DNA from: a phage
NCBI GenBank assembly: GCA_026066175.1
Contig: GCA_026066175.1_4721.2
Reading direction: 5' to 3' (one strand)
Length of the DNA stretch: 64,000 nucleotides
Shown here: in pieces, positions 1 to 64,000 of the stretch
Layout: the number at the start of each line of letters is the position of its first letter
Numbering within the stretch: the stretch's first letter is position 1
The notes under the pieces: model-generated
Databases searched by the model: none
Seen by the model: the letters and a program-made list of their open reading frames with translations, nothing else
Told to the model about the DNA's origin: nothing
Made by a program: the position numbers and the translations under genes

Positions 1-61
1 ATTGCCTCATTTCTGACTCCTCGTATCGTATCAAGGTAAGGCTTCCTTGCCGTTCCTGGGT

Positions 62-2107
62 TTACCCGTTCATTCCTTTCACGTGATGTGCAATTTCTTC
101 AACCATTGCACGCAAAGCACGGAGCTGTTGATCATGTTCGTACCAACCGCCTAACAGAACCCCGCTATACACCATGGTGTCAAGACTTAACAGCCCTTTA
201 TCTGATACGTTGATCATTTCCGGGAACTGTTCTTGAACACGCTGTGCGATAACACCGATCTTCTCGACATCAGGATCGTAGTTGTGACGGAAACGGGCAA
301 GTCCGGTATACGCCATTTCACGTAAACGATCACTGAAAGATTCCGGATGATCTTTCAGATAACGAATGTCATGTTTACTACGTTCATCCGAGCGAATGTA
401 AGCGTTAGGAACATCGATATTGCTGTTGAAGTACAGCGCACTACCACCGCCTGCAGAGTTCCCCCAATAGAAGCGTGTGATCTCACCGCCACCATTCTCC
501 GTGATGATGACATGTTTACCTAAACGCGTACCACCACTACCATCAACGAAGACCAGTTTGTTTCCGCTGTAAGAACCCCAGAACAAACGTGTATCGATGA
601 TGTGCGTTGCAGCGAGGCGGGCGTTACGTGGTGTAGAATACACGGTGTTAACATCTTGCTGCGCTTGCGCATCGGAAGCGATACCATAGTTCTGTACGTT
701 ACCTAACCCAACCTGCGCTTTCGTAACAGCATGTGGGTTGTCTCGACGGTTAGCGTGAGCGTTAACCAGATCACCCGCTAATTTCTGGATTGCCCAGTTG
801 GTAGACTGTGGCGTCATGTAACGGTTCGTCGCAGAACCACCTTGCGCTTCAGCTTGGTTAGCGGTTGGATAGTTCTCAACGCTTCCCAACCCTACTTGTG
901 CCTTAGACACTTGGTGTGGGTTGTTCTTGTCGGCGATGTGCGCATTAAGCGGAACTAACGCAAAGGTCTCAATGGACGCTTTGGTTGTGTTCGGTGCCAT
1001 TAATCGGTTAGCTGCAACACCGGCACGCGCTTCTTCTTCAGAAGCCATCGGATAGTCTTGCACATTCCCTAACCCAACCTGCGCTTTGGTTACTCTGTGT
1101 GGGTTGTTGTAATCGGCTTTATGTGCATTAAGTGGAATCAATGCGAACTGTTCAATCGCTGCAACAGTGCGTAGCGGCGTCATGAAACGGTTGTTCGCTG
1201 TTCCGGCTTTCGCCTCATCATCCGAAGCGGTCGGGAAGTTATCAACGTTCCCAAGGTTAACCTGTGCTTTGGTGACGCTATGCGGGTTGTCTCGACGGTT
1301 AGCGTGAGCGTCGACTAGATCACCCGCCAGTTTAGCAATCGCCCATCCAACCGTTTGTGCCGTCATGTAACGGTCAGGTGCAGTACCGGCTTCTGCCTCC
1401 GCCTTGTTGGCGGTAGGATAGTTCTGTACATTACCTAGTCCGACTTGGGCTTTTGTTACTTCATGCGGGTTATCGGTACGGTTAGCATGTGCGTAATGCA
1501 GATCGGTAAGGTCTTTATCCGCCGCTTGCATGTCTTTACGTAGCTGATCGATTGCCGCCCAGAGACGGTTATCGGACGCAGCATCACCGATGAGTATTGC
1601 GGCTTTTAACGAATAGATCGCTAAGCAAAGATGTTCGGTACCGTAAATCGCGCTAACGTGGTGGATGTGTGGTTCAGGCGGATAAAGTTCCGGTTTGTTC
1701 TTGATGTCGTCCCAGTTGATCGGACGATCGTCAAGTTTGAGTTCTTCGATAGCCTGATATAACGCGTCAATAAGACTTACGTAAACACCACCGATGATAC
1801 GATAGTCGTTAACTAATGTGCCCTCGATATCATCGTTGATGATGGCGATGGCTGCACAGATTTCTTTACCTGCGTAAAGCGTTGCATCCTGATACAAGAA
1901 AATGGGTTTATAATCCACGCCTCGTACCAGTGTCTTACCGGTAAGCTTTTCGGTGATGACCAAGCTTTCGGTGAAGAACGGTCCGCCATCAAGGGCGTAG
2001 CATTTATTCTCGGTTCGTGGAACGGTATGCTCTTCACCAACGATGTGGTTGCTATCGAGTGTACCGGTCCAGTCCTCGGGGTACTTCAGGGTAATTGGTG
2101 TTGACAT
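62..2107 (-). CDS. tail fibre protein with tandem fibre repeats and C-terminal self-cleaving intramolecular-chaperone-like domain
   Basis: 681-aa ORF with ATG start. About five ~60-aa tandem repeats (H-A-x-N-R-x-D-N-P-H-x-V-T-K-A-Q-V-G-L-G-N-V-x-N-Y ... E-A-x-A-G-T-A-x-x-R-Y-M-T-P) typical of phage tail-fibre repeats. C-terminal ~110 aa contains SDERSK, resembling the Ser/Lys autoproteolytic motif of endosialidase/L-shaped-fibre chaperone domains (peptidase S74 type). Confidence 0.75.
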   Translation of the reverse strand: MSTPITLKYPEDWTGTLDSNHIVGEEHTVPRTENKCYALDGGPFFTESLVITEKLTGKTLVRGVDYKPIFLYQDATLYAGKEICAAIAIINDDIEGTLVNDYRIIGGVYVSLIDALYQAIEELKLDDRPINWDDIKNKPELYPPEPHIHHVSAIYGTEHLCLAIYSLKAAILIGDAASDNRLWAAIDQLRKDMQAADKDLTDLHYAHANRTDNPHEVTKAQVGLGNVQNYPTANKAEAEAGTAPDRYMTAQTVGWAIAKLAGDLVDAHANRRDNPHSVTKAQVNLGNVDNFPTASDDEAKAGTANNRFMTPLRTVAAIEQFALIPLNAHKADYNNPHRVTKAQVGLGNVQDYPMASEEEARAGVAANRLMAPNTTKASIETFALVPLNAHIADKNNPHQVSKAQVGLGSVENYPTANQAEAQGGSATNRYMTPQSTNWAIQKLAGDLVNAHANRRDNPHAVTKAQVGLGNVQNYGIASDAQAQQDVNTVYSTPRNARLAATHIIDTRLFWGSYSGNKLVFVDGSGGTRLGKHVIITENGGGEITRFYWGNSAGGGSALYFNSNIDVPNAYIRSDERSKHDIRYLKDHPESFSDRLREMAYTGLARFRHNYDPDVEKIGVIAQRVQEQFPEMINVSDKGLLSLDTMVYSGVLLGGWYEHDQQLRALRAMVEEIAHHVKGMNG
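670..1525 (-). repeat. in-frame ~180-bp coding tandem repeats inside the fibre gene (diverged copies)
   Basis: Repeated NPHxVTKAQVGLGNVxNY peptide units are visible in the translation; the DNA copies are recognisably related but diverged (for example ...gtgtgggttgt...gcattaagcgg/tgg...). Confidence 0.6.
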
Positions 2108-2120
2108 AACCTGGAGGTCC

Positions 2121-4718
2121 TTATAACGTGACTGTACCTAATTTGGTTGTCTTATTGAGATTAATGACAGATATCTGGGTATCGCTGGTCGTGATGGTGC
2201 CAATATTAACGCGCTGTCCTTTATCATCCTCTTGCTTGTGGATGGTTAACTCCAGCTCTAACTGGTTACCGTTAGGAACAACGGAAACGTACCATGTTTT
2301 ATTACCCGGGAAGCTATTATAGTCTTTTAGGTTATAATGGCCTTTAGGTAAGGTCATGACCTTACCGGCAAACAAGCAAGTGATGTCTTCGTTGACGTAA
2401 ACGTCGAAACCGGAAGAAGCGATGACTGTTGAGGTCATTATTCGAGACGTAACCATATCAGTAATGTAGTCATCGATTGTGGTACCTATGACATTGAATA
2501 CTTGCCCACCGTTACCCATAATGGCCGACTCGCTAGTGTTTACGTAGCCGATACCCCAAGTCGGATGAATGTTCCAGCGGTACCCACTGTTTTGTAAATA
2601 TGTATACATGTCCTCATAGGCCGCATTCACCCAACTACCATCACTTTTTCGTCCAGCCCTAAATTGGAATGTGTTGCCATTTCCAGATGTCCCTCGGCCA
2701 AGCGGGACATGTCCCGCTACTAACCAACCATCCGTACTTTGCATATATGCGAACGAACCGTACGCTCTGTTATCAGCCCAAATATTCACGGTATCAACAC
2801 GCTCAACGTAGGCGATTACCTTTTGTACGCCAGTTATAGCGATTGAACCCTTGCGTGCCGACACATTAACTTCTGCGATTACAACACCCATTTTACGCTG
2901 GCTGCCACTAAACCCCAATACAACCATTAAACACGGTGCGTTTGTTGCTTCAGGAGGGATTGTTATCGATTGTTTCCAGTCAGTGATTCCGTTGAGTTTT
3001 GTTCCAGTGTATGCGTTCCAGACGGTTTGTCCAGCCGATTTCAGATTCTGTTCAGAAATAGAAATGCTATCGCCCTCAGGGATTAACGTGTCGTAATTAA
3101 GACCGGTGTTACTGGATAGACGATTGTCATTTAAGTAAGATCCACTGAGTGTGACGTTATTGTTACGATATATTGTCAAGAATGGCGCAGCCAGAGCGTC
3201 TAATACCGTAAAGTTACTTGATGGCATGAAACCATAGACATCGATACCATTACCGCGATAATGGTAGTTTGTCCAACTACCTTGATAACTTACGGTACGC
3301 CCATCGTAGTGACCTTGTCCAGCGCTACTGCTAGACAACGTGTATATCTTGGTTGCTGATAGAAATGCGAGATACCCATGAGCCGCCAAAGCTCCAACAA
3401 CCCTGTCTTTTATCTTTAACCAAGCTGAAGTATATAACGTACTGTCGGGATTCATTTTGGCTATTTCATCGTAAGCTGTGCCTGCGAAGTTTCCGATAGT
3501 GTACGTACGTATATCCGGCTGTCCGTTATTGTCGTTCTGTACAGCAATTACTTGCCCAGAATCATTGATATCGATATTACCGATACAGTTGTGAGCCCCC
3601 CACACCCAATATCCATCTTTATAATTGGATTCTCCTTGTGTGAATGTTGATGGTCCTCGCCACGCGATGCCGTTCGATTCGGCGTAGTAGGTCGCTTGCC
3701 CCGATCCGGGATTCATGGCGTATTTGTTATTGGTTGGGTCAAAATCGATGTAAAAATGATGCATTCCTTGACGTTGATGATTGTTCTGATCATTTGTCCA
3801 CCACGATGAACCGACCAGAATTCGCGCTTTACCATTTTTTACAGTGGACCATAAACGTATTGCAGCGCGCCAGATGATTTGACCGATCCCGTTAGACGGG
3901 AAACTATTCGCACTTATACGGTTACAGACTATGAGTTCGCTGCTATTGTTTACTTGAGTCCCTTCAATTGTAACACCGTTTATGTTAGTGATCAGTGTTG
4001 CCGATACACTACCCCCTGTAGGGGCGATAGAGGAACGTTGAACGGTGTAAATTTTTAGTGATAATTTATAGCCGTCCCTAACAGCAATCCCAATGTAAAT
4101 AGTCCCGTTAATTTCCCAACAACAAACATCGGGCATCGTTTCTTTGAAATCGGATAAAGCACCATCGATATACATTGCAACGTGTTTACTGGCATCGAAT
4201 GTACCATCCGTTAACGCGATGAACATTTTGGCGTTATTACCGTTGATATCAGCCGCTAATCCGAGTAGTATGTTGTTCTGATGACAGTAGATGGCTTTAG
4301 GTGCTAGATCCAACATAGCCGGTTGGTACTGTCGGCTTGTCGGTATTACGCTAGTAACTGCACCATTTTGATCCGTTTTACAAATAACGTAATATACGCC
4401 ATGTATGATGCTGTTTGTCGCCGACCTTAGTAGGACAATCGTCCCGTCAGATTCACGACATATACCGTAATGACGATAGTCGGTGATTAAGCCGATAGCA
4501 CCATCAGCAGAGCCTTCAATTGCCAGAGGAAAATAACTTTGGTCCCCAACCTGTTCGATATCGGTTACGTCGATATCGATGTATTTTTCCATCTCAGTGT
4601 TGAACTCAGCGGTACTGTAGGCACCGAGATCGCTCGCCTTTAGTCCCGTTGGGTTGTCGCGACTGGCGATACGCGTAGTAACGCTACTCACCAGTTCGCT
4701 GAACTTTTTCATTGCCAT
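2121..4718 (-). CDS. large tail fibre/tailspike-like protein (putative receptor-binding protein)
   Basis: 865-aa ORF inside the fibre cassette. N-terminus (SELVSSVTTRIASRDNPTGLKASDLG) carries the same RDNPxxVTxAQ-type motif as the neighbouring fibre genes, followed by a large non-repetitive domain. SD gaggtg 5 nt upstream of ATG. Confidence 0.55.
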   Translation of the reverse strand: MAMKKFSELVSSVTTRIASRDNPTGLKASDLGAYSTAEFNTEMEKYIDIDVTDIEQVGDQSYFPLAIEGSADGAIGLITDYRHYGICRESDGTIVLLRSATNSIIHGVYYVICKTDQNGAVTSVIPTSRQYQPAMLDLAPKAIYCHQNNILLGLAADINGNNAKMFIALTDGTFDASKHVAMYIDGALSDFKETMPDVCCWEINGTIYIGIAVRDGYKLSLKIYTVQRSSIAPTGGSVSATLITNINGVTIEGTQVNNSSELIVCNRISANSFPSNGIGQIIWRAAIRLWSTVKNGKARILVGSSWWTNDQNNHQRQGMHHFYIDFDPTNNKYAMNPGSGQATYYAESNGIAWRGPSTFTQGESNYKDGYWVWGAHNCIGNIDINDSGQVIAVQNDNNGQPDIRTYTIGNFAGTAYDEIAKMNPDSTLYTSAWLKIKDRVVGALAAHGYLAFLSATKIYTLSSSSAGQGHYDGRTVSYQGSWTNYHYRGNGIDVYGFMPSSNFTVLDALAAPFLTIYRNNNVTLSGSYLNDNRLSSNTGLNYDTLIPEGDSISISEQNLKSAGQTVWNAYTGTKLNGITDWKQSITIPPEATNAPCLMVVLGFSGSQRKMGVVIAEVNVSARKGSIAITGVQKVIAYVERVDTVNIWADNRAYGSFAYMQSTDGWLVAGHVPLGRGTSGNGNTFQFRAGRKSDGSWVNAAYEDMYTYLQNSGYRWNIHPTWGIGYVNTSESAIMGNGGQVFNVIGTTIDDYITDMVTSRIMTSTVIASSGFDVYVNEDITCLFAGKVMTLPKGHYNLKDYNSFPGNKTWYVSVVPNGNQLELELTIHKQEDDKGQRVNIGTITTSDTQISVINLNKTTKLGTVTL

Positions 4719-4730
4719 TATTCACCTCGA

Positions 4731-5216
4731 TTAAATAGGCGAGTCGGGAAGCTGACCATCATCGATCTCGATGGCGGCCACCTTACGTGTTGCAGCAAGA
4801 TGCGATGTACCCTGGACTTTGTTCCAGGTACCGATACGCATGGTGTTTTTGTAGCTGCCATCGCTATCATTCAGCGTGTAAACAAAACCACGATCGGTTA
4901 CGGCAAGATAGATCCAGCCCACAGACTCACTGATACCAGACACATCCAAAGTCGTTGCTGGTACTGTCCCTACCATCGTGTTGTATTCCGCTGTACCTTG
5001 ACCAATGCTGATCTGCCCGTTGCTGTAACTGGCTGCCGGAAGCGTTTTATTTCGGCTGAAGAAAAGAAACGGAAGGTAACGCTGAGTAACAAGCGGTGCA
5101 AGTTTAGGAGCCACTTCGGTCTTAACGTAGACATTTGTTTGTGCTGGCGTTACCTCGTGAGGGTTCTTTTGGGTGAGATACGCTCCCCATTCAGAAAGCA
5201 ATGTTGATAGCTTCAT
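4731..5216 (-). CDS. small fibre-module protein (fibre-associated, function unknown)
   Basis: 161-aa ORF; N-terminus LSEWGAYLTQKNPHEVTPAQTNV shares the fibre N-terminal motif; 4-12 nt intergenic spacing with flanking fibre genes. Confidence 0.5.
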   Translation of the reverse strand: MKLSTLLSEWGAYLTQKNPHEVTPAQTNVYVKTEVAPKLAPLVTQRYLPFLFFSRNKTLPAASYSNGQISIGQGTAEYNTMVGTVPATTLDVSGISESVGWIYLAVTDRGFVYTLNDSDGSYKNTMRIGTWNKVQGTSHLAATRKVAAIEIDDGQLPDSPI

Positions 5217-5220
5217 GCGG

Positions 5221-5736
5221 TTACCCCATGTAACGTTTTTGGCCGAGGATGAAGACTTTGTTGAATACCACTGAAGTGATTCCTGATGCGTTACAGCTCA
5301 CCTGCCCGACACGAATTGCTGTTGATGTATCGACCCCAGCACTACTCTGCCAACTCCAATCAATCGATCCGTCTTTCTGACGAATGAAAAGATAACCGGT
5401 TTTGTTCGCCCAGTCAGAAGTAAGATTTTTGATATCTAGCGTTCCTTTCGCCAGAATATAGTCGGTACCCGCAATCATGACAGGTATTTCAGGATACGAG
5501 ATGGTTGTGCCACTGGTGGTAACACCGCTGATGCGATCGGTACGGGTATCGGTGCAGTCACCAAAGTAAGCAACGGGTAATACCCCTTTGGGAAGCTTTT
5601 GGGCGATTCTTGCATCGACGGCGTTTTTGTCGGGTGCGTCAAGCTGGGCAGCGGTAACCTGATTCGGGTTATCCTTTCTTGCGTACCACGCTGTCATGCG
5701 AGCACCCAGTTCACTCATTTTTGTGCCCATTTTCAC
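5221..5736 (-). CDS. small fibre-module protein (fibre-associated, function unknown)
   Basis: 171-aa ORF; N-terminus MSELGARMTAWYARKDNPNQVTAAQLD shares the fibre N-terminal motif; SD aggatg upstream. Confidence 0.5.
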   Translation of the reverse strand: MKMGTKMSELGARMTAWYARKDNPNQVTAAQLDAPDKNAVDARIAQKLPKGVLPVAYFGDCTDTRTDRISGVTTSGTTISYPEIPVMIAGTDYILAKGTLDIKNLTSDWANKTGYLFIRQKDGSIDWSWQSSAGVDTSTAIRVGQVSCNASGITSVVFNKVFILGQKRYMG

Positions 5737-5740
5737 ATCC

Positions 5741-5782
5741 TATCGAAAAATAAAAAGAAGGAAGGGTGGGTAGAACCCACCC
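5741..5782 (-). terminator. intrinsic terminator downstream of fibre gene 5788..7941
   Basis: Hairpin gggtggg-tagaa-cccaccc (5764-5782) followed on the minus strand by a T-rich tract (plus strand aaaaataaaaagaaggaa, 5745-5763), starting 5 nt after the stop codon. Confidence 0.65.
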
Positions 5783-5787
5783 ATCCG

Positions 5788-7941
5788 TTATAGCGTTTCG
5801 AAGTCTTTTGCCTTGATGACCGACTGGAAGTTCGCCAGGAATTCTTTCAACAACGCTTGGAATACCGTGCGGAACGCTGTATTCTTCTGCAGACTGGTTA
5901 GATAATCGTTAGCGAGATAATCGCTAAGCTTACCGATCTTCTGCATCTTCTGACCGTCGTCGTTCTCTCCGGGTTCTTGGCTGTTAACGTTAGCCCATTT
6001 GATCCCTTCGAGATCGCCATCGGCAAGGAAGTTAGCCGGGGTTTCATCATCGTTCAGGATCTTAATCGTATCGCTGGATTCGATGCCACCGTAAGCTTCC
6101 AGAAGCTGGTTAACCGTCAAGGTATTCGTGTTGATGGAACCATTAGCACCATCGATGCCGATACCCGTACCGGTAATCGTGGTTGCAGAAAGATCAATCG
6201 GACCGGTTAACTTACCACCGCTGATGGGTAACGCACCGACCTGCGCAGCCGTGTGGGTGTGGTTAGCCAATGCCGCAAATGCCGCAATAGACTTGTACGT
6301 CGAATACGGCGTCATGTACGCGGTCTGGTTGGTGTTATCAGCAGCTTGAACGTCGGTTGCAACGCTGAAGTTCTGAACATTCCCTAAACCAACCTGATCC
6401 TTCGTGACTTCGTGTGGGTTCGTTTTATCGACAACGTGTGCTGCAAAACCATCCCCAGCCAAAGCGATAATCGCCGCTTTCGTTGCTGCCGGTGTCATGT
6501 AACGATCTGCCGCTGTACCAGCTTGCGCTTCAGCATCCGATGCAACAGGATAGTTACCAACATTCCCTAATCCGACTTGAGTTTTAGTAACCTCGTGCGG
6601 GTTGTTGGTGTTGGCAATGTGACTGCTGAAACCTTGACCCGCCATTTGTTCGATAGCATAACGAACCAACAGTGGTGTCATGTACTTGTTCGTGACCTGA
6701 CCGTCGATAGCTTCCTGAGTGGTTGCGATACCGAAGTTTTGAACGCTTCCTAATCCCACTTGGGTCTTGGTGACGTTATGCGGGTTGTTGGTATCAGCCA
6801 GGTGTTGTGTTACTGTCGGGGTAATCAATGCAGCAATAGCATCCGCCACCAATGCAGGTGTTACGTATTTGTTCGTTGCCGTACCGGCTTTCGCTTCCGC
6901 GCTCGTTGCGATACCGTAGTTTTGGACTGAACCCAATCCTACCTGTGCCTTCGTAACACCGTGAGGGTTACTCTTGTTTTCGGTATGCGAGGTTAACGAG
7001 GTGTTGAGTGCATCAATACGCGCGCTTAAGCCATCGGTGATTGCTTTGATTGCTGCTTTCACCCCTGCTGGGGTTGTGTACAGGTTGGTTGCTGTTCCGG
7101 TAACAGTTGTAGTGCTGTCAGCAACACCATAGTTCTCAACACTCCCCAACCCTACCTGGGCTTTTGTTACCTTGTGTGGGTTGTTAAGGTTACTGATGTG
7201 TGCAGCAGCGCTATCACCGCTCAGGTTAGCGATCATTTTACGGGTCATCGCTAACGTCATGTACAGGTTTTCACCGATGCCGTCAAGATCGCTTTCGGTA
7301 GCCAGACGGTAGTTTAATACGTTTCCTAGCCCCACCTGCTCTTTCGTCACCCCATGGGGATTGTCACGACGTTTCTCGTGTTGCAGCAATGCGGTCATTG
7401 CTTTATTGAACCCTTCTTCCAGGGGTTCTCTCAATGATTCAATTGCAGCAACCACGTCATCCCACGTCATTGTGTCGGTTTCGACATTATGTTGGTGGTT
7501 GATTGGCGGGAATACGGAAGGAACGTCGGCAACCTTTTCCCAGAACGTCACACGGGGATCGTAAAGGTTGTTGGCTAGAACGTTAAGAATTTGTTGTTGA
7601 TCAAGTGTAAACTCACCCCCCAGTGAATAGTAGTTCAGTTGCAACTGTCCACTGAATGCGGTATCCAACAGCATGATGGAACCGTATAATTCCAGGCCGG
7701 TCAGCGCAGCCATGGCACGGAAGGGGTGAGTGCATAAAAAGTCAACGCCTTCTTCCAGATACGCGTTTGTCTCCGGGTTGTAGATCTTTAACCCATTACG
7801 AAAATATGGCGCGTATTTAGGAACGAGAAAGTTAAATCCGGTCCCCGTGGAAGGACGGACAGTGACGAGTTCTTCTGGAACCCATGCGCCATCCAAATTC
7901 CCCTGCGGGTTATACGGAAGGCGTTTAATTTCATCTGTCAT
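5788..7941 (-). CDS. tail fibre protein with tandem fibre repeats
   Basis: 717-aa ORF; at least six copies of the NPHxVTKxQVGLGxVxN(Y/F)...AGTAxxxYxTP repeat. Its N-terminal ~170-aa domain is related to that of 62..2107, and it has a distinct C-terminal domain (HTHTAAQVGALPISGG...). SD-like aaaggg upstream. Confidence 0.75.
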   Translation of the reverse strand: MTDEIKRLPYNPQGNLDGAWVPEELVTVRPSTGTGFNFLVPKYAPYFRNGLKIYNPETNAYLEEGVDFLCTHPFRAMAALTGLELYGSIMLLDTAFSGQLQLNYYSLGGEFTLDQQQILNVLANNLYDPRVTFWEKVADVPSVFPPINHQHNVETDTMTWDDVVAAIESLREPLEEGFNKAMTALLQHEKRRDNPHGVTKEQVGLGNVLNYRLATESDLDGIGENLYMTLAMTRKMIANLSGDSAAAHISNLNNPHKVTKAQVGLGSVENYGVADSTTTVTGTATNLYTTPAGVKAAIKAITDGLSARIDALNTSLTSHTENKSNPHGVTKAQVGLGSVQNYGIATSAEAKAGTATNKYVTPALVADAIAALITPTVTQHLADTNNPHNVTKTQVGLGSVQNFGIATTQEAIDGQVTNKYMTPLLVRYAIEQMAGQGFSSHIANTNNPHEVTKTQVGLGNVGNYPVASDAEAQAGTAADRYMTPAATKAAIIALAGDGFAAHVVDKTNPHEVTKDQVGLGNVQNFSVATDVQAADNTNQTAYMTPYSTYKSIAAFAALANHTHTAAQVGALPISGGKLTGPIDLSATTITGTGIGIDGANGSINTNTLTVNQLLEAYGGIESSDTIKILNDDETPANFLADGDLEGIKWANVNSQEPGENDDGQKMQKIGKLSDYLANDYLTSLQKNTAFRTVFQALLKEFLANFQSVIKAKDFETL
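6339..7389 (-). repeat. in-frame coding tandem repeats inside the fibre gene
   Basis: Repeated ~45-60-aa units are visible in the translation of 5788..7941. Confidence 0.6.
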
Positions 7942-7973
7942 GATGCGCCCTTTACAAGTTGTTAGTAAGTGTG

Positions 7974-7991
7974 GGATACCCTGGGGTATCC
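7974..7991. promoter_or_regulatory. 18-bp near-perfect palindrome GGATACCC-TG-GGGTATCC in a divergent intergenic region
   Basis: 8-bp arms that are exact reverse complements, separated by 2 nt, located between the divergent starts at 7941 (minus) and 8046 (plus). Candidate operator or bidirectional regulatory hairpin. Confidence 0.4.
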
Positions 7992-8045
7992 TGTGTTAAC
8001 AGCGGTAAAATATTACTGTAACTATAAAATAAGGGGGCCTCTCCC

Positions 8046-9323
8046 ATGTATACATTGGTAAAAACTTACGGATTACCCGTAGGTTCCGGCACGGCCTGGA
8101 CAGCACTTGAAGCGGGTGAAAGCGTCCTGAGCACGTTGTTCGCAACGTATCAAAAACTCAAGATCCAGGTCCATGAAAGCTATACTGACCAGCAACAGGT
8201 TATCGATCTTTATACGTTTCAATCCGAGCTTCAAAACAGCAGCGATACGCTTAATGCTTGGCTGAAAGCGAAGTCGGATGCCCACACCAACCTTCGTGGT
8301 CAACCGGGTGAACTCTCGATTAAAGCCCACAAGCTTTATTGTCACGACGTTATCACGGTAGGCTTTCTTCCTAAAGTCGGTAATAGCGGCTATCATCCAA
8401 GCAACGCGATTCCTGAATCGGAACGTACCGATATTCTCCTAACAAAAGCAAACACGAATTACGAGAACATCGGCAAGCACTGCTTGTTCACGGTAGGGGG
8501 TTACGTACACCCTCACGTTTACGGTAAGGATGTTGGTGTCTATATCCAAGGCGGATTCAAGACAGCCCAACGCAGCCAGGAAAACGATATCGGGATGATC
8601 GATTTCAGCCGTATCGGAAGTTTGGAGATTCATGCGATCACAGAAGACATGATTGCGGATTCCACGAAGCTTTTACCGTACAAAGATGAGATGTATTTAC
8701 GCTTACCCCGTAAAGTTGCGGAAGATGAAACGGTTGCATTGGTGTTCGGAGGCTACTTACATCTCCTCGACGACTGTTACACGATCGTTAGCGATACGAC
8801 AGCAAAAATAAACTGCATCAACATGTTCTTGTACGAAAGGTATTTTCGTTCCCGTGAGTATCTTGACTTAACCTCCCTCGGTATTCTCTTGGACGAAGAA
8901 AACCCACAATCGGATATTGTTGCGAACCGTTTGCTGTCCGATAAAGCCTTGAAAGCCTGGGTGACCCATCCTTGCAGCTTTTGGGTTTATATCAAAGCAA
9001 CCTCGATTCAAGTTACGCAAGAACCGTTACCGCGCAGTGGCGTACCAGGACAGTATTTCTTAGGTAAGAAACCGGAAGGATTAATTCGCGCGGATCTTGG
9101 AGAACTGCCCGCGTACGTACAGACTTACGAGAAACCATTATGGGTACTTCATTCACGATGGGGACTTCGTAAGAACATGCTGTTTGAAAACACGTTATAC
9201 AAACACACACGTGTTAAACGCCTCAATGATACACCGTATCTCCATCAGGTGTGGTTGGAAACGCATGCGACGTTACAAACCGTACACAAGCTGGAACTGA
9301 TCGATTCCAGTCAGAAAAAATAA
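8046..9323 (+). CDS. hypothetical protein
   Basis: 425-aa ORF on the plus strand; SD aaggggg 5-6 nt before ATG; tataaaat box about 20 nt upstream; ends 16 nt before hairpin element copy 1. Confidence 0.7.
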   Translation: MYTLVKTYGLPVGSGTAWTALEAGESVLSTLFATYQKLKIQVHESYTDQQQVIDLYTFQSELQNSSDTLNAWLKAKSDAHTNLRGQPGELSIKAHKLYCHDVITVGFLPKVGNSGYHPSNAIPESERTDILLTKANTNYENIGKHCLFTVGGYVHPHVYGKDVGVYIQGGFKTAQRSQENDIGMIDFSRIGSLEIHAITEDMIADSTKLLPYKDEMYLRLPRKVAEDETVALVFGGYLHLLDDCYTIVSDTTAKINCINMFLYERYFRSREYLDLTSLGILLDEENPQSDIVANRLLSDKALKAWVTHPCSFWVYIKATSIQVTQEPLPRSGVPGQYFLGKKPEGLIRADLGELPAYVQTYEKPLWVLHSRWGLRKNMLFENTLYKHTRVKRLNDTPYLHQVWLETHATLQTVHKLELIDSSQKK

Positions 9324-9338
9324 ACAAGACAAACATAA

Positions 9339-9370
9339 CCCTCCTCCAACCCGTAAGGGAAGGAGGAGGG
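9339..9370. terminator. conserved GNRA-capped hairpin element, copy 1 (bidirectional terminator candidate)
   Basis: ccctcctcc-aa-ccc-gtaa-ggg-aa-ggaggaggg with cataa/catatg flanks, between convergent genes (stops at 9323 and 9380). Confidence 0.6.
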
Positions 9371-9379
9371 CATATGCCG

Positions 9380-10285
9380 TCAGGCTACGTATAACGTTAG
9401 ATAACCTTCAATGAGGGTGTTCATTACACTGAGTTGGAGAACGACAGCTTTACTAACATCCGTACGCACCCCGAACGGTAGCGTTTTGAAGTGCTCTGGA
9501 TCCGTAATAACTTTCGCGTTTTGTAGGTTAAGCGATCCTGGTATCGCTGACAATACCCAACGATCGTTAACCGTCAGACCAACGATCTCTTCAGAAAGTC
9601 CTAACTTCAGAGTGTTCATTTCTGCAATCAGGGCTTCTGAATGCGCATCGCCCGATGTTAACGTGTAACCATCGGTTAACGCCGTCAACACCGCATCCGA
9701 TACGAACCAGTTGTACGATACGATTGCACCTGGTAGTTTATCGCTATCCCGGTCGATGATGTAGTTAAGACCCGCCAACATGTTGTTGCGGATGAGGTTG
9801 TTCAGGTCGTTATGACCTGACGTCAACTCAACAAGCAATTGACCGATCCAGACTTGGTTACCGGGTTTCGGTGTTATTACAACCTGTATCGGCTGTTTGG
9901 ATTTGTCCAGATCAGCATCAACGATTTCGGTTTTATTCAGCAGGATGCCGTACGTTGAGGCTAAGACAGGCAATACCTCAGAAACCTTGGTCAGTGTATC
10001 TAAGGTTTCGATTTCTATCGGCCAACGATGTTGCCCACCAGACCAAATACCAAGTTTGCTAAGATCGATACGGTTGTAATAGATGTCGACGGAGTTCACG
10101 AGCCCGGAACCCGGTTGTGGGTGCACGGTTAACATACTGTTGCGTTTGTATCCCGTGCTTTCAGAAGCCTCACCGATAACCAGCTTATCCAGCGTCACAC
10201 CTCGAGCGTCGAAATCGCTATGTTTTCGAATCAGTCGGAAGAGAATCTCCTTTGATTCTAGCCCCAGGATTTCACTGTACTCCAT
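9380..10285 (-). CDS. hypothetical virion-associated protein, paralogue family A
   Basis: 301-aa ORF; shares the LPVLASTYGILL.../...VWIGQL region with 11202..12053 and 12064..12999; SD aagggg upstream. Confidence 0.65.
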   Translation of the reverse strand: MEYSEILGLESKEILFRLIRKHSDFDARGVTLDKLVIGEASESTGYKRNSMLTVHPQPGSGLVNSVDIYYNRIDLSKLGIWSGGQHRWPIEIETLDTLTKVSEVLPVLASTYGILLNKTEIVDADLDKSKQPIQVVITPKPGNQVWIGQLLVELTSGHNDLNNLIRNNMLAGLNYIIDRDSDKLPGAIVSYNWFVSDAVLTALTDGYTLTSGDAHSEALIAEMNTLKLGLSEEIVGLTVNDRWVLSAIPGSLNLQNAKVITDPEHFKTLPFGVRTDVSKAVVLQLSVMNTLIEGYLTLYVA

Positions 10286-10300
10286 TTAACACCCCTTAGG

Positions 10301-11185
10301 TTACGGTAGGATTTCTGCACCGGTTGGACCTGCCTTACGGGCTTCCAACGCACCAAGGTCGTATTTCAACGTTAATGTATCGTTGGTGGTGTAGAGGTTG
10401 TGATACGTTGAAATCAGGTCGGTAACTTGAGCTCCTACGATTTCGTTCATATCGAAGTTGGAACCCAGACCATCATCGGTGCGGACGATTTTATCGCCTG
10501 CGGAAACCATCCCAATCTCAGAGATAACGGCGTACTCCTCACCACCCTCGGTGAGTTTAGCCACATTGAGGTATTCGTTAATGTCCCACGGTGTCCAAAC
10601 CAGAGATACCTTGCAGCTGTAATCGTAATACTCACCTGTCGCCACTAAAATTCCGGTGGTCGGAATATCCGGCCGAGGCGGGTTGAGGTTCGCATCGGTG
10701 GGATGCCATTCGATGGTCTGAGCAACGCCATCAACGTATTTGGTATAACGCATGGAGCGGACAACGTTATCGAAATCGATGCGTCGACCGTAATAACAGA
10801 TATACTTTTTACCGCTTTCCAGTGTCTCAATACGACGTAACCCAAATTTAGCACGTTCGTCCGTGGTTAAATCGTTACCCACTTCACGCATTACAAACGG
10901 CTTGATCTTCCATGGTGAAAGATCGCTTGCTTCATGGGCGATCGGCATCGAGGAAGGGATACCGTTAGCGTTACGGATGAATTCATGACCCAGGTTACCG
11001 ATACAGAAGTAACGGACGGCAGGATTACCTTCAGGGTAGATCTTCGCTTGGATCTGAAGTTTTTCGTTCAGGGTGCTATGTTCTTCCCATACATGAGGAA
11101 GCCCCAACGTCAGGTTGGTTTGTACTTGACCACCGATAATCGTACGAACGATACGATCGGTAGCACGGATTTGTGTAGAAGCCAT
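10301..11185 (-). CDS. hypothetical protein
   Basis: 294-aa ORF with SD aggaaaag; no obvious similarity to its flanking paralogues. Confidence 0.65.
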   Translation of the reverse strand: MASTQIRATDRIVRTIIGGQVQTNLTLGLPHVWEEHSTLNEKLQIQAKIYPEGNPAVRYFCIGNLGHEFIRNANGIPSSMPIAHEASDLSPWKIKPFVMREVGNDLTTDERAKFGLRRIETLESGKKYICYYGRRIDFDNVVRSMRYTKYVDGVAQTIEWHPTDANLNPPRPDIPTTGILVATGEYYDYSCKVSLVWTPWDINEYLNVAKLTEGGEEYAVISEIGMVSAGDKIVRTDDGLGSNFDMNEIVGAQVTDLISTYHNLYTTNDTLTLKYDLGALEARKAGPTGAEILP

Positions 11186-11201
11186 GTCTTTTCCTATTTA
11201 A

Positions 11202-12053
11202 TCAGTTATATTGCATCAACAGGATACCGCCGTAGTTCGTGCAGTAATCTTGACTTAGTGTAACGATAACCGCATTAGCGAATGCTGGGTTAACCGGATA
11301 GCCCTGGGCGATAAGGTCGGTTGTTTTACCGGTTGCAAGCACGGTTGCCCCATACAGGTTGTTTTCGTCCTCACGACCGTTATAAACCCAAGGGGTTGGT
11401 GCAACGTTGTTGAATAAACTCACCAGTGCGCTTAAGTTACCACCAACCTTTAATCCAGCAAGATCAGAACGGATGGCTGTACAATCAATAGCGTAACTGT
11501 AAACCAATGCCTGGATACGGTTGGCTGTGTAGTACGGGAAATTGAGGCCGGTCATTACCGTGGTCCTCATCATCCCCGCAATATCGCGTGCGCTATCGAG
11601 GAGATAAAATTTAACACTCCCCGTCCAGGCTAATCCGGTTGTTTTCAATTCTACGACATGAGGGAACGGATATTCATCACCTCGAACAATCGGAGAATCA
11701 ACGCAGCTTTCCTGATCGATAACGATTCCGTAGGTTGATTGGATCAGCGGGATAAGATCGTGCGTGGTTTTAACCCCAGCATCGATTGCAAGCTTCGGCT
11801 CCATTCCCAAGAAGAAATCCTGGATTGGAATACGATCGTACCATACGTAGCTGCTTTCACGGTACTGCGCTGGTGTCACGGTTGCCGAAGGCGATACTTT
11901 AGCGCGGGTATTTCGATTATACGCGTGGTTTCCGTTTTCAGCAACATCCGTGATATCAAGTGCATCGAAGTTAAAGTCGAAGTCAGGATTGGCTACCTGA
12001 ATAAGTTCGGCGACCAGTACTTTAGGACTTTTGTTTAACAATTTCTGACTCAT
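11202..12053 (-). CDS. hypothetical virion-associated protein, paralogue family A
   Basis: 283-aa ORF; LIPLIQSTYGIVID...LAWTGSV...YCTNYGG motifs shared with the 12064..12999 product; SD aagga. Confidence 0.65.
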   Translation of the reverse strand: MSQKLLNKSPKVLVAELIQVANPDFDFNFDALDITDVAENGNHAYNRNTRAKVSPSATVTPAQYRESSYVWYDRIPIQDFFLGMEPKLAIDAGVKTTHDLIPLIQSTYGIVIDQESCVDSPIVRGDEYPFPHVVELKTTGLAWTGSVKFYLLDSARDIAGMMRTTVMTGLNFPYYTANRIQALVYSYAIDCTAIRSDLAGLKVGGNLSALVSLFNNVAPTPWVYNGREDENNLYGATVLATGKTTDLIAQGYPVNPAFANAVIVTLSQDYCTNYGGILLMQYN

Positions 12054-12063
12054 TGTTTATTCC

Positions 12064-12999
12064 TTAGCCTTGTTCTTTCGGGGAACGGCCCTGAAGGCTT
12101 GCGGTATGCCCGTCGACATTATAATAGAAAATCAACGGACCGCCAACAGCAGTACAGTAGTTTTCATCCAGACTGATTTCGATGCCGTATTGGTAACCTG
12201 CGCGAGCCGGGATACGTTCGCCTAACTCACCGTTGAAATCCACCTTCGCGTTATACAGGTTGTATGGCGCTGTGTTATCGGTTAATACCCAACGATCGGT
12301 GGTCATTTCAGCCAGAAGGTCAGCAACCATCACATCGCTAACAACGGTACCTGTTACCAGCGAAGCCAAAAGCTCACCGTACTCAGACGTATCGCGACTG
12401 TAACTGTAGATTTCACCGCTTGCACGTACACCCTGTCCAAAGAACTTAAGACCGTCCAGCTCTTTGATCGCGATGATATCATCAAGATTCGGTACACGCG
12501 ATTTCATCAGGATACGAACGCTCCCCGTCCAAGCCAGGCAACTAGATACGACGCGAAGCAACTGTCCGTTAACGGTATCCCAGTTAAGTTCATCGTTGAC
12601 GATTTCTTCAGCTGTAAGGCCAAGACCGAAACGTTCCTTGATGATAGGCCAGATATCACGCATCTTGGTGGCGTCTGGCGCATCAATAAGAATAGGCGCT
12701 ACGTTACGCAGATACGCGCCGATATTAATACGATCGTAATACAGCGTCGTCGAACCTTCATAATCGTCTAACTCAGTAAGCTTAGCGGTTGCCGTTGCCG
12801 TAATCTGGGTGTCGCGCTCGTAGGCGCTTTGGTTAGTGGTTGGTGTTCCTAAAACCAATAATTCAGGTGTCAGGACGTGTTCTCCGTTCTGAGGTGGGTT
12901 ATCGTGGTTGATAAGACCGTACACGAGATCGGATGAAGGTAAAGAGACGTCAACCGGGTAAAGTTCGGTGCCGTCAGTAGTTGTTACCGTATCACTCAC
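12064..12999 (-). CDS. hypothetical virion-associated protein, paralogue family A
   Basis: 311-aa ORF, apparently GTG-initiated with a strong SD (gaggagg 6 nt upstream); LAWTGSV and YCTAVGG motifs shared with 11202..12053. Confidence 0.6.
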   Translation of the reverse strand: MSDTVTTTDGTELYPVDVSLPSSDLVYGLINHDNPPQNGEHVLTPELLVLGTPTTNQSAYERDTQITATATAKLTELDDYEGSTTLYYDRINIGAYLRNVAPILIDAPDATKMRDIWPIIKERFGLGLTAEEIVNDELNWDTVNGQLLRVVSSCLAWTGSVRILMKSRVPNLDDIIAIKELDGLKFFGQGVRASGEIYSYSRDTSEYGELLASLVTGTVVSDVMVADLLAEMTTDRWVLTDNTAPYNLYNAKVDFNGELGERIPARAGYQYGIEISLDENYCTAVGGPLIFYYNVDGHTASLQGRSPKEQG

Positions 13000-13058
13000 G
13001 GTGGCCTCCTCGCCAGAAATTAGTTAAAAAAGAGTTTGCGATATGCTGCGCTATCACG

Positions 13059-15470
13059 TTAAGCATCCTCGGTAGGTAATGGTTTCACAATCAAACGATT
13101 GAGCGGATTCGATAGGCGCATACTGATAGGCTTATACGCAGCATGATTCGTTTCGCTCAATACAGCGGATCGGAAGCGACCTTCAACACGTTTATAGATT
13201 GGGTTTATCCAAAGACCCTGAAGACCCGGTTGACGGAAACGTTGTTCGATAGGTTTAATCGGTTTCACGGTCAAACCACGTACCGCTTCTGACGGTATAC
13301 GTTCGCTGATGTCGCGAGGTGCTCGACCTGGGAATGGAGCCAACCAGAGACCATCCAGCGGGTTCTTACGGAAACGCAACGAGATAGGATCGCTGATAAC
13401 CTGCGCCCAGTACTGCGTGCTGAACCGTACCGTCTGGGTATTCTCGTATCCGCTGCAATCGCACCAGGTGGGTTTCGGCGGGGCTTCTAAGCTCTCAACC
13501 GCGGATTCACGCCAGTTCGTCATTGGGTTGTTATCATGGACGAATTTGATAACTTCCGTAGCTTGGTTATCCGTATCGTGAACGTTTGCTTGTGCCCAGT
13601 CCTCCCACAGTTCTTCACTGCCGCTTACCAAACTTGAACCGAGCCGAACGGCAATTTTGTTCAGTGGTTTGATCGGATCGCTGTTGATTGTCTGGATAAA
13701 ATGGATGGTGTAACTGCTCAGTGTTTTAAGCAGTTGTAGCATCCCGTATTGAATATCCTTAAGACTGGTAACGTCTTCCAAGTCTTGACCGGTGGCCTTC
13801 GTGAAGATATCGAGAGCCAGAATCCCCGCTTCTTCTTGACTGATTGCGTCAAGCTCCCAATCCATCGCTAAGAACCATTCCTTGTAAAGCTGTCCAATAC
13901 CGAAATCAACCCCAACGTCCATGTAGAAGTTTTCAACGATAGCCTCAGCCATACCTCGAGCCTGGTAATGCTCCTGAAGCTGATACATGAACTGATGACG
14001 ACGCCATCCCTGATAGATTTCTGTAACGATGTTAAGAAATTCCTCAGTACTGACAATAGGACGTAATGTCACCTGTTTATCTAAACACCACCAGATCAGT
14101 TTGTCAGGAATGATAACCGGATCGGTAATGCTACGAAGATGCTCGAATGTCGGTAACGTTAAAACGCGGACGTGGTTAGCATGGATCTTAGGTACTTCAA
14201 TGAGCGTCATACCCATCGAATAGTTCAGCAAATACAAGAATAGCTTGTAGGCATCTTTCATCGACATGGTCATGGTATCACCCGTCACCGGGTTGGTGGT
14301 GGTTAACCGTGACTGATACATGCCGATGGAACTCAGATGGATCCATTCGTTGAGCAAGAAATCGTATTTCGGGTATAACTCACTGTCGGTAAGATCTTCC
14401 GCTTCACTTTCCAATACCTTGGTTGTTAAGGTATTATTGTCATGCATCGACATCTTCTCTATTGTGCGGTTAAGCTCGGTATAATACTCCGCTTCGTTAT
14501 CCCGCGCTAGAGGGAACTGTTGTTGCATTACGGTGGTGACCTTACGACGTACCGTCCCGTTACCAACGATCTCTTGAAGGTTAAGCGGTTTACGTTCCAT
14601 GTAAACAGTGGGTTTTAACGTCTGAGGTATTTCGGAAGCGTCTTGTTTGATCGAGAACGCACCGATTGGAATACCACGATCGGTGAGTACCTTCTGAATA
14701 AGCTTATCGTAGTTTTCCGTTCTACCCATGTTCCTTTCGACGTAAGCGATGTTACGATAAAACCAGAGCATTTGGGATTCTGTCATGTATCGCTTGAAAC
14801 GATCAAGGCCTTGATGGCTTGCCAGATAGCTCCAGATATGGAAGCTATGGGCATAATGGGTATGACAGTTTTCCCAACGAATACCTTTTATCATCTCAGG
14901 TATTTGTGTGAATAGAATAGCATATAACGCAGGCCAATGAAGCATATCGACGCTTTCATACGCGGGATGTTCCCAGCGCCGGAAGTAGTCGTCGATTTCT
15001 TGCTGTAATCGTGGAATAAGGTTGGCTTCGCGTGATTCAACCTCGCGGGTATCGTACCAGAGAATCTCGTGATTGCGTGCAGCAAGGGCTTTCTCGATAT
15101 CGATGGGGTTAAGGATACCCAGGATTAACATACGTTGTTCTGGGTACCGTGCAATTAGACGATTGAAATAATCTCCGCCGTACGCGTATTCCCTTGCGGT
15201 CATGCGGTGCCGTAGCATGTTTTCCTTGGTGAACTCGATCTCTTCGAGCGTATCCAGGGAATTGACGGTCATCATTGTCTGACAAGGATGATACTCGCCA
15301 GCGAGATTCATGTAGTATAACCACGTGCGTGGGTCGTCCCCGACGGCCATCTGGTAGACTTCGGAAACCTTGAGGTTTAACCGTTCTGCCGTGATGTCGC
15401 TTTTAATAATCAGGGTGTCCGTTAGACGCTGCACGCTTTCCGAATAAAGCTGATAGTCAGTGTTGGACAC
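13059..15470 (-). CDS. large hypothetical protein with C-terminal RFR/GLW short repeats (start uncertain)
   Basis: Long ORF; the track start at 15539 is a TTG with no SD, whereas the in-frame GTG at 15470 is preceded by ggagga (6-nt spacer); the first in-frame ATG is at 15350. C-terminus has repeats SLRFRKNPLDGLWLAP / EQRFRQPGLQGLWINP / EGRFRSAVL. Confidence 0.55.
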   Translation of the reverse strand: MSNTDYQLYSESVQRLTDTLIIKSDITAERLNLKVSEVYQMAVGDDPRTWLYYMNLAGEYHPCQTMMTVNSLDTLEEIEFTKENMLRHRMTAREYAYGGDYFNRLIARYPEQRMLILGILNPIDIEKALAARNHEILWYDTREVESREANLIPRLQQEIDDYFRRWEHPAYESVDMLHWPALYAILFTQIPEMIKGIRWENCHTHYAHSFHIWSYLASHQGLDRFKRYMTESQMLWFYRNIAYVERNMGRTENYDKLIQKVLTDRGIPIGAFSIKQDASEIPQTLKPTVYMERKPLNLQEIVGNGTVRRKVTTVMQQQFPLARDNEAEYYTELNRTIEKMSMHDNNTLTTKVLESEAEDLTDSELYPKYDFLLNEWIHLSSIGMYQSRLTTTNPVTGDTMTMSMKDAYKLFLYLLNYSMGMTLIEVPKIHANHVRVLTLPTFEHLRSITDPVIIPDKLIWWCLDKQVTLRPIVSTEEFLNIVTEIYQGWRRHQFMYQLQEHYQARGMAEAIVENFYMDVGVDFGIGQLYKEWFLAMDWELDAISQEEAGILALDIFTKATGQDLEDVTSLKDIQYGMLQLLKTLSSYTIHFIQTINSDPIKPLNKIAVRLGSSLVSGSEELWEDWAQANVHDTDNQATEVIKFVHDNNPMTNWRESAVESLEAPPKPTWCDCSGYENTQTVRFSTQYWAQVISDPISLRFRKNPLDGLWLAPFPGRAPRDISERIPSEAVRGLTVKPIKPIEQRFRQPGLQGLWINPIYKRVEGRFRSAVLSETNHAAYKPISMRLSNPLNRLIVKPLPTEDA

Positions 15471-15497
15471 GATCGGTCCTCCAAGGAGCCAGTGTAA

Positions 15498-18416
15498 ATG
15501 AACGATATAAATAAAGGGCGCGTCGCCCTCGAACGTCAAATGAGCAATAATGACGTTGCGAAGGCACTCATGAACAAATTTGTCGCTCCTGCTCCGCAGT
15601 CACGTCTTTATAACACACGTGAAGCGGAAGGAGCGAGCGGTCGTTTCGGGTTAGTTGTTCCCGACCAGATGACGATGAACACGGTGACGCGTGCGACCGC
15701 AACAAACGTCGAGGATAATAAAAACATCCTCGAGTTGTTCCCTGAACTTAAACGCGTGATGCAGATCTATGTTGCCGCGTTGACGAACCCTAACGATCTT
15801 AAGACGGTCGAGATGTTCATCGACAGCGAAGATTTCCCCGGCAGAGTCGCAGAAATCGTTCAGCCGATGATCGATACCATCGACACGCATTTTAAGAATA
15901 TCTATAAAATAAAGACGCTTATCCCTCGTATCATCGAAGATGTCTTCTTTATCAAGGGCAGCTATAACTTCGTTGTTCTGCCTGAAAGCACGCTCGATCG
16001 TGCTATTAACGGCAACGGCCAACTGAAACTCGAAGAATACGGATTTAAAAACAATCATTTCGCCAGCTGGGGGCTGCTGGGGAATGACAGCCGTATACGC
16101 AGTCAACATCAGTTACCGACAACGGTTTCGATGGAAGATTATTTTTCAGGCGTTAACGAAACCATCCCGTACGATCCGGTTGTCCGTATCGATAGCATCA
16201 AGTTTACCAACACGATGCTCCGTGATAAAGACGGTAAATTCATTGAAGCGAAGGTCGATATTCCGGATATGGTTACGGTTGTTGATAACCCAGACATCCT
16301 TCGCATGCCGATTTTACACCAACGTCGTGCGTCAACAGCCGTGCAACGTGCATTACGTGCAAACACCTTAGGCGGTAACGGCCTGGTGACGTTATCAGGC
16401 GATCCGACGCAAACCGCGAATCGACGTGAGCTGACACAAGAGCAAGTTAATGAGATCTGGAATAAACTAAACATCCAACGTCATACCAAGGTATCGCCTG
16501 TGTACGCACTAGCAACCCCGGATACCCTTGACCGTCAAAGCGTTGGTCATCCTGGCGTAATGCATGTACCACCTGAGTCATTAGAACCGGTTCATGCGCC
16601 TGGCGATCCAGAGAACCATATCGGTTATCTCGTCCAGCTGGATGAATTCGGTTACCCAGTACGTTTGGTTGAAGATGCTGCGTATTACAAACAGCTGGAA
16701 GGTCGACTGTCGAAGATCACGGCGGATATTGCCGGTACATCAAGCAACGGAATGGCGAGTGAGATGATCGGGGCAGCGAAGAACATGGTTCAAGGTACGT
16801 CGTGTAACCAAGTCGATATGTCAGCGTTTGTCTCGTCGTACGAATCACTGATGCAACGTTATATCGTTGAACGTATCGTTAACGGTTACCTCGGCAGTGC
16901 GGTAGAAATCGGTGCAACGTCGTCGTTCTATCTGTCGATGCTTGCCCGCAGTCTTGCTCACAAGCAAACCCGTGTTTTGTTTATTCCTCGTGAGATGGTG
17001 ACATACATCGCCTACGAATACAACAAATACGGGATTGGACGTTCCTTGCTTGAAAGTACGAAGATGATCTCATCGCAACGCGCGATGCTCATGGTTCAGG
17101 AACTGATGGCGAAAATCAAAAGTTCGTTGAACTATACGACGCTGAGCGTGATGCTCGAAGACACCGATAGAAACCCGGTTGATACCGTTGAGCAGGCATT
17201 GCACAGTTTTGCTCGTGTTTATCAATCTGGTTTCCCGTTGGGTGAAACCAACCCAATGGATATCATCAATGCATACGAACGAAGCTCGATTCGATTGAAG
17301 GTTGAAGGGAACAACCCACGCTTCCCGAAACTGAACACCGACGTTAGCGTTGAACAACGTAACTACCAATCCCCGGATGATGAGCTGATGGATCGTTACC
17401 GTCGTGATCATTTCATGGGTCTGGGTGTTTCTCCAGAGATCGTTGATACGTCCTACCAATCTGAATTCGCGGCGTCGGTGATTACGGCTAACGCGATGCA
17501 AGAGAAACAGTTCACGGTTTGTCGTGAGGTCGTCACGAATGGCTTAACTGATCACATCAAGAAGTATACGGCTTATAGTCCTGTGCTTCTGACGTCGTTA
17601 CGCAATACCGTTCGCGCGAATATGTCAAAGCTCTCTCAAGCGCAGCTGCAACAGCTCTTTGGTAGCGACTTCGAAAACGGTGTTATTCGTAACGTGAACG
17701 CGTATCAGGAGATTGATGATCGATCGGTGACAATGGATCTGGATTACACCAAACCGGAAGTCCAGGAAGTGATTGCTGACGCTTATGTCTCCATGTTCTT
17801 AAACAGCTTGCAGGTACGTTTACCGGATAGCAACGCGCGTCGCCTTGAAGATCAGGTACGTGAATATAATCAGTACAAGGAAGCGATTACAGCACAACTT
17901 GATGATTATTTAACACCGGATTATGTCATGGGTCTGGGTGGGGTCGATGAAACAACCCTGCAGATGATTCGAGCGTGCATCATTGGTACGGCGATGAGGA
18001 CATGGGCGAAAGAAAACAACTTCAATCAGGAGCTGGCCGATCTCTTTAGTCTCGACGATAAGAAGAATGCCGTCCAGGATTGGAAACGTGCATCCATGGA
18101 GCATATTGAAATCATGGGTAAATGCATGGGTGATTTCGCACTCTATATCCAAAACCTGACGAAGCAAATCGAAGAGAAGATGGGCGACCAAGCACAAGAC
18201 GGTAGCGTTTCATCTGACGGCTCATGGTCATCGGATTCCGGTTCGGATAGCGGTTCTTCCGATGATTTCGGTGGTGGTGATGACTTTGGTGGCGACGACG
18301 ATTTCGGAATGGAAGAAACCGAAGAATCCACCGAGGAAACCACTACGGAAGAAACAACCGATGAAACTGGTGATAATGCCGCATCAGAAGACGATACCGC
18401 AGGTGATATTGTCTAA
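15498..18416 (+). CDS. large hypothetical virion protein with acidic DDFGG-repeat C-terminal tail (portal-like size; function unverified)
   Basis: 972-aa ORF; SD aaggag 9 nt before ATG; C-terminus SSDDFGGGDDFGGDDDFGMEETEESTEETTTEETTDE... is low-complexity and acidic. Confidence 0.6.
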   Translation: MNDINKGRVALERQMSNNDVAKALMNKFVAPAPQSRLYNTREAEGASGRFGLVVPDQMTMNTVTRATATNVEDNKNILELFPELKRVMQIYVAALTNPNDLKTVEMFIDSEDFPGRVAEIVQPMIDTIDTHFKNIYKIKTLIPRIIEDVFFIKGSYNFVVLPESTLDRAINGNGQLKLEEYGFKNNHFASWGLLGNDSRIRSQHQLPTTVSMEDYFSGVNETIPYDPVVRIDSIKFTNTMLRDKDGKFIEAKVDIPDMVTVVDNPDILRMPILHQRRASTAVQRALRANTLGGNGLVTLSGDPTQTANRRELTQEQVNEIWNKLNIQRHTKVSPVYALATPDTLDRQSVGHPGVMHVPPESLEPVHAPGDPENHIGYLVQLDEFGYPVRLVEDAAYYKQLEGRLSKITADIAGTSSNGMASEMIGAAKNMVQGTSCNQVDMSAFVSSYESLMQRYIVERIVNGYLGSAVEIGATSSFYLSMLARSLAHKQTRVLFIPREMVTYIAYEYNKYGIGRSLLESTKMISSQRAMLMVQELMAKIKSSLNYTTLSVMLEDTDRNPVDTVEQALHSFARVYQSGFPLGETNPMDIINAYERSSIRLKVEGNNPRFPKLNTDVSVEQRNYQSPDDELMDRYRRDHFMGLGVSPEIVDTSYQSEFAASVITANAMQEKQFTVCREVVTNGLTDHIKKYTAYSPVLLTSLRNTVRANMSKLSQAQLQQLFGSDFENGVIRNVNAYQEIDDRSVTMDLDYTKPEVQEVIADAYVSMFLNSLQVRLPDSNARRLEDQVREYNQYKEAITAQLDDYLTPDYVMGLGGVDETTLQMIRACIIGTAMRTWAKENNFNQELADLFSLDDKKNAVQDWKRASMEHIEIMGKCMGDFALYIQNLTKQIEEKMGDQAQDGSVSSDGSWSSDSGSDSGSSDDFGGGDDFGGDDDFGMEETEESTEETTTEETTDETGDNAASEDDTAGDIV

Positions 18417-18451
18417 CCGTTCGTTAAAAAAAAAAAATAACACATAGTTAA

Positions 18452-18485
18452 CCTTCTCCCCAACCCGGAAGGGAAGGGGAGAAGG
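18452..18485. terminator. conserved GNRA-capped hairpin element, copy 2
   Basis: ccttctcccc-aa-ccc-ggaa-ggg-aa-ggggagaagg between convergent stops (18416 and 18503); preceded on the plus strand by an A12 run (18426-18437), which is a U-tract for the minus-strand transcript. Confidence 0.65.
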
Positions 18486-18502
18486 GCTATGCGCTATTTA
18501 AC

Positions 18503-18778
18503 TTATCTCGAGTTTAACCACGATTCAATTGTGGTGAGGTTGCTTCGCAATACGCGCCAACTAGGGTGTGGTGGGATCACAGCACCTTTGTCGATTACGG
18601 TTAGCTGAGCCTGGTACTTCTGTTTCATACGGGCTACCGTAGCGCTTACCGAAAGGAAAAGCTGGTAACGTTCGTACACCGTCAGTTCATCTTCCCGTCG
18701 AACTGCTCCTGTTGCTAACGTAATTTCGCGTAAGTCCTTTGCGTCCATCGGGACAGTAATGAGTTTATAATGACTCAT
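18503..18778 (-). CDS. small hypothetical protein
   Basis: 91-aa ORF between the hairpin element and the 18799-18820 hairpin. Confidence 0.5.
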   Translation of the reverse strand: MSHYKLITVPMDAKDLREITLATGAVRREDELTVYERYQLFLSVSATVARMKQKYQAQLTVIDKGAVIPPHPSWRVLRSNLTTIESWLNSR

Positions 18779-18798
18779 AGGGGTTTCCTTATCAACCA

Positions 18799-18820
18799 GG
18801 GTATTGCGTTAACAATACCC
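18799..18820. terminator. hairpin gggtattg-cgttaa-caataccc between genes (terminator or operator candidate)
   Basis: 8-bp perfect inverted repeat centred on a gttaac palindrome, 9 nt downstream of the stop of 18829..21420. Confidence 0.35.
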
Positions 18821-18828
18821 ATCGTCAA

Positions 18829-21420
18829 TTACTGTTCGTCGCGTTCCAACAGGTACTCGGAAGCCGTAACACCGTTTACAGTACGGATGGCTTTCAGACG
18901 TGTATCATCGTTCAGAATCACGGTAACAGACTGCAGACCTTTTACCTTGGTTTCGAAGGTTTTGAATACCTGGTCTAACATACGTGCGATGCTTGGGTTG
19001 GTGGCAGCTGATGCGTGGGTATACCCACTCTGATTAAGTTTCAGAATCTTCGCGTTGGTTGGTACACGAACGATAACATGCGGACGCATAGCGAACACGC
19101 TGTGGTTGAACCAGTACGCATCCGGGCTGTCTTCATCGGTCACGAGGTCTGGATGGGTCTGCATATCTTCAGCTGCAGCATCCGCCAAACGACGTTCGAT
19201 TTCGTCAGCATCCAGAGAACCATCTTTCTCCAGCTCAGCACGATACTCATCCATGATTGCCGCGCGACGCTCTTGATTTGCGACCATCTTATCATGAGCC
19301 GCATTCAGGTAATCGTTCATGCTGTAAAGCTCTGCCATGGAAAGACGGATGTTCCACTGACCAACACCGTCACGATTGCAGTAGAGGCATTTCAACATAT
19401 TGCCCCAGGTGTGATAGCAACGGGTGAACTCGTCTTCGATGAACTTCTGATCCATTTTAAGTTCGTTGATCAGCCAGCTATACAGCTCACCGACATCATC
19501 TACGAAGCTTGCAATGGTGGTTTCAGAGAAGTTCTTAGGTACAACACGCTTGATCCATTTGTTGATGTCTTTGGTCATGCTGTCGTTCAGGAAATGCCAG
19601 ATACGCAGAGGGATAACCTCTCTGTGTTGTTGCATGACCTGACGATAGGCTGACACACCTTCAATATGACCTTTATCAATAGACAGGGCATCCAGGAATT
19701 CCTGGATAGCATCAAGCTGTTTATCGGTGTAGGTTCCCAGGTAGGAATTGACTGTGGTCAGGAACGCCAAAGCATCGTTCTGGTTGACGTCGGTATTGGT
19801 CTGCTGGATGATCGCAACCGTCGCTTTGGTTTCAGCGTCTTCGATGCTGGATGCCGGAACCATGTCAGTGACAGTGAACAGTTTCATCTCACGCTGTTCG
19901 CCAACAACAATCGGTTCACGTCTAACCGGTTTGTTCAGGCTAACACGCACAACTTCTGCTTGCGCGATACGATCCCATTCTGCCATTTCCAGCTCCGCCA
20001 TACGACGTGCGGTTGGATCTGTTTCAAGTTGAATGTATTCCATTTCTTCCACCGTAAGTGAGGTAATATCAACAATGGTTTCATGAAGAATTCCGTTTTC
20101 GTCAATGCGAGCGCGACGAGCGAATTGCCTGAAGTCATACGCGGTTGGCCAACGGCTATCAGGCGCGTAGTCTTTGGCCTTCAGACGCATTTGCATGAAT
20201 TCTTCATGGTGAACAACACGACCGTATTGCTTCGCATCTTCGGTCGCATCAAGAGGGTCAACCGTTTTGGTTACCGTCGCAGGACGTACGCTACGTACCG
20301 GCTCAGGTTTTACCTTCACGGTTTCAGGTTGAGTAGGTGCTTTCTGCTCAGCCTTAACATGCCATTTCGGTTCTTCGTACTGCTCAGCGAATTGCTCAGC
20401 TACCGCAAAGATATCGTTGATGCCGCCAATATCTCCATCCGGATGGGTTGAGTAAATACGCGTTTGTGGTGCTTCCTGACGCGTTGCTGCTGGAGCAGGT
20501 TTATCGTCAACTGGGTCATCATCACCAACATCGTACAAACGGTTGAACGCACACTCCTTCGAATCCATATACGAAGGTGCTTGCTGCTGAACAACCGTTG
20601 GTCGAGGTTGTGTGCCGTATCCTGGCATTGTCGGAGCCATACCACGCATAACCGCTGGATTAGGTTGGTACTGCGGCTGAGGATAAGCTCCACCGTACGT
20701 GTTATACACAGGTTGTTGAGGTTGACCGTATCCGGCGTTGACCATCGCGTTTGCTTGCGGTCCGCGATAGGTCATTCCCAACTGCGTTACCTGCGCTTTT
20801 AACGCACGTGTCTTCTGCGCGATTTGATTCAGAGTCCCACCTTGATTCAGTTGTGTATACTTATTCGCTGCTTCCGGGTTAATGCGCGTTAATTCCTTTG
20901 CACGATAATACTCAGGATATTGATTGGCCTCAAAGAGCCACTGTACAAGATGCATAAGTATCGTTGTACGTACCGCGGTGTCGATAATCTGATCGACTGA
21001 TGCATTCTGAGGCGCTGGGTTGATATAAGAGAATACGTTCCAGCAGCAGTCCTCAACAAGTGACTCCATCGCCTCGTTGTTATTGGCGTAACGTGCCACG
21101 AACTGTGTTTGAATATCGTCTTGCTGAGCATGCTCTTTCAGGACATTAAAGATAGCCTGACGGATTTTGACGATATTTCCTTCGTTGGTGATGAACTGGT
21201 AGTTCTGCTGATATGCTGGATTAGGTTGGTATTGCGGTGGTTGTTGGTAACCGCCCCCGTATTGTGGATAAGCCGGTTGCTGGGGTTGGTACGGAGGTTG
21301 TTGATATTGCGGTTGCTGGTACTGTTGTTGACGCACCTGGTCAGCTGCAAATCGAACCGTGCTTGCGTACGGGTTCTCGCTATAGCCCATTTGTTGGTAT
21401 ATGTTGTTACCGTTATACAT
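18829..21420 (-). CDS. hypothetical protein with two Q/Y/P-rich low-complexity (prion-like) segments
   Basis: 863-aa ORF; residues ~28-75 (QQYQQPQYQQPPYQPQQPAYPQYGGGYQQPPQYQPNPAYQQNYQ) and ~225-270 (GYGQPQQPVYNTYGGAYPQPQYQPNP...); SD aaaagga upstream. Confidence 0.7.
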   Translation of the reverse strand: MYNGNNIYQQMGYSENPYASTVRFAADQVRQQQYQQPQYQQPPYQPQQPAYPQYGGGYQQPPQYQPNPAYQQNYQFITNEGNIVKIRQAIFNVLKEHAQQDDIQTQFVARYANNNEAMESLVEDCCWNVFSYINPAPQNASVDQIIDTAVRTTILMHLVQWLFEANQYPEYYRAKELTRINPEAANKYTQLNQGGTLNQIAQKTRALKAQVTQLGMTYRGPQANAMVNAGYGQPQQPVYNTYGGAYPQPQYQPNPAVMRGMAPTMPGYGTQPRPTVVQQQAPSYMDSKECAFNRLYDVGDDDPVDDKPAPAATRQEAPQTRIYSTHPDGDIGGINDIFAVAEQFAEQYEEPKWHVKAEQKAPTQPETVKVKPEPVRSVRPATVTKTVDPLDATEDAKQYGRVVHHEEFMQMRLKAKDYAPDSRWPTAYDFRQFARRARIDENGILHETIVDITSLTVEEMEYIQLETDPTARRMAELEMAEWDRIAQAEVVRVSLNKPVRREPIVVGEQREMKLFTVTDMVPASSIEDAETKATVAIIQQTNTDVNQNDALAFLTTVNSYLGTYTDKQLDAIQEFLDALSIDKGHIEGVSAYRQVMQQHREVIPLRIWHFLNDSMTKDINKWIKRVVPKNFSETTIASFVDDVGELYSWLINELKMDQKFIEDEFTRCYHTWGNMLKCLYCNRDGVGQWNIRLSMAELYSMNDYLNAAHDKMVANQERRAAIMDEYRAELEKDGSLDADEIERRLADAAAEDMQTHPDLVTDEDSPDAYWFNHSVFAMRPHVIVRVPTNAKILKLNQSGYTHASAATNPSIARMLDQVFKTFETKVKGLQSVTVILNDDTRLKAIRTVNGVTASEYLLERDEQ

Positions 21421-21454
21421 CTTCTTACAATCCTTTTATTTATTCGATTAGGTG

Positions 21455-23251
21455 TCAATCGATTATGTCACGATCGTTAATTTCTACAATTTCTTCATCG
21501 AATCGACCGACGTCTTTCTTCAAGCCTGCGTTTGTTGCTGCAACGTCATTTGCGATTTGTGGGGTAACGATTAACCGACCACGATCGTCAATCGGTGCGT
21601 ACATACTGAACTTCTGGCGTCCGGTTGGTTCGGAGTGCGGAAGATTCAGATAGCTCGCGCAGAACGGGATGGAACCGCTCACCAAACGACTCTCGTCAGC
21701 CAATGCGGCCCCGCCCGCATTTTGACTCTGGAGAACAACATGTGTACTTACTTTGAACAGCATGCAGTCACCAGGTGATTGAATCGAGGTTGCCACTTTC
21801 TCGCGTTTATCACGATTGCTCTGGATGTTGAGAATCGCTTCTGTTGCAACTTGATTGCGTAACGCTTTTTGTACATCGCGATTGGTCATCTCTTTCCGGT
21901 TGTTCTGTCGTTTACCACGTTCAGTGGTTTTAAGATGGAACCCCAGTTTAAAGATGCTCTTACGCACATCCTCCATGACGTATTCCAACACCATCAGTTC
22001 CTTACCGAACATCGTCGTGGTGTCGACACGACTCATTTCGATAGTGACGTTATCAATCAAATACGCCATGAATTCGTAGAAGTCGTCGCACGGAATATTT
22101 TCCTGTTTGAACTTCTTCTGTTGAATTTCGTCAACGTAAAGATCGAGGCTGTCGATGTGGTGGTTTACATCACGCAACAAACGCGCATCCGCATTGTTGT
22201 TATTAAAGATAATCAAACCGAGTAGCGTACGCCAGTGGTCTGTCGCATTCGCGAACTCTTCAACCGGATAGTCTTCTGGAAAACGATCGTAATAACGGTC
22301 GATGAGATAGAGGAACGCACCGACAAGACCGAGCACAATACGTTCCGTGCCGCCACGTCTTACCGCGATTTGAATATCAGGATGTTTATAACGTACCGCG
22401 CTAACGCTACGACTCTTACCGCTTTTGCTAATACTAAAGCCTTTAGGAATAACGCCCATGGTGCGATAGATTACCCATTGGTCGCGCGGAAAATCACGTT
22501 CAGCGAGATTCCGTCCGGTTATTGCTTCGACGCCTGCAAAACGCCGGAAACATTCACCCACGCCATATTTCGCAAAGAGATAATGGCCCAACGTGGTTAC
22601 GCTGGTGTGGTTGATGTTGTCCCCGTTCACCTTGCTTTGTTTGGTAAGGTGATAGATTTGCGACCAGGGCAATGACAAGTAATGTCGATAATCATTACCG
22701 GTTGGTGTATCATTGCTCAGGAACTGATACGGCGTACGCTTAACGGTGATTTTGTCACGCGGAAGCATGATGAACGCCATGTCTTTCGTGTAACTGATTA
22801 CCGGGTCAGCAAGCACCGCACTGAGAATGAAGTTCGCACCACGTAGACGCATCTTGCCACCCTGACCTACCGCAGGCAATAGGAGAGGATGCCGGATGAT
22901 GCAGTAATCCTTGCCGGGTTCACGACGGTCACCTGCTTCCATCGCGCCATACCAGCGGAATTCTAACATCACCATGAACACATCGGAAGGCGCAAGGTCG
23001 AACGTCAGCTTACCGCTATCCTTCCCTTTGGTTTTCTTTCCTCCGCTTAAGTAGTGAAACTGTTCGCGGGCCATACAACGACGTAGGCCATGATACACCA
23101 GATCCTTAGGTAAACTATCTTTGCTGTTCCGCCAAAGACGATCGACGTAGGACTCAACATCTTGCATCTTATCGACGACGATGTTGCGTGCTATCTTCTC
23201 GTTCATCTTCGGTGCAAGCTCAGCGACAGCTTTGCAGAATCTAGGATCCAT
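21455..23251 (-). CDS. hypothetical protein
   Basis: ~598-aa ORF; the ATG at 23251 has SD aaggag with a 6-nt spacer (the track start at 23254 is a GTG only 3 nt from the SD). Confidence 0.65.
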   Translation of the reverse strand: MDPRFCKAVAELAPKMNEKIARNIVVDKMQDVESYVDRLWRNSKDSLPKDLVYHGLRRCMAREQFHYLSGGKKTKGKDSGKLTFDLAPSDVFMVMLEFRWYGAMEAGDRREPGKDYCIIRHPLLLPAVGQGGKMRLRGANFILSAVLADPVISYTKDMAFIMLPRDKITVKRTPYQFLSNDTPTGNDYRHYLSLPWSQIYHLTKQSKVNGDNINHTSVTTLGHYLFAKYGVGECFRRFAGVEAITGRNLAERDFPRDQWVIYRTMGVIPKGFSISKSGKSRSVSAVRYKHPDIQIAVRRGGTERIVLGLVGAFLYLIDRYYDRFPEDYPVEEFANATDHWRTLLGLIIFNNNNADARLLRDVNHHIDSLDLYVDEIQQKKFKQENIPCDDFYEFMAYLIDNVTIEMSRVDTTTMFGKELMVLEYVMEDVRKSIFKLGFHLKTTERGKRQNNRKEMTNRDVQKALRNQVATEAILNIQSNRDKREKVATSIQSPGDCMLFKVSTHVVLQSQNAGGAALADESRLVSGSIPFCASYLNLPHSEPTGRQKFSMYAPIDDRGRLIVTPQIANDVAATNAGLKKDVGRFDEEIVEINDRDIID

Positions 23252-23290
23252 CACACACTCCTTACAGAAAGTTGCTTAAGCAGATTAAAG

Positions 23291-24673
23291 TTATTTCTTC
23301 GATGACACCTTCTCAAGAATCTTGAAAAAGGTCATACCTATACCGACAACGGCTGCGGTGATGCTTGCTGCAGCTTTCCAAACATCGACGTTACGTTGAC
23401 GTCGTGCTTCTTCCGCTTCACGTTGTCTTTTTGCCTCTTCATCACGTCGGCGTATTTCAGCAGCGAATTCCTCATGCTTACGTTTCGCGTCTTCGTCTCG
23501 GCGACGCATTTCAGCGATAAGTTCATCGTGCTTACGTTTCGCGTCTTCATCGCGACGTTTGAGTTCAGCCAGATGGTCATCTTGCATTTGTCGCCGAAGT
23601 TCGTCCTGACGTTTCATTTCGGCTCTATGCTGCTCATCACGCAGTTTTGCTTCAGCGCGATGGGTCTCTTGCATCCGTTCGATGATGTCTTTATGTTCAT
23701 CCGCCATACGTCGCATTTCAGCCATCACCCCTTTAAGGGTTTCTTCTGATGACTTACGTTCGTAGCTACGCTGGTCGAAATCATTTTTGTAGGCTTCCTT
23801 CTGGATGGGATCGCGCCAATGCAATGCCGATTCGCGGGTTGGAAAAACATTGTATTTCCACATTTCTTTTTCCAAATCTTCTACCGGTACGAAGACGGAA
23901 TCATTATTCCCGAAGGTAACCAACATCCCTGGAGCACCTGCCCCGTTCGTTGGTTTTATTTCGAACGCTTTCCCCAAGACGTTAACCCATAAGCTGTACG
24001 GATTATGGAAGTCTGGTGGCGTCCAATGGATGGTGAGCTGTGTTCCGAGAATCCGGAACCCCTCTGGTTTTCCTGTTAAACTTCGCGCACATGTTGCGAT
24101 ATAGGGGTGATCAATCCCTTTCGTAACATGGTCAGCGCTTTTGTATTCTCCTTTAACTTTTACGATTGCCACGTTAATTTGCGCGACATACACAGGTTGA
24201 TTAAAATTTAAGGCTGTTAGGTCTATTCGACATATCTCGTCCAAGGTGTCGTACCAATCTTCCTGGTCGAGCAACCTGGGTTTTCTCTCGACGCACGTAA
24301 TGCGTCGGATATGGGGTTTTCTTACCGCATAACCGCTTCGGTTTTTAACGCCCAGTATATCCCGTCGTCTACCGTCGTAGACGAAGTTCTTGAACGCGCC
24401 ATTCGCATTAGATATGTCATGGCTGTCAACTATTACAGGACTACGAAATTTTGAACGTCGTACGATCCTGAATGTGTTACCCTCTTCGACCCTACCTGGA
24501 ATGTATTGGAACATATTGTCGGATGTAATGACCAATACCGTATGCCCAGACTCATTAATACAACCCCACCCTAACTCTAAGTCATATAACGGTTCCTGGT
24601 ATCCGTCGATGCTATACGTGCCTGTGCCATCCCACGGCTCAAACGGCGTATCGCAAACCGGCATAGAGGACAT
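23291..24673 (-). CDS. C-terminally membrane-anchored protein with ER/K-rich charged helical stalk
   Basis: 460-aa ORF with a strong SD (gagggagga). C-terminal third is highly charged and repetitive (RRDEDAKRKHDELIAEMRRRDEDAKRKHEEFAAEIRRRDEEAKRQ), followed by a hydrophobic segment AAASITAAVVGIGMTFF and a basic tail. Confidence 0.65.
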   Translation of the reverse strand: MSSMPVCDTPFEPWDGTGTYSIDGYQEPLYDLELGWGCINESGHTVLVITSDNMFQYIPGRVEEGNTFRIVRRSKFRSPVIVDSHDISNANGAFKNFVYDGRRRDILGVKNRSGYAVRKPHIRRITCVERKPRLLDQEDWYDTLDEICRIDLTALNFNQPVYVAQINVAIVKVKGEYKSADHVTKGIDHPYIATCARSLTGKPEGFRILGTQLTIHWTPPDFHNPYSLWVNVLGKAFEIKPTNGAGAPGMLVTFGNNDSVFVPVEDLEKEMWKYNVFPTRESALHWRDPIQKEAYKNDFDQRSYERKSSEETLKGVMAEMRRMADEHKDIIERMQETHRAEAKLRDEQHRAEMKRQDELRRQMQDDHLAELKRRDEDAKRKHDELIAEMRRRDEDAKRKHEEFAAEIRRRDEEAKRQREAEEARRQRNVDVWKAAASITAAVVGIGMTFFKILEKVSSKK

Positions 24674-24885
24674 TGATTATCCTCCCTCAAACAGACAACA
24701 TACATGCATAATGCACGTCCCTTTTCTTGTTATCATCACAACGACAGTCGACGGTTTCAGCATCATTCTTAGCGCGAGAACGACCTTACGTGTTGTCTAT
24801 GCCTTTTTTCATTGAAGGCTTCTGTCACCTAGGTAATGTAAGCGTCAAATTTTTTCTAATCTAACCCAGCATAACAGCATAATAA

Positions 24886-24915
24886 CCTCCCTCAGCCCGT
24901 AAGGACCGAGGGAGG
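24886..24915. terminator. degenerate copy (3) of the conserved hairpin element, downstream of the capsid-candidate gene
   Basis: cctccctc-agcccgtaaggacc-gagggagg with cataataa and ttatg flanks, inside the 340-bp non-coding stretch after the stop at 25015. Confidence 0.5.
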
Positions 24916-25014
24916 TTGACTTATGTATCACGGTGCCGGATGAATGTCCGGTGTAATGAAACCATCCGCAACGTTGTTTTCAAGAACTTCATCCAACGAA
25001 GCAGCTCCGGTATT

Positions 25015-27237
25015 TCAGTTAGTCTGAACCGGCAGCTTGATGTTTTCAGTGTAGACCTTACGCAGGTTCACAACGTTGATCAGACCCAGCAGCGGGCAGT
25101 TGTTCACGAAACGGCAGCGCGGCTGAACCATGGTTTCTTTAGAAACCTGACCGTTACGAGTAACCTGAGCAACGGATACCAGTTCCGGTACGTACAGGAA
25201 CATACCGAAGGTCAGCGGATCCGGAGAACCCTGGATACCACGAGACAGGGTCACGAAGATCTTGTCGCGCAACATGACGTTCGGGTTGTCTACAACCACG
25301 AAGTTGAAGCTTACACCCACGGTGCGGAAGTCACCATCGGTCTGCAGGAACTGCGGGATGTAGTTGTCGGTTGCTACTACGCAACGCGGTTTCTCATCAG
25401 CGTTGGAAGACAGCAGCTGCAGAGCTGGCTGATAACCAGACTCGGAGTACATGCGGTACGCCATTTCACGAATCACGTTCATGATCGCAGCGGATACTTC
25501 AGCACGACGTTCTGCAGTGGTGGTACCCTGAACGGATTTCTCCAGGTCCAGATCGATTTCTTCGAACCACGGACGAATCAGGTAACGACCGAAACCTTCG
25601 ATCTGAATGTCACCGAACTGACGGAAGCGAGAAGTTGCAACCGCTTTCAGGGCGTCTTTGTAGCTGAACAGTTTCTCAACCATCAGGTTGTCGAAACGTG
25701 CGTTAGCTGCTTGGATCAGAACATCCAGGTCAGCAGCGTTTTCTTCCCAATCCAGCGGACGAGGAATGGAGAACGGAGCCAGCAGGCCGATTGCGTAACG
25801 TTCTTGCTTCATGTTGAAGTCAAGATGTTTACCGCGTTCACGACGGTTGCTGTTGTTACGACGGATACGCAGTTCGTAACCCACCAGTTTGAAGCTCAGG
25901 TCTTCAGCCAGATCTTTGAATTCCTGGCTCTTACGCGGTTGTTCGATGTTGTCCTGGTCAACCAGACGATACAGTTCAGCGGTAGCGCCATTAACACGCA
26001 GACCCGCTTTCTCTACGTTGGAAGAACCGTAAACTTCGATCGCCAGCTGAGCAGCAGATTTCGCATCGATGATGTCCTGCAGCGCTTCAGCTTTCGCACC
26101 TTTAACGTCAACGGTGTTCTCATCAACGAAGATGGAGTGGGTGTCGAACGCCAGGGTCATTTTGCGGAAGTCGCCTTCCAGGGATTTCTGGAAACCGTTG
26201 GTGATCAGACCGGATACGTCGAACGGAACGTAAGAGGTTTTGCTGTGCTTGGTGGATTTAATTTCCACCAGGATTTTGGTCAGCGTGATCTGAGCATCCA
26301 GCGCGTCAGTGTTGTCGCTGTAACCGTTAGCCAGAATGCTATCGTCTTCAGCGATACCGATCATGTCGATCAGTTTATCAACCGCCAGGTAAGACGTTTT
26401 GTAAGTAACGCCTTTGATTTCGATGTCGCGCGGAGCAACGATGGTTTTATCAACGAAGTACTGCGCGTTAGCATCGTCAGCACGGTAGATCGGATGCAGA
26501 TCGGTCACGTCGTTGGACAGAACGTCGTTGTACATGAACGCATCCAGCAGCGGACGACGTACCCAATCAGCCGGAGTACCATCACCGTTACGACGCAGGT
26601 GGTTGAACACCAGCGGACGACGGAAGGAAACGTCATAACCGATCTGGTTCGGAGCCAGAACGATGGTGTTGTACAGTTCGTTACCCATGCGGCTCAGACG
26701 AGACGCCTTCACGTTGAACACAACGGAGTACGGCATCATGTCACGCAGTTCTTTCTGGTCGTAGGACAGCTGAACCAGTTCTTCAGATTCACAACCGCAG
26801 GAATCCGCAGCCATCATGACGAAGTTAGCGCTGTCAACATCACGGCCGGACGGCGAGGTGCTGATGTTCATGGAACGTGCTTGTTTAGCATATTCCACCG
26901 GGTTGCCATGTGCCAGCATGATCAGCGCTGCAGCGCGAGCCTGCTGTGCGTTCATGGTGAACAGCTGTTCTTCAATACGTTGCTTCTCTTCCGGAGTTGT
27001 GGTTTCGAAGCCCAGCATGGACAGAACCGGTTCTTCAGCTTTACGGATGTCGCTGCTGAAGCTCTTAACATCCATTTCGTTAACCAGTTTGTCCATGGAT
27101 TTGAAATCAACCTTAGAAGCAGATTCCATAGACAGGAAGGTGTTTTCCAGACCTTTGTCTGCTGGTTTGCTACCATTAGCGGTCAGGAACTGGCGAGTGG
27201 CCGCGACCTGTTGGCTAAGAAGGGTTTTATCATTCAT
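25015..27237 (-). CDS. putative major capsid protein (highly expressed virion protein)
   Basis: 740-aa ORF with markedly optimised codon usage (CTG, CGT, GGT, AAC, TTC, GAA) compared with its neighbours; size matches jumbo-phage major capsid proteins; SD taaagga. The opposite strand carries a long stop-free antisense ORF, typical of highly biased genes. Identity not verified by similarity search. Confidence 0.5.
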   Translation of the reverse strand: MNDKTLLSQQVAATRQFLTANGSKPADKGLENTFLSMESASKVDFKSMDKLVNEMDVKSFSSDIRKAEEPVLSMLGFETTTPEEKQRIEEQLFTMNAQQARAAALIMLAHGNPVEYAKQARSMNISTSPSGRDVDSANFVMMAADSCGCESEELVQLSYDQKELRDMMPYSVVFNVKASRLSRMGNELYNTIVLAPNQIGYDVSFRRPLVFNHLRRNGDGTPADWVRRPLLDAFMYNDVLSNDVTDLHPIYRADDANAQYFVDKTIVAPRDIEIKGVTYKTSYLAVDKLIDMIGIAEDDSILANGYSDNTDALDAQITLTKILVEIKSTKHSKTSYVPFDVSGLITNGFQKSLEGDFRKMTLAFDTHSIFVDENTVDVKGAKAEALQDIIDAKSAAQLAIEVYGSSNVEKAGLRVNGATAELYRLVDQDNIEQPRKSQEFKDLAEDLSFKLVGYELRIRRNNSNRRERGKHLDFNMKQERYAIGLLAPFSIPRPLDWEENAADLDVLIQAANARFDNLMVEKLFSYKDALKAVATSRFRQFGDIQIEGFGRYLIRPWFEEIDLDLEKSVQGTTTAERRAEVSAAIMNVIREMAYRMYSESGYQPALQLLSSNADEKPRCVVATDNYIPQFLQTDGDFRTVGVSFNFVVVDNPNVMLRDKIFVTLSRGIQGSPDPLTFGMFLYVPELVSVAQVTRNGQVSKETMVQPRCRFVNNCPLLGLINVVNLRKVYTENIKLPVQTN

Positions 27238-27386
27238 TGAAAGTATCCTTTACAGATTTAACTTATATAAGTCGGTCGATAGACCATAGCGTACACGCGT
27301 GCATGCGCCACTATAGTATCAGTAAACACTTACCGTTATTGAGGTTGTGATACAACACTAAAAATGCCGCATAACTTTTCCCTACG

Positions 27387-28007
27387 TCACAAACGACGCA
27401 GGCGATAATGGATGGAACGATTGGTGCAATATGAACGGAACAGCGGTAATTGCGCAACTTCCGCAAGACTCATATTAATTCGCAGATGTTCGATAACCGC
27501 GCTGTAGTTATCGGCGATACGATCGCTCAGTAACTCTTCTGCCAATAAAGGAAGACAATCGACAACGATGGCGATCACATCCTCATTAACATAACGCACC
27601 CGAACATTGAGTGGACGTTTGTCTGGGCCGTAAGTTGGATCCGCCAAACGACGTTCAATATCGCGTGGATAGCTCGTCAGTAAATGGTAATAACCATTGT
27701 CATAACGATTGATGTACTCACACAGCACATCAACATTCTTCTCTGGCGGCAAACCTGTTTCGTCATAGTGATACGCAAACATACCACCAAGCAGGTTGTT
27801 AAGATGAACCGCAGGGTTCGCTTGTTCGTGTTCTTTCGTGATGAAGAAAGGCACGTTCTGGGCTGCGAAATAAAAACCTACATCATTGGGCGATAGTATG
27901 CCGAAAAGACTTTTAGGGTCTAATAACACCTGTAAGTCATCACGCGCATTTCGAATAATCGCGTGTTCTACCCAATTCGGAACGACGAGATATCGGAGTT
28001 CCTTCAT
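27387..28007 (-). CDS. hypothetical protein
   Basis: 206-aa ORF; SD agagg 8 nt upstream. Confidence 0.6.
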   Translation of the reverse strand: MKELRYLVVPNWVEHAIIRNARDDLQVLLDPKSLFGILSPNDVGFYFAAQNVPFFITKEHEQANPAVHLNNLLGGMFAYHYDETGLPPEKNVDVLCEYINRYDNGYYHLLTSYPRDIERRLADPTYGPDKRPLNVRVRYVNEDVIAIVVDCLPLLAEELLSDRIADNYSAVIEHLRINMSLAEVAQLPLFRSYCTNRSIHYRLRRL

Positions 28008-28045
28008 TATGATTACCTCTTTGCAAGTATCGAAAGGATTGAGTC

Positions 28046-29657
28046 GATGGACCCAAAACAGATAGCCATTAAGATTATTACGTTACTGTTTCGTAATGCA
28101 CAATTGAACCATCCCGATCCCAGTACGATCGAACATGTTAAATCCGTCTTAGATAAAATCGAACCCCCGAAAAACCATCTCACCGTTGATGTGGATAGAG
28201 AGGTTTTCAACAACCTGATGAACACCATTCATTGGATGTTGGAACAACCGTTATCGGAACCTTTCGATAAACAACAGTTGCTACAAAGGATACGTTTAGA
28301 TTGCCTGGAACAAAGCCACGTTTACGAAATTCTCGCCGACGGATTGTACGATATCGAAGACGATGCTCATATCAGTAAGGTCTGTTCGCTTTACTACAAT
28401 GAATTACGTAATCTGATTACCCGTCGTCGTGTATTTGAAACCTTTAAAAACACGTACATGGATATCAGTAACGGCCGCCTTGGGGACAAAGAATTTTTCG
28501 ACGCGATGGCGAATTTGAAACTATCGCTAGATACCATCGAAATGGATACTGAAAACCCCGAAGAAATGTCCTGTATGATTGACGGCTTCATCGCTGATAG
28601 TGAAGACGATATTGAAAAAGTCGAACGTATGTTCGTTAAGGCGATGGAGCGTAACAGTCCTGAAGGGGGATTTGTCACCGGCTGGCAGGGGTTTAATAAA
28701 ATGTTGGGGTCGGTCGGCGTATTACGTCGTGGTACTCTAGGATTGATTGGCGCGATGCAACACCGTAATAAATCAGGGGTGTTATTAAAACTTTTCACCC
28801 ACCTGGCGTTGTACAATAAACCCCATTTCTTTTTTCCGGAGCGCGCAAAGAAAGCCTTATTGATTCATCTCTCAACAGAGAACGAAGTTGAAGAAAACAC
28901 GCTTCAAATCTACAAGAACATGCGAGAACAGGAAACAGGTGAATATGTCGATATTCGTAAGATTGACCCACGTGAAGCTTCACGCTATGTACTGAACGTT
29001 TTCAATAATGCGGGGTTCTCTGTCTGCATGCGTCGTGTTGATGGAATGAGCTATAAACAACTTGCTAACCTTATCGACCATTTTGAACGTATGGGTTATG
29101 AAGTTATGGCTTTGTTCATCGACTATCTAAAAATGTTCTCGTCAGAAGGATTAGATAGGAATGGGCCTACGGGCGCTTGGCTGCAAGAACTCTTCAACAA
29201 AGTACGTAACCTCTGTAGCGTTAAACGTATTTTAGGTATGACCGTACACCAGTTGTCTTCTGATGCGAAGATGCGGGCACGTGATGGTAACGATGAAGAA
29301 TTTGTTGACCAAGTCGCCGGTTTAAGTTACTGGGATGGATGTAAAGGGATTGACCGTGAGATTGACCTTGAGGTAATTGTTGATATCGTTAAGGAACCTG
29401 GCAAACGTCAAAGCTGGCAGGTCTTTGCGCTAGGGAAAGACCGTCAACCGGATAACGGCTCAACAAAACCTGAAGATAAACATTTTGCGATGCCGTTCCA
29501 AACCATCGGGATGCTTCCTGACGATTACGGTAAGAAAGCGGTGTATTGCCGCAAGGTTGGCGGACAACCGGTCTCTGAAGGAGGCAAAGGTCCGTGGAAC
29601 AAGTTTGATGAACATGCCGCACCGAGTAATGAACTACAATTTGATTTAGAATTCTAA
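28046..29657 (+). CDS. hypothetical protein
   Basis: The ATG at 28046 (MDPKQIAIK...) is preceded by aaagga; the upstream in-frame extension from 27963 overlaps the divergent minus-strand gene and lacks an SD. Ends 26 nt before hairpin copy 4. Confidence 0.65.
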
Positions 29658-29682
29658 AACGCAAAAAAAAAATCGTACGGTT

Positions 29683-29714
29683 CCCTCCTCCAACCCGGAA
29701 GGGAAGGAGGAGGG
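29683..29714. terminator. conserved GNRA-capped hairpin element, copy 4
   Basis: ccctcctcc-aa-ccc-ggaa-ggg-aa-ggaggaggg between convergent stops (29657 and 29732); an A10 run lies upstream on the plus strand. Confidence 0.65.
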
Positions 29715-29731
29715 TTATGACCGTTATGGTG

Positions 29732-30058
29732 TTAACTTATCGTCATGAATTCCGTAGGTGAGAATTTCCAACCGTTTTCATTGAGAAGCGTGTTAAGTTT
29801 CGCTGCAACGATAAGCCATGCGTGCATGGCTGTCACATCGTATTGGCGATTAACACGGCGTTGGTTTTCGATATCGATTTGCTCCCGTTCGGTGATGTTT
29901 GGGTAGAGCGCGACGGCGCTGGGCTTCCCTAACGCATCACTCATTACCGCCTGACATTCACTGATGATGTTATTGAGATGATAATTGTAAACCGTTCCAC
30001 GCATAACACGATGACGGCATTCAATAATAGCGTCGTAAATAATTTCTCTTGTTGTCAT
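29732..30058 (-). CDS. small hypothetical protein
   Basis: 108-aa ORF with ATG start, 6 nt from the stop of the next gene. Confidence 0.55.
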   Translation of the reverse strand: MTTREIIYDAIIECRHRVMRGTVYNYHLNNIISECQAVMSDALGKPSAVALYPNITEREQIDIENQRRVNRQYDVTAMHAWLIVAAKLNTLLNENGWKFSPTEFMTIS

Positions 30059-30064
30059 GATCGA

Positions 30065-30466
30065 TTAAAACACACGTTCGTTTTTAGCACGGGCATCCAT
30101 AACCAAATCGTAGATACCAGCTGTTCGTAAACATTCTTCGTAATAACGGTGCGTACCTTCCTCCGCCATCCACGATAACCCACGACTATCGGCAACAATA
30201 ACCAGTTTGTTATTGTTGAATGCGCATACCACACGGTAAGTCGCATTGTTGTTTGGATCACGTGTAATCAGTTCGTAAACACCATTAACCGGTTTACTGA
30301 ATTCACCGTTCAGCGGAATAAGTTCCGTTGTACCTTCAGCAAACGTTACATTGATTGATGCTGGCTCTTTAGCAATGACGGTGTATTCCACGTTGTGTTC
30401 TTTACTGGTCATGATACCGAAATAAGAACTTACTGGAGAACGTGGTACACTAAGAATATTAAACAT
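30065..30466 (-). CDS. small hypothetical protein
   Basis: 133-aa ORF with ATG start. Confidence 0.55.
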   Translation of the reverse strand: MFNILSVPRSPVSSYFGIMTSKEHNVEYTVIAKEPASINVTFAEGTTELIPLNGEFSKPVNGVYELITRDPNNNATYRVVCAFNNNKLVIVADSRGLSWMAEEGTHRYYEECLRTAGIYDLVMDARAKNERVF

Positions 30467-30529
30467 GAATGTTGTCCTCTTAATTGGATATAGATTGTTG
30501 GTATGTATTTGAATAAGGTTGGTTTACTT

Positions 30530-31099
30530 TTAGACGATGAGCGTCCAGGTGGTCAGTACACCGCTTGCGAATTCAAGCTTAAGACGTTTACCAATAAGCT
30601 GTTGTTGGATCATCTTTTCCGTGATCCGACGATCGTGTTGAACGGCTTTATCGAATGCCTCTTTTGCTTCGGCTTGATAAAAGTTCGTTTCTTCGTTCTC
30701 GTCGATATCTTCGAATGCATCATCGTCGATATCAGCAAGTTTTACACGGCCGTTTTCATCGGGTTGTTCGGCCGGTTCGTTGTCGTAAGGCGTGTCTTTT
30801 GTCGGTGCGACACGGTGCTGTAGTTCAACCTGGGTTAGCATCACTTCCATCTCACCGTCGATAGGGATGATGTCATCAGCACTACCGTTTTCGGTTAGCT
30901 CTCGACTTTCCAGTAACGTCGTAGTAACAGTGAACACCTCCTCGACAGGAACCTCATCATCGTCGATGGTGTTAACCGTACCGCTGGTCACTTCGGCAAC
31001 AACCATCAAATCGAATGCGTGAGGGTCGCCGGGCATTTTGATCCCAGGAAGTTTGTTGAGATACCAAGGATCAAGAATCATGATTTCGGGATTAAACAT
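30530..31099 (-). CDS. acidic hypothetical protein
   Basis: 189-aa ORF, D/E-rich (DIDDDAFEDIDENEE); SD aaaagg. Confidence 0.55.
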   Translation of the reverse strand: MFNPEIMILDPWYLNKLPGIKMPGDPHAFDLMVVAEVTSGTVNTIDDDEVPVEEVFTVTTTLLESRELTENGSADDIIPIDGEMEVMLTQVELQHRVAPTKDTPYDNEPAEQPDENGRVKLADIDDDAFEDIDENEETNFYQAEAKEAFDKAVQHDRRITEKMIQQQLIGKRLKLEFASGVLTTWTLIV

Positions 31100-31174
31100 C
31101 GTATTTACCTTTTTATGTTAGGTGGGTTGCGGATGGAAGAATCAATGCATAGTCTGATTTAAGTTTGTTAAGAC

Positions 31175-32008
31175 TTACTTAGCTTTCGGATTATACGGAC
31201 TAACATGTTGTTGCATTCGTTGGATTGTTTCGTAGTACGGGTTATAATGAGTGAACATATTGTTGTATGGATGGTAGCCGTAAAGCGCATTTTGCCTTGC
31301 CGGTGAGAAACCTTTTTGAGAAGGACGATTTGAATTTACTGCGAGCACGTAGTAAACCAAATTTTGATGGTCGAATGTTCCTTCGTTTTTGAAGGTGTCA
31401 GCATAGGCGCTTACCGCAGGAGCAAGTCTATCACCATCGGTTGTAATGATCGTACCATCCGGGTAAACTTCTCGAACGATACACCATGTTCCGATGAGAA
31501 CATCTTCGGGTGTCTTATTACTGTATCCGACTGTAACGGTAAGGTAAGTATCGAATCCTCCTGAGCGCTGCGGATGTCGATAAATTGGGCCAGTCGTTTC
31601 TGCTTTATCGGTTACGGTTTTTTCGTAAGGACACTTCTTGATTGCTTTGATGTAAATATCGGGAATCTCTAATACCGCCTTATCAGGATGAATTCTAAAA
31701 TGATTCTTGAGTAAGCCCAAAAGGTTGGTTGCTACCACGTCGTGAGGTAGTACCCAATAACTGGTAGGGGAGTCATCGCCGTCTCTCTTGGAGAAGATGA
31801 CTGCCTTGTTATCGTCGTCTGGTAGACTGAAGAAAACGATTGACTCAATAGGCATAGCCAGCTCACCACAACAGGGGTCAGCGGATAACACCCAATTGTA
31901 TTTGTTGTCCGTTTCGTATAAATGTTCTGTTCTGTCGATACTACGATCCTTCAATTGGATGTAGCGTTCACGTTGTTTCTTGGTTAATTTACGGTAGATA
32001 GTGGTCAT
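31175..32008 (-). CDS. hypothetical protein, paralogue family B
   Basis: 277-aa ORF with SD aaggag; shares the N-terminal MT(D/T)(I/V)Y(R/T)KL and the PIY(R/V)HP...YPDG(T/R)I motifs with 32094..32867. Confidence 0.65.
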   Translation of the reverse strand: MTTIYRKLTKKQRERYIQLKDRSIDRTEHLYETDNKYNWVLSADPCCGELAMPIESIVFFSLPDDDNKAVIFSKRDGDDSPTSYWVLPHDVVATNLLGLLKNHFRIHPDKAVLEIPDIYIKAIKKCPYEKTVTDKAETTGPIYRHPQRSGGFDTYLTVTVGYSNKTPEDVLIGTWCIVREVYPDGTIITTDGDRLAPAVSAYADTFKNEGTFDHQNLVYYVLAVNSNRPSQKGFSPARQNALYGYHPYNNMFTHYNPYYETIQRMQQHVSPYNPKAK

Positions 32009-32093
32009 GTTAAGCTCCTTGATTACGGTAAGGATGATTTCGGTTTTGTGATGATGGTAGGACCACTTTGTTTAGGATCCTACCAGTACGGGA

Positions 32094-32867
32094 TTATTCA
32101 TGATCAGTGTAGAAATGGTGAGGATAGCCGGAGTACGATCCTGCGTTACCGGCTATGGATTCTTTCTGGGAATCGACGACGAGCGCGTAGAACTGTCGGG
32201 AATTTGTTAACGTTGAGAAATAAGAGGAAAGGACTTTTTCGTTCAACGCATCGCACGGTAGACAGGTACGCCCACAGAACGTCGTAATACGGCCATCCGG
32301 ATAGATCTCACGGATCATACGCCATTCACCGATATCAACCGGCGATGGCGCTGCTACACCACCTGTTATCGTTAAATAACGATCATACGTGGTATGACAT
32401 TCTGGATGTACGTAAATTGGCTTATTGGCCTCAACTTCTTCAGGAGCATAGCGTCGACCGAGAAGTTCAATAACCTCCAGATAGATTGTAGGCAGATCGC
32501 AAAGAACCCCTTCCTCTTTACGTTTCTTCGTGATTCGAGGACGAACCTCATTGATAACGTAGGCGAGTTCATTCAGCGCTTCTTGCGCTGGTAGCACGAA
32601 TAAACGGTCCGGTTTGTCGGACAAGTCTTCATTTACGTAAACGTAACAAACATCGTCTTTAGGCGCGTAGAAGAAGCGAGAGACCTTAAAGGTTTCCGTA
32701 GTACGATAACCGAGACGCGTTTGGTCCTGCACCAGAGAAAATATCCAGCGACGTCCTTCGTCCTGTTCAATGATATCATTGAACATCTTTGTTTGATCAG
32801 GAAGTTGATATTCTTCCTGTAATTTAGCAAGTGCTTCATTATCCAGTTTGGTGTAAACATCAGTCAT
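32094..32867 (-). CDS. hypothetical protein, paralogue family B
   Basis: 257-aa ORF; related to the 31175..32008 product over its full length. Confidence 0.65.
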   Translation of the reverse strand: MTDVYTKLDNEALAKLQEEYQLPDQTKMFNDIIEQDEGRRWIFSLVQDQTRLGYRTTETFKVSRFFYAPKDDVCYVYVNEDLSDKPDRLFVLPAQEALNELAYVINEVRPRITKKRKEEGVLCDLPTIYLEVIELLGRRYAPEEVEANKPIYVHPECHTTYDRYLTITGGVAAPSPVDIGEWRMIREIYPDGRITTFCGRTCLPCDALNEKVLSSYFSTLTNSRQFYALVVDSQKESIAGNAGSYSGYPHHFYTDHE

Positions 32868-32894
32868 GATAGTATCCTCGATTAGTAAGGTTGG

Positions 32895-33299
32895 CTAGTC
32901 TATCTTAAGCCAGATTGATGGTAAATGGAAATAGACACCGTCGTCTATTTGTTTTTGTGTTAACGGGGTTGGAAGTTTAGTGATGATGTTGTCGATCGAT
33001 TCCTCAATGTCACTTGTTAGAACGTCGATGTGGTAATAGCGAGCGATGCGTCCGTTACGTTCTAGCCAAAACAGACGAACGAAATCACTATTTTTATTAA
33101 TCGCATTCATAAACACGATTTGATGAAGCAGGATCATTCTTGACGAGGGGTAATCGTCAGGACGCGGAGTCATCACCAGTTCCCAACGTTTCCGTCGCAC
33201 GCCTTTTTTGAATTGACTCGTTACATTTGAACCACTTTTACCTAAGTTTATAACAAATTGCTTTAGACGATACGGTGTGTTTCTGTAAATATCGGTCAT
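32895..33299 (-). CDS. hypothetical protein, paralogue family B (N-terminal-domain-only member)
   Basis: 134-aa ORF; N-terminus MTDIYRNTPYRLKQF and C-terminal ...HLPSIWLKID align with the first ~130 aa of the two longer paralogues and stop at the LP(S/T/D)IY(L/I)K domain boundary. Confidence 0.55.
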   Translation of the reverse strand: MTDIYRNTPYRLKQFVINLGKSGSNVTSQFKKGVRRKRWELVMTPRPDDYPSSRMILLHQIVFMNAINKNSDFVRLFWLERNGRIARYYHIDVLTSDIEESIDNIITKLPTPLTQKQIDDGVYFHLPSIWLKID

Positions 33300-33383
33300 T
33301 GATTATAGCTCCAGGTTATTATCACTAAGGTAATATAGTCGTGAAATAAACTGGAGTAATAGAAATAATAAGACGGCATAAGA

Positions 33384-33414
33384 CCCTCTCCCAACCCGGA
33401 AGGGAAGGGAGAGG
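33384..33414. terminator. conserved GNRA-capped hairpin element, copy 5
   Basis: gcataaga-ccctctccc-aa-ccc-ggaa-ggg-aa-gggagagg, 6 nt downstream of the stop of 33420..34787; identical over ~39 nt to copy 7. Confidence 0.6.
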
Positions 33415-33419
33415 AAGTA

Positions 33420-34787
33420 TTAAACGGTTGGACGAACGGTGTTGTCTTTTTCCGGTGCAAGCCAGAGTGTGACGGTACCGTGGCAGGTCCATTGGGGTTC
33501 ACGTACAGAAGAACCCGCCATCGTAACAGCGCAATCGGTACGCATAACAACGCCGTAAGCTTCGCAAAGGTTATTGTCTTGCATCCAAACAACTTTAGCA
33601 GGCATGCCAGGATACAGTAAATCCATGTTGGCATGTTCCCATACCAACTGCATCGTTCGACCGCGTAACCCAGCAGTATTACTTAATTCCCGCCAACGGT
33701 TATCCGTTACCCGGCCCATCCCTTTTGCTACCTTCACGTTATCACTACGTTCTTCCGTCACATACTCGCTTACGTTCACGGTACGACTGATGATCGTATC
33801 ACCGCCCTTCGATAACGTCATTCCCTGGCTCATCTGACTCGCTGAAACAAAGCGTCCACCCGCATTACCTAACAATGAAGCTGCGTTGCTGATATCGCTG
33901 ACCGACGCACCTCGTGTACACGCGATCTCCACGTATTTGTCACGATTGATCCAGGTATTTTCCATGCCGGGAAACATATCGGCCGGATAATTGTAAAAAA
34001 TCGCCGTACGTCGACCGTCGGAGAAACGGGTTTCGTCATACAGAGGGTAGATATACAAATACGGTGATTGGTAATAGCAACCAACGTCCGCTGAATAAAT
34101 ACCGACCTGGTTCTGGATCTTATCAACAAGATCCATCGCGTTGGTACCATGAGGAAGAATCAATAACTTGAACAAATCATTGTTATTCGGTGCGACAATA
34201 TCAACACCCTGCATTTTGAAGCCGGTATCCGCTTCAACAGCAGAAAGGATTTTACTGAATTCGAGTCGCAGTACATCCAGAACTTTCGATCCAGTATAGT
34301 TCTCACCGGTTTCTGACTGCATGAAGCTTTCAAGAACAGGATCGAACAACTGGAATTGAAGATCGACCATCTGCTCGTAATCTTTCTTCGCAGAATCGGT
34401 TGCAGTACGTTCATCGGTTGCGGACATACGACTGTCTACGGTGGTTAAACAAACTGCCCGATAGACATAAGCTTGTGCGGCATCGTCTACGGTTTGGCGT
34501 TGTCCACGCATCAGACTGTACGCCTGCACGATGACGCGCATTTTAAGTTGTTGCTGGTACGGTAAAATGTATTTTCCGTAACTGCCCGGAGGGAACTTTA
34601 CAGAGATATAAAGTTCATCTCCTGCGTTACGTTCATAGTCTCGATACGTGTGGACTTGAGTCACTAAAGGAACAGACACCGTCATTGACGGCGTGATTAA
34701 TTCCGCGGTGACTTTATACGCAACAGCAACTGCTTCCTGCGCAAATGTACCGATATACCGTCCTAACGGCGTCTGTTTGTAATCCAT
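33420..34787 (-). CDS. hypothetical virion protein
   Basis: 455-aa ORF with ATG start, followed by the hairpin element. Confidence 0.65.
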   Translation of the reverse strand: MDYKQTPLGRYIGTFAQEAVAVAYKVTAELITPSMTVSVPLVTQVHTYRDYERNAGDELYISVKFPPGSYGKYILPYQQQLKMRVIVQAYSLMRGQRQTVDDAAQAYVYRAVCLTTVDSRMSATDERTATDSAKKDYEQMVDLQFQLFDPVLESFMQSETGENYTGSKVLDVLRLEFSKILSAVEADTGFKMQGVDIVAPNNNDLFKLLILPHGTNAMDLVDKIQNQVGIYSADVGCYYQSPYLYIYPLYDETRFSDGRRTAIFYNYPADMFPGMENTWINRDKYVEIACTRGASVSDISNAASLLGNAGGRFVSASQMSQGMTLSKGGDTIISRTVNVSEYVTEERSDNVKVAKGMGRVTDNRWRELSNTAGLRGRTMQLVWEHANMDLLYPGMPAKVVWMQDNNLCEAYGVVMRTDCAVTMAGSSVREPQWTCHGTVTLWLAPEKDNTVRPTV

Positions 34788-34789
34788 GT

Positions 34790-35395
34790 TTAACGACCCC
34801 GTTGCTGTTGTTGAATGATGAATTCTTCGATCTTCGTACCACGGAATTCGCTGTGACGAACCGCTTGCAGTTGCTCTTCAACGGTTGGGCCTGCATTGAG
34901 ACCACCACGACGTGCACGGTGGATACCGATTTTACGTCGCTGACCGATTTCACGTAAACGTGAGGTTAACCCGCTCATTTCCGTCGGATCTTTAATACGT
35001 CCACGTGCAACGTTCCATAGACCACCCATGAACTCTTCGAGGATACGACTTGCTTCAAGCGAAGGCGCACGTGCGTTAGGATCGTTTTCAAGATTGTACT
35101 TTACATACTCCGTGTGCTCCAGAAGAAGCGTGAACATTTTCATCGCGTTGACATCAGGATTAGCGATACGCATCGGAACACCACGAGAGTGCTTTTCAGC
35201 GGCTTGTGGGATGGTAAGCTGTGCCGGTACCTCTTCGTTCATCGTCATATCGTCGATTTCTGCAACCCCTGACGAGTAGACACCACTGACTTCGTTGGTA
35301 TAGTTATCCACCATGAATTTACGGGGGATCCAGAATTCGAATTTACGTTCGAAAAGACGTTTGGTTGGGGTATCTTTAACGTGTTGTAGACTCAT
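34790..35395 (-). CDS. hypothetical protein
   Basis: 201-aa ORF; its start overlaps the upstream stop (ATGA), suggesting translational coupling. Confidence 0.6.
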   Translation of the reverse strand: MSLQHVKDTPTKRLFERKFEFWIPRKFMVDNYTNEVSGVYSSGVAEIDDMTMNEEVPAQLTIPQAAEKHSRGVPMRIANPDVNAMKMFTLLLEHTEYVKYNLENDPNARAPSLEASRILEEFMGGLWNVARGRIKDPTEMSGLTSRLREIGQRRKIGIHRARRGGLNAGPTVEEQLQAVRHSEFRGTKIEEFIIQQQQRGR

Positions 35396-36708
35396 GGTTC
35401 AATAGCTCCTGCTCGTAACAGCATAATAACGAACGGTGTGAAATAATAACGATCTAACGGAGAAAGCAGTGGTATAGCGTCAACCATCTGCTTCAGTGCC
35501 GGATGACTGATTGCCTTTTCATCAATCATGTCGCGCACCATACTTTCAATAATCGTCATTGGTGCTTGGTTGCGATAGAACGCCTCGGTGAAAACGTAGT
35601 ACGGGTCATCGGCGACCGACGGGAATAACGGAATGCCGTCATACTCCATTGAGGTAAGGTTGGTCACCAATGGGTTCGTCGGTGGTGTGCTTTCAGGAAC
35701 AGCCAACGTTTTACCTACATCCTCACCCAGCGACGTGGTCGCAGGCCATATACAGAACCGTGCGCCACTAAAACGAATTCCACCCGCCGCCGGATACTGA
35801 TAGAAACGCTTTGTTGACAACAGCGTGAATTTCACCGTCAACCGCGCCTCGTCTTCCCGACGTCCGTCCATTACCCATTCAAAGACAGAAATCGCATTCG
35901 CTTCCTGGCTGTCGTCTACGTTAAGACGTCCGAAGTTCCATGAAGGTTTTCCTTCAAGCGACGACCATAATTTCGTAAACGCGTTAACACACCAGGGATC
36001 GTAGGTTGCAGCATCTTGACCAGGAACAAGCAGTGTGTTGAGTTCACGGCTGTAGAATTCATGGTAATACGCGTGACAAAGTCCCAGTGCACGACGGAGA
36101 TAATCGTACTTACGATTGTATTTCTCCGTTGCCATTACGGGATGTTTTCCGTGCTTTAACTGGTCTTGGTCGTATAGCGTATCCTCAACGATTTTTGCTT
36201 CCAGTTCGATAAGCTGTTTTTCGTCAAGAATACGTTGGAAGGAAATATCGCATTCGTAAGCCGGTGCTAAGCTGATGTTCTTCGGCGTGATTCGGGTGAT
36301 CGTGTACACCGCGATACGATGATCGAGACCGGAGATTAACAGCATGTTACCTAAAAGAGGAACCGATACCGCCGGAAGTATACACGTACCCTCTGATTGA
36401 AAACGTGCGGTCCCGTTGTCGTACGACGGCGTCAATGATGACATTAACTTGATAGGGTAATGTCTGATGCGACGGTACTGCTGTTCAGCGATGTCTCGGT
36501 TAGCTTGAAAACTGCTTTGTTCATCATCGCGACCGAGAATCTGTTCGTAATAATCACATTCTACGGAATAACCGGATGCGTAATTCACTAACCCGATTTG
36601 ACTATTGTATTGCTCATCTACCACCGCAGAACGATAAACATCGTCGCGAGCCTTCGCGGGTTGTTGGGGGTTGATGATGGGTTTCGCGGGCTTCTTAGCG
36701 AGCGCCAT
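35392..36708 (-). CDS. hypothetical virion protein
   Basis: 438-aa ORF with ATG start; overlaps the upstream gene by 14 nt. Confidence 0.65.
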   Translation of the reverse strand: MALAKKPAKPIINPQQPAKARDDVYRSAVVDEQYNSQIGLVNYASGYSVECDYYEQILGRDDEQSSFQANRDIAEQQYRRIRHYPIKLMSSLTPSYDNGTARFQSEGTCILPAVSVPLLGNMLLISGLDHRIAVYTITRITPKNISLAPAYECDISFQRILDEKQLIELEAKIVEDTLYDQDQLKHGKHPVMATEKYNRKYDYLRRALGLCHAYYHEFYSRELNTLLVPGQDAATYDPWCVNAFTKLWSSLEGKPSWNFGRLNVDDSQEANAISVFEWVMDGRREDEARLTVKFTLLSTKRFYQYPAAGGIRFSGARFCIWPATTSLGEDVGKTLAVPESTPPTNPLVTNLTSMEYDGIPLFPSVADDPYYVFTEAFYRNQAPMTIIESMVRDMIDEKAISHPALKQMVDAIPLLSPLDRYYFTPFVIMLLRAGAIEP

Positions 36709-38260
36709 AGCGTTTCACTCCTACGATGGTACCGACAAGGATTCTCGGTACGAATAAACTACGATGTTTGAACCACGAAGCGGTTGTTGGGATACGTTTG
36801 ATGGCTTCGATAAGCCCGATTAGCGTATAGCACCCCCGACTGTTCTTCTTAGGCCAGTACTTTTTATCTAGACCTAATACTGCAAACAGTTCATCCACCA
36901 GATTGGGATAACAACACAACGCTTCAAGTGTTTCAACCTGTAACTGACTTAAATCTAACAGTATCGCTAGACGAACGTGGTAATCACTCCGTAGGTCTAA
37001 TGGATCTTTCGCTTCAAGATCACCAACGTCGGTTAATGTCCACGCGTCTCTTGCGTAGCGGTATTTACCCTTCCAAACCTCAAGGAAAAAAGGAGACCGG
37101 TAATGACATTTTGACCATTCTGGGTACTCACGGAACCACCGAACAAGATCGGGATGGAATTCACCTTCTTCGGCTAACGAGTCCAACGTCACCAACAGGT
37201 TAGGTTGTTCAGGATCGATGGCAAGCAGCGCGGTGAAAAGCGTGCTTGATGGAAGTTCGGTTTCCACACTTGATGGCGGTAGCCATTCATCCAGATCAGG
37301 ATACCGATACGCTTGAATCGATGCACCCTGCTCGGGCAAGAACGAATCACGAAGAATGTCCTGATACTGCACCACCATACCACCACGACGCGCACGGGAT
37401 TTATCACGCACCGAAAGGCTCGGTTTGTAAAGGTACTCTTCGGGGAGTATCTGTTGGTGTACTTGAACAGGATACCGCGCTACGATGTGTGTTGGCGTGT
37501 CGTATGTGTAACGGTAAGAGAAGGTTGCGTTGTACGAAGAACTGTTCTCATTCTTCTCGGGTTTCGGAGCGTCGGTGAAATCAAATTGACCAGAGATCTC
37601 TTCTTGCATTTCCCTGATAACCAATTTAACGCTCTTACCGTCACCTGCAACCGTCGTCATGGTGGTTGCGCGGTTGTCGAACCCGTCTCTAAGGTATTCG
37701 CTGAACTTATCCCCGTAACCCGCTATTGCTTCCCGGTGTGTATGAATAACTTTTAACAACATGAGAAACTGTGTTGGGATCGCATAGCTGTATTCGGCGC
37801 TAAGGAAGGCAGCGACGTGCTGACTTGTCAGCAAACGTTTCATGTCGTACCACCAACGTTCGGCGGTGACCTGATCCTCGAAACGTTTGGTGATTTGCAT
37901 GGTCGCAACCATCGTACTGTAAACAGGCACTAACGACACACCAAGGTTACGGTCTTCAAATACTGGAAGACTGTTTCGTTTGTAAACGGTATCGTACATG
38001 GACGCCTGTTCTTCAGGGACAACGTTAAGCTCGATTTGGATAAACCCGTCAGCAGGCCCCTTTACATCCTGATCAACAACTTGCGGTGGTTGCTCGTTCG
38101 CGGCGCTCATTTTAGCGTGAAGCGCTTCCCCTCGAAAAAGAATGTTCTCCCGACTATAATCCCACCCGCAAAGCTCGCTGATCTGCCGTAACACCGCGAT
38201 TGCAACCGGACGTGTTACCGTCGCGTATACGTCATTGATTTTTCGATCAAGTTTAGGCAT
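36695..38260 (-). CDS. hypothetical virion protein (start uncertain)
   Basis: The ATG at 38260 (MPKLDRK...) has SD gagga with a 9-nt spacer; the track start at 38287 is a GTG placed directly against an aaggag. Confidence 0.6.
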   Translation of the reverse strand: MPKLDRKINDVYATVTRPVAIAVLRQISELCGWDYSRENILFRGEALHAKMSAANEQPPQVVDQDVKGPADGFIQIELNVVPEEQASMYDTVYKRNSLPVFEDRNLGVSLVPVYSTMVATMQITKRFEDQVTAERWWYDMKRLLTSQHVAAFLSAEYSYAIPTQFLMLLKVIHTHREAIAGYGDKFSEYLRDGFDNRATTMTTVAGDGKSVKLVIREMQEEISGQFDFTDAPKPEKNENSSSYNATFSYRYTYDTPTHIVARYPVQVHQQILPEEYLYKPSLSVRDKSRARRGGMVVQYQDILRDSFLPEQGASIQAYRYPDLDEWLPPSSVETELPSSTLFTALLAIDPEQPNLLVTLDSLAEEGEFHPDLVRWFREYPEWSKCHYRSPFFLEVWKGKYRYARDAWTLTDVGDLEAKDPLDLRSDYHVRLAILLDLSQLQVETLEALCCYPNLVDELFAVLGLDKKYWPKKNSRGCYTLIGLIEAIKRIPTTASWFKHRSLFVPRILVGTIVGVKRYGAR

Positions 38261-38636
38261 CGATGTCGTCCTCGCTAATTTCCTCACCTCCTTGTTGTCG
38301 ATATCCGGTATAATGAATCAGACTGCTCTGTAGAAGCTCTTTAACGAGCCCTAGACGCGTTTTATCTGTTTCATTGGACGTTTCCATTAATGTTTCTATT
38401 TCGTTGTTTAAAACAGCGTATAGCGCTTCTAACGGCAATCCTTGGATGATTGGTTTGATGGTACCTTCCGGTAGTGCCGCAACAGGAATCTGCACGACGG
38501 TTTCGTGTGCGGTATGTGGGTTAATACGGCAAATATACATACCGGGTACTGAATGTCGCGGGCACGCCGCTACCAAGCATGTCTGTTGCTGCGCACCGTT
38601 AAGTGCGAGTGAAAGAAATTTTGCTTCACGTGTCAT
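38253..38636 (-). CDS. small hypothetical protein
   Basis: 127-aa ORF with ATG start; ends in an acidic tail EEISEDDIDA. Confidence 0.55.
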   Translation of the reverse strand: MTREAKFLSLALNGAQQQTCLVAACPRHSVPGMYICRINPHTAHETVVQIPVAALPEGTIKPIIQGLPLEALYAVLNNEIETLMETSNETDKTRLGLVKELLQSSLIHYTGYRQQGGEEISEDDIDA

Positions 38637-38682
38637 CGCAGATTCCTGTTTGAAAGATAAGATATCACATGATGGTCGACAG

Positions 38683-38716
38683 CATAAAGCCCACCCCGAA
38701 GGGCGGGCTGTTTATG
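38683..38716. terminator. hairpin cataa-agcccaccc-cgaa-gggcgggct-g-tttatg downstream of the 1127-aa gene
   Basis: 9-bp GC-rich stem (one mismatch) plus 5-bp A/T flanks that extend the stem, 9 nt after the stop at 38725; it has the same CATAA...TTATG flanks as the conserved element family. Confidence 0.5.
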
Positions 38717-38724
38717 CGTACGGA

Positions 38725-41700
38725 TTACTTGTAGGCACCGCAATGGGCTTTGATGAGGAAAAGCACCGCTTGCATCGGTTTATTGAACTGTTGCCATAAC
38801 GTTAATGCCGGATGGAACAGCCAATCTTCCAGGCCGAGAACAATACCGTAGTTAACGACATTATTAACATCGTTCTCAACGTTGAGTTCGCTATCCAGGA
38901 ATTTATCGATTGAACGCAGGGTCTGCATGGCGTTGTCAGCAATAAGCCAAGCTTCATGCGCTTCACGAGCCGCACGCAGCACTGCCTCCAGTTCGCTGAT
39001 AGTAGCTACCGGTAATTCCTCACTGGTGAGGTCGTCAGAAACCGTAAACTGGCGATTGATACCGGTGTAGATCCACTGCATCAGTTTCGCTGCTTCCTCG
39101 TTCGGGTTGTTACGCGTTGTCGCATAGGTCGCGCTCATCTTCACGATATGCGTTTCACCAAGATACGCTTTGGACCCAACGCCTTTACGATCGCTGTCTT
39201 TCCACGGTTGTACGGTAGCGACCATGAGCTTATCCCATTTCTGAATAGGAATACGCTTCAGACCAACAACCGATCCGGCCGATGTTTCGGACTGGTTGCT
39301 CTTCCGCACTTCGCTGAGCTCGCGATCGATAGCAACGATTAATTCACGCGTCATGTTACCAAGCATTTTGATTTCACCCAACGCAGCGATGAGCTTCTTC
39401 ACATCGGTAATAGGTTCACCACCGATGGTAAGATGACGGATGAAACGTTTCAGAATAATCCGTTCTGCTGCTGGGTTACCACGACGCGCTTTAGCCAACG
39501 CTTGCTGTGTTTCGGCGAACAGCTTATCCCATGGAGCCGTAGCGGCGGTATAGTAACGGTGGTTGGTTTCAATCCAGTTACCGATACGGTTGACCGCACT
39601 CTTAACGGTATCCATGAACCCTTCCATCGCAATTTCGGTGGCTTCGACGTTACCCTGGAAGTTATCAGGACCGATCTCACGCGCCGCCACCAGAATACCT
39701 TCCACCGCACTCACCGCATGCCGACCGATAGCCAGATTTCGCTGCGCTTCTTCAGCACGCTCAACGAATTCTACAACCGCAGGATCGTCAACGATTTCCG
39801 CCTCAGCAACAACACGAGTACCAGCATCGCCTTCCAGTGTCTCGATGGTGACAACCGGATCGTTTTCACCAGCAACATCCTGGTACTCTTCCTGTTTGAG
39901 ATCGCCGTTATCAGCCGCTGCGACAGCGGTGAGTATACGGACGGTAACATCACCGAGTTCTTTCGCAGCGAATCCGTAGACGGTACATGCTGTTGTCGCA
40001 AAGTTCATCAGTGTGCGCGTGCGTTTAACGATGTAACCAACATCGTAATCGTTGCCGCTCTTATCGATGTCGCGGATTAACCGTTCAGCTGTCTCCTGAA
40101 GCTGTGTAGCTGCTTTCAGAAGGTCTTCGTTAAACAGTTTCGTTGACGCATCGATCAGCATATCAACACTAACGTTAGACGGTACGGCATCATCCTGCTG
40201 TTTCATGGCGCTAAGTTCGTCACGGAACTTACGAATACCGTCTAAAGCGGCGTCGGCGCTATGTCCGAACGCGGCCACGCCAGACATTGTTGTTGCTGTC
40301 AGCATGTCCGTATCAGCGTTTGGACTTTCGCCTTCTTTAAGATCCTTCAGCTGGTCGAAGAACTTACGGGATGCTTCAGCGATACGTTTGCTGTCTTTGA
40401 CTGCGTTTACGATTTTATCAACCGATTTAGCATCGTTCGCAAGCAGCGTATCGAGTTTGTTCCATTCGACGTTGACTTTCTTTTCATCCGAAGTATTACT
40501 CGGCGGAGGAAGCAGTTTCATCACCGGTGCTGTGCGTTGTTCTTTGGTCAGCTTGTTGGCCTTCCCTTCGATTTTTTTCTTATTAACACCAAAGAGATTT
40601 TTCAAACGCGCCACGAGGGCTTTTAAGAACTTCGCGACCGCTTCGTAAACCGATTTCAGAATCTGTTTAAAGCGACCCGGCTGCTTTTCCCCGTCTTCCA
40701 GATTAAGATCGCTGTTCAGCGCGACATCAAGCTGTTTGTACGATTCCATGATGTATTCGTCTTTGATTTCAGGACGAATCTCGAAGCTTTCCATCGGACC
40801 TTCAGCCGGACGGAATTCCATTTTCAGTTCGCCTTGCAGAGTAGGGTCGACAATGGCGATCGCTTCACCCTGACCATCAGCGTTAAAGCGTTCAGCGTAA
40901 CGAGTACGGCGAACAATAACACTCTTATCCCCATCAAGACGACGTACCACCATGGTGCCAGGAATGTATGGTTGTTCTGTTTCAATGACGGTTACATCTG
41001 CCTCACCTTCGCCGAGAATAACCGATGCACGCTGTTCAACAACAGGAACATCTAATACGCCACGTGCTTCCAGCTCTTGATGAATTTCGAACGACTCTTG
41101 TTTCAGATCTTCATCTTCTTCGTTTTCGTCTTCATCACCGTCACCTTTGGTGTCTTCATTACCCTCGGTGGTTTTGGTGTCGGTAGCATCAGCGTCGGCG
41201 TCTGTGTTGGTAGGTTCTTCGGACGCGGGTTCGGTGGTGCTATCCTCGGTGGACGTTTCGTCGGCGTTATCGACGTCAACATCACCTTGCAGCTCCGTTT
41301 CTTGAGCAACGGCGTCGGCTTTCTGCTCACCAGTATTGCCGTCATTAGCGTCGACAACAGGTTGTTCGTCAGCGACGGTATCTTCAACCTTTTCTACTTT
41401 CTCCACAACACGTTTAATCACGGTGACTTTGATGGGTTCTTCCGTCGTTTTGGTTTCTGGCGTCGCCTCGGCTACCTCAGCTGCTGTTTCAGCAACAGGT
41501 TCTGCTTTTTCCGGTTCGACGACATTGCCTTTAACACCTTCGGTGGTTTCTGCAGGTTGCGTCGCCTGTTCGATTTGTGCCGGATTGGTTGGATCGATGG
41601 CGTTAGCCGCATCCTGAATCTTGTTCTTCAGGTTGTCACGGTCAGCGTTAACGGTCGGATCATTGGTCACTTTCGGTGCCGGTGTTTCGGTCGGTGCGTT

Positions 41701-42108
41701 TGCTGGATATGGGTTCTTCGGCTCTTCACCAGGTGCGGTCGGTACGGCGATCAGCACGAACGGCTGCACGTCGTTACCGTCTTCCATGGTAACGCCACCG
41801 TTGCTCGGTGTGAAACGAATTCGTAAACTACCATCGATAGGACGGGTCACAATAACAGCACGTACGACATCCTCGCCGTTCTCATCCGTGCTACGAATTA
41901 CGCGAACGGCATCATCAACAGTAGCCCCTTCCTCGAGCGTATCTGATTCGATCGTCGCTTCGATGCTGTCTGGCCGTGCCGCTGTAGGTAATGCGATCAC
42001 CTGCTCTTCTTTATCAGTAGAAAGCGTTGCTTTGACTTCGATCGGTGTATCGCCGCTTTCCAGGTTAAGATGCGACTTACGCATCAAATCAGCTAACGAT
42101 TTTTTCAT
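38725..42108 (-). CDS. large virion protein with long acidic low-complexity region and internal duplication
   Basis: 1127-aa ORF with SD gagga. Residues ~130-330 are T/E/D/A/P-rich (...TEDSTTEPASEEPTNTDADADATDTKTTEGNEDTKGDGDEDENEEDED...). Two related segments (VVRAVIVTRPIDGSLRIRFTPSNGG and MVVRRLDGDKSVIVRRTRYAERFNADG) flank the acidic region. Confidence 0.65.
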   Translation of the reverse strand: MKKSLADLMRKSHLNLESGDTPIEVKATLSTDKEEQVIALPTAARPDSIEATIESDTLEEGATVDDAVRVIRSTDENGEDVVRAVIVTRPIDGSLRIRFTPSNGGVTMEDGNDVQPFVLIAVPTAPGEEPKNPYPANAPTETPAPKVTNDPTVNADRDNLKNKIQDAANAIDPTNPAQIEQATQPAETTEGVKGNVVEPEKAEPVAETAAEVAEATPETKTTEEPIKVTVIKRVVEKVEKVEDTVADEQPVVDANDGNTGEQKADAVAQETELQGDVDVDNADETSTEDSTTEPASEEPTNTDADADATDTKTTEGNEDTKGDGDEDENEEDEDLKQESFEIHQELEARGVLDVPVVEQRASVILGEGEADVTVIETEQPYIPGTMVVRRLDGDKSVIVRRTRYAERFNADGQGEAIAIVDPTLQGELKMEFRPAEGPMESFEIRPEIKDEYIMESYKQLDVALNSDLNLEDGEKQPGRFKQILKSVYEAVAKFLKALVARLKNLFGVNKKKIEGKANKLTKEQRTAPVMKLLPPPSNTSDEKKVNVEWNKLDTLLANDAKSVDKIVNAVKDSKRIAEASRKFFDQLKDLKEGESPNADTDMLTATTMSGVAAFGHSADAALDGIRKFRDELSAMKQQDDAVPSNVSVDMLIDASTKLFNEDLLKAATQLQETAERLIRDIDKSGNDYDVGYIVKRTRTLMNFATTACTVYGFAAKELGDVTVRILTAVAAADNGDLKQEEYQDVAGENDPVVTIETLEGDAGTRVVAEAEIVDDPAVVEFVERAEEAQRNLAIGRHAVSAVEGILVAAREIGPDNFQGNVEATEIAMEGFMDTVKSAVNRIGNWIETNHRYYTAATAPWDKLFAETQQALAKARRGNPAAERIILKRFIRHLTIGGEPITDVKKLIAALGEIKMLGNMTRELIVAIDRELSEVRKSNQSETSAGSVVGLKRIPIQKWDKLMVATVQPWKDSDRKGVGSKAYLGETHIVKMSATYATTRNNPNEEAAKLMQWIYTGINRQFTVSDDLTSEELPVATISELEAVLRAAREAHEAWLIADNAMQTLRSIDKFLDSELNVENDVNNVVNYGIVLGLEDWLFHPALTLWQQFNKPMQAVLFLIKAHCGAYK

Positions 42109-42123
42109 AAAACGTTGTTCCTC

Positions 42124-43227
42124 TTAAAAGTAATATTTCAGCGCCTCGCGAGAGACGTCAAGCATAGCCGCCGTTGAGTTCGTGAAGAACTCGGCATAGC
42201 CCACAAGCGGCACCTTGATCCACGCGGTATACGCTGTAAGGTATCGAGAAAGGGCTACCATAGCATCATCAGAAGCTGTAATGGATAACTGACCTTGTTG
42301 ACGATACACATCGTTCAGTTTTGCTTGCAGGTTCCCTGCGATCTCAAGTAATTCGTTGGCGTACTTTTTACGATGGTACGTAATAAGCAGATCAACACCG
42401 GTATTTACCGATTCGAGTAAAACGCCAATCTGCTCCAACGACGGCATGGTTACAACCATATCACGCTCAACAGACACGACGTCCTGAACTTCAAATCGTG
42501 CTGATTGAATCGCGAGAGATTGTTGGATTGCTCCAGAACCCGTTGCGGTAACCTGATCAAGTCGTAGCATCCGGTTACCTAACAACGTCGTGTTAACCAG
42601 CCGCGATTCATTCAACGCACTGTACACCTTGTTCAACAGCGTGTGTGCATCACGATTAATCACATCGATTAATGCGGTATCCGTCTGTTTTAAGATGATG
42701 TCAAGCGCTCTGTCTAACGTGTTTGCGAACTGTTTGAAGTCATCACGGAACGACGTTGACAACAGGTATTCTGCGATCTTCAGGTTTTGTTTGTATAACG
42801 TGTTTCCGGTGGTGAAGTCGAACCCGAAACTGTTTCCATAACGCAAATGTGGTGCGAGCGTGGGTGAGGCTTCAAAACTTTGCGCGATGGGTTTATGTCC
42901 AACCGCTTTCGTGTATTGACGACGGATATTACTCAGCTCGATTTGCAACGCACGACTGCGGTCGATATACCGTGCGATGAAAGCAGTGATATTCCGCAAC
43001 GTTGTCCAAATCGCATCGATGATCGCTTTGATGATTTTCATCGCAAGCTGGTTGTATGATTCCAGGGTAAGGAGATCAGCGCTTTCTGTAGCATAACCGG
43101 TTGCCAGAGCGCCGCCCGCTTGCTGATAAATAAGCTGATGGATTTGTCGTTGTGTTGCCGTCTCAGGTAGAGGTAAGGTTTTTAACAAGCTTAAGGCTTG
43201 GATTTGTCCATCATTGGTCTGCAGCAT
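42124..43227 (-). CDS. virion protein, paralogue family C (head-internal/ejection-type protein candidate)
   Basis: The ATG at 43227 (MLQTNDGQ...) has SD gagga with an 8-nt spacer; the track start at 43290 would overlap the upstream gene by 80 nt. Shares the central A..A(L)..W....I helix region with 43211..48721 genes. Confidence 0.55.
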   Translation of the reverse strand: MLQTNDGQIQALSLLKTLPLPETATQRQIHQLIYQQAGGALATGYATESADLLTLESYNQLAMKIIKAIIDAIWTTLRNITAFIARYIDRSRALQIELSNIRRQYTKAVGHKPIAQSFEASPTLAPHLRYGNSFGFDFTTGNTLYKQNLKIAEYLLSTSFRDDFKQFANTLDRALDIILKQTDTALIDVINRDAHTLLNKVYSALNESRLVNTTLLGNRMLRLDQVTATGSGAIQQSLAIQSARFEVQDVVSVERDMVVTMPSLEQIGVLLESVNTGVDLLITYHRKKYANELLEIAGNLQAKLNDVYRQQGQLSITASDDAMVALSRYLTAYTAWIKVPLVGYAEFFTNSTAAMLDVSREALKYYF

Positions 43228-44512
43228 TGCGGGTTTCCTCAAGTTCGAGATGTGCATCAAGGTAATCGTTAAGACCATCGATGACGTCACAGACCGTTAA
43301 CAGGAATCGAGCAAAAGCAACGGCCTGGAAGCCAACGACATTACGAGCAATGCTAACACGTTGCACAATGGCGGTTGAAGCCGCTTGGTCATCGTAGATC
43401 TGATGCAACAAACGTTCGTAGGGCTGAATCCATTCATCTTGATCAGCGAGGCTTGCCTCAAGACAACGTTTAAATTCCAATTGACGTAGCGTTGACCATA
43501 AGGTGCTTAATGCGCCGATGATGGCGTTGGTTCCATCAAGAACATCGTTCAAGGGCAGGAAACGGAATCCGTCCTTCGCTGACTGGAAAGGAATGGCTTC
43601 CCATACAACGCTAAACTGTGCGCCAGTATAATCATCGACGTTCAGTACTTTTAACTGCGAAGCGCCAACCGGTGCGTTTATGATGACGTCATTGGTTTCA
43701 GTGTTCTCCAACGGCTTTTCACACAACGCGTCGTTGATCGCCTTAAGGATGTTTTCCCAACATGCCTCATTTTCAGCCGCGATGTTATCTTTGTTCTCCA
43801 ACACCGGTGCTTTTAATAACCGCATCAGTAACGGATCAAGCTGACGATGCCATGCCGCCAGTATCCCGGTATTTGTCATGATGTTTTCTGCGGTCTGTTG
43901 TAAATCCGCAACGCTGCTTACCGCACCGCCTCTTGGATGGAGATATCGCCAGTTATACGGGAAGTTCTCCCAGAAGGCATTATCTTCGTTAACCGTATAT
44001 GCAGGAAGATTTTTCAGTTTTACGGCTTTCTTCAGCAACGGTTTTACTTGACGCACAAAACGACGATAACTGCGGTTGCAAATATCAATGGCGTAGCGAT
44101 ACAACTCGTTCATGTAAAGCCATAACGCTCGGGTTGCCTCTTTCGCGGTTTTGTCAAAACTTTCCATGTTAAGACTCATCCCACCTGAGGTTTCCTCTTC
44201 CATCCCATCGATGATCTGATTGGGATCCATTCCCATCCCAGCCGCTGCGGTTGAAGCGATATGTTTGATGGTATTAATATCACGTTCTTCAACTTCGGTC
44301 ATGTTAGGGACAATATCTAACCGGAGTTTGTTTAATGTTTGAAGGTGTTGTTCACCTTCCTTCATGACGGTGTTCGTTTCATCGAGTGAGCGAAGCTGAT
44401 TTTCGATATTACCGACATCGAGGATGTTGCCAGCGACACCGAATGATTCTACAGGTTCATCATCTATCCCTTGAAACAACGCGGTCATGGGTTGTTGCAA
44501 CACGTTTTCCAT
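43211..44512 (-). CDS. virion protein, paralogue family C
   Basis: 433-aa ORF with SD aggag; DINTIKHIASTAAAGMGMDPNQ...TAKEATRALWLYMNEL aligns with DVALIRQIASTSAANLGMSDED...KERAAQALYAVWVTI in 44666..45958. Confidence 0.65.
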   Translation of the reverse strand: MENVLQQPMTALFQGIDDEPVESFGVAGNILDVGNIENQLRSLDETNTVMKEGEQHLQTLNKLRLDIVPNMTEVEERDINTIKHIASTAAAGMGMDPNQIIDGMEEETSGGMSLNMESFDKTAKEATRALWLYMNELYRYAIDICNRSYRRFVRQVKPLLKKAVKLKNLPAYTVNEDNAFWENFPYNWRYLHPRGGAVSSVADLQQTAENIMTNTGILAAWHRQLDPLLMRLLKAPVLENKDNIAAENEACWENILKAINDALCEKPLENTETNDVIINAPVGASQLKVLNVDDYTGAQFSVVWEAIPFQSAKDGFRFLPLNDVLDGTNAIIGALSTLWSTLRQLEFKRCLEASLADQDEWIQPYERLLHQIYDDQAASTAIVQRVSIARNVVGFQAVAFARFLLTVCDVIDGLNDYLDAHLELEETRNAADQ

Positions 44513-44568
44513 TTAGGACTCCTACGTAGGAAAGATCATGGTGGGTGATCATGTCCACCATTGTGCGC

Positions 44569-44591
44569 GGTATGGAGCGTGGCTCCATACC
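44569..44591 (-). promoter_or_regulatory. perfect 10-bp stem / 3-nt loop hairpin in the 5' leader of 43211..44512
   Basis: ggtatggagc-gtg-gctccatacc, about 60 nt upstream of the start codon. Confidence 0.4.
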
Positions 44592-44626
44592 CAAGTCAAA
44601 AGATAACCGGATATTAACGGCATATA

Positions 44627-44658
44627 CCCTCCTCCTTCCCTTCCGGGTTGGAGGAGGG
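44627..44658. terminator. conserved GNRA-capped hairpin element, copy 6 (canonical sequence on the minus strand)
   Basis: Plus strand reads ccctcctcc-tt-ccc-ttcc-ggg-tt-ggaggaggg, the reverse complement of the canonical element; 8 nt downstream of the stop of 44666..45958. Confidence 0.6.
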
Positions 44659-44665
44659 ATTTAGC

Positions 44666-45958
44666 TTATTTTGCTTTCTCGGTTACCGCGTTGAAGTATT
44701 TCGCTGCAGCAAATACCGCCTCCGCATACTGACGGACAGAGGCACGGAGGATCTTGGTTCCTAATACCGAGCTTAAACGAGCCATTTCTGTTACAGCCGC
44801 GATATAAGGACGTACGGTTTCACGATCGGCCTCAGGTAACTTGTCGAGCATTTCGCCCCACTTCGTTTTGATTTTCATTCCGTTGAGTTTAGCATCTCGT
44901 CCTACAGTGCTTGCCAAACTTTCAACTTTATGCAAATATGTCGGCTCCACCCTATGGAATGCCTTCAGATATGCCGTCAATGCGCTTTTCAGCTCATTCC
45001 CATCGTGGAAAATATTCACATTTTCGATATTATCTGTTACGGTGTCAACAACTTCGATATGAACATCCTTCACCAAAGCACATGCTTTAATGACATCTTT
45101 CTCTTTTTCTAACGCATCCAGCCCTTTAACGACATATTGTTTTCCGCCGCTTTCTGGAAGTCTGAACGCTCTCAGCGCAGCTTTAGTGGTCTGAAGATAC
45201 TTATCTAGAACACTATCGAGCGTTGTTAAATCAGTTAGGACATTGATGTCGTAGTTGATGTCACCGATCATAGTAAATAGGAAATCTGACGTCGCCGCAC
45301 TTGCAGCTAATTGTTCGATATGTTTGCTAACGGATGTTGCATTAACCGATTTTGCGTTCGGGAACATATTAACCATATTCCCGGTAGGCTTCTCTAGCTG
45401 CTTGATCTGACGTTCCCCTTTATTGACTTCGGATGCGATTTTGGTGATCTCAGCATAAGCCAGAACGAGATTCTTGAAAAGCGTCTGGAGCAACTTAAAC
45501 AATTGTTCAGCAATATTCGCGATGGTGACCCAGACCGCATACAGTGCTTGCGCTGCACGTTCCTTGAAGCCTTCCAGCACGATAGCTTGGCCTTCGACTA
45601 ACTTATCATTAGCCTGGAACATGTCTTCATCAGACATACCCAGGTTAGCTGCCGATGTTGATGCGATTTGGCGGATAAGCGCAACGTCGCTGGCGCGGGC
45701 TTCTGTGATCGTTGATGCGATTACGTAGGCGGTATCTTCCAACGTTGCTGATGTCCGTACAGCGATTTCAGCCAGTTCGCTGTTCTCGTCGATGCTGTCG
45801 TCGGTATGTCGAATCACCAACTCAACTTCATCTTCCTCAATTTCTGCGTTGGGGTCTTGTTGCTCGGGTGAAATCGATGCAAGAACATCTTCAGCGCTGA
45901 GTAGTGCGAGTTCAAAAGCGTTTTTATTGATGTTATCAAAAAGAGAAATACGGGCCAT
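44666..45958 (-). CDS. virion protein, paralogue family C
   Basis: 430-aa ORF with SD aaggaa; acidic N-terminal region (PEQQDPNAEIEEDEVELV...) followed by the conserved family core. Confidence 0.65.
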   Translation of the reverse strand: MARISLFDNINKNAFELALLSAEDVLASISPEQQDPNAEIEEDEVELVIRHTDDSIDENSELAEIAVRTSATLEDTAYVIASTITEARASDVALIRQIASTSAANLGMSDEDMFQANDKLVEGQAIVLEGFKERAAQALYAVWVTIANIAEQLFKLLQTLFKNLVLAYAEITKIASEVNKGERQIKQLEKPTGNMVNMFPNAKSVNATSVSKHIEQLAASAATSDFLFTMIGDINYDINVLTDLTTLDSVLDKYLQTTKAALRAFRLPESGGKQYVVKGLDALEKEKDVIKACALVKDVHIEVVDTVTDNIENVNIFHDGNELKSALTAYLKAFHRVEPTYLHKVESLASTVGRDAKLNGMKIKTKWGEMLDKLPEADRETVRPYIAAVTEMARLSSVLGTKILRASVRQYAEAVFAAAKYFNAVTEKAK

Positions 45959-45967
45959 GTGGGTTCC

Positions 45968-47287
45968 TTAACCTTTAGTATAGGCTTTAACGAGGGTGTT
46001 AATAAAAGAAGTTAATGCACGAAGGTACTGATAAGCGAATTGGTTTTCAATACGTTGCTCTTTACTGCAGAGCATGATCGCCCGTTTCACCAGTTTGGGA
46101 TATATTTCAACGTACGGTTTATAACTGTCGTCGTATTGCTGCGTATCGAATTTTTTCATGGCTTCATACTGCAGCTTTTCCATCTGACGAACACGAGCAC
46201 GATCGAAGATCTTGGAGAACGCACGTCCGCGTTGGGTGATCGCAATCAGATCTTTCGCTAACGAAAGCGGTTTAACGCTACGGAAATCATCCGGTGTGGG
46301 TAGCGTGTAGTTTTCTGGATCGCTATCCCATTCGGTCGCTGCGTCTTCAACCACGACATCCAATTTCAGATAATTTTCAATCGCGGCAAGAACGTTGTCT
46401 TTTGCCGCATTGAATTCTTTTAAGAACACAGCAGCATTAACATAACGAATACGTTTACCAGAAACCGCCGGTGTAACCACATCACTCCCGTCAACGGAAC
46501 CTCTGTTCTCCAATGCGGTTTTCAGTGTATCCAGAAACGACATGTAGTCCACAGGAAGTTGGTCAACACGATCTAAACGAAAATCGAATGTCTTCACACC
46601 AAGACCGGTGGTAAGGTCGTAACGTGCACCGCCTGCCATGATTCGGTTATAGTTCTCAAGGTTCTTCTTGATTTCGTCAACACCACCGACATGATTGCGA
46701 TTGGAAAAGAGGATACGCCAACCGGCTTTGAACGGCACGGTAACCGTTTCTTCTTTACCTTTCGGAAGTTTTTCTAACGCTTTGATCGCATTCTGGAAAT
46801 TGCGGGTTTCATCATAGATGATCCGCGTTAATCCTTCCAGGACAGCAGCCAGTTGCAGAACAATATCAACAATGATATCCCAGATCTTTTTCAACGCTCG
46901 AACGACGGTGTCTTTGAACCCTTCAACAACCAACGCTTCACCCACGGTGATGTTGTCAGTAGGACGAAGCATTGCATCGGAAGGCAGACCTAAAGCGATT
47001 GAGGCGGATTCTTGAACGTTACGTACCAATGCAACGTCGCTGTAGTTAGCCGTCTCAATCGTTGGTGCAACATCAAAACTGATTTCTCGTAATGCTTCAA
47101 CAGCAGGGAAAGCACGATCGAGCGCCTCTTCATGTTCATCGATGTTCGCTAAACGGAGTTCAACCCCATCAGCGTCAATGACTTCGGTGGTAGGCTCTGC
47201 TGCAAGCGCCTCGGCAACGATGGGATCCTTCTCAAAAGCTTCAAGGCTAATATCGCCTTGTGTAGCAAATAGTGGTATACGTACCAT
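45968..47287 (-). CDS. virion protein, paralogue family C
   Basis: The ATG at 47287 (MVRIPLFATQGDISLEAF...) is preceded by tggaga; the track start at 47311 is a TTG with no SD. Collinear with 44666..45958 (RI(S/P)LF...DVAL(I/V)R...EGFK(E/D)). Confidence 0.65.
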   Translation of the reverse strand: MVRIPLFATQGDISLEAFEKDPIVAEALAAEPTTEVIDADGVELRLANIDEHEEALDRAFPAVEALREISFDVAPTIETANYSDVALVRNVQESASIALGLPSDAMLRPTDNITVGEALVVEGFKDTVVRALKKIWDIIVDIVLQLAAVLEGLTRIIYDETRNFQNAIKALEKLPKGKEETVTVPFKAGWRILFSNRNHVGGVDEIKKNLENYNRIMAGGARYDLTTGLGVKTFDFRLDRVDQLPVDYMSFLDTLKTALENRGSVDGSDVVTPAVSGKRIRYVNAAVFLKEFNAAKDNVLAAIENYLKLDVVVEDAATEWDSDPENYTLPTPDDFRSVKPLSLAKDLIAITQRGRAFSKIFDRARVRQMEKLQYEAMKKFDTQQYDDSYKPYVEIYPKLVKRAIMLCSKEQRIENQFAYQYLRALTSFINTLVKAYTKG

Positions 47288-47335
47288 GTGATGTCTCCAG
47301 TAATAATTCAAAAGATAAATCAGCGCAGCATAAGA

Positions 47336-47367
47336 CCCTCTCCCAACCCGGAAGGGAAGGGAGAGGG
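47336..47367. terminator. conserved GNRA-capped hairpin element, copy 7
   Basis: gcataaga-ccctctccc-aa-ccc-ggaa-ggg-aa-gggagaggg-aatatg, 23 nt downstream of the stop of 47390..48721. Confidence 0.6.
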
Positions 47368-47389
47368 AATATGTCAGTTTACTAACTGA

Positions 47390-48721
47390 TTATTTCTGTG
47401 CTGCGTCAGCCGGTTTTTCAGCCGCCTGGCCGCTGTACTCTTTCAGCATTTTAGCAACGCCGTCCAGTACTGCGTTACCCGCCTGAACACCGTACTTCAT
47501 CAGGCTAACCTGCGGGTTGATGTAGCAAGAACGTGCGTCTTTCAGTGCAGACAGCACAGTTTTAACACGCTGTTTCTCTTGAGCAGAAACTTCGCCTTTC
47601 TTAGCCAGTTCAGCTTCCATATCGTCGCCGAATTTAACAGCGTCTTTGAAGCCCTGGGATTTCTTACCGATGTTACCTTTCGCAGCCAGCAGTTTATCGG
47701 CCAGCGCTTCAACGCTGTTGATCACCGCAGCCATCTGGTTCGGGGACAGTACATCGGCTTCCTGTTCCATCACGGTGATTGCGTTATTGCCGCGTTCCCA
47801 GGTCACTTTACCGTCGGTGGTTTTGAATCCCCAACCGTTCGGACCTTTCACATCAGCGATCGCAGGCGCGTTCAGTTTGTCGGTGTACTCAGTATGTGAT
47901 TTAGACTTAACGAGTTCAACGAATTTATCCGCACGATCGTCAGCCGCCTTCATTGCTTTCTCGAAGGTATCTGCGATTTTGCTTGATGCACCAGCGATAT
48001 CGATATCGCCAATATAACCGGTAACAGTGGTGCCCAGTTTAACTTTCGCGTTCTTCGGAGAGCCTTTACGTTTGGCGATCATTTCTTTCAGTTTAGCCGC
48101 ACGTGCTTTCAGTTTGGTTGCACCGTCGAAGATACGATCGATGAACTTCACGAAGTTGTCCCAGGTGGATTTCAGGAAGTTCTTAATTGCAGTCCACAGT
48201 TTCTGCCACCATTTCTGTTCTTCCAGGAAGATCATGTTGGTTGCATCATAACGGGAAGCGGAACCGCCGAAGCTTTCGAAGGAAGGCATGGTTTCCGGCA
48301 GTTTGAAGCCGATAGTACCACACAGACGTTTCAGATTACGCATGTGTTCTTGCGCGGTCTGTGCAGACATACCACCGTCTTTCAGATAGCTTTCGGTCGC
48401 AACAACGGTTTCCGTCATTTCGTCCATGGCTTCGTCCATGGCTTCAGCGGTTTCGTCGTCTTTTGCGATTTCGATAACAACAGCATCAACCTGCTCGATG
48501 TCACCACGGACTTCGATAGCCAGTTCGGTTTCAGCAGCGGTGTCTTCAGCGATTTCAGCACGTTCGGTCAGTTCAGCCACAACGGTTTCATCGCCTGCAG
48601 CAGCATCGGCTGCCGGTTCTGCTTCAACGGTTGCCGCAGCTTCCGGATCGATCTCAGCAGCCAGTTGAACCAGCTGTGCGTTAGATGGATTTGCGACAAG
48701 ACGATCAAAAATAGAAGGCAT
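47390..48721 (-). CDS. abundant virion protein, paralogue family C, with acidic AxE-rich N-terminal region (propeptide-like)
   Basis: 443-aa ORF with SD taaagga; strongly optimised codon usage; N-terminal ~100 aa are acidic and alanine-rich with many A-x-E triplets (AAEIDPEAAATVEAEPAADAAAGDETVVAELTERAEIAEDTAAETELAIE...). Confidence 0.65.
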   Translation of the reverse strand: MPSIFDRLVANPSNAQLVQLAAEIDPEAAATVEAEPAADAAAGDETVVAELTERAEIAEDTAAETELAIEVRGDIEQVDAVVIEIAKDDETAEAMDEAMDEMTETVVATESYLKDGGMSAQTAQEHMRNLKRLCGTIGFKLPETMPSFESFGGSASRYDATNMIFLEEQKWWQKLWTAIKNFLKSTWDNFVKFIDRIFDGATKLKARAAKLKEMIAKRKGSPKNAKVKLGTTVTGYIGDIDIAGASSKIADTFEKAMKAADDRADKFVELVKSKSHTEYTDKLNAPAIADVKGPNGWGFKTTDGKVTWERGNNAITVMEQEADVLSPNQMAAVINSVEALADKLLAAKGNIGKKSQGFKDAVKFGDDMEAELAKKGEVSAQEKQRVKTVLSALKDARSCYINPQVSLMKYGVQAGNAVLDGVAKMLKEYSGQAAEKPADAAQK

Positions 48722-48764
48722 AATTTTGTTTCCTTTACAATAAATTGCACATTAGCTAATGCGG

Positions 48765-48791
48765 CTTAAGCAAGGCTAAAGCTTGCTTAAA
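48765..48791. terminator. hairpin cttaagcaag-gctaaag-cttgcttaa overlapping the stop codon of 48787..49317
   Basis: 9-bp inverted repeat with a 7-nt loop, lying between the stop of the 176-aa gene and the start of the highly expressed 47390..48721 gene. Confidence 0.4.
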
Positions 48792-49317
48792 AGCCCTTAA
48801 AACCCGGTGCCATAGGTTGCCCAAACACCGCATTTAAAGTACATATGATGTCCTGGATGCCATTGTCCCAATGGAGCCAAGTACGCACCATCTCTTCGTC
48901 TGACAACGTGATATAACTCATAAGTTTACCGCTGCTTTCCAGACGTTGGTGTGAACTTAACGACTGACGATCTGACCAGTTATCGATCAGCTGTCCTGCA
49001 ATCTGAACGTTCGTGTCCCGTCGACCCGTGTGAATGAACCGTAATGTATCACGGATAAACTCCAGGCTCGCGAAGTTCAGGTTGGGGTTATGGCTGTTCA
49101 TTTCCACCCAATCGGTGATGGGGTACATCAAACGATAAAGGGTAGAAAGTACCTGACGTTCATATTTCCAGTCATCCAGAGGAGTACCATCGACCAGACG
49201 CTGATACAAACTTACCACGTCACGGTCGTAGTTCTCCTGCCGCTTTACACCGTTAACCGGGAAACCAAAGAACCCAGTACCGTATAAAGTTAAAGGTACG
49301 TCACGGAGTGCACTCAT
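48787..49317 (-). CDS. hypothetical protein
   Basis: 176-aa ORF; ATGA start/stop overlap with the upstream gene. Confidence 0.6.
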   Translation of the reverse strand: MSALRDVPLTLYGTGFFGFPVNGVKRQENYDRDVVSLYQRLVDGTPLDDWKYERQVLSTLYRLMYPITDWVEMNSHNPNLNFASLEFIRDTLRFIHTGRRDTNVQIAGQLIDNWSDRQSLSSHQRLESSGKLMSYITLSDEEMVRTWLHWDNGIQDIICTLNAVFGQPMAPGFKGF

Positions 49318-50213
49318 ACAGCCGCCTCTTCTTTTCGTTTGATGTTGTAACGAAGTGTCTTCAGACGGTCTTCATGATATTCGATCTGTTGTTGGATCTT
49401 CGGATCGTTACCCGCGTTCTGTTGCTGTTGCTTCAACGAAAGAATCCAGTATTCCAGCGCTTGCGCTTCTTCTTTAGCCACCTGTAATGCGGCTTCTTCT
49501 TTCTCGCTACGATAGATGCGGAAACGATAAATCCATGAGTTGGTCATCTGTGGGTTCCACATCCCCAGACGCATCGGGTCGGTATTACCTGCGTTGTATA
49601 ATCCGTTACCCACACCGTCTTCATCAGAAACGATGACGTCAGGGATTTTATCCAGACCGGCAAGGATCTGTTGTTTCTGCCCACACAACACTTCGGTAGC
49701 GGTGGCGAAACCGTACATATTCGCTGTCAGGTAAGCGATGTCGTTTTTGGTGAAGAATTCACCAAGGGCTTTATCCCCACCAGGCATACTTTCACAGATG
49801 ATTGTTGCGCGTAGCAGTGTACGAGCATAGCCGACGTAGAAACTCAAAGATTCAACAAGACGTACCAACGCGGCTTCTTTGAAGCTCAACCCGTCAGCGG
49901 CAACATCGATCTCCAGGTTTTTATTCACACGTTTAACGATTTCTGGAATCAGATCAACCGCGTTACGTAACGCGAGATGAACGTTTTCAACCCAGCTGCC
50001 AGAACGCACACGTGTTAAACGTTGATGGAGGTCTTTATCCGCCAGTTTCCATAAGGCGCTTTCCCCTTTCTGAAGAAGGGGTGCGGATGTTTCGTAGTAA
50101 GGGATGGCGGTGTTGCTGATTTCGTCGCGAATCGACTCCAGTGCGTCAGCAACGCCGTTGCGTTTAAACAGCGGTTTTAAACCGCGAATGAATTCTTTAA
50201 AATCGATCGCCAT
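49314..50213 (-). CDS. hypothetical protein
   Basis: 299-aa ORF with ATG start. Confidence 0.6.
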   Translation of the reverse strand: MAIDFKEFIRGLKPLFKRNGVADALESIRDEISNTAIPYYETSAPLLQKGESALWKLADKDLHQRLTRVRSGSWVENVHLALRNAVDLIPEIVKRVNKNLEIDVAADGLSFKEAALVRLVESLSFYVGYARTLLRATIICESMPGGDKALGEFFTKNDIAYLTANMYGFATATEVLCGQKQQILAGLDKIPDVIVSDEDGVGNGLYNAGNTDPMRLGMWNPQMTNSWIYRFRIYRSEKEEAALQVAKEEAQALEYWILSLKQQQQNAGNDPKIQQQIEYHEDRLKTLRYNIKRKEEAAV

Positions 50214-50251
50214 GGATAAGCACCTATGCTATTTCAAAACGGTTTTGTATA

Positions 50252-51358
50252 TCAACGGATCTGTGGGATGTTTCCGGTGCGTAAAGCCTGAAGAATCGCC
50301 AACAAATCGGAACCTGAGGTTGAAGAACTGTTGGCTTTCTCCAGCTGTTTGAAGCTGACGGTGGTTCCCTGATCCATGCTGTGGAAATAGAAGGTCGCCA
50401 TCTCTTCTGCTTCATCGATGATGATCAGCTGCATCGCAAGGGCTTCAGCCATGACTTTCTGACGCACGCTGTAATCCGATAAACGACGTCCGATCTTACG
50501 CTCGATGGCTTCTTGGTTAGCCTTAGAGATGATATAGGTGGAGGCGATGGCTCCAGAAGAAGGGATCTTTGTGCTGGCTGCGGCTTTTGCTGCGTTGATA
50601 CGCGCCGCGTTAACCGCTTTGCGAATACCTTCTTTATCCATACGCGAAATGCGTTTATGCTCACGAACCAGATCACTCAACAGAATGATGTCACTCCAGA
50701 AGGACAGTTCACCCGCCATCATGCGATGCCAGCGTGCACGCCAGGTGTTCTGTGGGCCACCAATCGCGAGAATAGAGGCGAGCACTTCTGCTGGGGAGCT
50801 TGCGATACGCATGCTGATGTTCAACGGCATTTTCATCGTGGCCTGACCATCGGTCAACGTAACCGTCAGGAACTTCCCGGTCACCGCGTTCGCATCTTTG
50901 TTCAGCATTTCAATGGCGGCATCGCTAGCACCGACATCAAGGCTATTTTTCTGTTTTCCTTGTAAGTTAAAGCCTTTCTCATCAAGGAAGACAAGACTTT
51001 TGCTATCCGCGCTTTCGAATGCGATTTTTGCGGCTTTACCGAACAGATCGGCGTTACGATTTGGGTTAACACGACCCAGGGTTTTATCCACGCTGATGTT
51101 ACCGACCTGCATGATGGTATTCAACGCCAACAGATAAAAACCGGTATACATGTTTTCGGCGGTACGCATGCAGTTGCCTAACGCATTGCGTGCGTCGCTG
51201 TAGTACAGTTCACGTTCGAAAATAAGCGGAGCAATGACACGTGACGGTTGCGAGAGTTCAACCAGCGAACCCGGCTGGATAAGTTTATTGACTTCGTAGA
51301 CTTTAGCGATACCGGACGCAACAACGTTAACGGCGTCGGCAATTTCTGATGCTACCAT
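50252..51358 (-). CDS. hypothetical protein
   Basis: 368-aa ORF; SD aaggat; only 35 bp separate its start from the divergent plus-strand gene. Confidence 0.6.
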   Translation of the reverse strand: MVASEIADAVNVVASGIAKVYEVNKLIQPGSLVELSQPSRVIAPLIFERELYYSDARNALGNCMRTAENMYTGFYLLALNTIMQVGNISVDKTLGRVNPNRNADLFGKAAKIAFESADSKSLVFLDEKGFNLQGKQKNSLDVGASDAAIEMLNKDANAVTGKFLTVTLTDGQATMKMPLNISMRIASSPAEVLASILAIGGPQNTWRARWHRMMAGELSFWSDIILLSDLVREHKRISRMDKEGIRKAVNAARINAAKAAASTKIPSSGAIASTYIISKANQEAIERKIGRRLSDYSVRQKVMAEALAMQLIIIDEAEEMATFYFHSMDQGTTVSFKQLEKANSSSTSGSDLLAILQALRTGNIPQIR

Positions 51359-51393
51359 ATTGAAATCCTTAGTTACAAATAAAGGAAAGAAGA

Positions 51394-52602
51394 ATGTCTA
51401 ATTACTACGACCAAGCTATTCAAACCATTCAGGAGAATAATGCGTCGTTAACACCCGAAGCGGTGGAGGCGGCGGGCAACACAGCGTTATTCACTGATTC
51501 GGATTGGGCAATAGCGCGGAAGAATATTCGTACCAGTGTCGGTCAGGGGACATACGAGGACAGTATCGCCAGACGGTATCGAAATGTCTCCCCGATTCCA
51601 GGGAACAGCCCGATTCCGATCAACCGCGATCATGCCGGTATCACCTTCTTTACACGACCCAATTTAAATCTTACCGACGCGAATTTAAAACGCGATCGTC
51701 GCTTATGGTCGTTACGTACGGATAACCCCAATAGTATCCAGGCGGTTGTCCGTGACTATTTAGACCCTGTAGGAGCCAGAAAGCGTAACCATCGAGGACG
51801 TGCCATCGTCGACGAGCGCAATCCATTCATAAGTATACTGACGGATAACCTGACGGATATCAGTGGTTTTAACGACATGGAGATGCAGGTTTATCAAGGT
51901 AAACCCGGATTACGGCAAGAAACCGTGGTGATGGCCGACGGTTCGGTGGATATGTTTCAGCCTTATAATCTTAACGCGACGTTCAAGAACATCATGGGTA
52001 ACCCCATCATGTTCCTTCATTATATTTGGCTGATTTACATTGCAGGCGTGCATAACGGTGAATTGTCGCCAAGCCCGCAGGCCATCATCGATAACGAGAT
52101 GGATTATTGGACACGGTGCTATCGCATCATTCTCGATCCTACTGGCATGTATGTTCGTTACATCTTTGCACCAACAGCGATGTTCCCTGTGGGGCTACCG
52201 ATTGGTAACATGGCCAACTACAGCATTGATAAGCCATTCACGCAGGATAACGAACGTATCACCATTCCGTATCAAGCGGTGGGGAACAACGCGTTCGATG
52301 AAATCCTGAAGGACGAATTCAACCGTTTGGTGTTGATGTTCTATTACGGTGATAATGATACCCGTACGTTCCTTGAGGACGAAGAGGTCGTCCCGATTTC
52401 ACCCTACGAACGTCGGATTATGTCCTATCGTGTCGATATGTATCCCTTCATCCATCCATTAACCTCGGAGCTGCTCTGGTTTGTTCCGGCTGATGACTAT
52501 AATGAATTCTATCTGGATCTTGAACCATCTGCATTACCGCCGGATACGTTCAGTCGCGATCTTGTCCGTACCACTATTCCGCAAAGTTACGAGGGAGAAT
52601 AA
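51394..52602 (+). CDS. hypothetical virion protein
   Basis: 402-aa ORF with SD aaagga; its stop is immediately followed by the ATG of the next gene (taaATG). Confidence 0.65.
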   Translation: MSNYYDQAIQTIQENNASLTPEAVEAAGNTALFTDSDWAIARKNIRTSVGQGTYEDSIARRYRNVSPIPGNSPIPINRDHAGITFFTRPNLNLTDANLKRDRRLWSLRTDNPNSIQAVVRDYLDPVGARKRNHRGRAIVDERNPFISILTDNLTDISGFNDMEMQVYQGKPGLRQETVVMADGSVDMFQPYNLNATFKNIMGNPIMFLHYIWLIYIAGVHNGELSPSPQAIIDNEMDYWTRCYRIILDPTGMYVRYIFAPTAMFPVGLPIGNMANYSIDKPFTQDNERITIPYQAVGNNAFDEILKDEFNRLVLMFYYGDNDTRTFLEDEEVVPISPYERRIMSYRVDMYPFIHPLTSELLWFVPADDYNEFYLDLEPSALPPDTFSRDLVRTTIPQSYEGE

Positions 52603-55596
52603 ATGAGCGTAACCAACAAAGATCTTGCCGAACAGCTCAATCGCTATATGCTCTCACCGATTGAGATGCAAGCTGTTGCAAGTGATATGATTCGCCTGGC
52701 CTCCGACGGAGAATTAACTTTGGTTGACCCAAGCTGTCCGTTTGTGTATCTGTTGGAAGTTGCCACCGCCACAGCCGCCAACCAGAATGCGCGTGATGAG
52801 TCACGGGTGCGCGAACTGTATCCGAAGTTAGCAACGACCTGGAGCCAACTCTACCGTTGGATGTACGATGAGTCTTACGTGGGCCGGTTCGCAACACCCG
52901 GCAAAACCGAAATCATCTATTCATTAGGTTACCAGGAAATCCTTGATCGCGCTGTTGAAATCCCAAGCACCGCCGCATCGAACGATTTAAGTCGTTCTTA
53001 TAGCCGTAAGTTGGTGATTCCACGTACCACGGTGTTTACGGTTGCCGGTATGGATTTTGGGGTGCATTACCCGATTGAGATTCAGGTACAAGCGCACGAT
53101 CAAATACGTGCTGTATATAACACGGATACCATCAGCCCGTTACAAACCCTGGAAAGCAACCAGGTTGAATACGGTGTTGTTCGTGTAAAAGCAGGTAAAG
53201 TGCTGGTGATGCGTATTCCGTTATACCAGTTTAAGACGTTAACGAAAGATGTGCCGTTTAACAGCGTTCACGGGATGAACAGCAGTATCACCTTTGAGGA
53301 TCAATTCTATCATTGTCGTGCGTATATGTCATCGAACAACGATACCTGGACGGAAATCGCAACGACACACAGCCAGCAGATTTACGATCCATTAACACCA
53401 ACCATCGCATTACAGGTTGAAGGCAATACCCTGAACTGGCGCGTACCTGAAATCTACCTTTCTCAAGGGACGATGGATAAAAGCACGATACGGCTTGAAG
53501 TTCTCACCACGAAAGGTAAGATAAGTGTCGATCCGTCCGATTACGATGTAACGGATTGGAAAGATAACTACATCGATCTGTCGCCAAAAGCAGAGCAGAA
53601 ATACAGTGCGCCGTTAAGCGCATTCAACATTAAGGGTATTTACAGCGAAGGTGCGTTGTCAGGTGGGCGATCGGCGCTGACTTTTGAAGAACAGCGCGAA
53701 CGCGTTATGGCGGGTGTGAACAAAACCAAGGTACCGATTACAGGAACGCAGGTGGAACTGGTGTTGCAAGACGCCGGTTACGGGATGGTCACCACGATCG
53801 ATAACGTCACGAATCGTTCGTTCCTGGCAACGCGAGATCTTCCGCAGCTGAGCGACAGCGTACCGCAGGCAGGTTCGTTGATGGGATCTTTCTATACATC
53901 GGCTGCTGCGTTGGTGAAAAGCAAATTCGTTGCGGATAATGGCGATCGTATTACGATTAAACCGGATTGCCTGTACCGGGATAGTAACGGTAACATCACG
54001 TTAATGACAGATGACGAGATCGACCGTATTAATGCCGGGAACTCCGACGTCAAACTGAACGCGGTTAATAATGCGATGGTCATGTATAGCCCGTTCCATT
54101 ACGTGTTGGACGCAACAAGTGATTTTGATATCCATGCTTATTACTTAGACGCACCGAAAATTGGTACGCAAGCGTTTCTTGATGCGAACGAAACCATCCC
54201 ATTAACGGCGATGGTAACCGGTTATCGCCTCGATCGTAATGCTGAAGGATACCGTTTAAATCTTATCGTTGAAGGTAACGACGCGTGGAAAGCGCTTGAC
54301 GATAAGAACGTGCACGTGCAGCTTGCGTTCAACCCGCGCGGTGAAGGTGATTATGCAACGATGGTTGCATCGCCAACCACGGATGAACAGGGTCGTCGTT
54401 TGTTTACGTTTGATATCACGACGAACTACGACTTCACACGGGTGTTGGCTGATGACTCTACAGCGTACGAGCCGTATATCGCATTGACGTCTTTCTCGAT
54501 GTATGAATCCACACCACGCGATTACTGGGCGTCATTACAACAGTACCTGGAAATCTTCCATGTGGTGACGGATTACGCGCCGGAGGACGTTGATGGTATT
54601 CTGCATAGTGCTTCCGACAATTACCTGGTTAAGAAACTGACGCTTCAGAATGGTTATTGCTTCTATCGTGAACGCCTCACCGCAACCTTCGGTTACGATT
54701 TGGACGGTCTCTGGATGCGCTCAAGAACGGTGGCTTCGGAAATCACGTATAAGCGTTACACCGAGAACATTCCGTGGGTATACGAAGAAGATATTCCAGC
54801 TACGGATGAAACAGGTTCGGTGATCATCGAACAAGGTGATGGTGGTACGTTGTCAGTGAAATACCTGCACCGTAAAGGGGATCCGAAATTAAACAGTGAT
54901 GGTAGCCAAGCGTATCGTTATTTGAAAGGCGACATCATGAGAGATAATTACGGGAATCCTATTCCGGTCGATGAACGTGAGGTTCTGCGTAATCTGGATA
55001 TGTTCTTTATTGACGCGTCGTATCTCCTGGCGAACGATACCGACGTTGCAGATTACCGTAACGCGATCCCCACACAACTGATTGAATGGATCCAAAACGA
55101 TATCAGTACCTTCAGAACGTTCTGTTACGAAGAGACCGAGATCTCACTGTATCCGAAACAATCGTTGGGTTACGTCGATGTTATCGTTGAAAACGGGTTG
55201 GAAACCACACTGCCTGCTGCTTTGTCGTTCAACGTGACGTTGTATTTACCGGCGAAGCAATACGCTGACCTGGATTTACGTCAGGTACTACAATCGATGG
55301 TTTCTAAAGTCATCAATGAGTGCTTAACGTCGCGTACGGTAGCAAAAGCAGAGATGATTGCAATGATCCGTGAAGAAGGTGGGGAAGATATCCTGAACGT
55401 TGAAATCGATGATTTCGGTCCAGGTAGGAACCTCAGTGTGTATACGGCGAAGAACGACGGTGTTCGTTGTGCGGTGAAGAAAGAGCTTTACGTGAAAGCA
55501 GATGGTATCTTATCTGTACGTGAAGCGATTGACGTGAGCTTTGTAAAACACGCACAAAGCAACAGTTCTGCATTAGCACAGGGTCTTCGTATCTAA
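52603..55596 (+). CDS. large hypothetical virion protein
   Basis: 997-aa ORF tightly coupled to the upstream gene; ends 20 nt before hairpin copy 8. Confidence 0.65.
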   Translation: MSVTNKDLAEQLNRYMLSPIEMQAVASDMIRLASDGELTLVDPSCPFVYLLEVATATAANQNARDESRVRELYPKLATTWSQLYRWMYDESYVGRFATPGKTEIIYSLGYQEILDRAVEIPSTAASNDLSRSYSRKLVIPRTTVFTVAGMDFGVHYPIEIQVQAHDQIRAVYNTDTISPLQTLESNQVEYGVVRVKAGKVLVMRIPLYQFKTLTKDVPFNSVHGMNSSITFEDQFYHCRAYMSSNNDTWTEIATTHSQQIYDPLTPTIALQVEGNTLNWRVPEIYLSQGTMDKSTIRLEVLTTKGKISVDPSDYDVTDWKDNYIDLSPKAEQKYSAPLSAFNIKGIYSEGALSGGRSALTFEEQRERVMAGVNKTKVPITGTQVELVLQDAGYGMVTTIDNVTNRSFLATRDLPQLSDSVPQAGSLMGSFYTSAAALVKSKFVADNGDRITIKPDCLYRDSNGNITLMTDDEIDRINAGNSDVKLNAVNNAMVMYSPFHYVLDATSDFDIHAYYLDAPKIGTQAFLDANETIPLTAMVTGYRLDRNAEGYRLNLIVEGNDAWKALDDKNVHVQLAFNPRGEGDYATMVASPTTDEQGRRLFTFDITTNYDFTRVLADDSTAYEPYIALTSFSMYESTPRDYWASLQQYLEIFHVVTDYAPEDVDGILHSASDNYLVKKLTLQNGYCFYRERLTATFGYDLDGLWMRSRTVASEITYKRYTENIPWVYEEDIPATDETGSVIIEQGDGGTLSVKYLHRKGDPKLNSDGSQAYRYLKGDIMRDNYGNPIPVDEREVLRNLDMFFIDASYLLANDTDVADYRNAIPTQLIEWIQNDISTFRTFCYEETEISLYPKQSLGYVDVIVENGLETTLPAALSFNVTLYLPAKQYADLDLRQVLQSMVSKVINECLTSRTVAKAEMIAMIREEGGEDILNVEIDDFGPGRNLSVYTAKNDGVRCAVKKELYVKADGILSVREAIDVSFVKHAQSNSSALAQGLRI

Positions 55597-55616
55597 AACA
55601 AATAGCGCAAACATAA

Positions 55617-55648
55617 CCCTCCTCCAACCCGTAAGGGAAGGAGGAGGG
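55617..55648. terminator. conserved GNRA-capped hairpin element, copy 8
   Basis: acataa-ccctcctcc-aa-ccc-gtaa-ggg-aa-ggaggaggg-aatatg between convergent stops (55596 and 55658); identical to copy 1 over ~40 nt. Confidence 0.6.
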
Positions 55649-55657
55649 AATATGCTG

Positions 55658-58600
55658 TTATCTTACGTTATTGCTATTCTGCTGTTCACTGAACCAACCA
55701 TAGACTTTGAGATCGGTACCGTATCTCAGTGCAAGGTATGCGTTCATCGCAGCACAGAACAACGTCGCGTAGTGCCATAAGAGCTCAACATCCATGTCAT
55801 CGGGAGTCTTGGTAAAACCAGCACCTGGTACAAAGCGTGACGGTTCATGCATGAACGTGCGGTACCAGTCGTGCTGTTGTTGTTTCGTCGTGAAATCACG
55901 GTGTGGTTCTAACGCTTCTCTTGCAAGACGACGATACTCGAGAAGATGGTGATTAGCCCGATTATTGCGAGGGTAACTGACTTCGTAGTTAGGATCGACA
56001 GCTTGGCATAGCGCTGTTGAGTCTAATAACTCGATGGCTTTGACTAACTTATCGCTCGCGTTGGTGATGAGCGCCGATCTGTAATACTCGATCGAATTAG
56101 CAAGTTGCGAATAGAAGTCATCTAAGGCATCTGGATTTGATACCTGCAGATCAAGACCTAATGTCCACGGATAGCTGCTTTCATCATTGAGTTGCGGTAC
56201 GACACCCAGGAGATGTTGGCAGATAGCTGCGTGATTATTGAACTGATCGTGGAAAATAGCTCGTGCAACTTCAATCGCATGATGATAACTCAAACGCCGT
56301 TCCTGACGTGTCGTCCTAAATGAGTTAACGGCGAGCAGTCCCGCGGTAGCCGCGCAAACATCAGTGTCGTTGACGTTGTTAAGCACATAGTTACTAAGCT
56401 GGAAAGATTCTTGCTTCAACGTTCCATTGGTCGCCGTTGCTTCGCTATTCGCTTTATCAACGATGGTGCTTAGCGCGTTAATATAACGTTTAGCGCGAAC
56501 TTCCAACCACTGTGCGATCCCAAGCACATCCACAGCCGCTTTAGCAAGGTCACGTGCGTTCACGATTTCGTTCTTCAATGCACCCAGCCCTTTATTTTCA
56601 GGTGAGGAGGCTTGTTGTCGAATCATGCTGTTCAACATGGTAAGCAGGTTATCCAGCTCGTGTCCGCTGACCTTGTTACGTGCGTCAGTAATCGGCCCTT
56701 GCAGGAATTTACGACAACCGTCATTATACCGAATCAGTTTATCCACGTCGATGGATTCGTTCGCGGTTTCCTTGAACTGATTCTTTAATTCTTCACGGTA
56801 GTCGTGTATCTCGCTTGTAAGATTATCAACGGTGATACCATTGTGACCAAGAAGAACTTTACTGAAGTTGCCCTTCTCGAACGCCAGTGCGATGCCTTCA
56901 CGAATCTTAGCCAGCTTATCCTGATCTAACTCACGACCGTTTGACAGTTCTTTCACTTCAGCGCTGATTATTGCTGCAACTGTTCCAAGGTTATCGGTAA
57001 CCCCTTTGAACGTGCTTGACCAAACACTTCCCGCTTCAGCGTATTTTGCGATGGTCTGGATACCGACGCTATGTAGCGACGCTAAACGTTTCTTCGTACC
57101 TTCGGTAAGCAATGCATCTTTAGCTCGCGTAAGTTGACTGTTATTGGCTTCCGCTTGCTGGATGGCCGCTTTCGCATTCCCGTTACGCCAGCTCTTAACC
57201 AACCAATCGACTAAACGTTTCAGGATATTGATGGTATATTCCATCGTACGTCGTAACGTTTCCCACGCGCTTTCAGCGGTATAGATCCCACCAACAGTGT
57301 ACCCTTCCATCTTCAGCGCTTTGGTATCGGTTTGACGTGCCAACCATTCTACCGTCGCAGAACAAACGTTTACGAACGCCTCCAGGTAGTTGTAATAGGC
57401 CTCTGTTGCGGAGGTTTCGTTGAGCTTGGAATGCAGATAAAACTGTTCGTATAGCTCGTCGTCATCACCGAAGGCGTCGTAGTTCCACAGTTCGGTATCG
57501 CAGCCGGTACCACAGAAGACATCCGCCGTTGTAAACTCCTTAAGTGCTTTCGTTGCGTCGTTGGTCAGGAATTTACCTGTCTCAAGTACGTCGTCAACAT
57601 TAAGTCTCGGGAGTTCGTCAGTAATTGGGTTTTCCAGCATCAACGTATTGAAGAACACGCTGTACTTGTATCCAAGCCATTTTGGATAACTGTTTTCAGA
57701 TATCGTAGACGCCGGTTTGATTTTCTTGGCTTCAGCCAACGTGTCTTCTGCAACCTGATATTGGTTTTCCCCAGCTTTGATACGTCGTAATGCTTTTTCT
57801 TCCAACTGTTTGAGTTTGGTGTGCCGTGCTTGAGCTGGAGCCTCAACCAGTTTTTGTACCGACCGCATGGCGGAAATCGCTTCTTTCAATGTGGTGATCG
57901 GCATACGAACTTTACCGTCATCGAAACTCAGCGCGCGAGCAATACGTCGACTTACAACAGGTTCGGTATGGATGTTTCTTTCTACCCACGATTTGTTTGC
58001 GTAGGTTTGCGTGATTTGCTGCTGGATCTTTTCAAGATAGCCCCAGCTTTTGGATGCTTTGCCGTCCAAAAGCGGATTAGGTCCTTTCTTATCAAAAAGC
58101 TTTTTGATAGGATCAAAGAAACCTTCTTGCACGAGATCGATACGGGTGTAACCATCAGCTGCTTCGATTTCTTCTTGGGTTTTATCCCAGAAGTCGTCGC
58201 TCTTTGCAGCAACCGCTGTATCTTTAATGTCCAGGATGATCTGACCCACCGTTTGCGCAAACAGCAAGGCCGCACGTACCGATTGTGCGAACATCCGCTG
58301 ATATTTGATTCGAACGCATTGCATCTGGGTTAGCAGATTCAGTTGCGCGATCCCATCCAAGGTGCTATCTTGAGCAAGTCCTTCAGCCTTAGCGATAACC
58401 TGTTTTACACGTTCAGCGACATCAACGTATTGCTGGCATACATCCCGCAGAATACGTGCTGCGAAGACCCCGGTACCGATATAGTTCAACAGGTCTTTTA
58501 ATGACCATTCAGACGGACAATCGGCTGGTGCGGTAGGGAGTAAGCAACCATCACCGTCCATGAATCGCTCTAATGCGCTAATATCCTGATTTTCTACGCT

Positions 58601-59263
58601 CATGGGGATATCGACATCAGCCGCTTGCAGATCCAGCATCTGTTGTAGGATGTTGGTGTCGGCTTGTACGAGCGTTGCAAGCGCTCGGCTGTGTGAGATT
58701 ATTGGTAACGCTGGTGACCATACTGCAGCAAGCTTGTCGGCGTGACGTTGAATGGCATACCCCATATCCTCGATCACATCGGGATGCTCGATAACCCCCT
58801 GAAGCGTTTGATGCAGCTCACCGAGTTGCTGAGACAGATCGACCATCATGGTGTTGAAGGTTTCGCCATCCTCTTTGTGGTTGTCCAGACGCTCGAGTTC
58901 ATGTTGCAGCAATGCGACGAGCTGTCCGTTGCCTTCTTGCTTCAGCTTGCTTTCCATTAATGTAATGGCTTTATCGACGATCTGACGCGCTTCACGAAAA
59001 CCGGTTGTGGAAGGAAGCTCTGTCCATAACGCCAGCGGTTTACCGTCAAGGGCTTCCGGCATCGATAACGAAAGCATAGTCAGTTGTTGGCGTGATACTT
59101 GCTGTTCACGGTGTAATGTTTCTTTTAACGCCAGGAGATCGTCAAGAAACGCGCCGTTAAGGGCGGTCGTACGCGGTGTTGAATTAATACCGTCAGTTAA
59201 TGATTCAAGCACCAGGAGACCGTTATCAGCTGAAGAGAGTCCCGCGGCAAGATATTTGTTCAT
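55658..59263 (-). CDS. very large, mostly alpha-helical hypothetical virion protein (start revised)
   Basis: ~1201-aa ORF; the ATG at 59263 (MNKYLAAGL...) has SD ggag with an 8-nt spacer. The track start at 59320 would translate through a perfect 12-bp-stem hairpin (59279-59309) and gives a P/G-rich leader. Confidence 0.6.
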   Translation of the reverse strand: MNKYLAAGLSSADNGLLVLESLTDGINSTPRTTALNGAFLDDLLALKETLHREQQVSRQQLTMLSLSMPEALDGKPLALWTELPSTTGFREARQIVDKAITLMESKLKQEGNGQLVALLQHELERLDNHKEDGETFNTMMVDLSQQLGELHQTLQGVIEHPDVIEDMGYAIQRHADKLAAVWSPALPIISHSRALATLVQADTNILQQMLDLQAADVDIPMSVENQDISALERFMDGDGCLLPTAPADCPSEWSLKDLLNYIGTGVFAARILRDVCQQYVDVAERVKQVIAKAEGLAQDSTLDGIAQLNLLTQMQCVRIKYQRMFAQSVRAALLFAQTVGQIILDIKDTAVAAKSDDFWDKTQEEIEAADGYTRIDLVQEGFFDPIKKLFDKKGPNPLLDGKASKSWGYLEKIQQQITQTYANKSWVERNIHTEPVVSRRIARALSFDDGKVRMPITTLKEAISAMRSVQKLVEAPAQARHTKLKQLEEKALRRIKAGENQYQVAEDTLAEAKKIKPASTISENSYPKWLGYKYSVFFNTLMLENPITDELPRLNVDDVLETGKFLTNDATKALKEFTTADVFCGTGCDTELWNYDAFGDDDELYEQFYLHSKLNETSATEAYYNYLEAFVNVCSATVEWLARQTDTKALKMEGYTVGGIYTAESAWETLRRTMEYTINILKRLVDWLVKSWRNGNAKAAIQQAEANNSQLTRAKDALLTEGTKKRLASLHSVGIQTIAKYAEAGSVWSSTFKGVTDNLGTVAAIISAEVKELSNGRELDQDKLAKIREGIALAFEKGNFSKVLLGHNGITVDNLTSEIHDYREELKNQFKETANESIDVDKLIRYNDGCRKFLQGPITDARNKVSGHELDNLLTMLNSMIRQQASSPENKGLGALKNEIVNARDLAKAAVDVLGIAQWLEVRAKRYINALSTIVDKANSEATATNGTLKQESFQLSNYVLNNVNDTDVCAATAGLLAVNSFRTTRQERRLSYHHAIEVARAIFHDQFNNHAAICQHLLGVVPQLNDESSYPWTLGLDLQVSNPDALDDFYSQLANSIEYYRSALITNASDKLVKAIELLDSTALCQAVDPNYEVSYPRNNRANHHLLEYRRLAREALEPHRDFTTKQQQHDWYRTFMHEPSRFVPGAGFTKTPDDMDVELLWHYATLFCAAMNAYLALRYGTDLKVYGWFSEQQNSNNVR

Positions 59264-59278
59264 AAAACACTCCGTTGG

Positions 59279-59309
59279 CCTAGGGGAAGGCTGAAAACCT
59301 TCCCCTAGG
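59279..59309 (-). promoter_or_regulatory. perfect 12-bp-stem hairpin cctaggggaagg-ctgaaaa-ccttcccctagg between two large genes
   Basis: Exact 12-bp inverted repeat with a 7-nt loop, 13 nt after the stop of 59323..62118 and 15 nt before the ATG at 59263; the SD lies 4 nt downstream of the stem. Confidence 0.55.
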
Positions 59310-59322
59310 GTTATAAACACAA

Positions 59323-62118
59323 TTAAGCTAATTTACCGAAACCGGCTTTCTGCAGTTTCTCGTTGATGATTTTCGCTTCAGCGAAGACGTAATCGCGGTA
59401 GGCGGTCACTAACGCATCCACGCGTGAACGCAAGGCTTCTTCGAAGCTATACCAGGCGGCGATTTCACGAATCTGCACGCTGATATAATCAACGGTTGAG
59501 CGAAGCTCGGTTGCGTTTTCTTGCGGGATGGCTTTCACTTGGCGAGCAACATCGCTTAAACGGCGGAACTGTGTTTCGATTTCTTTAAACTTACTGTCGG
59601 CAAGTTTGCTGAATTCGTCACCAGAACGGGTAAATAACAGATAGCTGTTGCCGTCAAGTGCGGTCGCTAACTGCTGAAGTACGTTGGTGTCCGGATACAC
59701 AGGAGTACCGCTTTGCAGTACTTTCTCACCGAATTCCGCGAAGTCCTTCGGTGGTAAGTGTGCAGACGTTGTCAATTCGTTGAAACGGAAAGTCAGCGAA
59801 TTATCATACAGCATCCGGTACGCTTCCATACCCTGTTTCATGGTACCGGCCAGGTTAGCCAGACGCGGAGCAATCTCGCCTTCTTTAGCGCGTTTCTGGT
59901 CTTCTAACGCCCCTTCGAGTTCTTTACACTGGTCGTTCAGATACACGATACGATCAGGACGTAGACGACGCATCTCACGAAGAATAGTATCCAGCTTACC
60001 TTCCTGGAAATAACCCAACGTTAAAGACGTACACGCTTGCTGAAGACGATCGAACACCGGTAAGGTTACCATCTCCTTACGGATACCATCAACAATCGCA
60101 GAAACAGCCGAAAGTTTCTGTTCTGTAGTCAATGGAACATCAGAGGCCGACTTGCTGGGTGCACCAACAACGTTACGCATTGCGTCGGTATCCTCGGTTT
60201 TATCAACCTCTTTACGAACATGCTCATCAGGAACATAAACGTTCGCGTTACGTTTCGCCTGCTTGATGGCGTCGTTGGCCGCTTTTTCGGTGGCCGCTAC
60301 GCTATCGGCACGTTTCTTCAAGAGTTCAATAATCCAGAGCAACAGACGACGAATCGCAGTGTAGGCTGTCGTGATGATGACACCGATAACAGCCATCTTC
60401 ATGATACCGAACGATTCCATGGTCGGCTCTAACGCTTGGTCTGGCATATACCGTTCACGCAGCTCCAGATAGATCTGCTCATCTGGTTTGCTGACCTCAC
60501 CACGATGCGAAGTCCGATAAATGGCTTCGTCAATCTCAACAAGATCTTTGCGTGCCTGACGGTCAGATTCTGTTAGGTAAGCACAACCGGATACGTCGTC
60601 TTCGAAGCTTAAGAATTTGAAAAAGTCACTGACGTCGATCTTGATCTTCTTCGCTTCATTATCGACATCGATAACATCTTTTTTCTGTGCCTGATATTCC
60701 GCTTTGATGTCGTTCACCGGCTTCAACGCACGTTCTTTTAATACCTGCACGATCTGTTTCCAGTCGGCGTCACGCTCAAGAACAAGGAAGTAATTCTTGA
60801 GTTCAAAAGCACGGTAACGCGCAACGAGTTGTTCTACCTGAATATGAGCGAGTTGCACATCCATCAGCCAACGCGACATTGCTGAGATCAAACGGCTATA
60901 AGCAAGCAATGTCTGATATGTTAGCTTCATGTGCTTTTCGTACAGCTCAATATCGCCGTCTTGAATATCAGCCGTTGGGTTCATTTCCTTCGTTGCTTTG
61001 AAGATCTGTTCGGCCTCATTTAACGTTTGTTCGAATTTGACTTCATTAAACGTGTCAAACGGTTCAGCCAACTCCATCATTCGATCGTGAAGCTCACGAA
61101 CCCAGGCTTCCTTATTGTTGCGAATAGCTGCGTCATCGTGAAGTTCAGTTTGATGTTTCTGTACCCATTCTTCGACGATATCAGCGGCGGCAACAATTCC
61201 TGTACCATCGGAAACTAACGGAACAACTCCAGCAAGTACGCCTACACACGCCGGGGTTTTCCAATAATCGTTCAAAGCGTTTCTGAATTCAACGATGGAT
61301 TGTACGTTTGGTACCGTATCCAAAAACGTACTGCCGTTACGGCTCATTGTCGTTACGATATCAGCGAATTCCTTCTGCTTAGCGGTAACAAAAGGAACCA
61401 GGACCATAAGCCATTCAGCAACCGACTTCGCTTTCTCTTTCAGATTTTTGTCAGCGATTTCCTTAAGGTTTATCGCACCACCGTAACCTGCAAGCTCTTT
61501 ATATACGTCGCTAAGGGTCATCTGTTTATCCAACATTTCTTTGAAACGTGGGTAATCAGCACCTAACGCATCGACAATATCGTTGATTACGTCATCAGTT
61601 GTTGCGATAAACTTCTTCGTATCAACGTTTGAATATTTCCAGACGTATCGTACTGCTTTCTTGATTCCTGCAAAGATAAACGCCCAGATACGCTTGATGA
61701 GTTCCCAGACTTTCTTCGCGCCATCGACAAACAGTTTAGAGACCTTGGCAACGAATCCTTCCTGCACCAATTCAACGCCGTTACGTGATGGGATTTCCGT
61801 GAAGAAAGCATCCGGCAGTTGTTTCGGGAATGCGTCACCAAGACGCATACGCAGTTCCGGTACATCAGCACGAGAAATACCGCGTGTTACTAATTGTTCG
61901 TGAAGACGAACGTTTTCTTCACCAGAGGTCACGAATTCGTCAACATCGAAGGAGACCATTGTTTCCTGATCTTCGGTGGTAACGACGCTTGAACCATCAC
62001 TGGTTTGGATGTCTTCGTCAGGGAATGCCATGAGCATACCGTGACGCATTTCAACCACCCCGTAATCGGTTGCTAAACCGAATTCGTTGTGGTCTGGGGT
62101 AATAACTGGGATACTCAT
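59323..62118 (-). CDS. large hypothetical virion protein with internal hydrophobic segment
   Basis: 931-aa ORF with ATGA overlap to the upstream gene; hydrophobic stretch MKMAVIGVIITTAYTAIRRLLLWIIELL; predicted largely helical. Confidence 0.6.
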   Translation of the reverse strand: MSIPVITPDHNEFGLATDYGVVEMRHGMLMAFPDEDIQTSDGSSVVTTEDQETMVSFDVDEFVTSGEENVRLHEQLVTRGISRADVPELRMRLGDAFPKQLPDAFFTEIPSRNGVELVQEGFVAKVSKLFVDGAKKVWELIKRIWAFIFAGIKKAVRYVWKYSNVDTKKFIATTDDVINDIVDALGADYPRFKEMLDKQMTLSDVYKELAGYGGAINLKEIADKNLKEKAKSVAEWLMVLVPFVTAKQKEFADIVTTMSRNGSTFLDTVPNVQSIVEFRNALNDYWKTPACVGVLAGVVPLVSDGTGIVAAADIVEEWVQKHQTELHDDAAIRNNKEAWVRELHDRMMELAEPFDTFNEVKFEQTLNEAEQIFKATKEMNPTADIQDGDIELYEKHMKLTYQTLLAYSRLISAMSRWLMDVQLAHIQVEQLVARYRAFELKNYFLVLERDADWKQIVQVLKERALKPVNDIKAEYQAQKKDVIDVDNEAKKIKIDVSDFFKFLSFEDDVSGCAYLTESDRQARKDLVEIDEAIYRTSHRGEVSKPDEQIYLELRERYMPDQALEPTMESFGIMKMAVIGVIITTAYTAIRRLLLWIIELLKKRADSVAATEKAANDAIKQAKRNANVYVPDEHVRKEVDKTEDTDAMRNVVGAPSKSASDVPLTTEQKLSAVSAIVDGIRKEMVTLPVFDRLQQACTSLTLGYFQEGKLDTILREMRRLRPDRIVYLNDQCKELEGALEDQKRAKEGEIAPRLANLAGTMKQGMEAYRMLYDNSLTFRFNELTTSAHLPPKDFAEFGEKVLQSGTPVYPDTNVLQQLATALDGNSYLLFTRSGDEFSKLADSKFKEIETQFRRLSDVARQVKAIPQENATELRSTVDYISVQIREIAAWYSFEEALRSRVDALVTAYRDYVFAEAKIINEKLQKAGFGKLA

Positions 62119-62555
62119 GCATTCTCTCCTTGCAGTGCGTTAGCGAAAGCCGTTGCGAGTTGCGCAACCAGCTTAGGATCAACACCTTCGATAACGTCGG
62201 GCAGCCCTGCGGTTTCTTGGTCACGAACGGCGGAGGCTAATAACAGCATGGTTTCAGGTGCGGTCGGCTCATGCACCATGCGGTAACGCAGGCACCAGAA
62301 GTAGCGGGCAACGTCTAACGCATCGGCCAGCCCAATAACCAGTACCTTGTTCAGCTTATCCAGCCCTTCACGGATTTTAGGGAGATGTTCGCGAACGAAA
62401 ATGCTATCTGCGGTCAGATCTTCTTTTTCAGCGAATACGGGCATGCTGTAACCAGCGATATAACCTGCGGCAATACTTAGCGCACGGGTCTGTTGTTCGG
62501 CTGGGAAATCACGTACCAGGTCTTTCAGTTGAACAGCGAAATCAGAAATATTCAT
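62115..62555 (-). CDS. hypothetical protein
   Basis: 146-aa ORF with SD taaaggaat. Confidence 0.6.
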   Translation of the reverse strand: MNISDFAVQLKDLVRDFPAEQQTRALSIAAGYIAGYSMPVFAEKEDLTADSIFVREHLPKIREGLDKLNKVLVIGLADALDVARYFWCLRYRMVHEPTAPETMLLLASAVRDQETAGLPDVIEGVDPKLVAQLATAFANALQGENA

Positions 62556-62588
62556 GTTAAATTCCTTTATAGTAGAAGGTGAATTAGG

Positions 62589-63899
62589 TTACGCGATGAT
62601 GGAGTCGAGTTTCGCTGACGCTTTGAACAGATCGTTGTTCATTGTTGAAGAAAGGACTTGCTGAATCTCTTCCTGTTTAACGGCTTTACGAACCCCAGGA
62701 CGAAGGATAAGCGTAACCATCTGCGAGAAGGTACGATTATTGTTCATCACACTCAGTGTTTCATCGATTGTTTTGATGGTATCCAACGTCATGGAACGAA
62801 CATCGCTTGGGATATCACGATCTTTCAGGCGTATGATTAAATCTTGTTTGATTTTACGGAATCGTTCCATGTCGTTATCGTAAATGTTGTATGTTGGATC
62901 TAACCAAACCGAAAGCGCGGTTACCGCTACAACAACTAACACGCCGATAGCACCAACAGAAGCTAAACCTATCGCCATCATGGAGACGATAGTAGCATCC
63001 ATGATGAAGGAGAGCCAGAACATCGTTTTGGACTTCATGGAGTTGGTACCATAAAGTCGAAACATTTTAGCAAGCCCGCTAACGAGATACTCCCCACCAC
63101 CATGACGCGTAGCGAACTGATCAGCCATGAATTCGGAAGAAACGTCGGTATAGCGTCCAGCGTTGTTGACATTTCTTAACTGCATCGCTTTGTTAGAAAC
63201 ATAAACCGTGTACCAGACATTACCATCGTCTGAATCGCTGATTTTGTTTACGTCGACGTTAGTATCCAGCGTTTTGTTTAACGCCTTAGCCAGTTCAATA
63301 CGTTTTACCTTATCGGTTGTCCCTAGCAGTTCACGCTGTACAGTCATGATTGAGGCTTCAACACGAACCGTTTCCGATAATGTTTCAAGGAAAGTAAATG
63401 CGTGCCCGATTTCATGCAGCATTATGGCCGCTTTTTCTTCCGGAATAAATGGTTCTGTCGCTGTTAGCAATTCATACGTGATGGCGGAACGAATCTTCAA
63501 TTCCTCAAAGATACCGTAAACACGACCTTTTTCTAAATCGACATAACCGACAGGCGTATCTTTAATCTTCTTAAGGAGTGTGACACCATCGGCACCGCGC
63601 ATCCATAATCGATGATAGTCTGCCATGATCGTGTTGTTTGTCGAAATATCCGGCGGGTACACGTAGGCGTTCATCTGGCCCATTTTCACATCAACCGAAA
63701 ATTCGATGTTCAACCCCGTATAGCGTTTAACCATCTCGGTTAAATGACCGTCCTTGAAAACGTTTAAAACCTCTTTTTTATCCAGTCCTTGTTTGCTTCT
63801 GAAGAACTCGGTCATTTCCTTGAACAAAGAACCATCCTGGAATTTGATGGCCTCCATCGTTAACTCGTCATGACCATACACACGTTGTAGTAATGACAT
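62589..63899 (-). CDS. putative membrane-associated zinc metallopeptidase (M48/HtpX-like motifs)
   Basis: 436-aa ORF with HEIGH (HExxH zinc-binding motif) at ~152, a downstream SSEFMADQFA (ExxAD-type third-ligand motif as in M48 peptidases) at ~245, and a ~40-residue hydrophobic region (MFWLSFIMDATIVSMMAIGLASVGAIGVLVVVAVTALSVWL) consistent with two TM helices. Confidence 0.5.
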   Translation of the reverse strand: MSLLQRVYGHDELTMEAIKFQDGSLFKEMTEFFRSKQGLDKKEVLNVFKDGHLTEMVKRYTGLNIEFSVDVKMGQMNAYVYPPDISTNNTIMADYHRLWMRGADGVTLLKKIKDTPVGYVDLEKGRVYGIFEELKIRSAITYELLTATEPFIPEEKAAIMLHEIGHAFTFLETLSETVRVEASIMTVQRELLGTTDKVKRIELAKALNKTLDTNVDVNKISDSDDGNVWYTVYVSNKAMQLRNVNNAGRYTDVSSEFMADQFATRHGGGEYLVSGLAKMFRLYGTNSMKSKTMFWLSFIMDATIVSMMAIGLASVGAIGVLVVVAVTALSVWLDPTYNIYDNDMERFRKIKQDLIIRLKDRDIPSDVRSMTLDTIKTIDETLSVMNNNRTFSQMVTLILRPGVRKAVKQEEIQQVLSSTMNNDLFKASAKLDSIIA

Positions 63900-63910
63900 T
63901 TTACACTCTC

Positions 63911-63928
63911 TAAATTTACGTAAATTTA
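63911..63928. promoter_or_regulatory. perfect 18-bp AT-rich palindrome TAAATTTACGTAAATTTA upstream of the metallopeptidase gene
   Basis: Exact reverse-complement symmetry, 12-29 nt upstream of the ATG at 63899; candidate operator or promoter element. Confidence 0.45.
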
Positions 63929-64000
63929 AGGGTTGGTTAAAAGCAGGTTGGCTGGCCTCGCCAATCTGTCACAGCCGTTGTGCTGCAACGGCATTCATAG

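Follow-up and report, generated by a model that had tools for sequence, protein, structure and literature searches.

The closest described relatives of the elements reported here are the transcription terminators of the chimalliviruses phiKZ and 201phi2-1. RNA 3' ends mapped in phiKZ by ONT-cappable-seq define 61 terminators that share the motif 5'-BCCYCCCCHWWDGGGRRGGBYTTATKYYGT-3', in which a stem-loop is followed by TTAT (Putzeys et al. 2024, PMC10914365). The motif shared with phiKZ is also the main terminator motif of 201phi2-1 (motif A, n=59); eight selected terminators of this phage are active in reporter assays, and those in which two motifs co-occur have elongated stems and higher activity (PMC11512511). 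An overlapping word serves at the other end of the transcription unit, with the late promoters of phiKZ being defined by TATG, its G forming position +1 and every position being needed in vitro (Yakunina et al., PMC4666361). A 2026 structure of the phiKZ nvRNAP shows the beta-like subunit GP123 bound to TATG on the non-template strand (PMC12809450). In our reading of the phiKZ sequence, the capsid gene is followed by acagaCATAG-GCCCTCCC-ttcg-GGGAGGGC-TTTATGTTGT, and 100 kb of this sequence hold about 15 comparable sites flanked by CATAA/TTATG.

The window, as we term the whole stretch of 64,000 nucleotides analysed here, is predicted from its sequence to derive from a Goslar-like E. coli phage, a chimallivirus (nucleus-forming jumbo phage), and has 86.9% nucleotide identity over 4 kb with Escherichia phage Goslar (vB_EcoM_Goslar). 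Genes for RNAP beta/beta' fragments, which are typical of chimalliviruses, are present in Goslar at positions outside the stretch matching the window. The gene map of the window was resolved via the Goslar annotation. At 9334-9376, the window reads CATAA-CCCTCCTCC-AACCCGTAAGGGAA-GGAGGAGGG-CAT-ATG. The two arms in their fixed spacing (CCCTCCTCC-N14-GGAGGAGGG) recur exactly in four copies, compared with 0 expected in shuffles, and looser scans based on the arms and on perfect stems extend the family to eight. The remaining four copies are compensated stem variants (CCTTCTCCCC/GGGGAGAAGG, CCCTCTCCC/GGGAGAGGG and AACCTCCCTC/GAGGGAGGTT); a first-pass annotation had given (A)GGAGGAGGG as the 3' arm, which is wrong for some copies, and one copy reads on the minus strand. 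Each hairpin is built on a perfect stem of 8-10 bp with a pyrimidine 5' arm (at least 80% pyrimidine in 8/8 copies) and a purine 3' arm, closed by a 2x2 A/A internal loop and a CCC-GNAA-GGG cap (together the apical module AA-CCC-GNAA-GGG-AA). For the core, the folding energy is about -24 kcal/mol whichever strand is taken.

All eight copies, and a ninth hairpin of different sequence at 38688, lie 5-97 nt past a stop codon. Gaps between convergent genes hold four of the eight (copies 1, 2, 4 and 8). Copy 1 (9339-9370, both strands) has the stem CCCTCCTCC/GGAGGAGGG and the apical sequence AA-CCC-GTAA-GGG-AA, folds at -24.2 (+) and -25.2 (-) kcal/mol, and separates genes 8046-9323 (+) and 9380-10285 (-). 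The box downstream of it, TATGCCGT at 9373-9380 (+), contains the ATG on which the first-pass annotation had focused, and the CATAA at 9334-9338 is a TTATG box for minus-strand transcripts. Copy 2 (18452-18485, both strands; stem CCTTCTCCCC/GGGGAGAAGG) lies between genes 15498-18416 (+) and 18503-18778 (-), with TATG at 18488-18491 (+) and 18443-18446 (-). Copy 4 (29683-29714, both strands) lies between genes 27963-29657 (+) and 29732-30058 (-) and has the box TATGACCG at 29716-29723 (+); its minus side carries a T10 run without a box. Copy 8 (55617-55648, both strands), between genes 52603-55596 (+) and 55658-59320 (-), is followed by TATGCTGT at 55651-55658 (+) and preceded at 55612-55616 by CATAA, read as TTATG on the minus strand.

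Copies 3, 5, 6 and 7 and the 38688 hairpin occupy gaps between tandem minus-strand genes. Copy 3 (24884-24917, -) is directly 3' of the major capsid gene (25015-27237, -; identified by Goslar gp41) and is followed on the transcribed strand by the tandem boxes TATGCTGT and TATGCTGG (24866-24881, -); using G-U, its minus-strand RNA forms 15 continuous pairs. Copy 5 (33385-33414, -), between genes 33420-34787 and 32895-33299, has TATGCCGT on the transcribed strand at 33373-33380 (-). The same box, TATGCCGT, stands at 44617-44624 (-) beside copy 6 (44627-44658, -; genes 44666-45958 and 43211-44512). Copy 7 (47336-47367, -), between genes 47390-48721 and 45968-47311, has the box TATGCTGC at 47325-47332 (-) and a further TATG at 47370-47373 (+). 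The ninth site reads CATAA(38683-38687)-AGCCCACCC-CGAA-GGGCGGGCT-GT-TTATG(38712-38716), and the presence of the family's CATAA/TTATG flanks around a different GC hairpin at 38683-38716, as originally noted, can be read directly in the sequence. On the transcribed minus strand this hairpin is AGCCCGCCC-UUCG-GGGUGGGCU (38688-38709), set between genes 38725-42108 and 38253-38636, with TATGCTGT at 38679-38686 (-) as its box and the TTATG at 38712-38716 on the plus strand.

These sites have largely escaped annotation. In the stretch that matches the window, the Goslar record marks three terminators, two of which are orthologues of copy 1 (27746-27777) and of the 38688 hairpin (55080-55101), both labelled 'terminator'; the other seven of the nine sites are unmarked because predictors expect U-tracts. 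A terminator scan of the window with an 8-nt loop limit did not list the hairpin family on account of that limit, and Rfam gave no match at gathering score anywhere in the window. A literature search for a TSS/TTS study or for RNA 3'-/5'-end mapping of Goslar-like phages found none. An extra 10-bp hairpin, GGTATGGAGC-gtg-GCTCCATACC, lies at 44569-44591 between copy 6 and the start of gene 43211-44512; at this site Goslar and two IMG/VR relatives have another hairpin, TCTGAACCG...TTGATTCAGA, which carries the 'terminator' label in Goslar (60927-60948).

The apical loop varies in orientation between orthologous sites of the window, Goslar and the IMG/VR relatives, being inverted while stems and flanks remain in place. 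Such flips affect copy 4 in UViG_3300045988, copy 6 in the window and copy 7 in UViG_3300011560; the loop of copy 6 is inverted relative both to the other copies and to its own orthologues, and the element reads on the minus strand. A 12-bp palindrome at 59279-59309 likewise has the loop ctgaaaa in the window and ttttcag in Goslar. Recurrent flip-flop of loops through hairpin-mediated inversion or gene conversion appears to have occurred in this lineage. Copy 5 and its neighbourhood (33300-33419) are missing from UViG_3300045988 (L035), where unrelated sequence stands instead; terminator and adjacent genes thus show a joint presence/absence polymorphism. The apical module CCAACCCGNAAGGGAAGG also tops C-run/G-run hairpins (aaaaCCCCCC...GGGGGG) in many IMG/VR viral contigs that have no nucleotide match to the window (loci L008-L059, e.g. 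L009, L011, L014, L029 and L050). In one 61.7-kb contig (L045), which may be another chimallivirus, CCAACCCGNAAGGGAAGG caps a non-pyrimidine stem whose CATAA...TTATGCCGT flanks are complete.

The hairpins show covariation. Among 29 distinct family hairpins from the window, Goslar, two IMG/VR relatives and one further contig, pre-filtered at six or more of eight pairs, 92.6% of cells are paired and double changes occur at seven pairs, with shuffled and slid controls giving far lower values. The compensatory changes preserve the pyrimidines of the 5' arm. Where the two strands differ in stability, the transcribed strand is the more stable thanks to G-U pairs: copy 3 folds at -28.1 kcal/mol on the transcribed minus strand vs -20.5 on the plus strand, and the 38688 hairpin at -18.4 (minus, transcribed) vs -14.0 kcal/mol (plus). 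Goslar and the two IMG/VR relatives retain both hairpins and boxes at the orthologous positions. Direct observation covers the anatomy of the elements, their position and strand association, their covariation and their conservation in four chimallivirus lineages.

The first-pass annotation had reported a strong Shine-Dalgarno (SD)-like 3' arm followed by ATG in seven of eight copies, and our scans agree: an ATG lies 2-5 nt past the perfect stem in 7/8, always inside TATG, the exception being the plus side of copy 5 (33385). By a rough estimate, chance would supply such an ATG at ~6% of sites. CATAA stands directly 5' of five of the eight copies. Perfect-stem hairpins were scanned across the window and the whole Goslar genome, and their sides were sorted into those with and those without a gene end upstream on the same strand. 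For pyrimidine/purine hairpins, TATG occurs within 12 nt on 46/58 gene-end sides vs 6/24 other sides (Fisher p=7e-6) against a random background of 2.4%, these counts being partly non-independent as window and Goslar sites are partly orthologous. By genome, gene-end sides with TATG within 12 nt number 11/12 in the window and 36/47 in Goslar. The proportion is similar whether the hairpin stands before a gene start (19/22) or faces the end of a convergent gene (27/36; p=0.34). The TATG rate depends on the gene end upstream and is the same with or without a gene downstream; the box thus goes with the stopping of transcripts and not with a promoter. The 6/24 non-terminating sides are well over background, and something besides termination on that strand contributes to TATG, whether stem extension, antisense transcripts or history.

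Anchored on TATG, the 3' flanks give the consensus (T/A)TATG-C-Y-G-T with T-rich sequence beyond, mostly 1-3 nt from the stem (in the window, for example, caTATGCCGT, aaTATGCTGT and tTATGACCGT). Six of the eight TATGCYGT words in the window adjoin the hairpins. The degenerate box TATKYYGT is not enriched across the window (17 found vs 20 expected), and only the TATGCYGT form beside hairpins is informative. The conserved feature is thus a 3' box, (T)TATGCYGT, on each transcribed strand, and since many sites terminate transcription of both strands, the box of the opposite strand appears as CATAA and produces the CATAA...TTATG symmetry. Tails with at least five U in the eight nucleotides after the stem include TTATGTTT (copy 1, minus side) and exclude CATATGCC and AATATGCT (copies 1 and 8, plus side). 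Several sides have a tail other than a classical U-tract (e.g. CAUAUGCC), which leaves room for a mechanism distinct from that of canonical intrinsic terminators.

These features closely resemble the mapped terminators of phiKZ and 201phi2-1. Common to both sets are a C/T-rich 5' arm and G/A-rich 3' arm, TTAT(G/T)YYGT within a few nucleotides, placement past gene ends, bidirectional layout at convergent genes, many copies per genome and a chimallivirus source. The window elements differ in having a stem of 9-10 bp vs 7-8 bp, a lineage-specific AA-CCC-GNAA-GGG-AA cap in place of a simple tetraloop, and often A or C as the first letter of TTAT; the phiKZ and 201phi2-1 terminators were defined by 3'-end mapping, those of the window by sequence. 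Taken together, hairpins and box are likely, by analogy (probability about 0.8), to be transcription terminators of the phiKZ type, which would form a conserved class in chimalliviruses. The view of the hairpins as terminators, implicit in the first-pass annotation, is upheld by the match to the phiKZ motif, the placement after stop codons and the strand-tied box. From the 3'-end mapping in phiKZ and 201phi2-1, we infer that RNA 3' ends would likewise form at the hairpins of this phage. Erwinia phage Ea35-70 keeps the box (cTATGCCGT, gcTTATGCTGC) although its hairpins carry the purines in the 5' arm; as judged from such comparisons, the box, not arm polarity or loop, is the part of the chimallivirus terminator that is conserved across hosts.

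Canonical intrinsic terminators of bacteria and T4 are similar in that a stable GC-rich hairpin lies past the stop codon and T-rich DNA follows further on, but differ in that their stem is followed by a U run, whereas the tail in the window is TATGCYGT. In the 50 kb of T4 scanned, no TATGCYGT box was found after hairpins. The canonical class coexists in the window, which holds a few such hairpins: at 5764-5782 (-), for example, GGGTGGGT-TCT-ACCCACCC is followed by TTCCTTCTTTTTATTTTT without a TATG box, an arrangement conserved in Goslar (24174-24190).

The hairpin-adjacent TATG could alternatively be the core of a phiKZ-type late promoter, making each site a cassette of terminator and promoter that restarts transcription of the downstream gene or, at convergent sites, launches antisense RNAs. 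The first-pass annotation had raised a TATG-containing promoter motif adjoining the terminator on the premise that phiKZ-type late promoters contain TATG. That premise is correct (PMC4666361), and the tetranucleotide is identical and on the non-template strand. In all four tandem copies (4/4), the transcribed strand bears TATG ahead of the next gene. TATG and CATA are also among the most depleted tetranucleotides of the window, Goslar and phiKZ, as expected of a functional word: against a maximal-order Markov expectation, the observed/expected ratio of TATG is 0.65 in the window, 0.70 in Goslar and 0.78 in phiKZ (100 kb, 70000-169999), compared with 0.88 in T4 (rank 40; 50 kb, 80000-129999), and the depletion affects both the sense and antisense strands of genes.

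The promoter reading is nevertheless improbable, given that TATG follows gene ends and hairpins whether or not a gene lies downstream, unlike a phiKZ late promoter. Its frequency without a following gene (27/36) is the same as with one (19/22), and this part of the earlier proposal is not borne out, with TATG following gene ends and not downstream gene starts. The divergent promoter regions 7942-8045 and 51359-51393, which are free of hairpins, have TATG on neither strand. TATG is only weakly enriched in hairpin-free DNA upstream of genes, where its density is 4-5 per kb vs 8-19 per kb beside hairpins. P119L, the model late promoter of phiKZ, lacks a hairpin on its upstream side and continues downstream with a sequence unlike the CYGT of the box. 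Finally, a separate promoter-like motif, TAYATTACCTWRGTGA, stands between two of the terminators and the next gene. Its two exact copies, at 24825-24840 (-) and 33322-33337 (-), each precede a minus-strand gene and are both conserved in Goslar. TAYATTACCTWRGTGA resembles the phiKZ middle-promoter motif AAanTTACc, and a related sequence, AAAATATTAC, occurs in the divergent region 7942-8045; from their sequence, both are candidate promoters.

Another reading takes the flanks mainly as a means of lengthening the stem, CAUAA pairing with UUAUG and the word TATG having no meaning of its own. As originally proposed, the flanks are A/U pairs that extend the stem to ~14 bp, and this holds in part: in minimum-free-energy folds, CATA and TATG form 4-5 flank pairs across a small internal loop in copies 1, 3 and 7 and in the 38688 hairpin. 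The longer stems and greater activity of the two-motif terminators of 201phi2-1 are in keeping with this reading (PMC11512511), as is the presence of the motif on 6/24 non-terminating sides. The proposal does not extend to copies 5 and 6 or to the centroid fold of copy 8, where such pairing is absent; elsewhere it requires internal loops that vary, and with them the register. Pairing could be served by any A/U-rich complement, but the 3' side is specifically TATG and then CYGT, the latter without a conserved partner on the 5' side. The motif is strongly biased to the 3' side of the transcribed strand (46/58 terminating vs 6/24 non-terminating sides), and the word is kept in phages infecting Pseudomonas, Erwinia and E. 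coli. As the main role of the flanks, stem extension is very unlikely; it is at most a secondary benefit of the terminator and may add strength.

RNase E typically acts where a single-stranded, AU-rich sequence lies beside a stem, as the box would, and all hosts concerned are Gammaproteobacteria, which possess this enzyme. The elements could by this token be sites of RNA processing or stability, at which an endonuclease such as host RNase E cuts in the AU-rich box and the RNA is trimmed back to the hairpin, with no polymerase termination involved. Long-read 3'-end sequencing and two-reporter assays give the same outcome for cleavage as for termination. This account is highly improbable, as the box is a specific conserved word, more than an AU-rich sequence, and holds the tetranucleotide bound by the phage polymerase (PMC12809450). 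The genome-wide depletion of TATG in chimalliviruses, which is not seen in the T4 sample, further points to a phage-specific reader.

Hairpins that sequester a ribosome-binding site are well known, for example in the early transcripts of T4 e and soc, and resemble the elements in the window in that an SD-like sequence is paired in a stem beside an ATG. By this analogy, the GGAGG in the 3' arm and the ATG would constitute a structured translation start, for small peptides or for regulation. The spacing of 2-5 nt between GGAGGAGGG and the ATG is good SD-start geometry, and real genes of this phage use GGAG-type SDs. The open reading frames (ORFs) that would result span only 4-42 codons on the strand read by the first-pass annotation and 3-42 over both strands; the short ORFs it listed (MPSGYV, MSVY, MLLSYVIAILLF...) are exactly as quoted and, as it stated, not conserved. 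They share neither length nor sequence and are not kept in Goslar, where MPSGYV of copy 1 is MLLCYI (4/6 residues differ), and at convergent sites they run antisense through real genes. Unlike in T4 e and soc, no conserved ORF follows the hairpin and the arrangement is not kept in related phages.

The SD would in addition be locked inside a hairpin of about -24 kcal/mol, and the ATG would fall at the RNA 3' end if transcripts stop at the box. The 38688 hairpin has the box without a GGAGG run, and in Ea35-70 the box persists though the purine arm is the 5' arm. Since the box there follows arms of opposite polarity, the GGAGG-then-ATG geometry is incidental. Published reviews describe chimallivirus transcription as physically apart from ribosomes, which makes co-transcriptional coupling unavailable. 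Translation initiation at these sites is thus extremely unlikely, and the earlier suggestion of a sequestered ribosome-binding site does not survive. GGAGG is the purine arm of the stem and ATG a piece of the TATG box, and neither signals translation. Some observations (the identity of copies including their flanks, the loop inversions and the presence/absence at one site) point to a mobile REP/MITE-like palindrome, which is rejected as the primary explanation in view of the G-U asymmetry, the strict post-stop placement and a box tied to one strand. The uniform sequence of the copies may still reflect spread by duplication or gene conversion.

In the terminator reading, the functional unit would be a very stable RNA hairpin with a (T)TATGCYGT box 1-3 nt downstream, leading into T-rich DNA. 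Acting together, the nascent hairpin and the box would halt the phage RNA polymerase or set the 3' end of the mRNA. At convergent sites, a box on both strands would create a bidirectional terminator, with additional A-U pairs as an option. The hairpin left on the 3' end would probably protect the exported mRNA from 3' exonucleases.

Phage terminators of the phiKZ type are an already known class, to which the Goslar-like phage would add a further case. Its hairpins and boxes offer a rule for annotating the ends of transcription units in Goslar-like phages, together with the caution that small ORFs should not be called from an SD-like arm and an ATG. A more speculative proposal, which we consider rather unlikely, is that the same pocket of the phage nvRNAP reads TATG both at the late promoter and in the terminator box, such that TATG 1-3 nt past the hairpin would act as a sequence-specific element for pausing or termination that replaces the U-tract. 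As GP123 is a core subunit, we infer that it would stay in the enzyme during elongation. The literature searched contains no paper linking the TATG of the terminator box with that of the promoter. Shared reading of the word would explain both the avoidance of TATG/CATA and the conservation of the box across phages of Pseudomonas, Erwinia and Escherichia. If the proposal is true, a single four-base word would flag where chimallivirus transcription units begin and where they end.

Follow-up and report, generated by a model that had tools for sequence, protein, structure and literature searches.

A stretch of 64,000 nucleotides from a phage contig (the window) carries three similar genes with an unrelated gene between them, which raised two questions: whether a tandem array of paralogues had been split by a foreign gene, and what the encoded proteins do. 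The four open reading frames were present at the predicted coordinates, all on the minus strand, and were analysed together with their neighbours (Table 1).

Table 1. Features of the locus in the window
Feature	Position	Strand	Length	Remarks
gp30-type neighbour, convergent	8046..9323	+	425 aa	Orthologue of Goslar gp30 / phiKZ gp130
Intrinsic terminator	9318..9381	-		Hairpin 9328-9381, then U-rich run; closes the putative operon
DUF7941 paralogue, post-spoke	9380..10285	-	301 aa	Orthologue of Goslar gp31
Baseplate spoke gene	10301..11185	-	294 aa	DUF7208; orthologue of Goslar gp32 / phiKZ gp139
DUF7941 paralogue, position 2	11202..12053	-	283 aa	Orthologue of Goslar gp33
DUF7941 paralogue, position 1	12064..12999	-	311 aa	Orthologue of Goslar gp34
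Baseplate upper-wedge gene	13059..15470	-	803 aa	Orthologue of Goslar gp35 / phiKZ gp128; first gene of the putative operon
Portal gene, divergent from the wedge operon	15498..18416	+	972 aa	Goslar gp36 / phiKZ gp129

The source of the window is a Goslar-like member of the Chimalliviridae (within the genus Goslarvirus or close to it). The gene order was identical to that of Goslar from gp29 to gp36, as were gene lengths, start codons and the terminator. Nucleotide identity to Goslar was 88% over positions 9000–13100 at 100% coverage, and 87.6% over 9.9 kb. The proteins shared 92–97% amino acid identity per gene at dN/dS values of 0.03–0.05 (11202..12053 versus gp33: 96.8%, 0.03), indicating strong purifying selection, and the synonymous divergence differed three-fold along the locus. 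The phage is a strain or species-level relative distinct from Goslar, and a 243.8-kb contig of a Shigella sonnei assembly was closer to it than Goslar (96.4%). The genes themselves are already known, having been annotated, classified and detected in virions in the close relative Goslar (2026), where gp31, gp33 and gp34 (listed as DUF7941) and gp32 (modelled as spoke) lie at NC_048170.1 27787–31406 (Goslar preprint).

The outer three genes are genuine paralogues that arose by duplication. Pairwise alignments of their products, proposed as a check on the shared similarity, were significant (BLASTP E 2e-10 to 3e-21), and all three matched Pfam PF25613 (DUF7941) over their full length (residues ~4–299 of each protein) with 188, 160 and 213 bits, the middle score belonging to 11202..12053, against a gathering score of 27 bits. 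They also matched PHROG 1037 with E values of 3e-31 to 4e-59, the latter for 11202..12053. Of the motifs that the original prediction had assigned to all three, YCTxxGG was absent from 9380..10285, the most divergent of the trio. The predicted GTG start of 12064..12999 was confirmed, with a strong Shine-Dalgarno (SD) sequence (GAGGAGG) at 13005–13011. Neither a three-sequence HMM nor an iterated HMM built from ~26 copies of the window and the compared loci detected further DUF7941 members in the 64-kb window. A tblastn search with one paralogue returned 115 records, yet missed most Pseudomonas members.

AlphaFold2 (AF2) models showed two confident domains around a segment with pLDDT <50 (residues 169–188 in the 12064–12999 product, 158–191 in the 9380–10285 product), and the 11202–12053 product aligned end to end with the other paralogues. 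The three proteins are thus predicted to share one design of an N-terminal globular domain (NTD), a flexible linker and then a globular C-terminal domain (CTD). An internal duplication relating NTD and CTD was rejected (hhalign 1.2%). Sequence search of the PDB with phmmer yielded a weak match of 11202..12053 to phiKZ gp127 (9xqd_0, E 0.0018) and no match for 12064..12999 or 9380..10285. As this search was nearly empty, the proteins were approached through structure prediction and a fold search, which matched the NTD fold of the modelled paralogues to the experimentally built NTD of gp127 in the phiKZ peripheral baseplate. The 'disordered' linker matched the folded domains in conservation (1.36 versus 1.18 and 1.40 bits per column), which indirectly supports the proposed head-to-tail oligomerisation of the paralogues.

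The middle gene, as had been claimed, is unrelated to its flanks in sequence, profile and fold. A cryptic DUF7208–DUF7941 homology was rejected (hhalign 0.2%, no structural match). Its product matched Pfam PF23838 (DUF7208) with 316 bits (gathering score 27) and, in the PDB, Goslar chain 11lx_Aa (likewise present in 11pb and 36za; E 1e-196, ~97% identity) and phiKZ gp139 (9xpg_A, E 4e-42). The spoke role of this family is known from cryo-EM (Goslar preprint; PMC13250141). An exact-sequence look-up of the spoke protein of the window found no identical entry on record. The 'gp139' of a transposon-essentiality preprint follows the numbering of phage PCH45 and has no bearing on this locus.

The neighbouring genes point to the baseplate and portal. 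The 13059..15470 product matched Goslar chains 11lx_Bh and 36za_sR as well as phiKZ gp128 (9xqs_C, E 2e-110; phmmer), a family with a wedge role in the cryo-EM maps (Goslar preprint; PMC13250141). Its start codon was adopted from the Goslar annotation and then checked in the sequence: GTG at 15470, with the SD sequence GGAGGA, at a distance of 27 nt from the ATG of the divergent portal gene. The 15498..18416 product matched 11ed_J ('Portal Protein gp36', E 0) and phiKZ gp129 (9xpe_M). The 8046..9323 product matched phiKZ gp130 (9xqd_L, E 3e-26), a connector and fibre-attachment protein of the peripheral baseplate (PMC13250141).

Spacers among the spoke and DUF7941 genes were 10–16 nt long, and 59 nt followed the wedge gene; an SD sequence preceded every start. 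Between the convergent gp31-type and gp30-type genes, the terminator folded with a dG of −35.4 kcal/mol (z = −7.6; none of 200 shuffles folded equally well), and the Goslar annotation has a terminator at the equivalent place. RNA folding found no significant structure in the 59-nt spacer between the wedge gene and the gp34 orthologue. A sigma-70 promoter scan gave 6 sites where 12 were expected and was thus uninformative; the late genes of these phages are transcribed by the phages' own RNA polymerases. Judging from spacing and terminator, wedge, DUF7941, DUF7941, spoke, DUF7941 and terminator probably form a co-transcribed, five-gene late structural operon.

The structures of relatives suggest what this operon may build. 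In phiKZ and Goslar, five homodimers of the spoke protein are joined end to end and extend outward from the wedge protein (Goslar preprint; PMC13250141). The phiKZ gp139 band begins at gp128, the wedge protein, and 'terminates at gp127', with its end on the N-terminal domain of this DUF7941 protein (PMC13250141). We consider it probable (roughly 75%) that this region forms the distal portion of a Goslar-like wedge–spoke–DUF7941 operon linking inner to peripheral baseplate, and that the three paralogues are specialised peripheral subunits. The locus would then encode the inner-to-peripheral link itself, with the paralogues as low- to medium-copy DUF7941 components; the suggested baseplate placement of the gp31/33/34-type proteins is based on phiKZ gp127. 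In purified Goslar virions, LC-MS/MS indicated about 8 gp31, 112 gp33 and 27 gp34 copies (preprint Table S4), and no density for a DUF7941 protein was resolved in the baseplate map (Goslar preprint). Reciprocal searches paired gp127 with Goslar gp22 rather than with any of the three window-type genes.

The paralogues probably join head to tail, a protomer's linker and CTD docking onto the NTD of the protomer that follows. AlphaFold3 (AF3) predicted head-to-tail DUF7941 oligomers and an interaction network among all DUF7941 pairs (Goslar preprint). Such joining would anchor or extend DUF7941 filaments, which are suggested to make up a host-finding cloud on jumbo phages that form a nucleus. The abundant Goslar filament proteins gp22 and gp23, encoded ~11 kb away and beyond the extent of the window, share the NTD–linker(–CTD) design with the paralogues, but reach ~580 and ~2140 copies per virion, compared with ~8–112 for the Goslar orthologues of the window genes. 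Purified gp22 forms filaments in negative stain and is the sole DUF7941 member with experimental filament evidence (Goslar preprint).

A less likely but serious alternative is that the paralogues occupy one defined site each in the unmodelled peripheral baseplate ('star lobe') as static blocks of fixed stoichiometry, and that only gp22/gp23-type members form filaments. This would fit phiKZ gp127, built as a static component at one copy in each star lobe (PMC13250141), the large parts of the peripheral baseplate left unassigned in both the Goslar and phiKZ maps (Goslar preprint), and the copy numbers of gp31 and gp34, which are near multiples of six and far below those of gp22 and gp23. However, the copy number of gp33 is high for one fixed site, all three proteins retain the conserved linker and CTD, for which head-to-tail docking is predicted by AF3, and the predicted network spans all DUF7941 pairs. 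The two readings overlap, since an anchor would itself occupy a fixed site.

More speculatively, the paralogues might constitute an ordered, stoichiometrically graded adaptor chain by which, from the six spoke tips, a gp22/gp23 'filament cloud' of micron scale is nucleated and branched, an idea we regard as doubtful. Copies per virion in Goslar would be read as roughly 6–12, ~24–30 and ~110, with each paralogue's linker and CTD specifically recognising the NTD of the member that follows, and with no redundancy among the paralogues. If so, the conserved linkage with the wedge and spoke genes would mirror an assembly pathway, in a logic similar to that of flagellar hook–filament junction proteins.

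As to the origin of the arrangement, the original prediction of duplication followed by insertion or replacement held for the duplication, which is ancient, but not for the insertion. A later insertion of an unrelated gene into a contiguous three-paralogue array, or a gene replacement there, is very unlikely, even though the middle gene is truly unrelated and the four genes are alike in size and orientation. The spoke gene was a single-copy core gene, found at one place per record in 254 phage records. In 12 of the 15 chimallivirus genomes surveyed (this window included) it lay downstream of the wedge gene, directly adjacent in four; the 12 also include four with no DUF7941 gene nearby. The number of DUF7941 copies around it varied from none to two before and none to one after. 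The constant part of the locus is the wedge-then-spoke backbone, and the DUF7941 copies are variable. Base composition was uniform across the locus, and purifying selection on the spoke gene equalled that on its neighbours.

Synteny with Agricanvirus also spoke against insertion. Erwinia phages Ea35-70 and RAY (genes 008, 009, 010 and 011) have the same order of wedge, DUF7941, DUF7941, spoke, DUF7941, and RAY gp8, gp9 and gp11 are listed as DUF7941 (Goslar preprint). The Ea35-70 copies at positions 1 and 2 were orthologous to 12064–12999 (131 bits) and 11202–12053 (80 bits), as mutual best or near-best hits. Since Ea35-70 belongs to another genus and its spoke protein is only ~37% identical, both the duplications and the 'interruption' are ancient. 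The post-spoke copy of Ea35-70 and RAY is not orthologous to 9380–10285, being nearer to Goslar gp22 and the position-1 copy of Klebsiella phage KpLz-2_45, and the gp30-family gene lies several genes away. Among the compared genomes, 9380–10285 had no clear orthologue outside Goslar-like phages, and it grouped with the pre-spoke subfamily. If anything moved, the sequence comparisons suggest a DUF7941 copy rather than the spoke gene. Neighbour-joining (NJ) trees gave good support only for position 1 (98–100% bootstrap for the pairing with Ea35-70), whereas deeper branches, and the direction in which gene order changed, were poorly resolved. Genomes of the phiKZ type (DUF7941 proteins gp126, gp127 and gp143; spoke gp139; PDB 9xqd/9xpg) retain the order wedge, gp127, gp126, but have the spoke gene beyond the portal and fibre genes and the short gp143 ~1.8 kb downstream of it.

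The spoke is thus a functional partner rather than an intruder, being the structure capped by a DUF7941 protein in the phiKZ virion. It is the conserved core gene of the locus and a physical partner of the DUF7941 family, copies of which were probably gained, truncated, moved and lost around it as the chimalliviruses evolved. What looks like a foreign gene inside a paralogue array can turn out to be a conserved one whose product physically partners the paralogues. A role of the paralogues in the head or packaging, with portal adjacency reflecting a capsid function, is hardly credible: PHROG 1037 is categorised as 'head and packaging' and the portal gene adjoins the operon, but the sole experimentally located member, gp127, sits in the outer peripheral baseplate of phiKZ (PMC13250141), the operon neighbours encode wedge and spoke proteins, and DUF7941 proteins are absent from the Goslar and phiKZ capsid models. 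The conserved linkage of DUF7941, wedge and spoke genes, absent from the discussion of the Goslar preprint, provides independent genomic support for the proposed attachment at the peripheral baseplate. The synteny also indicates lineage-specific DUF7941 copies, which may relate to host range. The family is large, with 2,027 clusters at 50% identity, many of them fused to long C-terminal extensions.

The ORF listing recovered the four minus-strand genes of the original prediction with identical boundaries (table below). The strong Shine–Dalgarno sequence (SD) claimed for the member with the GTG start was read directly from the sequence (GAGGAGG, 5-nt spacer, GTG at 12999). In pairwise BLASTP, the products of the three outer genes were significantly similar to one another (E = 2e-10, 1e-10 and 3e-21; 23–25% identity), with near full-length alignments in two of the three pairs, whereas the best E-value of the middle product against them was 14. 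All three outer proteins matched Pfam DUF7941 (PF25613) end to end (188, 160 and 213 bits; cut-off 27 bits), as well as PHROG 1037. The outer genes are thus paralogues, and the proposed duplication stands. The motifs it was read from sit in aligned columns, except that YCTxxGG is absent from the 9380–10285 member. The middle protein matched Pfam DUF7208 (PF23838; 316 bits). Neither an HMM built from the paralogues nor its iterated version detected further DUF7941 members in the 64-kb window.

Features of the locus and their sources
Feature	Coordinates	Strand	Source
phiKZ gp130 homologue	8046–9323	+	PDB sequence search
ORF, 301 aa	9380–10285	−	ORF listing
ORF, 294 aa	10301–11185	−	ORF listing
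ORF, 283 aa	11202–12053	−	ORF listing
ORF, 311 aa, GTG start	12064–12999	−	ORF listing
Goslar gp35 / phiKZ gp128 homologue (wedge)	13059–15470	−	PDB sequence search
Portal, Goslar gp36 / phiKZ gp129	15498–18416	+	PDB sequence search

At 100% coverage, the region shared 88% nucleotide identity with Goslar, a nucleus-forming Escherichia jumbo phage in the Chimalliviridae. The gene order was that of Goslar gp29–gp36, and the four genes were orthologues of gp31, gp32, gp33 and gp34 (91.7–96.9% amino acid identity). Their dN/dS values against Goslar (0.03–0.05) equalled the portal and wedge values, meaning that no copy among them is decaying. In the PDB sequence search, the middle product was approximately 97% identical to a Goslar chain found in 11lx, 11pb and 36za; it was also a homologue of phiKZ gp139 (E = 4e-42).

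The structural context is described for the orthologues in phiKZ and Goslar. In phiKZ, gp128 is the wedge protein of the baseplate, and five gp139 dimers make up an unbroken band running from gp128 across the outer peripheral baseplate. The band “terminates at gp127”, where a DUF7941 N-terminal domain (NTD) caps it; gp130 joins the star lobes and bears fibre attachment sites (2026 phiKZ structural atlas, PMC13250141). In Goslar, gp32 is the spoke, made of five end-to-end homodimers plus gp220, the first dimer adjoining the wedge protein gp35 (2026 preprint, 10.64898/2026.04.21.720040). Outward polymerization of the spoke from the wedge is established for the orthologues (PMC13250141; 10.64898/2026.04.21.720040). 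The ten Goslar DUF7941 proteins that the preprint names include the virion proteins gp31, gp33 and gp34, for which it estimates approximately 8, 112 and 27 copies per virion, respectively; its estimate for gp32 is approximately 179 (Table S4 therein). It describes the DUF7941 module as an NTD, a linker that is disordered and a C-terminal domain (CTD), with head-to-tail oligomers predicted by AF3 and filaments of purified gp22 seen by negative stain. DUF7941 density was not resolved in the Goslar map; the proteins were proposed to form a “fiber cloud” on the peripheral baseplate (10.64898/2026.04.21.720040).

An AF2 model of the 12064–12999 product, made with available homologues (mean pLDDT 77.6), had confident domains at residues 8–168 and 189–296 and a low-confidence linker (169–188). 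Foldseek gave it a single significant PDB match (E = 5.4e-6, probability 1.0, TM 0.68 on target): the N-domain of phiKZ gp127, from the outer peripheral baseplate entry 9xqd. Since spoke chains were absent from these fold matches and comparing the DUF7941 and spoke profiles gave 0.2% probability, the middle gene is unrelated to the paralogues at every level tested (sequence, profile and fold). The “disordered” linker was as conserved as the domains among 25 family members (1.36 bits per column; NTD 1.18, CTD 1.40), a pattern that suits docking better than passive tethering.

The second half of the original prediction, insertion of this unrelated gene into the array or replacement by it, was not supported by synteny. 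Across 254 phage records, each genome had a single spoke protein. Spoke neighbourhoods were taken from 15 genomes that cover the range of divergence, annotated with purpose-built iterated HMMs and read downstream of the wedge gene (W, wedge; D, DUF7941; S, spoke). The order was W-D-D-S-D in this window, Goslar and Ea35-70 (Agricanvirus); W-D-Dshort-S-D in KpLz-2_45 and Kodama; W-D-S-Dshort in PhiEaH1; W-Dshort-S in SPN3US, Wellington and EarlPhillipIV; and W-S, directly adjacent, in FLC4-3B, RSL2, Yong XC32 and Aphrodite1. LucasX had Dshort-S, with the wedge gene elsewhere. In SL2 (phiKZ-type) and PhiPA3, S had moved to the far side of the portal and fibre genes, and a short D of the phiKZ gp143 type lay approximately 1.8 kb downstream of it; in SL2, the one of the two whose wedge locus was retrieved, that locus was W-D(gp127)-Dshort(gp126). 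From these orders, the wedge/spoke pair is the constant part, usually divergent from the portal, and the DUF7941 set the variable part.

Orthology was assigned from a bootstrapped neighbour-joining tree and an all-against-all BLASTP matrix. The copies next to the wedge gene in the window and Ea35-70 were reciprocal best hits (131 bits; 98–100% bootstrap), and the second copies paired at 80 bits, so Ea35-70 shares position-specific orthologues as well as gene order. For the post-spoke copy (9380–10285), which grouped with the pre-spoke subfamily, a clear orthologue was seen in Goslar-like phages only. Reciprocal best hits also linked phiKZ-type gp127 to Goslar gp22, and SPN3US gp83, the short copy between wedge and spoke, to Goslar gp23. 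Judged by tree and BLASTP orthology, the duplications are older than the splits between genera; a DUF7941 copy, rather than the spoke, would be the gene to have moved, if one did.

We hypothesize that the three DUF7941 proteins would locate to the peripheral baseplate and join other DUF7941 proteins head to tail. The very unequal copy numbers may mean that they differ in role, anchoring the abundant gp22/gp23 filaments or acting as adaptors for them. The leading alternative, plausible though less favoured, is that the paralogues are purely static baseplate bricks; it overlaps with this anchor idea. The system is already known from the 2026 Goslar and phiKZ work, and the additions are modest: a conserved genomic link between DUF7941 genes and the wedge/spoke pair, and position-specific orthology.

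The four genes are separated by 10–16 nt, each with its own SD, and a 59-nt spacer without significant RNA structure follows the wedge gene. A strong hairpin after the last gene (9328–9381; dG −35.4 kcal/mol, z −7.6) and the U-rich run trailing it lie where a terminator is annotated in Goslar. Based on spacing, SDs and terminator, we infer that the five genes are co-transcribed. The hairpin sits between the convergent ends of the gp30 (9323, +) and gp31 (9380, −) homologues; bidirectional termination is doubtful because the U-rich run exists on the minus-strand transcript only. GTG 15470, with GGAGGA as its SD, is the start codon of the wedge gene. As only 27 nt separate it from the portal ATG (15498), the promoters and 5' leaders of both must overlap neighbouring coding sequence. 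Twelve of the 15 chimalliviruses in the survey kept this divergent pair.

When 1.84 billion cluster representatives were searched exhaustively with a profile, 2,027 DUF7941 members were recovered at E ≤ 1e-3 (743 at E ≤ 1e-10). Among the best-scoring 150 of the 2,027, full-length proteins (approximately 270–300 aa) were the majority, alongside NTD-only forms (approximately 170–200 aa), tandem-NTD proteins and N-terminal modules to which extensions as long as 1,970 aa are fused. By tblastn, many enterobacterial chimalliviruses carried several copies per genome. SPN3US-like phages (SPN3US NC_027402.1, ~117.9–118.8 kb, and similar phages), which have a lone short NTD-only gene between wedge and spoke, had a second array of 4–5 full-length copies, detected by tblastn, approximately 35 kb away.

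Along window positions 8046–12999, dS against Goslar varied approximately 3-fold, falling from ~1.2 (gp30 and gp31 homologues) through 0.71 (spoke) and 0.51 (gp33 homologue) to 0.39 (gp34 homologue). Together with the gp31 homologue having the lowest amino acid identity (91.7%), this gradient suggests that a recombination boundary lies close to where the spoke gene meets the gp31 homologue. A single 243,814-bp contig (ABEBTY010000001.1) in Shigella sonnei assembly GCA_021016215.1 was 96.4% identical to window 5701–14285, much nearer than Goslar (87.6%), with the same gene order. A related protein named as a Salmonella Corvallis protein lay on a 234,967-bp contig. Bacterial isolate assemblies evidently contain Goslar-like jumbo phage genomes. 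The Goslar gp29 homologue (5788–7941, minus strand; 717 aa) was tail-fibre-like and YomR-like; its six repeats of approximately 60 aa, each with the motif NPH.VTK.QVGLG.V.N[YF], account for its matches to many PHROG tail-fibre families.

Follow-up and report, generated by a model that had tools for sequence, protein, structure and literature searches.

Where do the promoters of two divergently transcribed genes lie when the few nucleotides between their start codons consist of two abutting ribosome-binding sites? This question is raised by a head-to-head gene pair in a stretch of phage DNA of 64,000 nt, hereafter the window, in which one has to go kilobases upstream, on either strand, to reach other non-coding DNA. 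Over about 58.6 kb the window is collinear with the genome of Escherichia phage Goslar, a chimallivirus, at 87.7% identity (88.4% at the nucleotide level over 13000-18500), and by this alignment it belongs to a Goslar-like chimallivirus, a nucleus-forming jumbo phage. Goslar itself is a separate genome, about 87-88% identical overall, and its chimallin shell protein gene (171003-172898) lies outside the part that matches the window.

The product of the minus-strand gene aligns with phiKZ gp128 (BLASTP, 35% identity, E 3e-119, residues 1-618) and with the phrog_3222 profile (E 6e-208; residues 1-649 on profile positions 1-650). The plus-strand product aligns with phiKZ gp129 (BLASTP, 25% identity, E 1e-75) and with phrog_3004, a head and packaging family (E 1.6e-162), and its homologues are named "portal" in some GenBank records. 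In phiKZ, gp128 is the baseplate wedge and gp129 the portal (PMC13250141). These matches show that the minus gene encodes a baseplate wedge protein of the gp128 family and the plus gene a portal protein of the gp129 family; the two are essential virion genes. Coordinates of these genes and of the other features are collected in Table 1.

Table 1. Features at and around the wedge/portal junction, in window coordinates.
Feature	Position	Strand	Basis or remark
Baseplate-wedge gene, 803 aa, GTG start	13059..15470	-	phiKZ gp128 / Goslar gp035 orthologue
Portal gene, 972 aa, ATG start	15498..18416	+	phiKZ gp129 / Goslar gp036 orthologue
27-nt spacer, two ribosome-binding sites end to end	15471..15497		sequence read
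Wedge-gene Shine-Dalgarno, GGAGGA	15477..15482	-	6-nt spacer to GTG 15470; sequence read
Portal Shine-Dalgarno, AAGGAG	15483..15488	+	9-nt spacer to ATG 15498; sequence read
Invariant block, 349 nt without differences among 4 genomes	15265..15613		genome alignment
Zone of ~6-fold reduced divergence	15201..16000		distance matrices; variable-site counts per 100 nt
G+C-rich hairpin GAGGGCG-ACG-CGCCCTT with T-rich tail	15504..15530	-	terminator-like pattern scan
Hairpin CCTTCTCCCC...GGGGAGAAGG, then minus-strand T12 run	18452..18485		sequence read
phiKZ gp123 orthologue, nvRNAP beta-like subunit	21455..23254	-	BLASTP, 24% identity, E 1e-57
Second compact divergent junction, 39 nt	28008..28046		206-aa gene (-), DnaB-like helicase (+)
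Third compact divergent junction, 35 nt	51359..51393		flanked by Goslar gp061 and gp062
Fourth divergent junction, 104 nt	7942..8045		highly conserved stretch, identity percentile 0.96

Start codons and ribosome-binding sites

The preliminary description reported a compact divergent junction with adjacent Shine-Dalgarno sequences within 12 nt, and reading the sequence confirmed it. From the minus-strand GTG (cac, 15468-15470) the junction runs through gatcgg, TCCTCC, AAGGAG and ccagtgtaa to the ATG at 15498; the two Shine-Dalgarno sequences together occupy 15477-15488, and the exact 12-mer, TCCTCCAAGGAG, is found nowhere else in the window. The sequence of the spacer is identical across 8 Goslar-like genomes, and the RefSeq annotation of Goslar gives both starts and the 27-nt gap exactly as in the window. 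TCCTCC is also present in L006, and (G)AGGAG precedes the portal gene in L006, RAY, Eowyn, phiKZ and SA002.

The two start codons that had been proposed also stand up to comparison with relatives. The portal gene cannot start earlier, because an in-frame TAA lies 3 nt upstream of its ATG. For the wedge gene the sole alternative upstream start is TTG 15539, and if translation began there, or at a GTG 36 nt downstream, the gap would not be 27 nt and the geometry would be an artefact of annotation. The open frame does reach this TTG, and GTG starts are less common in Goslar (10/247). However, L006, Eowyn and LucasX lack an equivalent of this TTG; in these phages the frame upstream of the GTG either is closed by stops or contains no start codon, so that the GTG is the first possible start. 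Moreover, a strong Shine-Dalgarno sequence stands 6 nt before the GTG, the V-S N-terminus (GTG-TCx) is common to four of seven lineages, and the alignments to both phiKZ gp128 and the PHROG profile begin at residue 1. We regard a misplaced wedge start as very improbable, and the comparison shows both start codons to be supported.

Each of the 13 chimallivirus lineages sampled has the wedge and portal genes head to head, separated by 27-66 nt; in L006 (67% portal identity) the gap is likewise exactly 27 nt, and in Goslar it is the shortest of 20 divergent gaps (27, 31, 34, 39, 54, 64, then 96-254 nt). Judged across these genomes, the tight spacing is more than chance. The similar compact junctions noted earlier elsewhere in the window are real as well, at 39 and 35 nt, although the end given for the first of them, 28045, was off by one (the ATG is at 28047 and the gap ends at 28046). 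There, a TATG at 28010-28013 abuts the start codon of the 206-aa minus gene, and a 200-nt run identical with Goslar (27958-28157) spans the junction. For the genes flanking the third junction, Goslar gp061 and gp062, the RefSeq annotation notes similarity to phiKZ ORF089 and ORF088; phiKZ gp088 and gp089 are divergent too, with a gap of 39 nt where the window has 35 nt.

Conservation of the junction and of the adjoining codons

The conservation that we describe across the junction is a new result. Among 8 genomes, positions 15265-15592 hold only 2 variable sites, against a background variable fraction of 15-19%, and the 358-nt run shared identically by the window and Goslar (15265-15622) is the longest anywhere in the initial ~40 kb of the window. 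Using a pairwise aligner, we compared identical runs in further lineage pairs. The longest such run spans the junction both in RAY/AH06 (136 nt, at 77% overall identity) and in Eowyn/KpGz_1 (120 nt, at 82%), and LucasX/RTH11, at 62% overall identity, retain identical runs of 40 nt and 35 nt at the junction. Counted together, three or four independent lineage pairs have the longest identical run of the neighborhood across this junction.

Synonymous conservation was measured as the fraction of identical residues that are encoded by the same codon, comparing codons 2-30 with the remainder of each gene. Between the window and Goslar this fraction was 27/27 versus 0.66 for portal and 29/29 versus 0.72 for wedge; the corresponding values were 29/29 versus 0.58 and 19/23 versus 0.54 for RAY/AH06, and 22/27 versus 0.57 and 26/28 versus 0.57 for Eowyn/KpGz_1, every p lying between 7e-3 and 2e-7. 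Synonymous sites are near-invariant over the first 30-60 codons of both genes in the three lineage pairs, and the codon comparison shows that synonymous sites at the 5' coding ends of both are strongly constrained.

In the Goslar group the trough of divergence is 800 nt wide, broader than a promoter pair requires. Distance matrices gave the same tree topology for the wedge body, the trough and the portal body, with distances about 6-fold lower in the trough. Since the topology is unchanged and the distances are proportionally lower, the trough points to a reduction in rate, that is selection, and not to a recombination patch, which is unlikely as its cause and has no breakpoint at the junction. 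An overlapping antisense gene was also rejected as the cause, the 152-aa ORF at 15651-16109(-) being broken by stops in L006.

Such selection could act without any embedded promoter. The constraint might come from translation initiation, by which we mean mRNA structure and codon choice near the abutting starts, from use of the region as a linker for homologous recombination between head and tail modules, or from both. The 5' ends of other genes are indeed more conserved than their bodies (third-position identity 0.836 versus 0.718), and for this reason part of the conservation signal is not specific to divergent pairs. High-identity patches are frequent in the window, and a true mosaic patch lies at 18417-22234. 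However, the effect is larger in divergently paired genes than at 5' ends in general: in a control over codons 2-30, third-position identity was 0.935 in 8 divergently paired genes and 0.836 in 27 others (p 4e-5), and the paired genes were again above the others at codons 31-60 (p 7e-4). The constraint extends over at least 60 codons, past the usual initiation zone, the constancy of topology without a breakpoint speaks against a recombination linker, and the signal is repeated in Agricanvirus and Eowyn-like phages. An origin of the constraint in translation or recombination alone thus seems to us rather improbable. At ~60% identity (window versus L006; phiKZ versus PA1C) the junction has no excess conservation, which means that any embedded signal would be lineage-specific.

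Promoter signals and the placement of transcription starts

Because the Shine-Dalgarno sequences abut, neither mRNA can begin short of the other gene's ribosome-binding site; its 5' end must lie inside that site or farther out. We propose that wedge and portal each carry, within their first ~30-60 codons, the promoter and 5' UTR of the other gene, and that these would form a compact bidirectional control region whose transcripts overlap antisense at their 5' ends; near-invariant synonymous sites are what such embedded signals predict. Transcription would be by the multisubunit non-virion RNA polymerase (nvRNAP) that the phage itself encodes, an enzyme for which a start-site-proximal element and downstream DNA suffice in phiKZ. 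We put the probability of embedded, nvRNAP-driven bidirectional promoters at this junction at roughly 0.58. It is from the constraint that we infer promoter and UTR function, and the start positions, the polymerase and the promoter class are inferred likewise.

Evidence on the polymerase comes in part from the window itself, which encodes an orthologue of phiKZ gp123, the nvRNAP subunit that reads a 4-nt TATG start-site motif (PMC12809450). The phiKZ enzyme needs only T-3ATG+1 plus downstream DNA, with no -35/-10 elements (PMC4666361, PMC12809450). The remaining nvRNAP subunits are encoded, in Goslar, outside the part matching the window. Of the 14 TATG-pocket residues listed in PMC12809450, one pairwise BLAST alignment gives 7 as identical in the window orthologue (S144, F151, K158, K190, H331, S334, Q466), 2 as aromatic swaps and 5 as different. 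TATG is about 5-fold enriched in Goslar 31-40 nt upstream of start codons (16 observed versus ~3.3 expected). The known TATG "minimal promoter" is not at the wedge/portal junction: in the window the nearest TATG stands 634 nt before the portal ATG and 1012 nt before the wedge GTG, and of 11 lineages checked Proteus phage 10 alone has a TATG close to the junction. As canonical TATG is absent, the proposed promoters would have to be of a non-TATG class.

We examined the region for other known signals. The early (virion RNAP) motif of chimalliviruses, in its AT-rich Goslar form TTCACGGCTATATTACyTAnGTGA, has PWM sites in the window at 33330(-) and 24833(-), and Goslar retains TATATTAC with the extended consensus elsewhere in its genome; near the junction TATATTAC has no match, the best PWM score being -1.7 bits. 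No sigma-70 pair of -35/-10 hexamers with 16-18 nt spacing was found between 14466 and 17550, and sigma-70 matches in the scanned region numbered 14 versus 18.9 in shuffles. The phiKZ middle promoter AAanTTACc, centered ~24 nt before the start site, has only partial TTAC matches at the junction, which would put the start site at or after the Shine-Dalgarno sequence, and TTAC has no positional peak in Goslar. Inspection of start-codon-anchored alignments of the four short Goslar junctions and of 11 lineages gave no convincing shared motif. Two resemblances were discarded: (G/T)ATA(G/A)TC, which recurs about 45-54 nt before portal ATGs, encodes on the other strand a conserved Asp-Tyr of the wedge N-terminus, and 'CCTTTATTT', which seemed to be common to two junctions, is at 51359-51393 the complement of an A-rich ribosome-binding site. 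Logan contigs, searched for RNA-derived ends, were of genomic type only. The preliminary description had placed the promoters inside neighboring coding DNA, or else taken them to be very short, and had invoked a polymerase that uses minimal promoters. The first proposal would agree with the geometry and with the frozen synonymous sites of three lineage pairs; the second is consistent with the gp123 orthologue and with the enrichment of TATG in Goslar, but TATG, early and sigma-70 motifs are all absent from the junction.

Transcription might instead start at remote promoters or read through from upstream operons, giving long leaders antisense to the neighbor and leaving only translation signals at the junction. 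Candidate promoters would be, for example, distal TATG sites, the nearest of which lie 634 nt upstream for portal and 1012 nt upstream for wedge. This possibility is in keeping with the lack of a recognizable motif near the junction in all but one of the 11 lineages examined for TATG, with a pair of TATGs, 634 and 649 nt before the portal ATG, that the window and L006 have in identical positions, and with a report on 201phi2-1 of virion genes without a nearby promoter (PMC11512511). However, these two TATGs are by-products of the His-Ser and His-Thr codons of the wedge HSFHI sequence and are missing in RAY, FLC1-1B and others, and we rejected them as a conserved antisense promoter. Plus transcripts would, furthermore, have to traverse as much as 6 kb of minus-strand genes in antisense orientation. 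On the minus strand, a hairpin with a T12 run stands directly before the portal antisense region, in the convergent junction that follows the portal gene (18452-18485); it was missed by the terminator pattern scan, likely stops read-through into the portal antisense strand, and should limit what arrives from an upstream operon. Synonymous sites frozen around the junction in three lineages would also be left unexplained. We therefore consider remote promoters unlikely.

A second hairpin, 15504-15530(-), is antisense to portal codons 6-11 and lies 44 nt upstream of the wedge GTG. It is listed first among 16 terminator-like matches in a scan of 8-22 kb, where 13.5 are expected from shuffles, so that the number of such patterns does not exceed the shuffled level; its fold z-score is only -1.6 and its form differs in L006, and we treat it as a candidate terminator or 5' element of unproven significance. 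Rfam gave 0 hits in the entire window. No stable RNA structure was predicted at the junction, fold z-scores being -0.4 to -1.6, with only L006 (+) reaching -2.2, and mini-hairpins between Shine-Dalgarno and anti-Shine-Dalgarno sequences, at a predicted -5 to -8 kcal/mol, were no better than shuffles.

With embedded promoters, the junction would be a compact bidirectional control region, conserved but of a fairly ordinary kind. A more far-reaching version is doubtful in our view: an ancient bidirectional module in which an undescribed class of TATG-less nvRNAP promoters, set in the opposite 5' codons, would couple or balance portal and wedge synthesis, through obligatory 5'-5' antisense overlap together with reciprocal Shine-Dalgarno/anti-Shine-Dalgarno complementarity (CCUCC beside its own GGAG in each 5' UTR).

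In nucleus-forming jumbo phages, between about a fifth and a third of the start sites mapped have no known motif (32/149 in phiKZ and 24/67 in 201phi2-1; PMC10914365, PMC11512511). The junction narrows the search for promoters to 150-350 nt in which two essential genes must start. Synonymous sites in this stretch are frozen in several lineages, which recommends it as a template for mapping start sites and for assaying the nvRNAP in vitro. A practical caution applies to experiments directed at either 5' end: dCas13 guides, antisense oligomers, transposon insertions and recoding are all likely to hit the control region of the neighbor as well.

Comparison with known systems

Goslar gp035/gp036 (NC_048170.1, 33877/33905) match the window in genes, start codons and 27-nt spacer, and their junction is 100% identical over 15265-15622; the Goslar annotation gives gp035 no function and the junction no regulatory feature. 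The orthologous phiKZ genes gp128 and gp129, both reported without transposon insertions, are likewise head to head, and ribosome-binding sites take up the 35-nt gap between them. Nucleotide similarity between the phiKZ and window junctions is not detectable; phiKZ gp128 starts at ATG where the window wedge gene has GTG, and the phiKZ Shine-Dalgarno sequences are ~10 nt apart instead of 0 nt.

The late promoters of the phiKZ nvRNAP (T-3ATG+1, model P119L) depend on the start site and downstream DNA, which would permit tight divergent packing. They carry TATG, whereas the window junction does not, and the gp123 pocket differs at 5/14 residues. Classical sigma-70 divergent promoters need roughly 80-150 nt of intergenic DNA; the wedge/portal junction, in contrast, has 27 nt and is without sigma-70-like hexamers. 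Divergent promoters of bacteria and phages, whether overlapping or face to face, have one short control region common to both units, and the possible 5' antisense overlap and interference of this general class would also apply to the wedge/portal junction.

Gene identities and start codons at the junction

The minus-strand gene at the junction is an orthologue of phiKZ gp128 (35% identity, E 3e-119), and the plus-strand gene is an orthologue of gp129 (E 1e-75); in the structure of the phiKZ virion, gp128 is a wedge protein of the baseplate and gp129 is the portal (PMC13250141). Both gp128 and gp129 are reported without transposon insertions in phiKZ (PMC12676376). Escherichia phage vB_EcoM_Goslar is 88.4% identical to 13000-18500 over the full length of that segment, and the window as a whole aligns collinearly to Goslar 18.5-79.6 kb (~87.7% identity). 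Goslar belongs to the chimalliviruses, nucleus-forming jumbo phages, and is transcribed by two phage-encoded multisubunit RNA polymerases (PMC7598289, PMC13282480). Three stretches of the window find no Goslar alignment in blastn and are replaced or strongly diverged, within or between genes; part of a 1201-aa gene falls in such a stretch. A greedy ORF picker preferred a 774-aa stop-free ORF, antisense across the entire major capsid gene, to the real gene; this ORF is probably a shadow ORF.

The sequence at 15460-15500 reads exactly as the preliminary description had it. The Shine-Dalgarno sequences (SDs) of the two genes are in direct contact within an intergenic gap of 27 nt, 6 nt from the wedge start and 9 nt from the portal ATG, and the 12-mer that they form occurs once in the window. 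The start codons, which had been flagged as uncertain, are well supported by relatives, by a profile and by the Goslar RefSeq record, which has identical starts for both genes. An in-frame TAA lies 3 nt 5' of the portal ATG, and the sole alternative wedge start upstream, TTG 15539, has no counterpart in L006 (a 259-kb contig), Eowyn or LucasX. A GTG-TCx (Val-Ser) wedge start is found in four of seven lineages, and both the BLASTP alignment of the wedge protein to gp128 and its PHROG profile match begin at residue 1.

Coordinates of the features discussed in the text
Feature	Position	Strand	Remark
Wedge gene	13059-15470	-	start CAC 15468-15470 (GTG on minus strand)
Wedge SD	15477-15482	-	TCCTCC (GGAGGA on minus strand)
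Portal SD	15483-15488	+	AAGGAG
Portal gene	15498-18416	+	ATG at 15498
Terminator-like hairpin + T-rich tail	inside portal codons 6-11, 44 nt 5' of wedge GTG	-	pattern match, significance unproven
10-bp hairpin CCTTCTCCCC/GGGGAGAAGG + A12 run (T12 on minus strand)	18452-18485 and 18427-18440		convergent junction after portal gene
phiKZ gp123 orthologue	21455-23254	-	E 1e-57
Hairpin + TTTATGC(C/T)GT modules	24867-24882; 33374-33381; 38680-38687; 47326-47333	-	intergenic
Early-promoter-like site	33330	-	35 bits; upstream of gene 32895-33299
Early-promoter-like site	24833	-	30 bits; upstream of gene 23291-24673
Major capsid gene	25015-27237	-	
774-aa ORF	24916-27240	+	
1201-aa gene	55658-59263		
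Stretches without Goslar alignment	2433-3548; 31159-33318; 56030-58109		
Inverted repeat GGATACC-ctgg-GGTATCC	7973-7990		perfect, 7 bp

Conservation and synonymous-site constraint

Conservation is the main new evidence on this junction. At 358 nt (15265-15622), the perfectly identical run that holds it is the longest between window and Goslar in the window's first ~40 kb; 349 nt are invariant here across four genomes, and only 2 of 328 nt are variable among eight Goslar-like genomes, in which 19% of sites vary overall. Each of the window's four divergent junctions falls in a highly conserved 200-nt window (percentiles 0.96, 0.99, 0.98 and 0.88), compared with averages of 0.54-0.68 for co-directional and 0.44 for convergent junctions. 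The pattern is replicated across independent lineages: the longest identical run spans the junction in RAY versus AH06 (136 nt; 77% overall identity) and in Eowyn versus KpGz_1 (120 nt; 82%), and for LucasX versus RTH11 (62%) the wedge start lies within the longest run (40 nt) and the portal start within a joint second-longest one (35 nt). At ~60% identity (window versus L006, phiKZ versus PA1C) the excess is gone, and what is constrained is thus lineage-specific in sequence.

Distance matrices for the wedge body, 15201-16000 and the portal body have one topology, with distances ~6-fold smaller in 15201-16000. This zone of reduced divergence is the signature of a lowered substitution rate and not of recent recombination. 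At 18417-22234 the window is truly mosaic: here the IMG/VR genome L004 is 90.9% identical to it, against 83.7% for other Goslar-like genomes, a difference that the flanks do not show. As explanations of the reduced divergence, an antisense ORF (15651-16109) was rejected since it is not kept in L006, and Rfam gave zero matches; RNA folding at the junction is not exceptional. The hairpin in portal codons 6-11 stands first in the list of terminator-like matches from a 14-kb scan and is similar to the hairpin + TTTATGCYGT modules frequent in this genome.

The constraint acts on synonymous sites. Among identical residues, the same codon is used in codons 2-30 more often than in the rest of the gene (p values 7e-3 to 2e-7): for window/Goslar in 27/27 portal (rest 0.66) and 29/29 wedge codons (0.72), for RAY/AH06 in 29/29 (0.58) and 19/23 (0.54), and for Eowyn/KpGz_1 in 22/27 (0.57) and 26/28 (0.57), respectively. 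Selection on translation initiation alone is a possible source of this conservation, and gene 5' ends are generally more conserved (third-position identity 0.836 vs 0.718). Divergently paired genes (n=8) stand above that general level, at 0.935 in codons 2-30 (p 4e-5), and the excess extends to codons 31-60 (0.871 vs 0.776, p 7e-4).

Promoter signals and a model of embedded promoters

In phiKZ, gp123, of which the window encodes an orthologue, is the subunit of the non-virion RNA polymerase (nvRNAP) responsible for binding TATG, the 4-nt motif of late promoters (PMC12809450); this polymerase requires start-site-proximal and downstream sequence, not upstream hexamers (PMC4666361, PMC12809450). 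Goslar keeps phiKZ-like signals: the extended early motif TTCACGGCTATATTACyTAnGTGA has eight intergenic copies, one upstream of the shell gene, and TATG is ~5-fold enriched 31-40 nt 5' of start codons. Two sites in the window match this early (virion RNAP) consensus. At the wedge/portal junction, the closest upstream TATG lies at a distance of 634 nt for the portal ATG and of 1012 nt for the wedge GTG, the best early-motif score is only -1.7 bits, and there is no sigma-70 match; among 11 lineages checked, TATG adjoins the junction only in Proteus phage 10. The TATGs at -634 and -649, which L006 also has, are a product of the conserved His codons in the wedge HSFHI motif and are not present throughout the family. 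It is therefore not demonstrable that the known minimal promoter drives this gene pair. Published maps hold start sites without a motif, 32 of 149 in phiKZ (PMC10914365) and 24 of 67 in 201phi2-1 (PMC11512511).

The preliminary description had held the promoters to be either inside neighbouring coding sequence or very short, as for a polymerase with minimal promoters. This reading has partial support: its logic, the kind of phage and the synonymous constraint replicated across lineages speak for it, but the known minimal motif is absent. The spacer has room for the two ribosome-binding sites only, and we infer that promoters and 5' UTRs are written into the first tens of codons of the opposite gene and would be used by nvRNAP. 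If 31-40 nt is the typical length of a 5' UTR, each start site would lie 4-13 nt within the neighbour's coding sequence, and a -50 to +50 footprint per gene would total ~150 nt, near the 120-136 nt invariant runs of two lineages. The two transcripts would then overlap antisense at their 5' ends, each UTR bearing the complement of the other SD.

Remote promoters with long antisense leaders are a possible alternative. Judging from its sequence, the strong hairpin with T12 3' of the portal gene should block transcripts that read through from the minus-strand operon upstream, which argues that the wedge operon needs a promoter between 15471 and ~18440. TATG follows the 18452-18485 hairpin on both strands. 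The recurrent modules, a G+C-rich terminator hairpin followed by TTTATGC(C/T)GT, resemble the phiKZ terminator consensus ...GGGRRGGBYTTATKYYGT (PMC10914365), and their TATG could double as the terminator tail and the late-promoter start site of the following gene.

Compact divergent junctions in related phages

A head-to-head wedge/portal pair with a small gap is present in all chimallivirus lineages sampled: 27 nt in the window, Goslar and L006 (67% portal identity), 28 nt in Ralstonia FLC1-1B and Proteus phage 10, 31 nt in Salmonella SA002 and Pseudomonas DT01, 32 nt in Erwinia RAY and relatives, 35 nt in phiKZ and PA1C, 38 nt in Klebsiella Eowyn, 43 nt in pEa_SNUABM_54, 46 nt in Xanthomonas LucasX and 66 nt in Burkholderia FLC9. 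In seven lineages inspected, the two ribosome-binding sites make up essentially the entire gap, with 0 (window) to 23 nt between SDs. The annotated junctions of Xanthomonas phage RTH11 and Xoo-sp14 are unlike those of relatives (150-nt gap; additional small ORF). RTH11 has a LucasX-type wedge start flank at 2468 that would give a gap of ~48 nt, and the deposited start calls are probably wrong.

Divergent junctions number 20 in Goslar's annotation; their gaps measure 27, 31, 34, 39, 54 and 64 nt, then 96-254 nt, the wedge/portal gap being the shortest. The two other compact junctions of the preliminary description are real (28008-28046, 39 nt; 51359-51393, 35 nt), and the fourth divergent gap of the window is 104 nt (7942-8045). 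This gap has an inverted repeat at its middle, flanked on two strands by AATATTTTAC / AAATATTAC motifs that also occur close to the tail-sheath divergent junction of Goslar.

The wedge/portal junction, itself already annotated in Goslar, belongs to a known kind of feature: it is a compact, bidirectional and well-conserved control region, here in a phage that encodes a minimal-promoter polymerase of its own. For the unassigned promoter class of chimallivirus virion genes, the junction is a precise place to search. The junction at 51359-51393 is equivalent to Goslar gp061/gp062, annotated there as similar to phiKZ ORF089 and ORF088. At both compact junctions conserved in phiKZ, an operon for the baseplate wedge is paired with one for head genes (13059-15470; 52603-55596), the gp128-like gene with the portal and gp087/gp088-like genes with the gp089-like one. 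The wedge heterotrimer in the structure of phiKZ is built from gp087 and gp128. The phiKZ genes gp088/gp089 are divergent like the window's third junction, with a gap of 39 nt. The helicase junction (28008-28046 in the window) measures 211 nt in phiKZ.

Follow-up and report, generated by a model that had tools for sequence, protein, structure and literature searches.

What is the acidic, repeat-bearing tail of a large phage protein for, and to which protein does it belong? The window, that is, the whole stretch of 64,000 nucleotides of phage DNA analysed here, contains an open reading frame on the plus strand (15498..18416) that starts with ATG, encodes 972 amino acids and closes with a stop codon at 18414-18416. 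The C-terminus of its product reads ...EEKMGDQAQDGSVSSDGSWSSDSGSDSGSSDDFGGGDDFGGDDDFGMEETEESTEETTTEETTDETGDNAASEDDTAGDIV. The earlier note had described an acidic DDFGG-repeat C-terminal tail on a 972-aa protein, and the ORF listing of the window confirms this description, with the sequence as quoted. It had also offered, as speculation, that the protein might be a portal.

This guess was borne out. A phmmer search of the PDB matched residues 1-972 to the 'Portal Protein gp36' of phage Goslar (11ed_J; E=0, ~97% identity), and further matches were chain 36za_o8 (E=0) and the phiKZ portal gp129 (9xpe_M, PHIKZ129; E=5.6e-76). The window protein thus has significant, full-length homology to a structurally proven portal, and homology marks the gene as the orthologue of Goslar gp36 and phiKZ gp129, with which its product is expected to share the layout of wing, stem, clip and crown. 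Its amino acid identity to Goslar HOV27_gp036 is 96.9%. The sole family match was PHROG 3004 (head and packaging; E=1.6e-162), while scans against Pfam and NCBIfam returned no family. This is further supported by the gene neighbourhood. A divergent phiKZ gp128-like gene (13059..15539, minus strand; PHROG 3222) lies directly upstream, and the same head-to-head pair is found in Goslar, OMKO1, 201phi2-1, SPLA3, EL, RAY and PCH45. The window shares 89% DNA identity with Goslar over 20 kb and represents a different isolate. Judged by its sequence, the product of 15498..18416 is the portal protein of a Goslar-like, nucleus-forming jumbo phage of the Chimalliviridae. The portal identity of this protein family was already known, and in this respect our results add nothing new.

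The tail itself is less familiar. In the Goslar virion, gp36 forms a dodecameric portal whose crown domain comprises aa 778-923 (10.64898/2026.04.21.720040), and the virion proteome lists the orthologue YP_009820721.1 as 'Neck (Portal)' with 12 copies and 20 peptides (Table S4 of the same preprint). Residue numbering in Goslar equals that of the window up to aa ~930. With these limits, the crown, which is the last ordered part of the portal and faces the capsid interior, corresponds to 17829..18266 on the plus strand. The deposited chain 36za_o8 spans query residues 5-921, and the solved virion models end at ~921-923, just where the DDFG repeats begin. These repeats were not resolved in the C12-averaged Goslar map at 3.8 Å, and the segment right before them is ordered and packed on neighbouring subunits (10.64898/2026.04.21.720040). 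The published descriptions of the Goslar and phiKZ portal structures make no mention of the tail. An AF2 monomer of the window portal, built from six sequences, was poor (mean pLDDT 42, pTM 0.27); it placed the last helix at 862-899 and coil of lowest confidence from residue 900 onward, which is weak evidence. Our results show that the tail is a C-terminal extension after the crown, compositionally disordered, polyanionic and absent from the solved virion models. Since the tail emerges from the crown domain, its place is in the capsid interior. No part of a portal reaches further inward than the crown, and the twelve tails should therefore be found where the DNA channel opens into the interior of the procapsid or capsid. 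It follows from the known portal architecture that the twelve tails of this phage together present about 36 DDFG motifs and about 300 negative charges.

Three segments make up the tail. A Ser/Gly/Asp-rich linker, QDGSVSSDGSWSSDSGSDSGSS (aa 900-921; 18195..18260, plus strand), still lies inside the modelled region of the solved structure. It is followed by three tandem acidic-aromatic motifs, DDFGGG-DDFGG-DDDFG (aa 922-936; 18261..18305, plus strand), which start where the cryo-EM model ends, and by a polyanionic distal end rich in Thr, Glu and Asp (aa 937-972; 18306..18413, plus strand), of which the composition is kept but not the sequence. The linker also contains a DGSW at aa 906-909. From K894 onward, the 79 residues (D 21.5%, G 16.5%, S 16.5%, E 12.7%, T 11.4%) contain no further Lys or Arg and carry a net charge of -26, compared to -22 for the whole 893-aa body. 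No other 40-aa stretch in the long ORFs of the window is as acidic as that of the portal tail (-19), and within these ORFs the pattern [DEG][DE][FW]G[GDSN] is confined to the tail. At the DNA level, the tail contains tandem repeats of 18 bp (x2.7, 18260-18307), of 12 bp in the distal end (x3.9, 18318-18367) and of 12 bp in the linker (x2.2, 18231-18256).

A conserved tail should be visible across the family. A word-indexed homologue search retrieved five proteins only, and we used an exhaustive representative search instead, which yielded 1219 homologues at E<=1e-3; family statistics were calculated for 148 representatives, one per 50%-identity cluster. The median net charge of the last 100 aa of these representatives was -22, against -2.5 per 100 aa in the body, and 137 of the 148 had a net charge of -15 or lower in this region. 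The median tail is 82 aa long, with 25 D+E and 3 K+R. DDFG was observed 27 times in the 148 tails, compared to 1.6±1.3 in whole-tail shuffles and 4.9±2.1 in shuffles within 12 aa (z=10.5), while the reversed GFDD occurred only 8 times. Similarly, G[DE][DE][FLMW]G was found 35 times, versus 4.9 in local shuffles (z=13). Around Phe, Gly and Asp were frequent at defined positions (G-4 0.32, G-3 0.30, D-2 0.32, D-1 0.39, G+1 0.41, D+3 0.31; background D 0.16, G 0.14), and at positions -1 and -2 Asp was preferred and Glu depleted. The relative position of the first motif had a median of 0.37, roughly a third of the way along the tail. Family-wide, the first half of the tail is rich in Gly and Ser, and in the second half E (0.20), T (0.10) and P (0.09) are over-represented. 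Hence, the family tail consists of two parts, a Gly/Ser-rich linker with one to four Gly-Gly-Asp-Asp-Phe/Leu/Met/Trp-Gly motifs and a distal, fast-evolving acidic stretch rich in Glu, Thr and Pro.

Architecture and motif persist in representatives that are only 24-35% identical to the query in the body, and the tail is also carried by the phiKZ-like OMKO1, 201phi2-1 gp214, an SPN3US-like phage, RAY and PCH45. Because architecture and motif recur in this way across the portal family, the tail goes far beyond chance. A strict match to the motif was present in 86 of the 148 representatives and absent in about 40%; the tail of phage EL gp103, for instance, has the acidic part only. The directional Asp-Asp-Phe-Gly pattern is more in keeping with a short linear binding motif than with simple low complexity. 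A full-text literature search for a DDFG-type motif found no phage or portal paper, and the phiKZ atlas, the T4 portal papers, a T4 review and a phiKZ Tn-seq preprint hold nothing on the function of acidic portal tails. What is new here is that the unmodelled C-terminal ~80 residues in portals of the phiKZ/Goslar type are not junk but form a conserved module of two parts, with a specific Gly-Gly-Asp-Asp-Phe-Gly motif.

Comparison with Goslar gives a finer view. Both portals have the DDFGGGDDFG tail, and they differ in the third repeat, which is GDDDFG in the window portal and DTDFD in Goslar gp36. Within the repeat block (aa 922-936), 7 differences are synonymous and 2 non-synonymous. The linker (aa 900-921) has a dN of 0.09 and the body of 0.016, and the distal end (aa 937-972) retains only 69% amino acid identity, with a dN of 0.21 and in-frame indels of 3, 12 and 6 nt. 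For the tail as a whole, dN/dS is ~0.06. This pattern suggests purifying selection on the motif block relative to Goslar and drift of the distal end. Neither the terminal residues (GDIV, GGVV) nor W909 are conserved, the latter not even in the 67%-identical relative P0002.

Acidic tails with aromatic residues are known from well-studied recruitment tips. The C-terminal tip of SSB reads DDDIPF, the tails of the ribosomal stalk proteins P1/P2 read ...DDDMGFGLFD, and the acidic tails of T7 gp2.5 and gp4 end in Phe. In the SSB and stalk tips, the motif sits at the extreme C-terminus, where the free carboxylate and the last aromatic residue are essential. Trypanosome P-protein tails even include DDFG (PMC2704175). 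The earlier note had likened the tail to such recruitment tips, and part of this analogy holds. The portal tail is disordered and strongly acidic, it belongs to a multimeric hub (a dodecamer), and across the 148 representatives it carries a conserved, directional motif with an aromatic or hydrophobic residue in an acidic context. By analogy, it might recruit partners with basic or hydrophobic pockets through multivalent, low-affinity contacts. The analogy fails in position and in location. The motifs lie at aa 922-936 of 972, that is, 36-50 residues from the C-terminus, and the tail extends from the crown into the capsid, whereas SSB and stalk tips act in the cytoplasm or on DNA. Because the tail is inside the capsid, any partner would have to be an internal or assembly-stage protein and not a cytoplasmic factor acting on finished capsids.

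Our best explanation, which we hold tentatively, is that the tail offers internal head proteins multiple docking sites at the portal vertex. The Asp-flanked aromatic residues would form a multivalent docking motif of low affinity, with the surrounding acidic residues holding the hydrophobic residue exposed to solvent. During procapsid building, internal head proteins that are basic or bind DNA could be caught by this motif and held in place at the portal vertex; candidate partners are scaffold or inner-body proteins, ejection proteins and the prohead protease. The distal acidic stretch may be a flexible spacer, able to repel or mimic DNA and pushed aside as the head fills with DNA. A precedent for portals that recruit internal proteins is phage SPP1, whose portal protein gp6 binds gp7 and directs it into the interior of the procapsid (PMC6316719). 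SPP1 gp6 also ends in an acidic ...DDEGGDDDLEEDD... tail, and by analogy this tail may be linked to gp7 binding. Nucleus-forming jumbo phages have to pack dozens of internal proteins into the head and later release them through the portal. A conserved, multivalent motif placed right where the channel opens inward offers a concrete handle, testable by mutation, on how these proteins are recruited and ordered. A bolder version, which we regard as quite unlikely, would see the tails as an acidic leash or gate that mimics DNA, is studded with Phe-Gly and guards the inner opening of the exceptionally wide (60-74 Å) chimallivirus portal channel. Such a leash would tether DNA-binding ejection proteins (the virion RNA polymerase, inner-body proteins) by the exit so that these leave first at infection, and it might keep the channel closed while empty procapsids travel to the phage nucleus. 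If true, this would be a previously unrecognised, family-wide device for cargo ordering, built from a short linear motif.

An alternative explanation might be that charge alone matters. Twelve polyanionic tails could form an electrostatic brush or gate at the inner mouth of an unusually wide channel without any specific partner, where they might stop DNA from sticking or jamming at the crown, centre the DNA end packaged last, respond to headful pressure, or form a loose plug in the channel while the procapsid is still empty. The Goslar channel is indeed 60-74 Å wide (10.64898/2026.04.21.720040). Negative charge is also a more universal feature of the tails than the motif, since about 40% lack a strict match and EL gp103 is acidic only, which favours a purely electrostatic role. 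Moreover, the composition of the distal end is stable even though its sequence drifts and repeats are gained and lost, and the unrelated portals T4 gp20 (...DQEQEDF) and SPP1 gp6 end acidic as well. However, charge does not explain the directional G-G-D-D-F-G, the preference for Asp over Glu or the hydrophobic residue kept in a tail otherwise poor in such residues, and the portals of T7, lambda, HK97 and phi29 do without acidic tails. We consider a brush somewhat unlikely. The motifs could instead serve contacts within the ring, because the ordered segment before the repeats packs on neighbouring subunits. They would then bind neighbouring crown pockets or, transiently, assembly intermediates, and so set the stoichiometry and stability of the ring or keep the portal soluble until it closes. 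This is consistent with a modelled region that runs through the Ser-rich linker to 921-923, just before the first DDFG, and with the GDxWG variants among homologues, which the DGSW within the modelled region of the window portal recalls. Yet stable, symmetric binding to the ring is difficult to reconcile with repeats that disappear in a C12-averaged map, and W909 is lost in P0002. Such a strap or assembly aid seems unlikely.

Other rivals are less probable still. If the tail were a propeptide that serves procapsid assembly and is then removed by a prohead protease of the phiKZ gp175 / SPN3US gp245 type, which cuts after S/A/G-x-Glu, its absence from the virion structures would simply reflect cleavage. 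The SPN3US and phiKZ portals are substrates of this protease (PMC10052503), the virion models stop at 921-923, and three S/A/G-x-E sites (GME939, STE946 and ASE964) lie in the last 36 residues. Such sites, however, are expected by composition in a stretch rich in Glu, Ser and Thr, and Goslar keeps only STE. Furthermore, all SPN3US substrates but the protease itself are trimmed at the N-terminus by loss of a propeptide, the portal at ATE-161 and AQE-254 (PMC10052503). In Goslar-type portals, removal of a long N-terminal propeptide is ruled out by the model, which starts at residue 5, and by a virion peptide from residue 66 (ATATNIEDNK). We consider C-terminal removal improbable. Trypsin-based mass spectrometry is blind to this question because no Lys or Arg follows K894; tryptic coverage of the Goslar portal was 22.8%. 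As a practical note for structural and proteomic work, the portal tail escapes both symmetric averaging and trypsin-based detection. Alternatively, the tails might thread outward through the wide channel (60-74 Å) of the empty procapsid and engage the terminase, or ChmB at the shell of the phage nucleus, as a DNA-like bait. We consider this very improbable, because a stretch of fifty residues is short next to the height of a portal of ~1000 aa, external partners classically bind the clip domain, as in T4, and T4 and SPP1 have similar acidic tails but no phage nucleus. Finally, a neutral low-complexity tail generated by slippage of short DNA repeats would fit the 12- and 18-bp tandem repeats and the in-frame indels between close relatives. 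This explanation is disfavoured and hardly credible, given that architecture and motif are kept at 24-35% body identity, that dN/dS is ~0.06 across the tail and that synonymous differences dominate the motif block by 7 to 2.

Returning to the docking reading, other portals offer partial parallels. T4 gp20 ends in ...FQDPDQEQEDF, of which the last 8 residues are disordered (T4 portal papers), and the SPP1 gp6 tail (...LLDDEGGDDDLEEDDPNAG...), which contains a GGDDDL element, carries a net charge of -17 in the final 60 aa. Like the window tail, both follow the crown domain, are disordered and acidic, and contain a hydrophobic residue either within the sequence or at its end. They differ in that these portals have no detectable sequence relationship to the phiKZ-type portal, and their tails are far shorter (8-40 aa, against a median of 82) and do not have DDFG in tandem. 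Not every portal ends in an acidic tail, as those of T7, lambda, HK97 and phi29 show.

Two classes of repeats with superficial similarity were rejected. RTX/beta-roll Ca2+-binding repeats (GGxGxDxUx) do not agree with a period of 6 aa (18 bp) in about three copies only, and GGGDDFGGD carries Asp at position four, where Gly is required. Cohesive repeats like those of FG-nucleoporins, with many FG motifs in long disordered regions of low charge, do not fit a tail with only three FG dipeptides and strongly acidic spacers (34% D+E).

A last resemblance is to acidic activation domains, in which VP16 (...DDFDLDML...) exemplifies the 'acid-exposed hydrophobic' motif. The likeness is biophysical only and implies no homology, and the biological context is different; the portal family tails, with motifs such as DDFDFDFE, GDFDMGDDDMD and DDMGMDDMGFDMD, are likewise disordered, rich in Asp and studded with Phe, Leu or Met.

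The plus-strand ORF 15498..18416 (ATG start, 972 aa in the ORF listing of the window) encodes a protein that is 96.9% identical to Goslar gp36. It matches PDB 11ed_J ('Portal Protein gp36') along its full length, 36za_o8 (917 aa, covering query residues 5-921) and 9xpe_M ('PHIKZ129', the phiKZ portal; E=5.6e-76), which places it in the phiKZ/Goslar portal family. With the 2026 virion preprint (10.64898/2026.04.21.720040), in which gp36 is the C12 portal of Goslar, these matches bear out the speculative 'portal' of the earlier note; the identity was already known. Judged by 89% DNA identity over 20 kb, the window comes from a phage closely related to Escherichia phage Goslar, which is a nucleus-forming jumbo phage of the Chimalliviridae.

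The C-terminal tail reported in the earlier note agrees exactly with the translation. On the plus strand, a Ser/Gly/Asp-rich stretch (aa 900-921, nt 18195-18260) is followed by DDFGGG-DDFGG-DDDFG repeats (aa 922-936, nt 18261-18305) and a Thr/Glu/Asp-rich end (aa 937-972, nt 18306-18413). The net charge is -26 across the 79 residues from K894 on, and short tandem repeats make up the tail DNA (18 bp x2.7, 12 bp x3.9, 12 bp x2.2). Within the window, the tail is the sole occurrence of a DDFG-type motif and the most acidic 40-aa stretch among long ORFs. Second in acidity is a segment inside a 1127-aa minus-strand ORF (38725..42108, net charge -78), where 40 residues around position 295 carry -17.

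The solved portal models stop at residue 921-923, the exact start of the DDFG repeats; the ~50 residues beyond go unmentioned in both the Goslar preprint and the phiKZ atlas. The AF2 monomer model of the portal is poor, and published trypsin mass spectrometry cannot see the tail, because it has no Lys or Arg beyond K894. phiKZ gp129 is essential by Tn-seq, in a text without C-terminus-specific information. At the other end of the protein (window 15498..15700), Goslar-type portals such as gp36 apparently do not lose a long N-terminal propeptide; the Goslar cryo-EM model begins at residue 5, and virions yielded a portal peptide that starts at residue 66 (ATATNIEDNK…). In contrast, the SPN3US portal gp81 is cut at ATE-161 and AQE-254, and the phiKZ portal reportedly also loses a propeptide.

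An exhaustive HMMER search found 1219 portal homologues at E<=1e-3. Tail statistics were obtained from 148 sequences, namely the query and those of the 150 best representatives (each standing for one 50%-identity cluster) that reach 850 aa, 147 in number. Over the last 100 residues, the median net charge is -22 (<=-15 in 137 of the 148), against -2.5 per 100 aa in the body. In the median, the low-hydrophobicity tail spans 82 aa (IQR 70-95), with 25 D+E versus 3 K+R; its first half is rich in Gly/Ser/Asp/Phe and its second in Glu/Thr/Pro. DDFG occurs 27 times, compared to 1.6±1.3 in whole-tail shuffles and 4.9±2.1 in 12-aa local shuffles (z=10.5), whereas its reverse, GFDD, occurs 8 times (z=1.3). 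Likewise, G[DE][DE][FLMW]G was observed 35 times versus 4.9 in shuffles (z=13), and D[FLMW]G 126 times, in 81 proteins, versus 45.7 in local shuffles. Around Phe, Gly (background 0.14) reaches 0.32 at -4, 0.30 at -3 and 0.41 at +1, Asp (background 0.16) reaches 0.32 at -2, 0.39 at -1 and 0.31 at +3, and positions -1 and -2 are poor in Glu. The motif stands out from tail composition. The tail pattern recurs in named relatives, including phiKZ-like OMKO1 (GGYGDFG...DDLG), 201phi2-1 gp214 (GGGFGD, repeated), SPN3US-like SPLA3 (GGFGGGFD...GGGGDDDLDLDLD) and RAY (a DDFN element in an acidic tail, net -24 over the last 110 aa). PCH45 has an acidic tail (net -23) that does not match the motif pattern, and EL gp103 has the acidic part only, without the motif.

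Comparison with Goslar reveals graded constraint along the portal, with a dN of 0.016 in the body, 0.09 in the Ser-rich linker, 0.06 in the DDFG block (7 synonymous and 2 non-synonymous changes) and 0.21 in the distal end, which has three in-frame indels. The family-wide charge and motif statistics and this gradient therefore identify the tail as a conserved module, in which selection acts on a short linear motif and, in the distal part, mainly on composition. Lack of conservation, which the earlier note had named as counter-evidence, is not what we found across the 148 sequences, and the homology is to portals. The result amounts to a disordered tail of acidic-aromatic type, conserved on a protein that was already known; no paper on the motif in portals was found in the literature collection searched.

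The Goslar preprint divides gp36 into wing (5-519 and 643-777), stem and clip (520-642) and crown (778-923), the crown forming the top of the ring and packing over three adjacent protomers; the channel is 60-74 Å wide in Goslar. Since the crown is the innermost domain in all portals, with T4 as the documented case, the twelve tails lie at the channel's inner mouth and point from the ring top into the (pro)capsid. This location excludes an SSB-like tip that recruits cytoplasmic factors to the finished particle, and limits possible partners to assembly-stage or internal components. The portal tail resembles the acidic-aromatic recruitment tails of SSB, the ribosomal stalk P proteins and T7 gp2.5/gp4, but a motif at the free C-terminus, which the portal tail lacks, defines those tails, and hence the portal tail is not classed with them. 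A protein-recruitment role, as suggested in the earlier note, is plausible. An RTX repeat was rejected (period 6 versus 9), as was an FG-nucleoporin-like repeat (only three FG dipeptides, highly acidic spacers).

A directional, Asp-specific, aromatic motif is what would be expected of a low-affinity docking motif shown multivalently, here in ~36 copies per portal. Our best explanation, which we infer throughout and hold tentatively at somewhat below even chances, is that the tail docks and positions basic or DNA-binding internal head proteins, the putative partners, at the portal vertex, while the distal polyanion would act as a DNA-repelling or DNA-mimicking spacer. By analogy, a precedent exists in SPP1, where gp7 reaches the procapsid interior through its binding to the portal gp6 (PMC6316719). 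The finding would gain interest if the tail organises the ejected protein cargo of nucleus-forming phages. SPP1 gp6 (gene 6, at 835-2346 of the SPP1 locus) itself ends in ...LLDDEGGDDDLEEDD... / …LLDDEGGDDDLEEDDPNAG… (net -17 over 60 aa), and T4 gp20 (PDB 3ja7/6uzc sequences) in …FQDPDQEQEDF, its final eight residues being disordered; the T7, lambda, HK97 and phi29 portals lack such an acidic tail. Both acidic tails carry a hydrophobic residue, and neither portal has detectable sequence similarity to the query; convergence may be involved. The literature examined does not link these two tails to a function.

An electrostatic brush or gate without a partner has perhaps one chance in a few: the acidity extends to more tails than the motif does, as in EL, but the motif statistics are not accounted for by charge alone. 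It is rather unlikely that the tail is an inter-subunit strap or assembly aid; the segment directly before the repeats is ordered on adjacent crowns, but the repeats are unresolved in the C12 map. Removal as a propeptide is improbable, because the S/A/G-x-E sites at 939, 946 and 964 that a protease might use are poorly conserved and the known SPN3US substrates, except for the protease itself, all lose N-terminal propeptides. We consider it very improbable that the tails thread outward and touch terminase or ChmB; the portal does interact with ChmB, and the tail as the binding region is conjecture. Neutral repeat slippage seems the least credible origin of all. Docking of internal head proteins remains our preferred reading.

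Although over 1200 homologues can be detected and the PDB has three entries for it, the phiKZ/Goslar portal family has no Pfam (Pfam-A) or NCBIfam model; PHROG 3004 covers it. Many GenBank records are still named 'hypothetical' or 'virion structural protein'. NCBI lists a 97%-identical portal (cluster P0001, 404 member sequences), encoded on a 29.5-kb contig, under the name 'hypothetical protein EJO52_23690 [Salmonella enterica subsp. enterica serovar Enteritidis]'. Goslar-like phage DNA is therefore present in assemblies labelled Salmonella, which may hint at the host range or reflect a phage that was carried along or came in as a contaminant.

The divergent upstream neighbour, an 826-aa minus-strand ORF (13059..15539, PHROG 3222), encodes a homologue of phiKZ gp128 and Goslar gp35; for phiKZ gp128, a low copy number in the virion and an absence of transposon insertions are reported. 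The head-to-head pair is kept in Goslar, OMKO1, 201phi2-1, SPLA3, EL, RAY and PCH45. The mechanical TTG start at 15539 gives a 42-nt overlap with the portal start, and the Goslar annotation implies a start ~23 codons downstream (~15470). The 863-aa product of 18829..21420 (minus strand), a 'hypothetical' homologue of Goslar gp38 with no notable Pfam or PHROG assignment, stands out by a low-complexity N-terminus rich in Gln, Pro and Tyr (…QQYQQPQYQQPPYQPQQPAYPQYGGGYQQPPQYQPNPAYQQNYQ…), and Q/P/Y-rich sequence recurs at ~aa 230-260.
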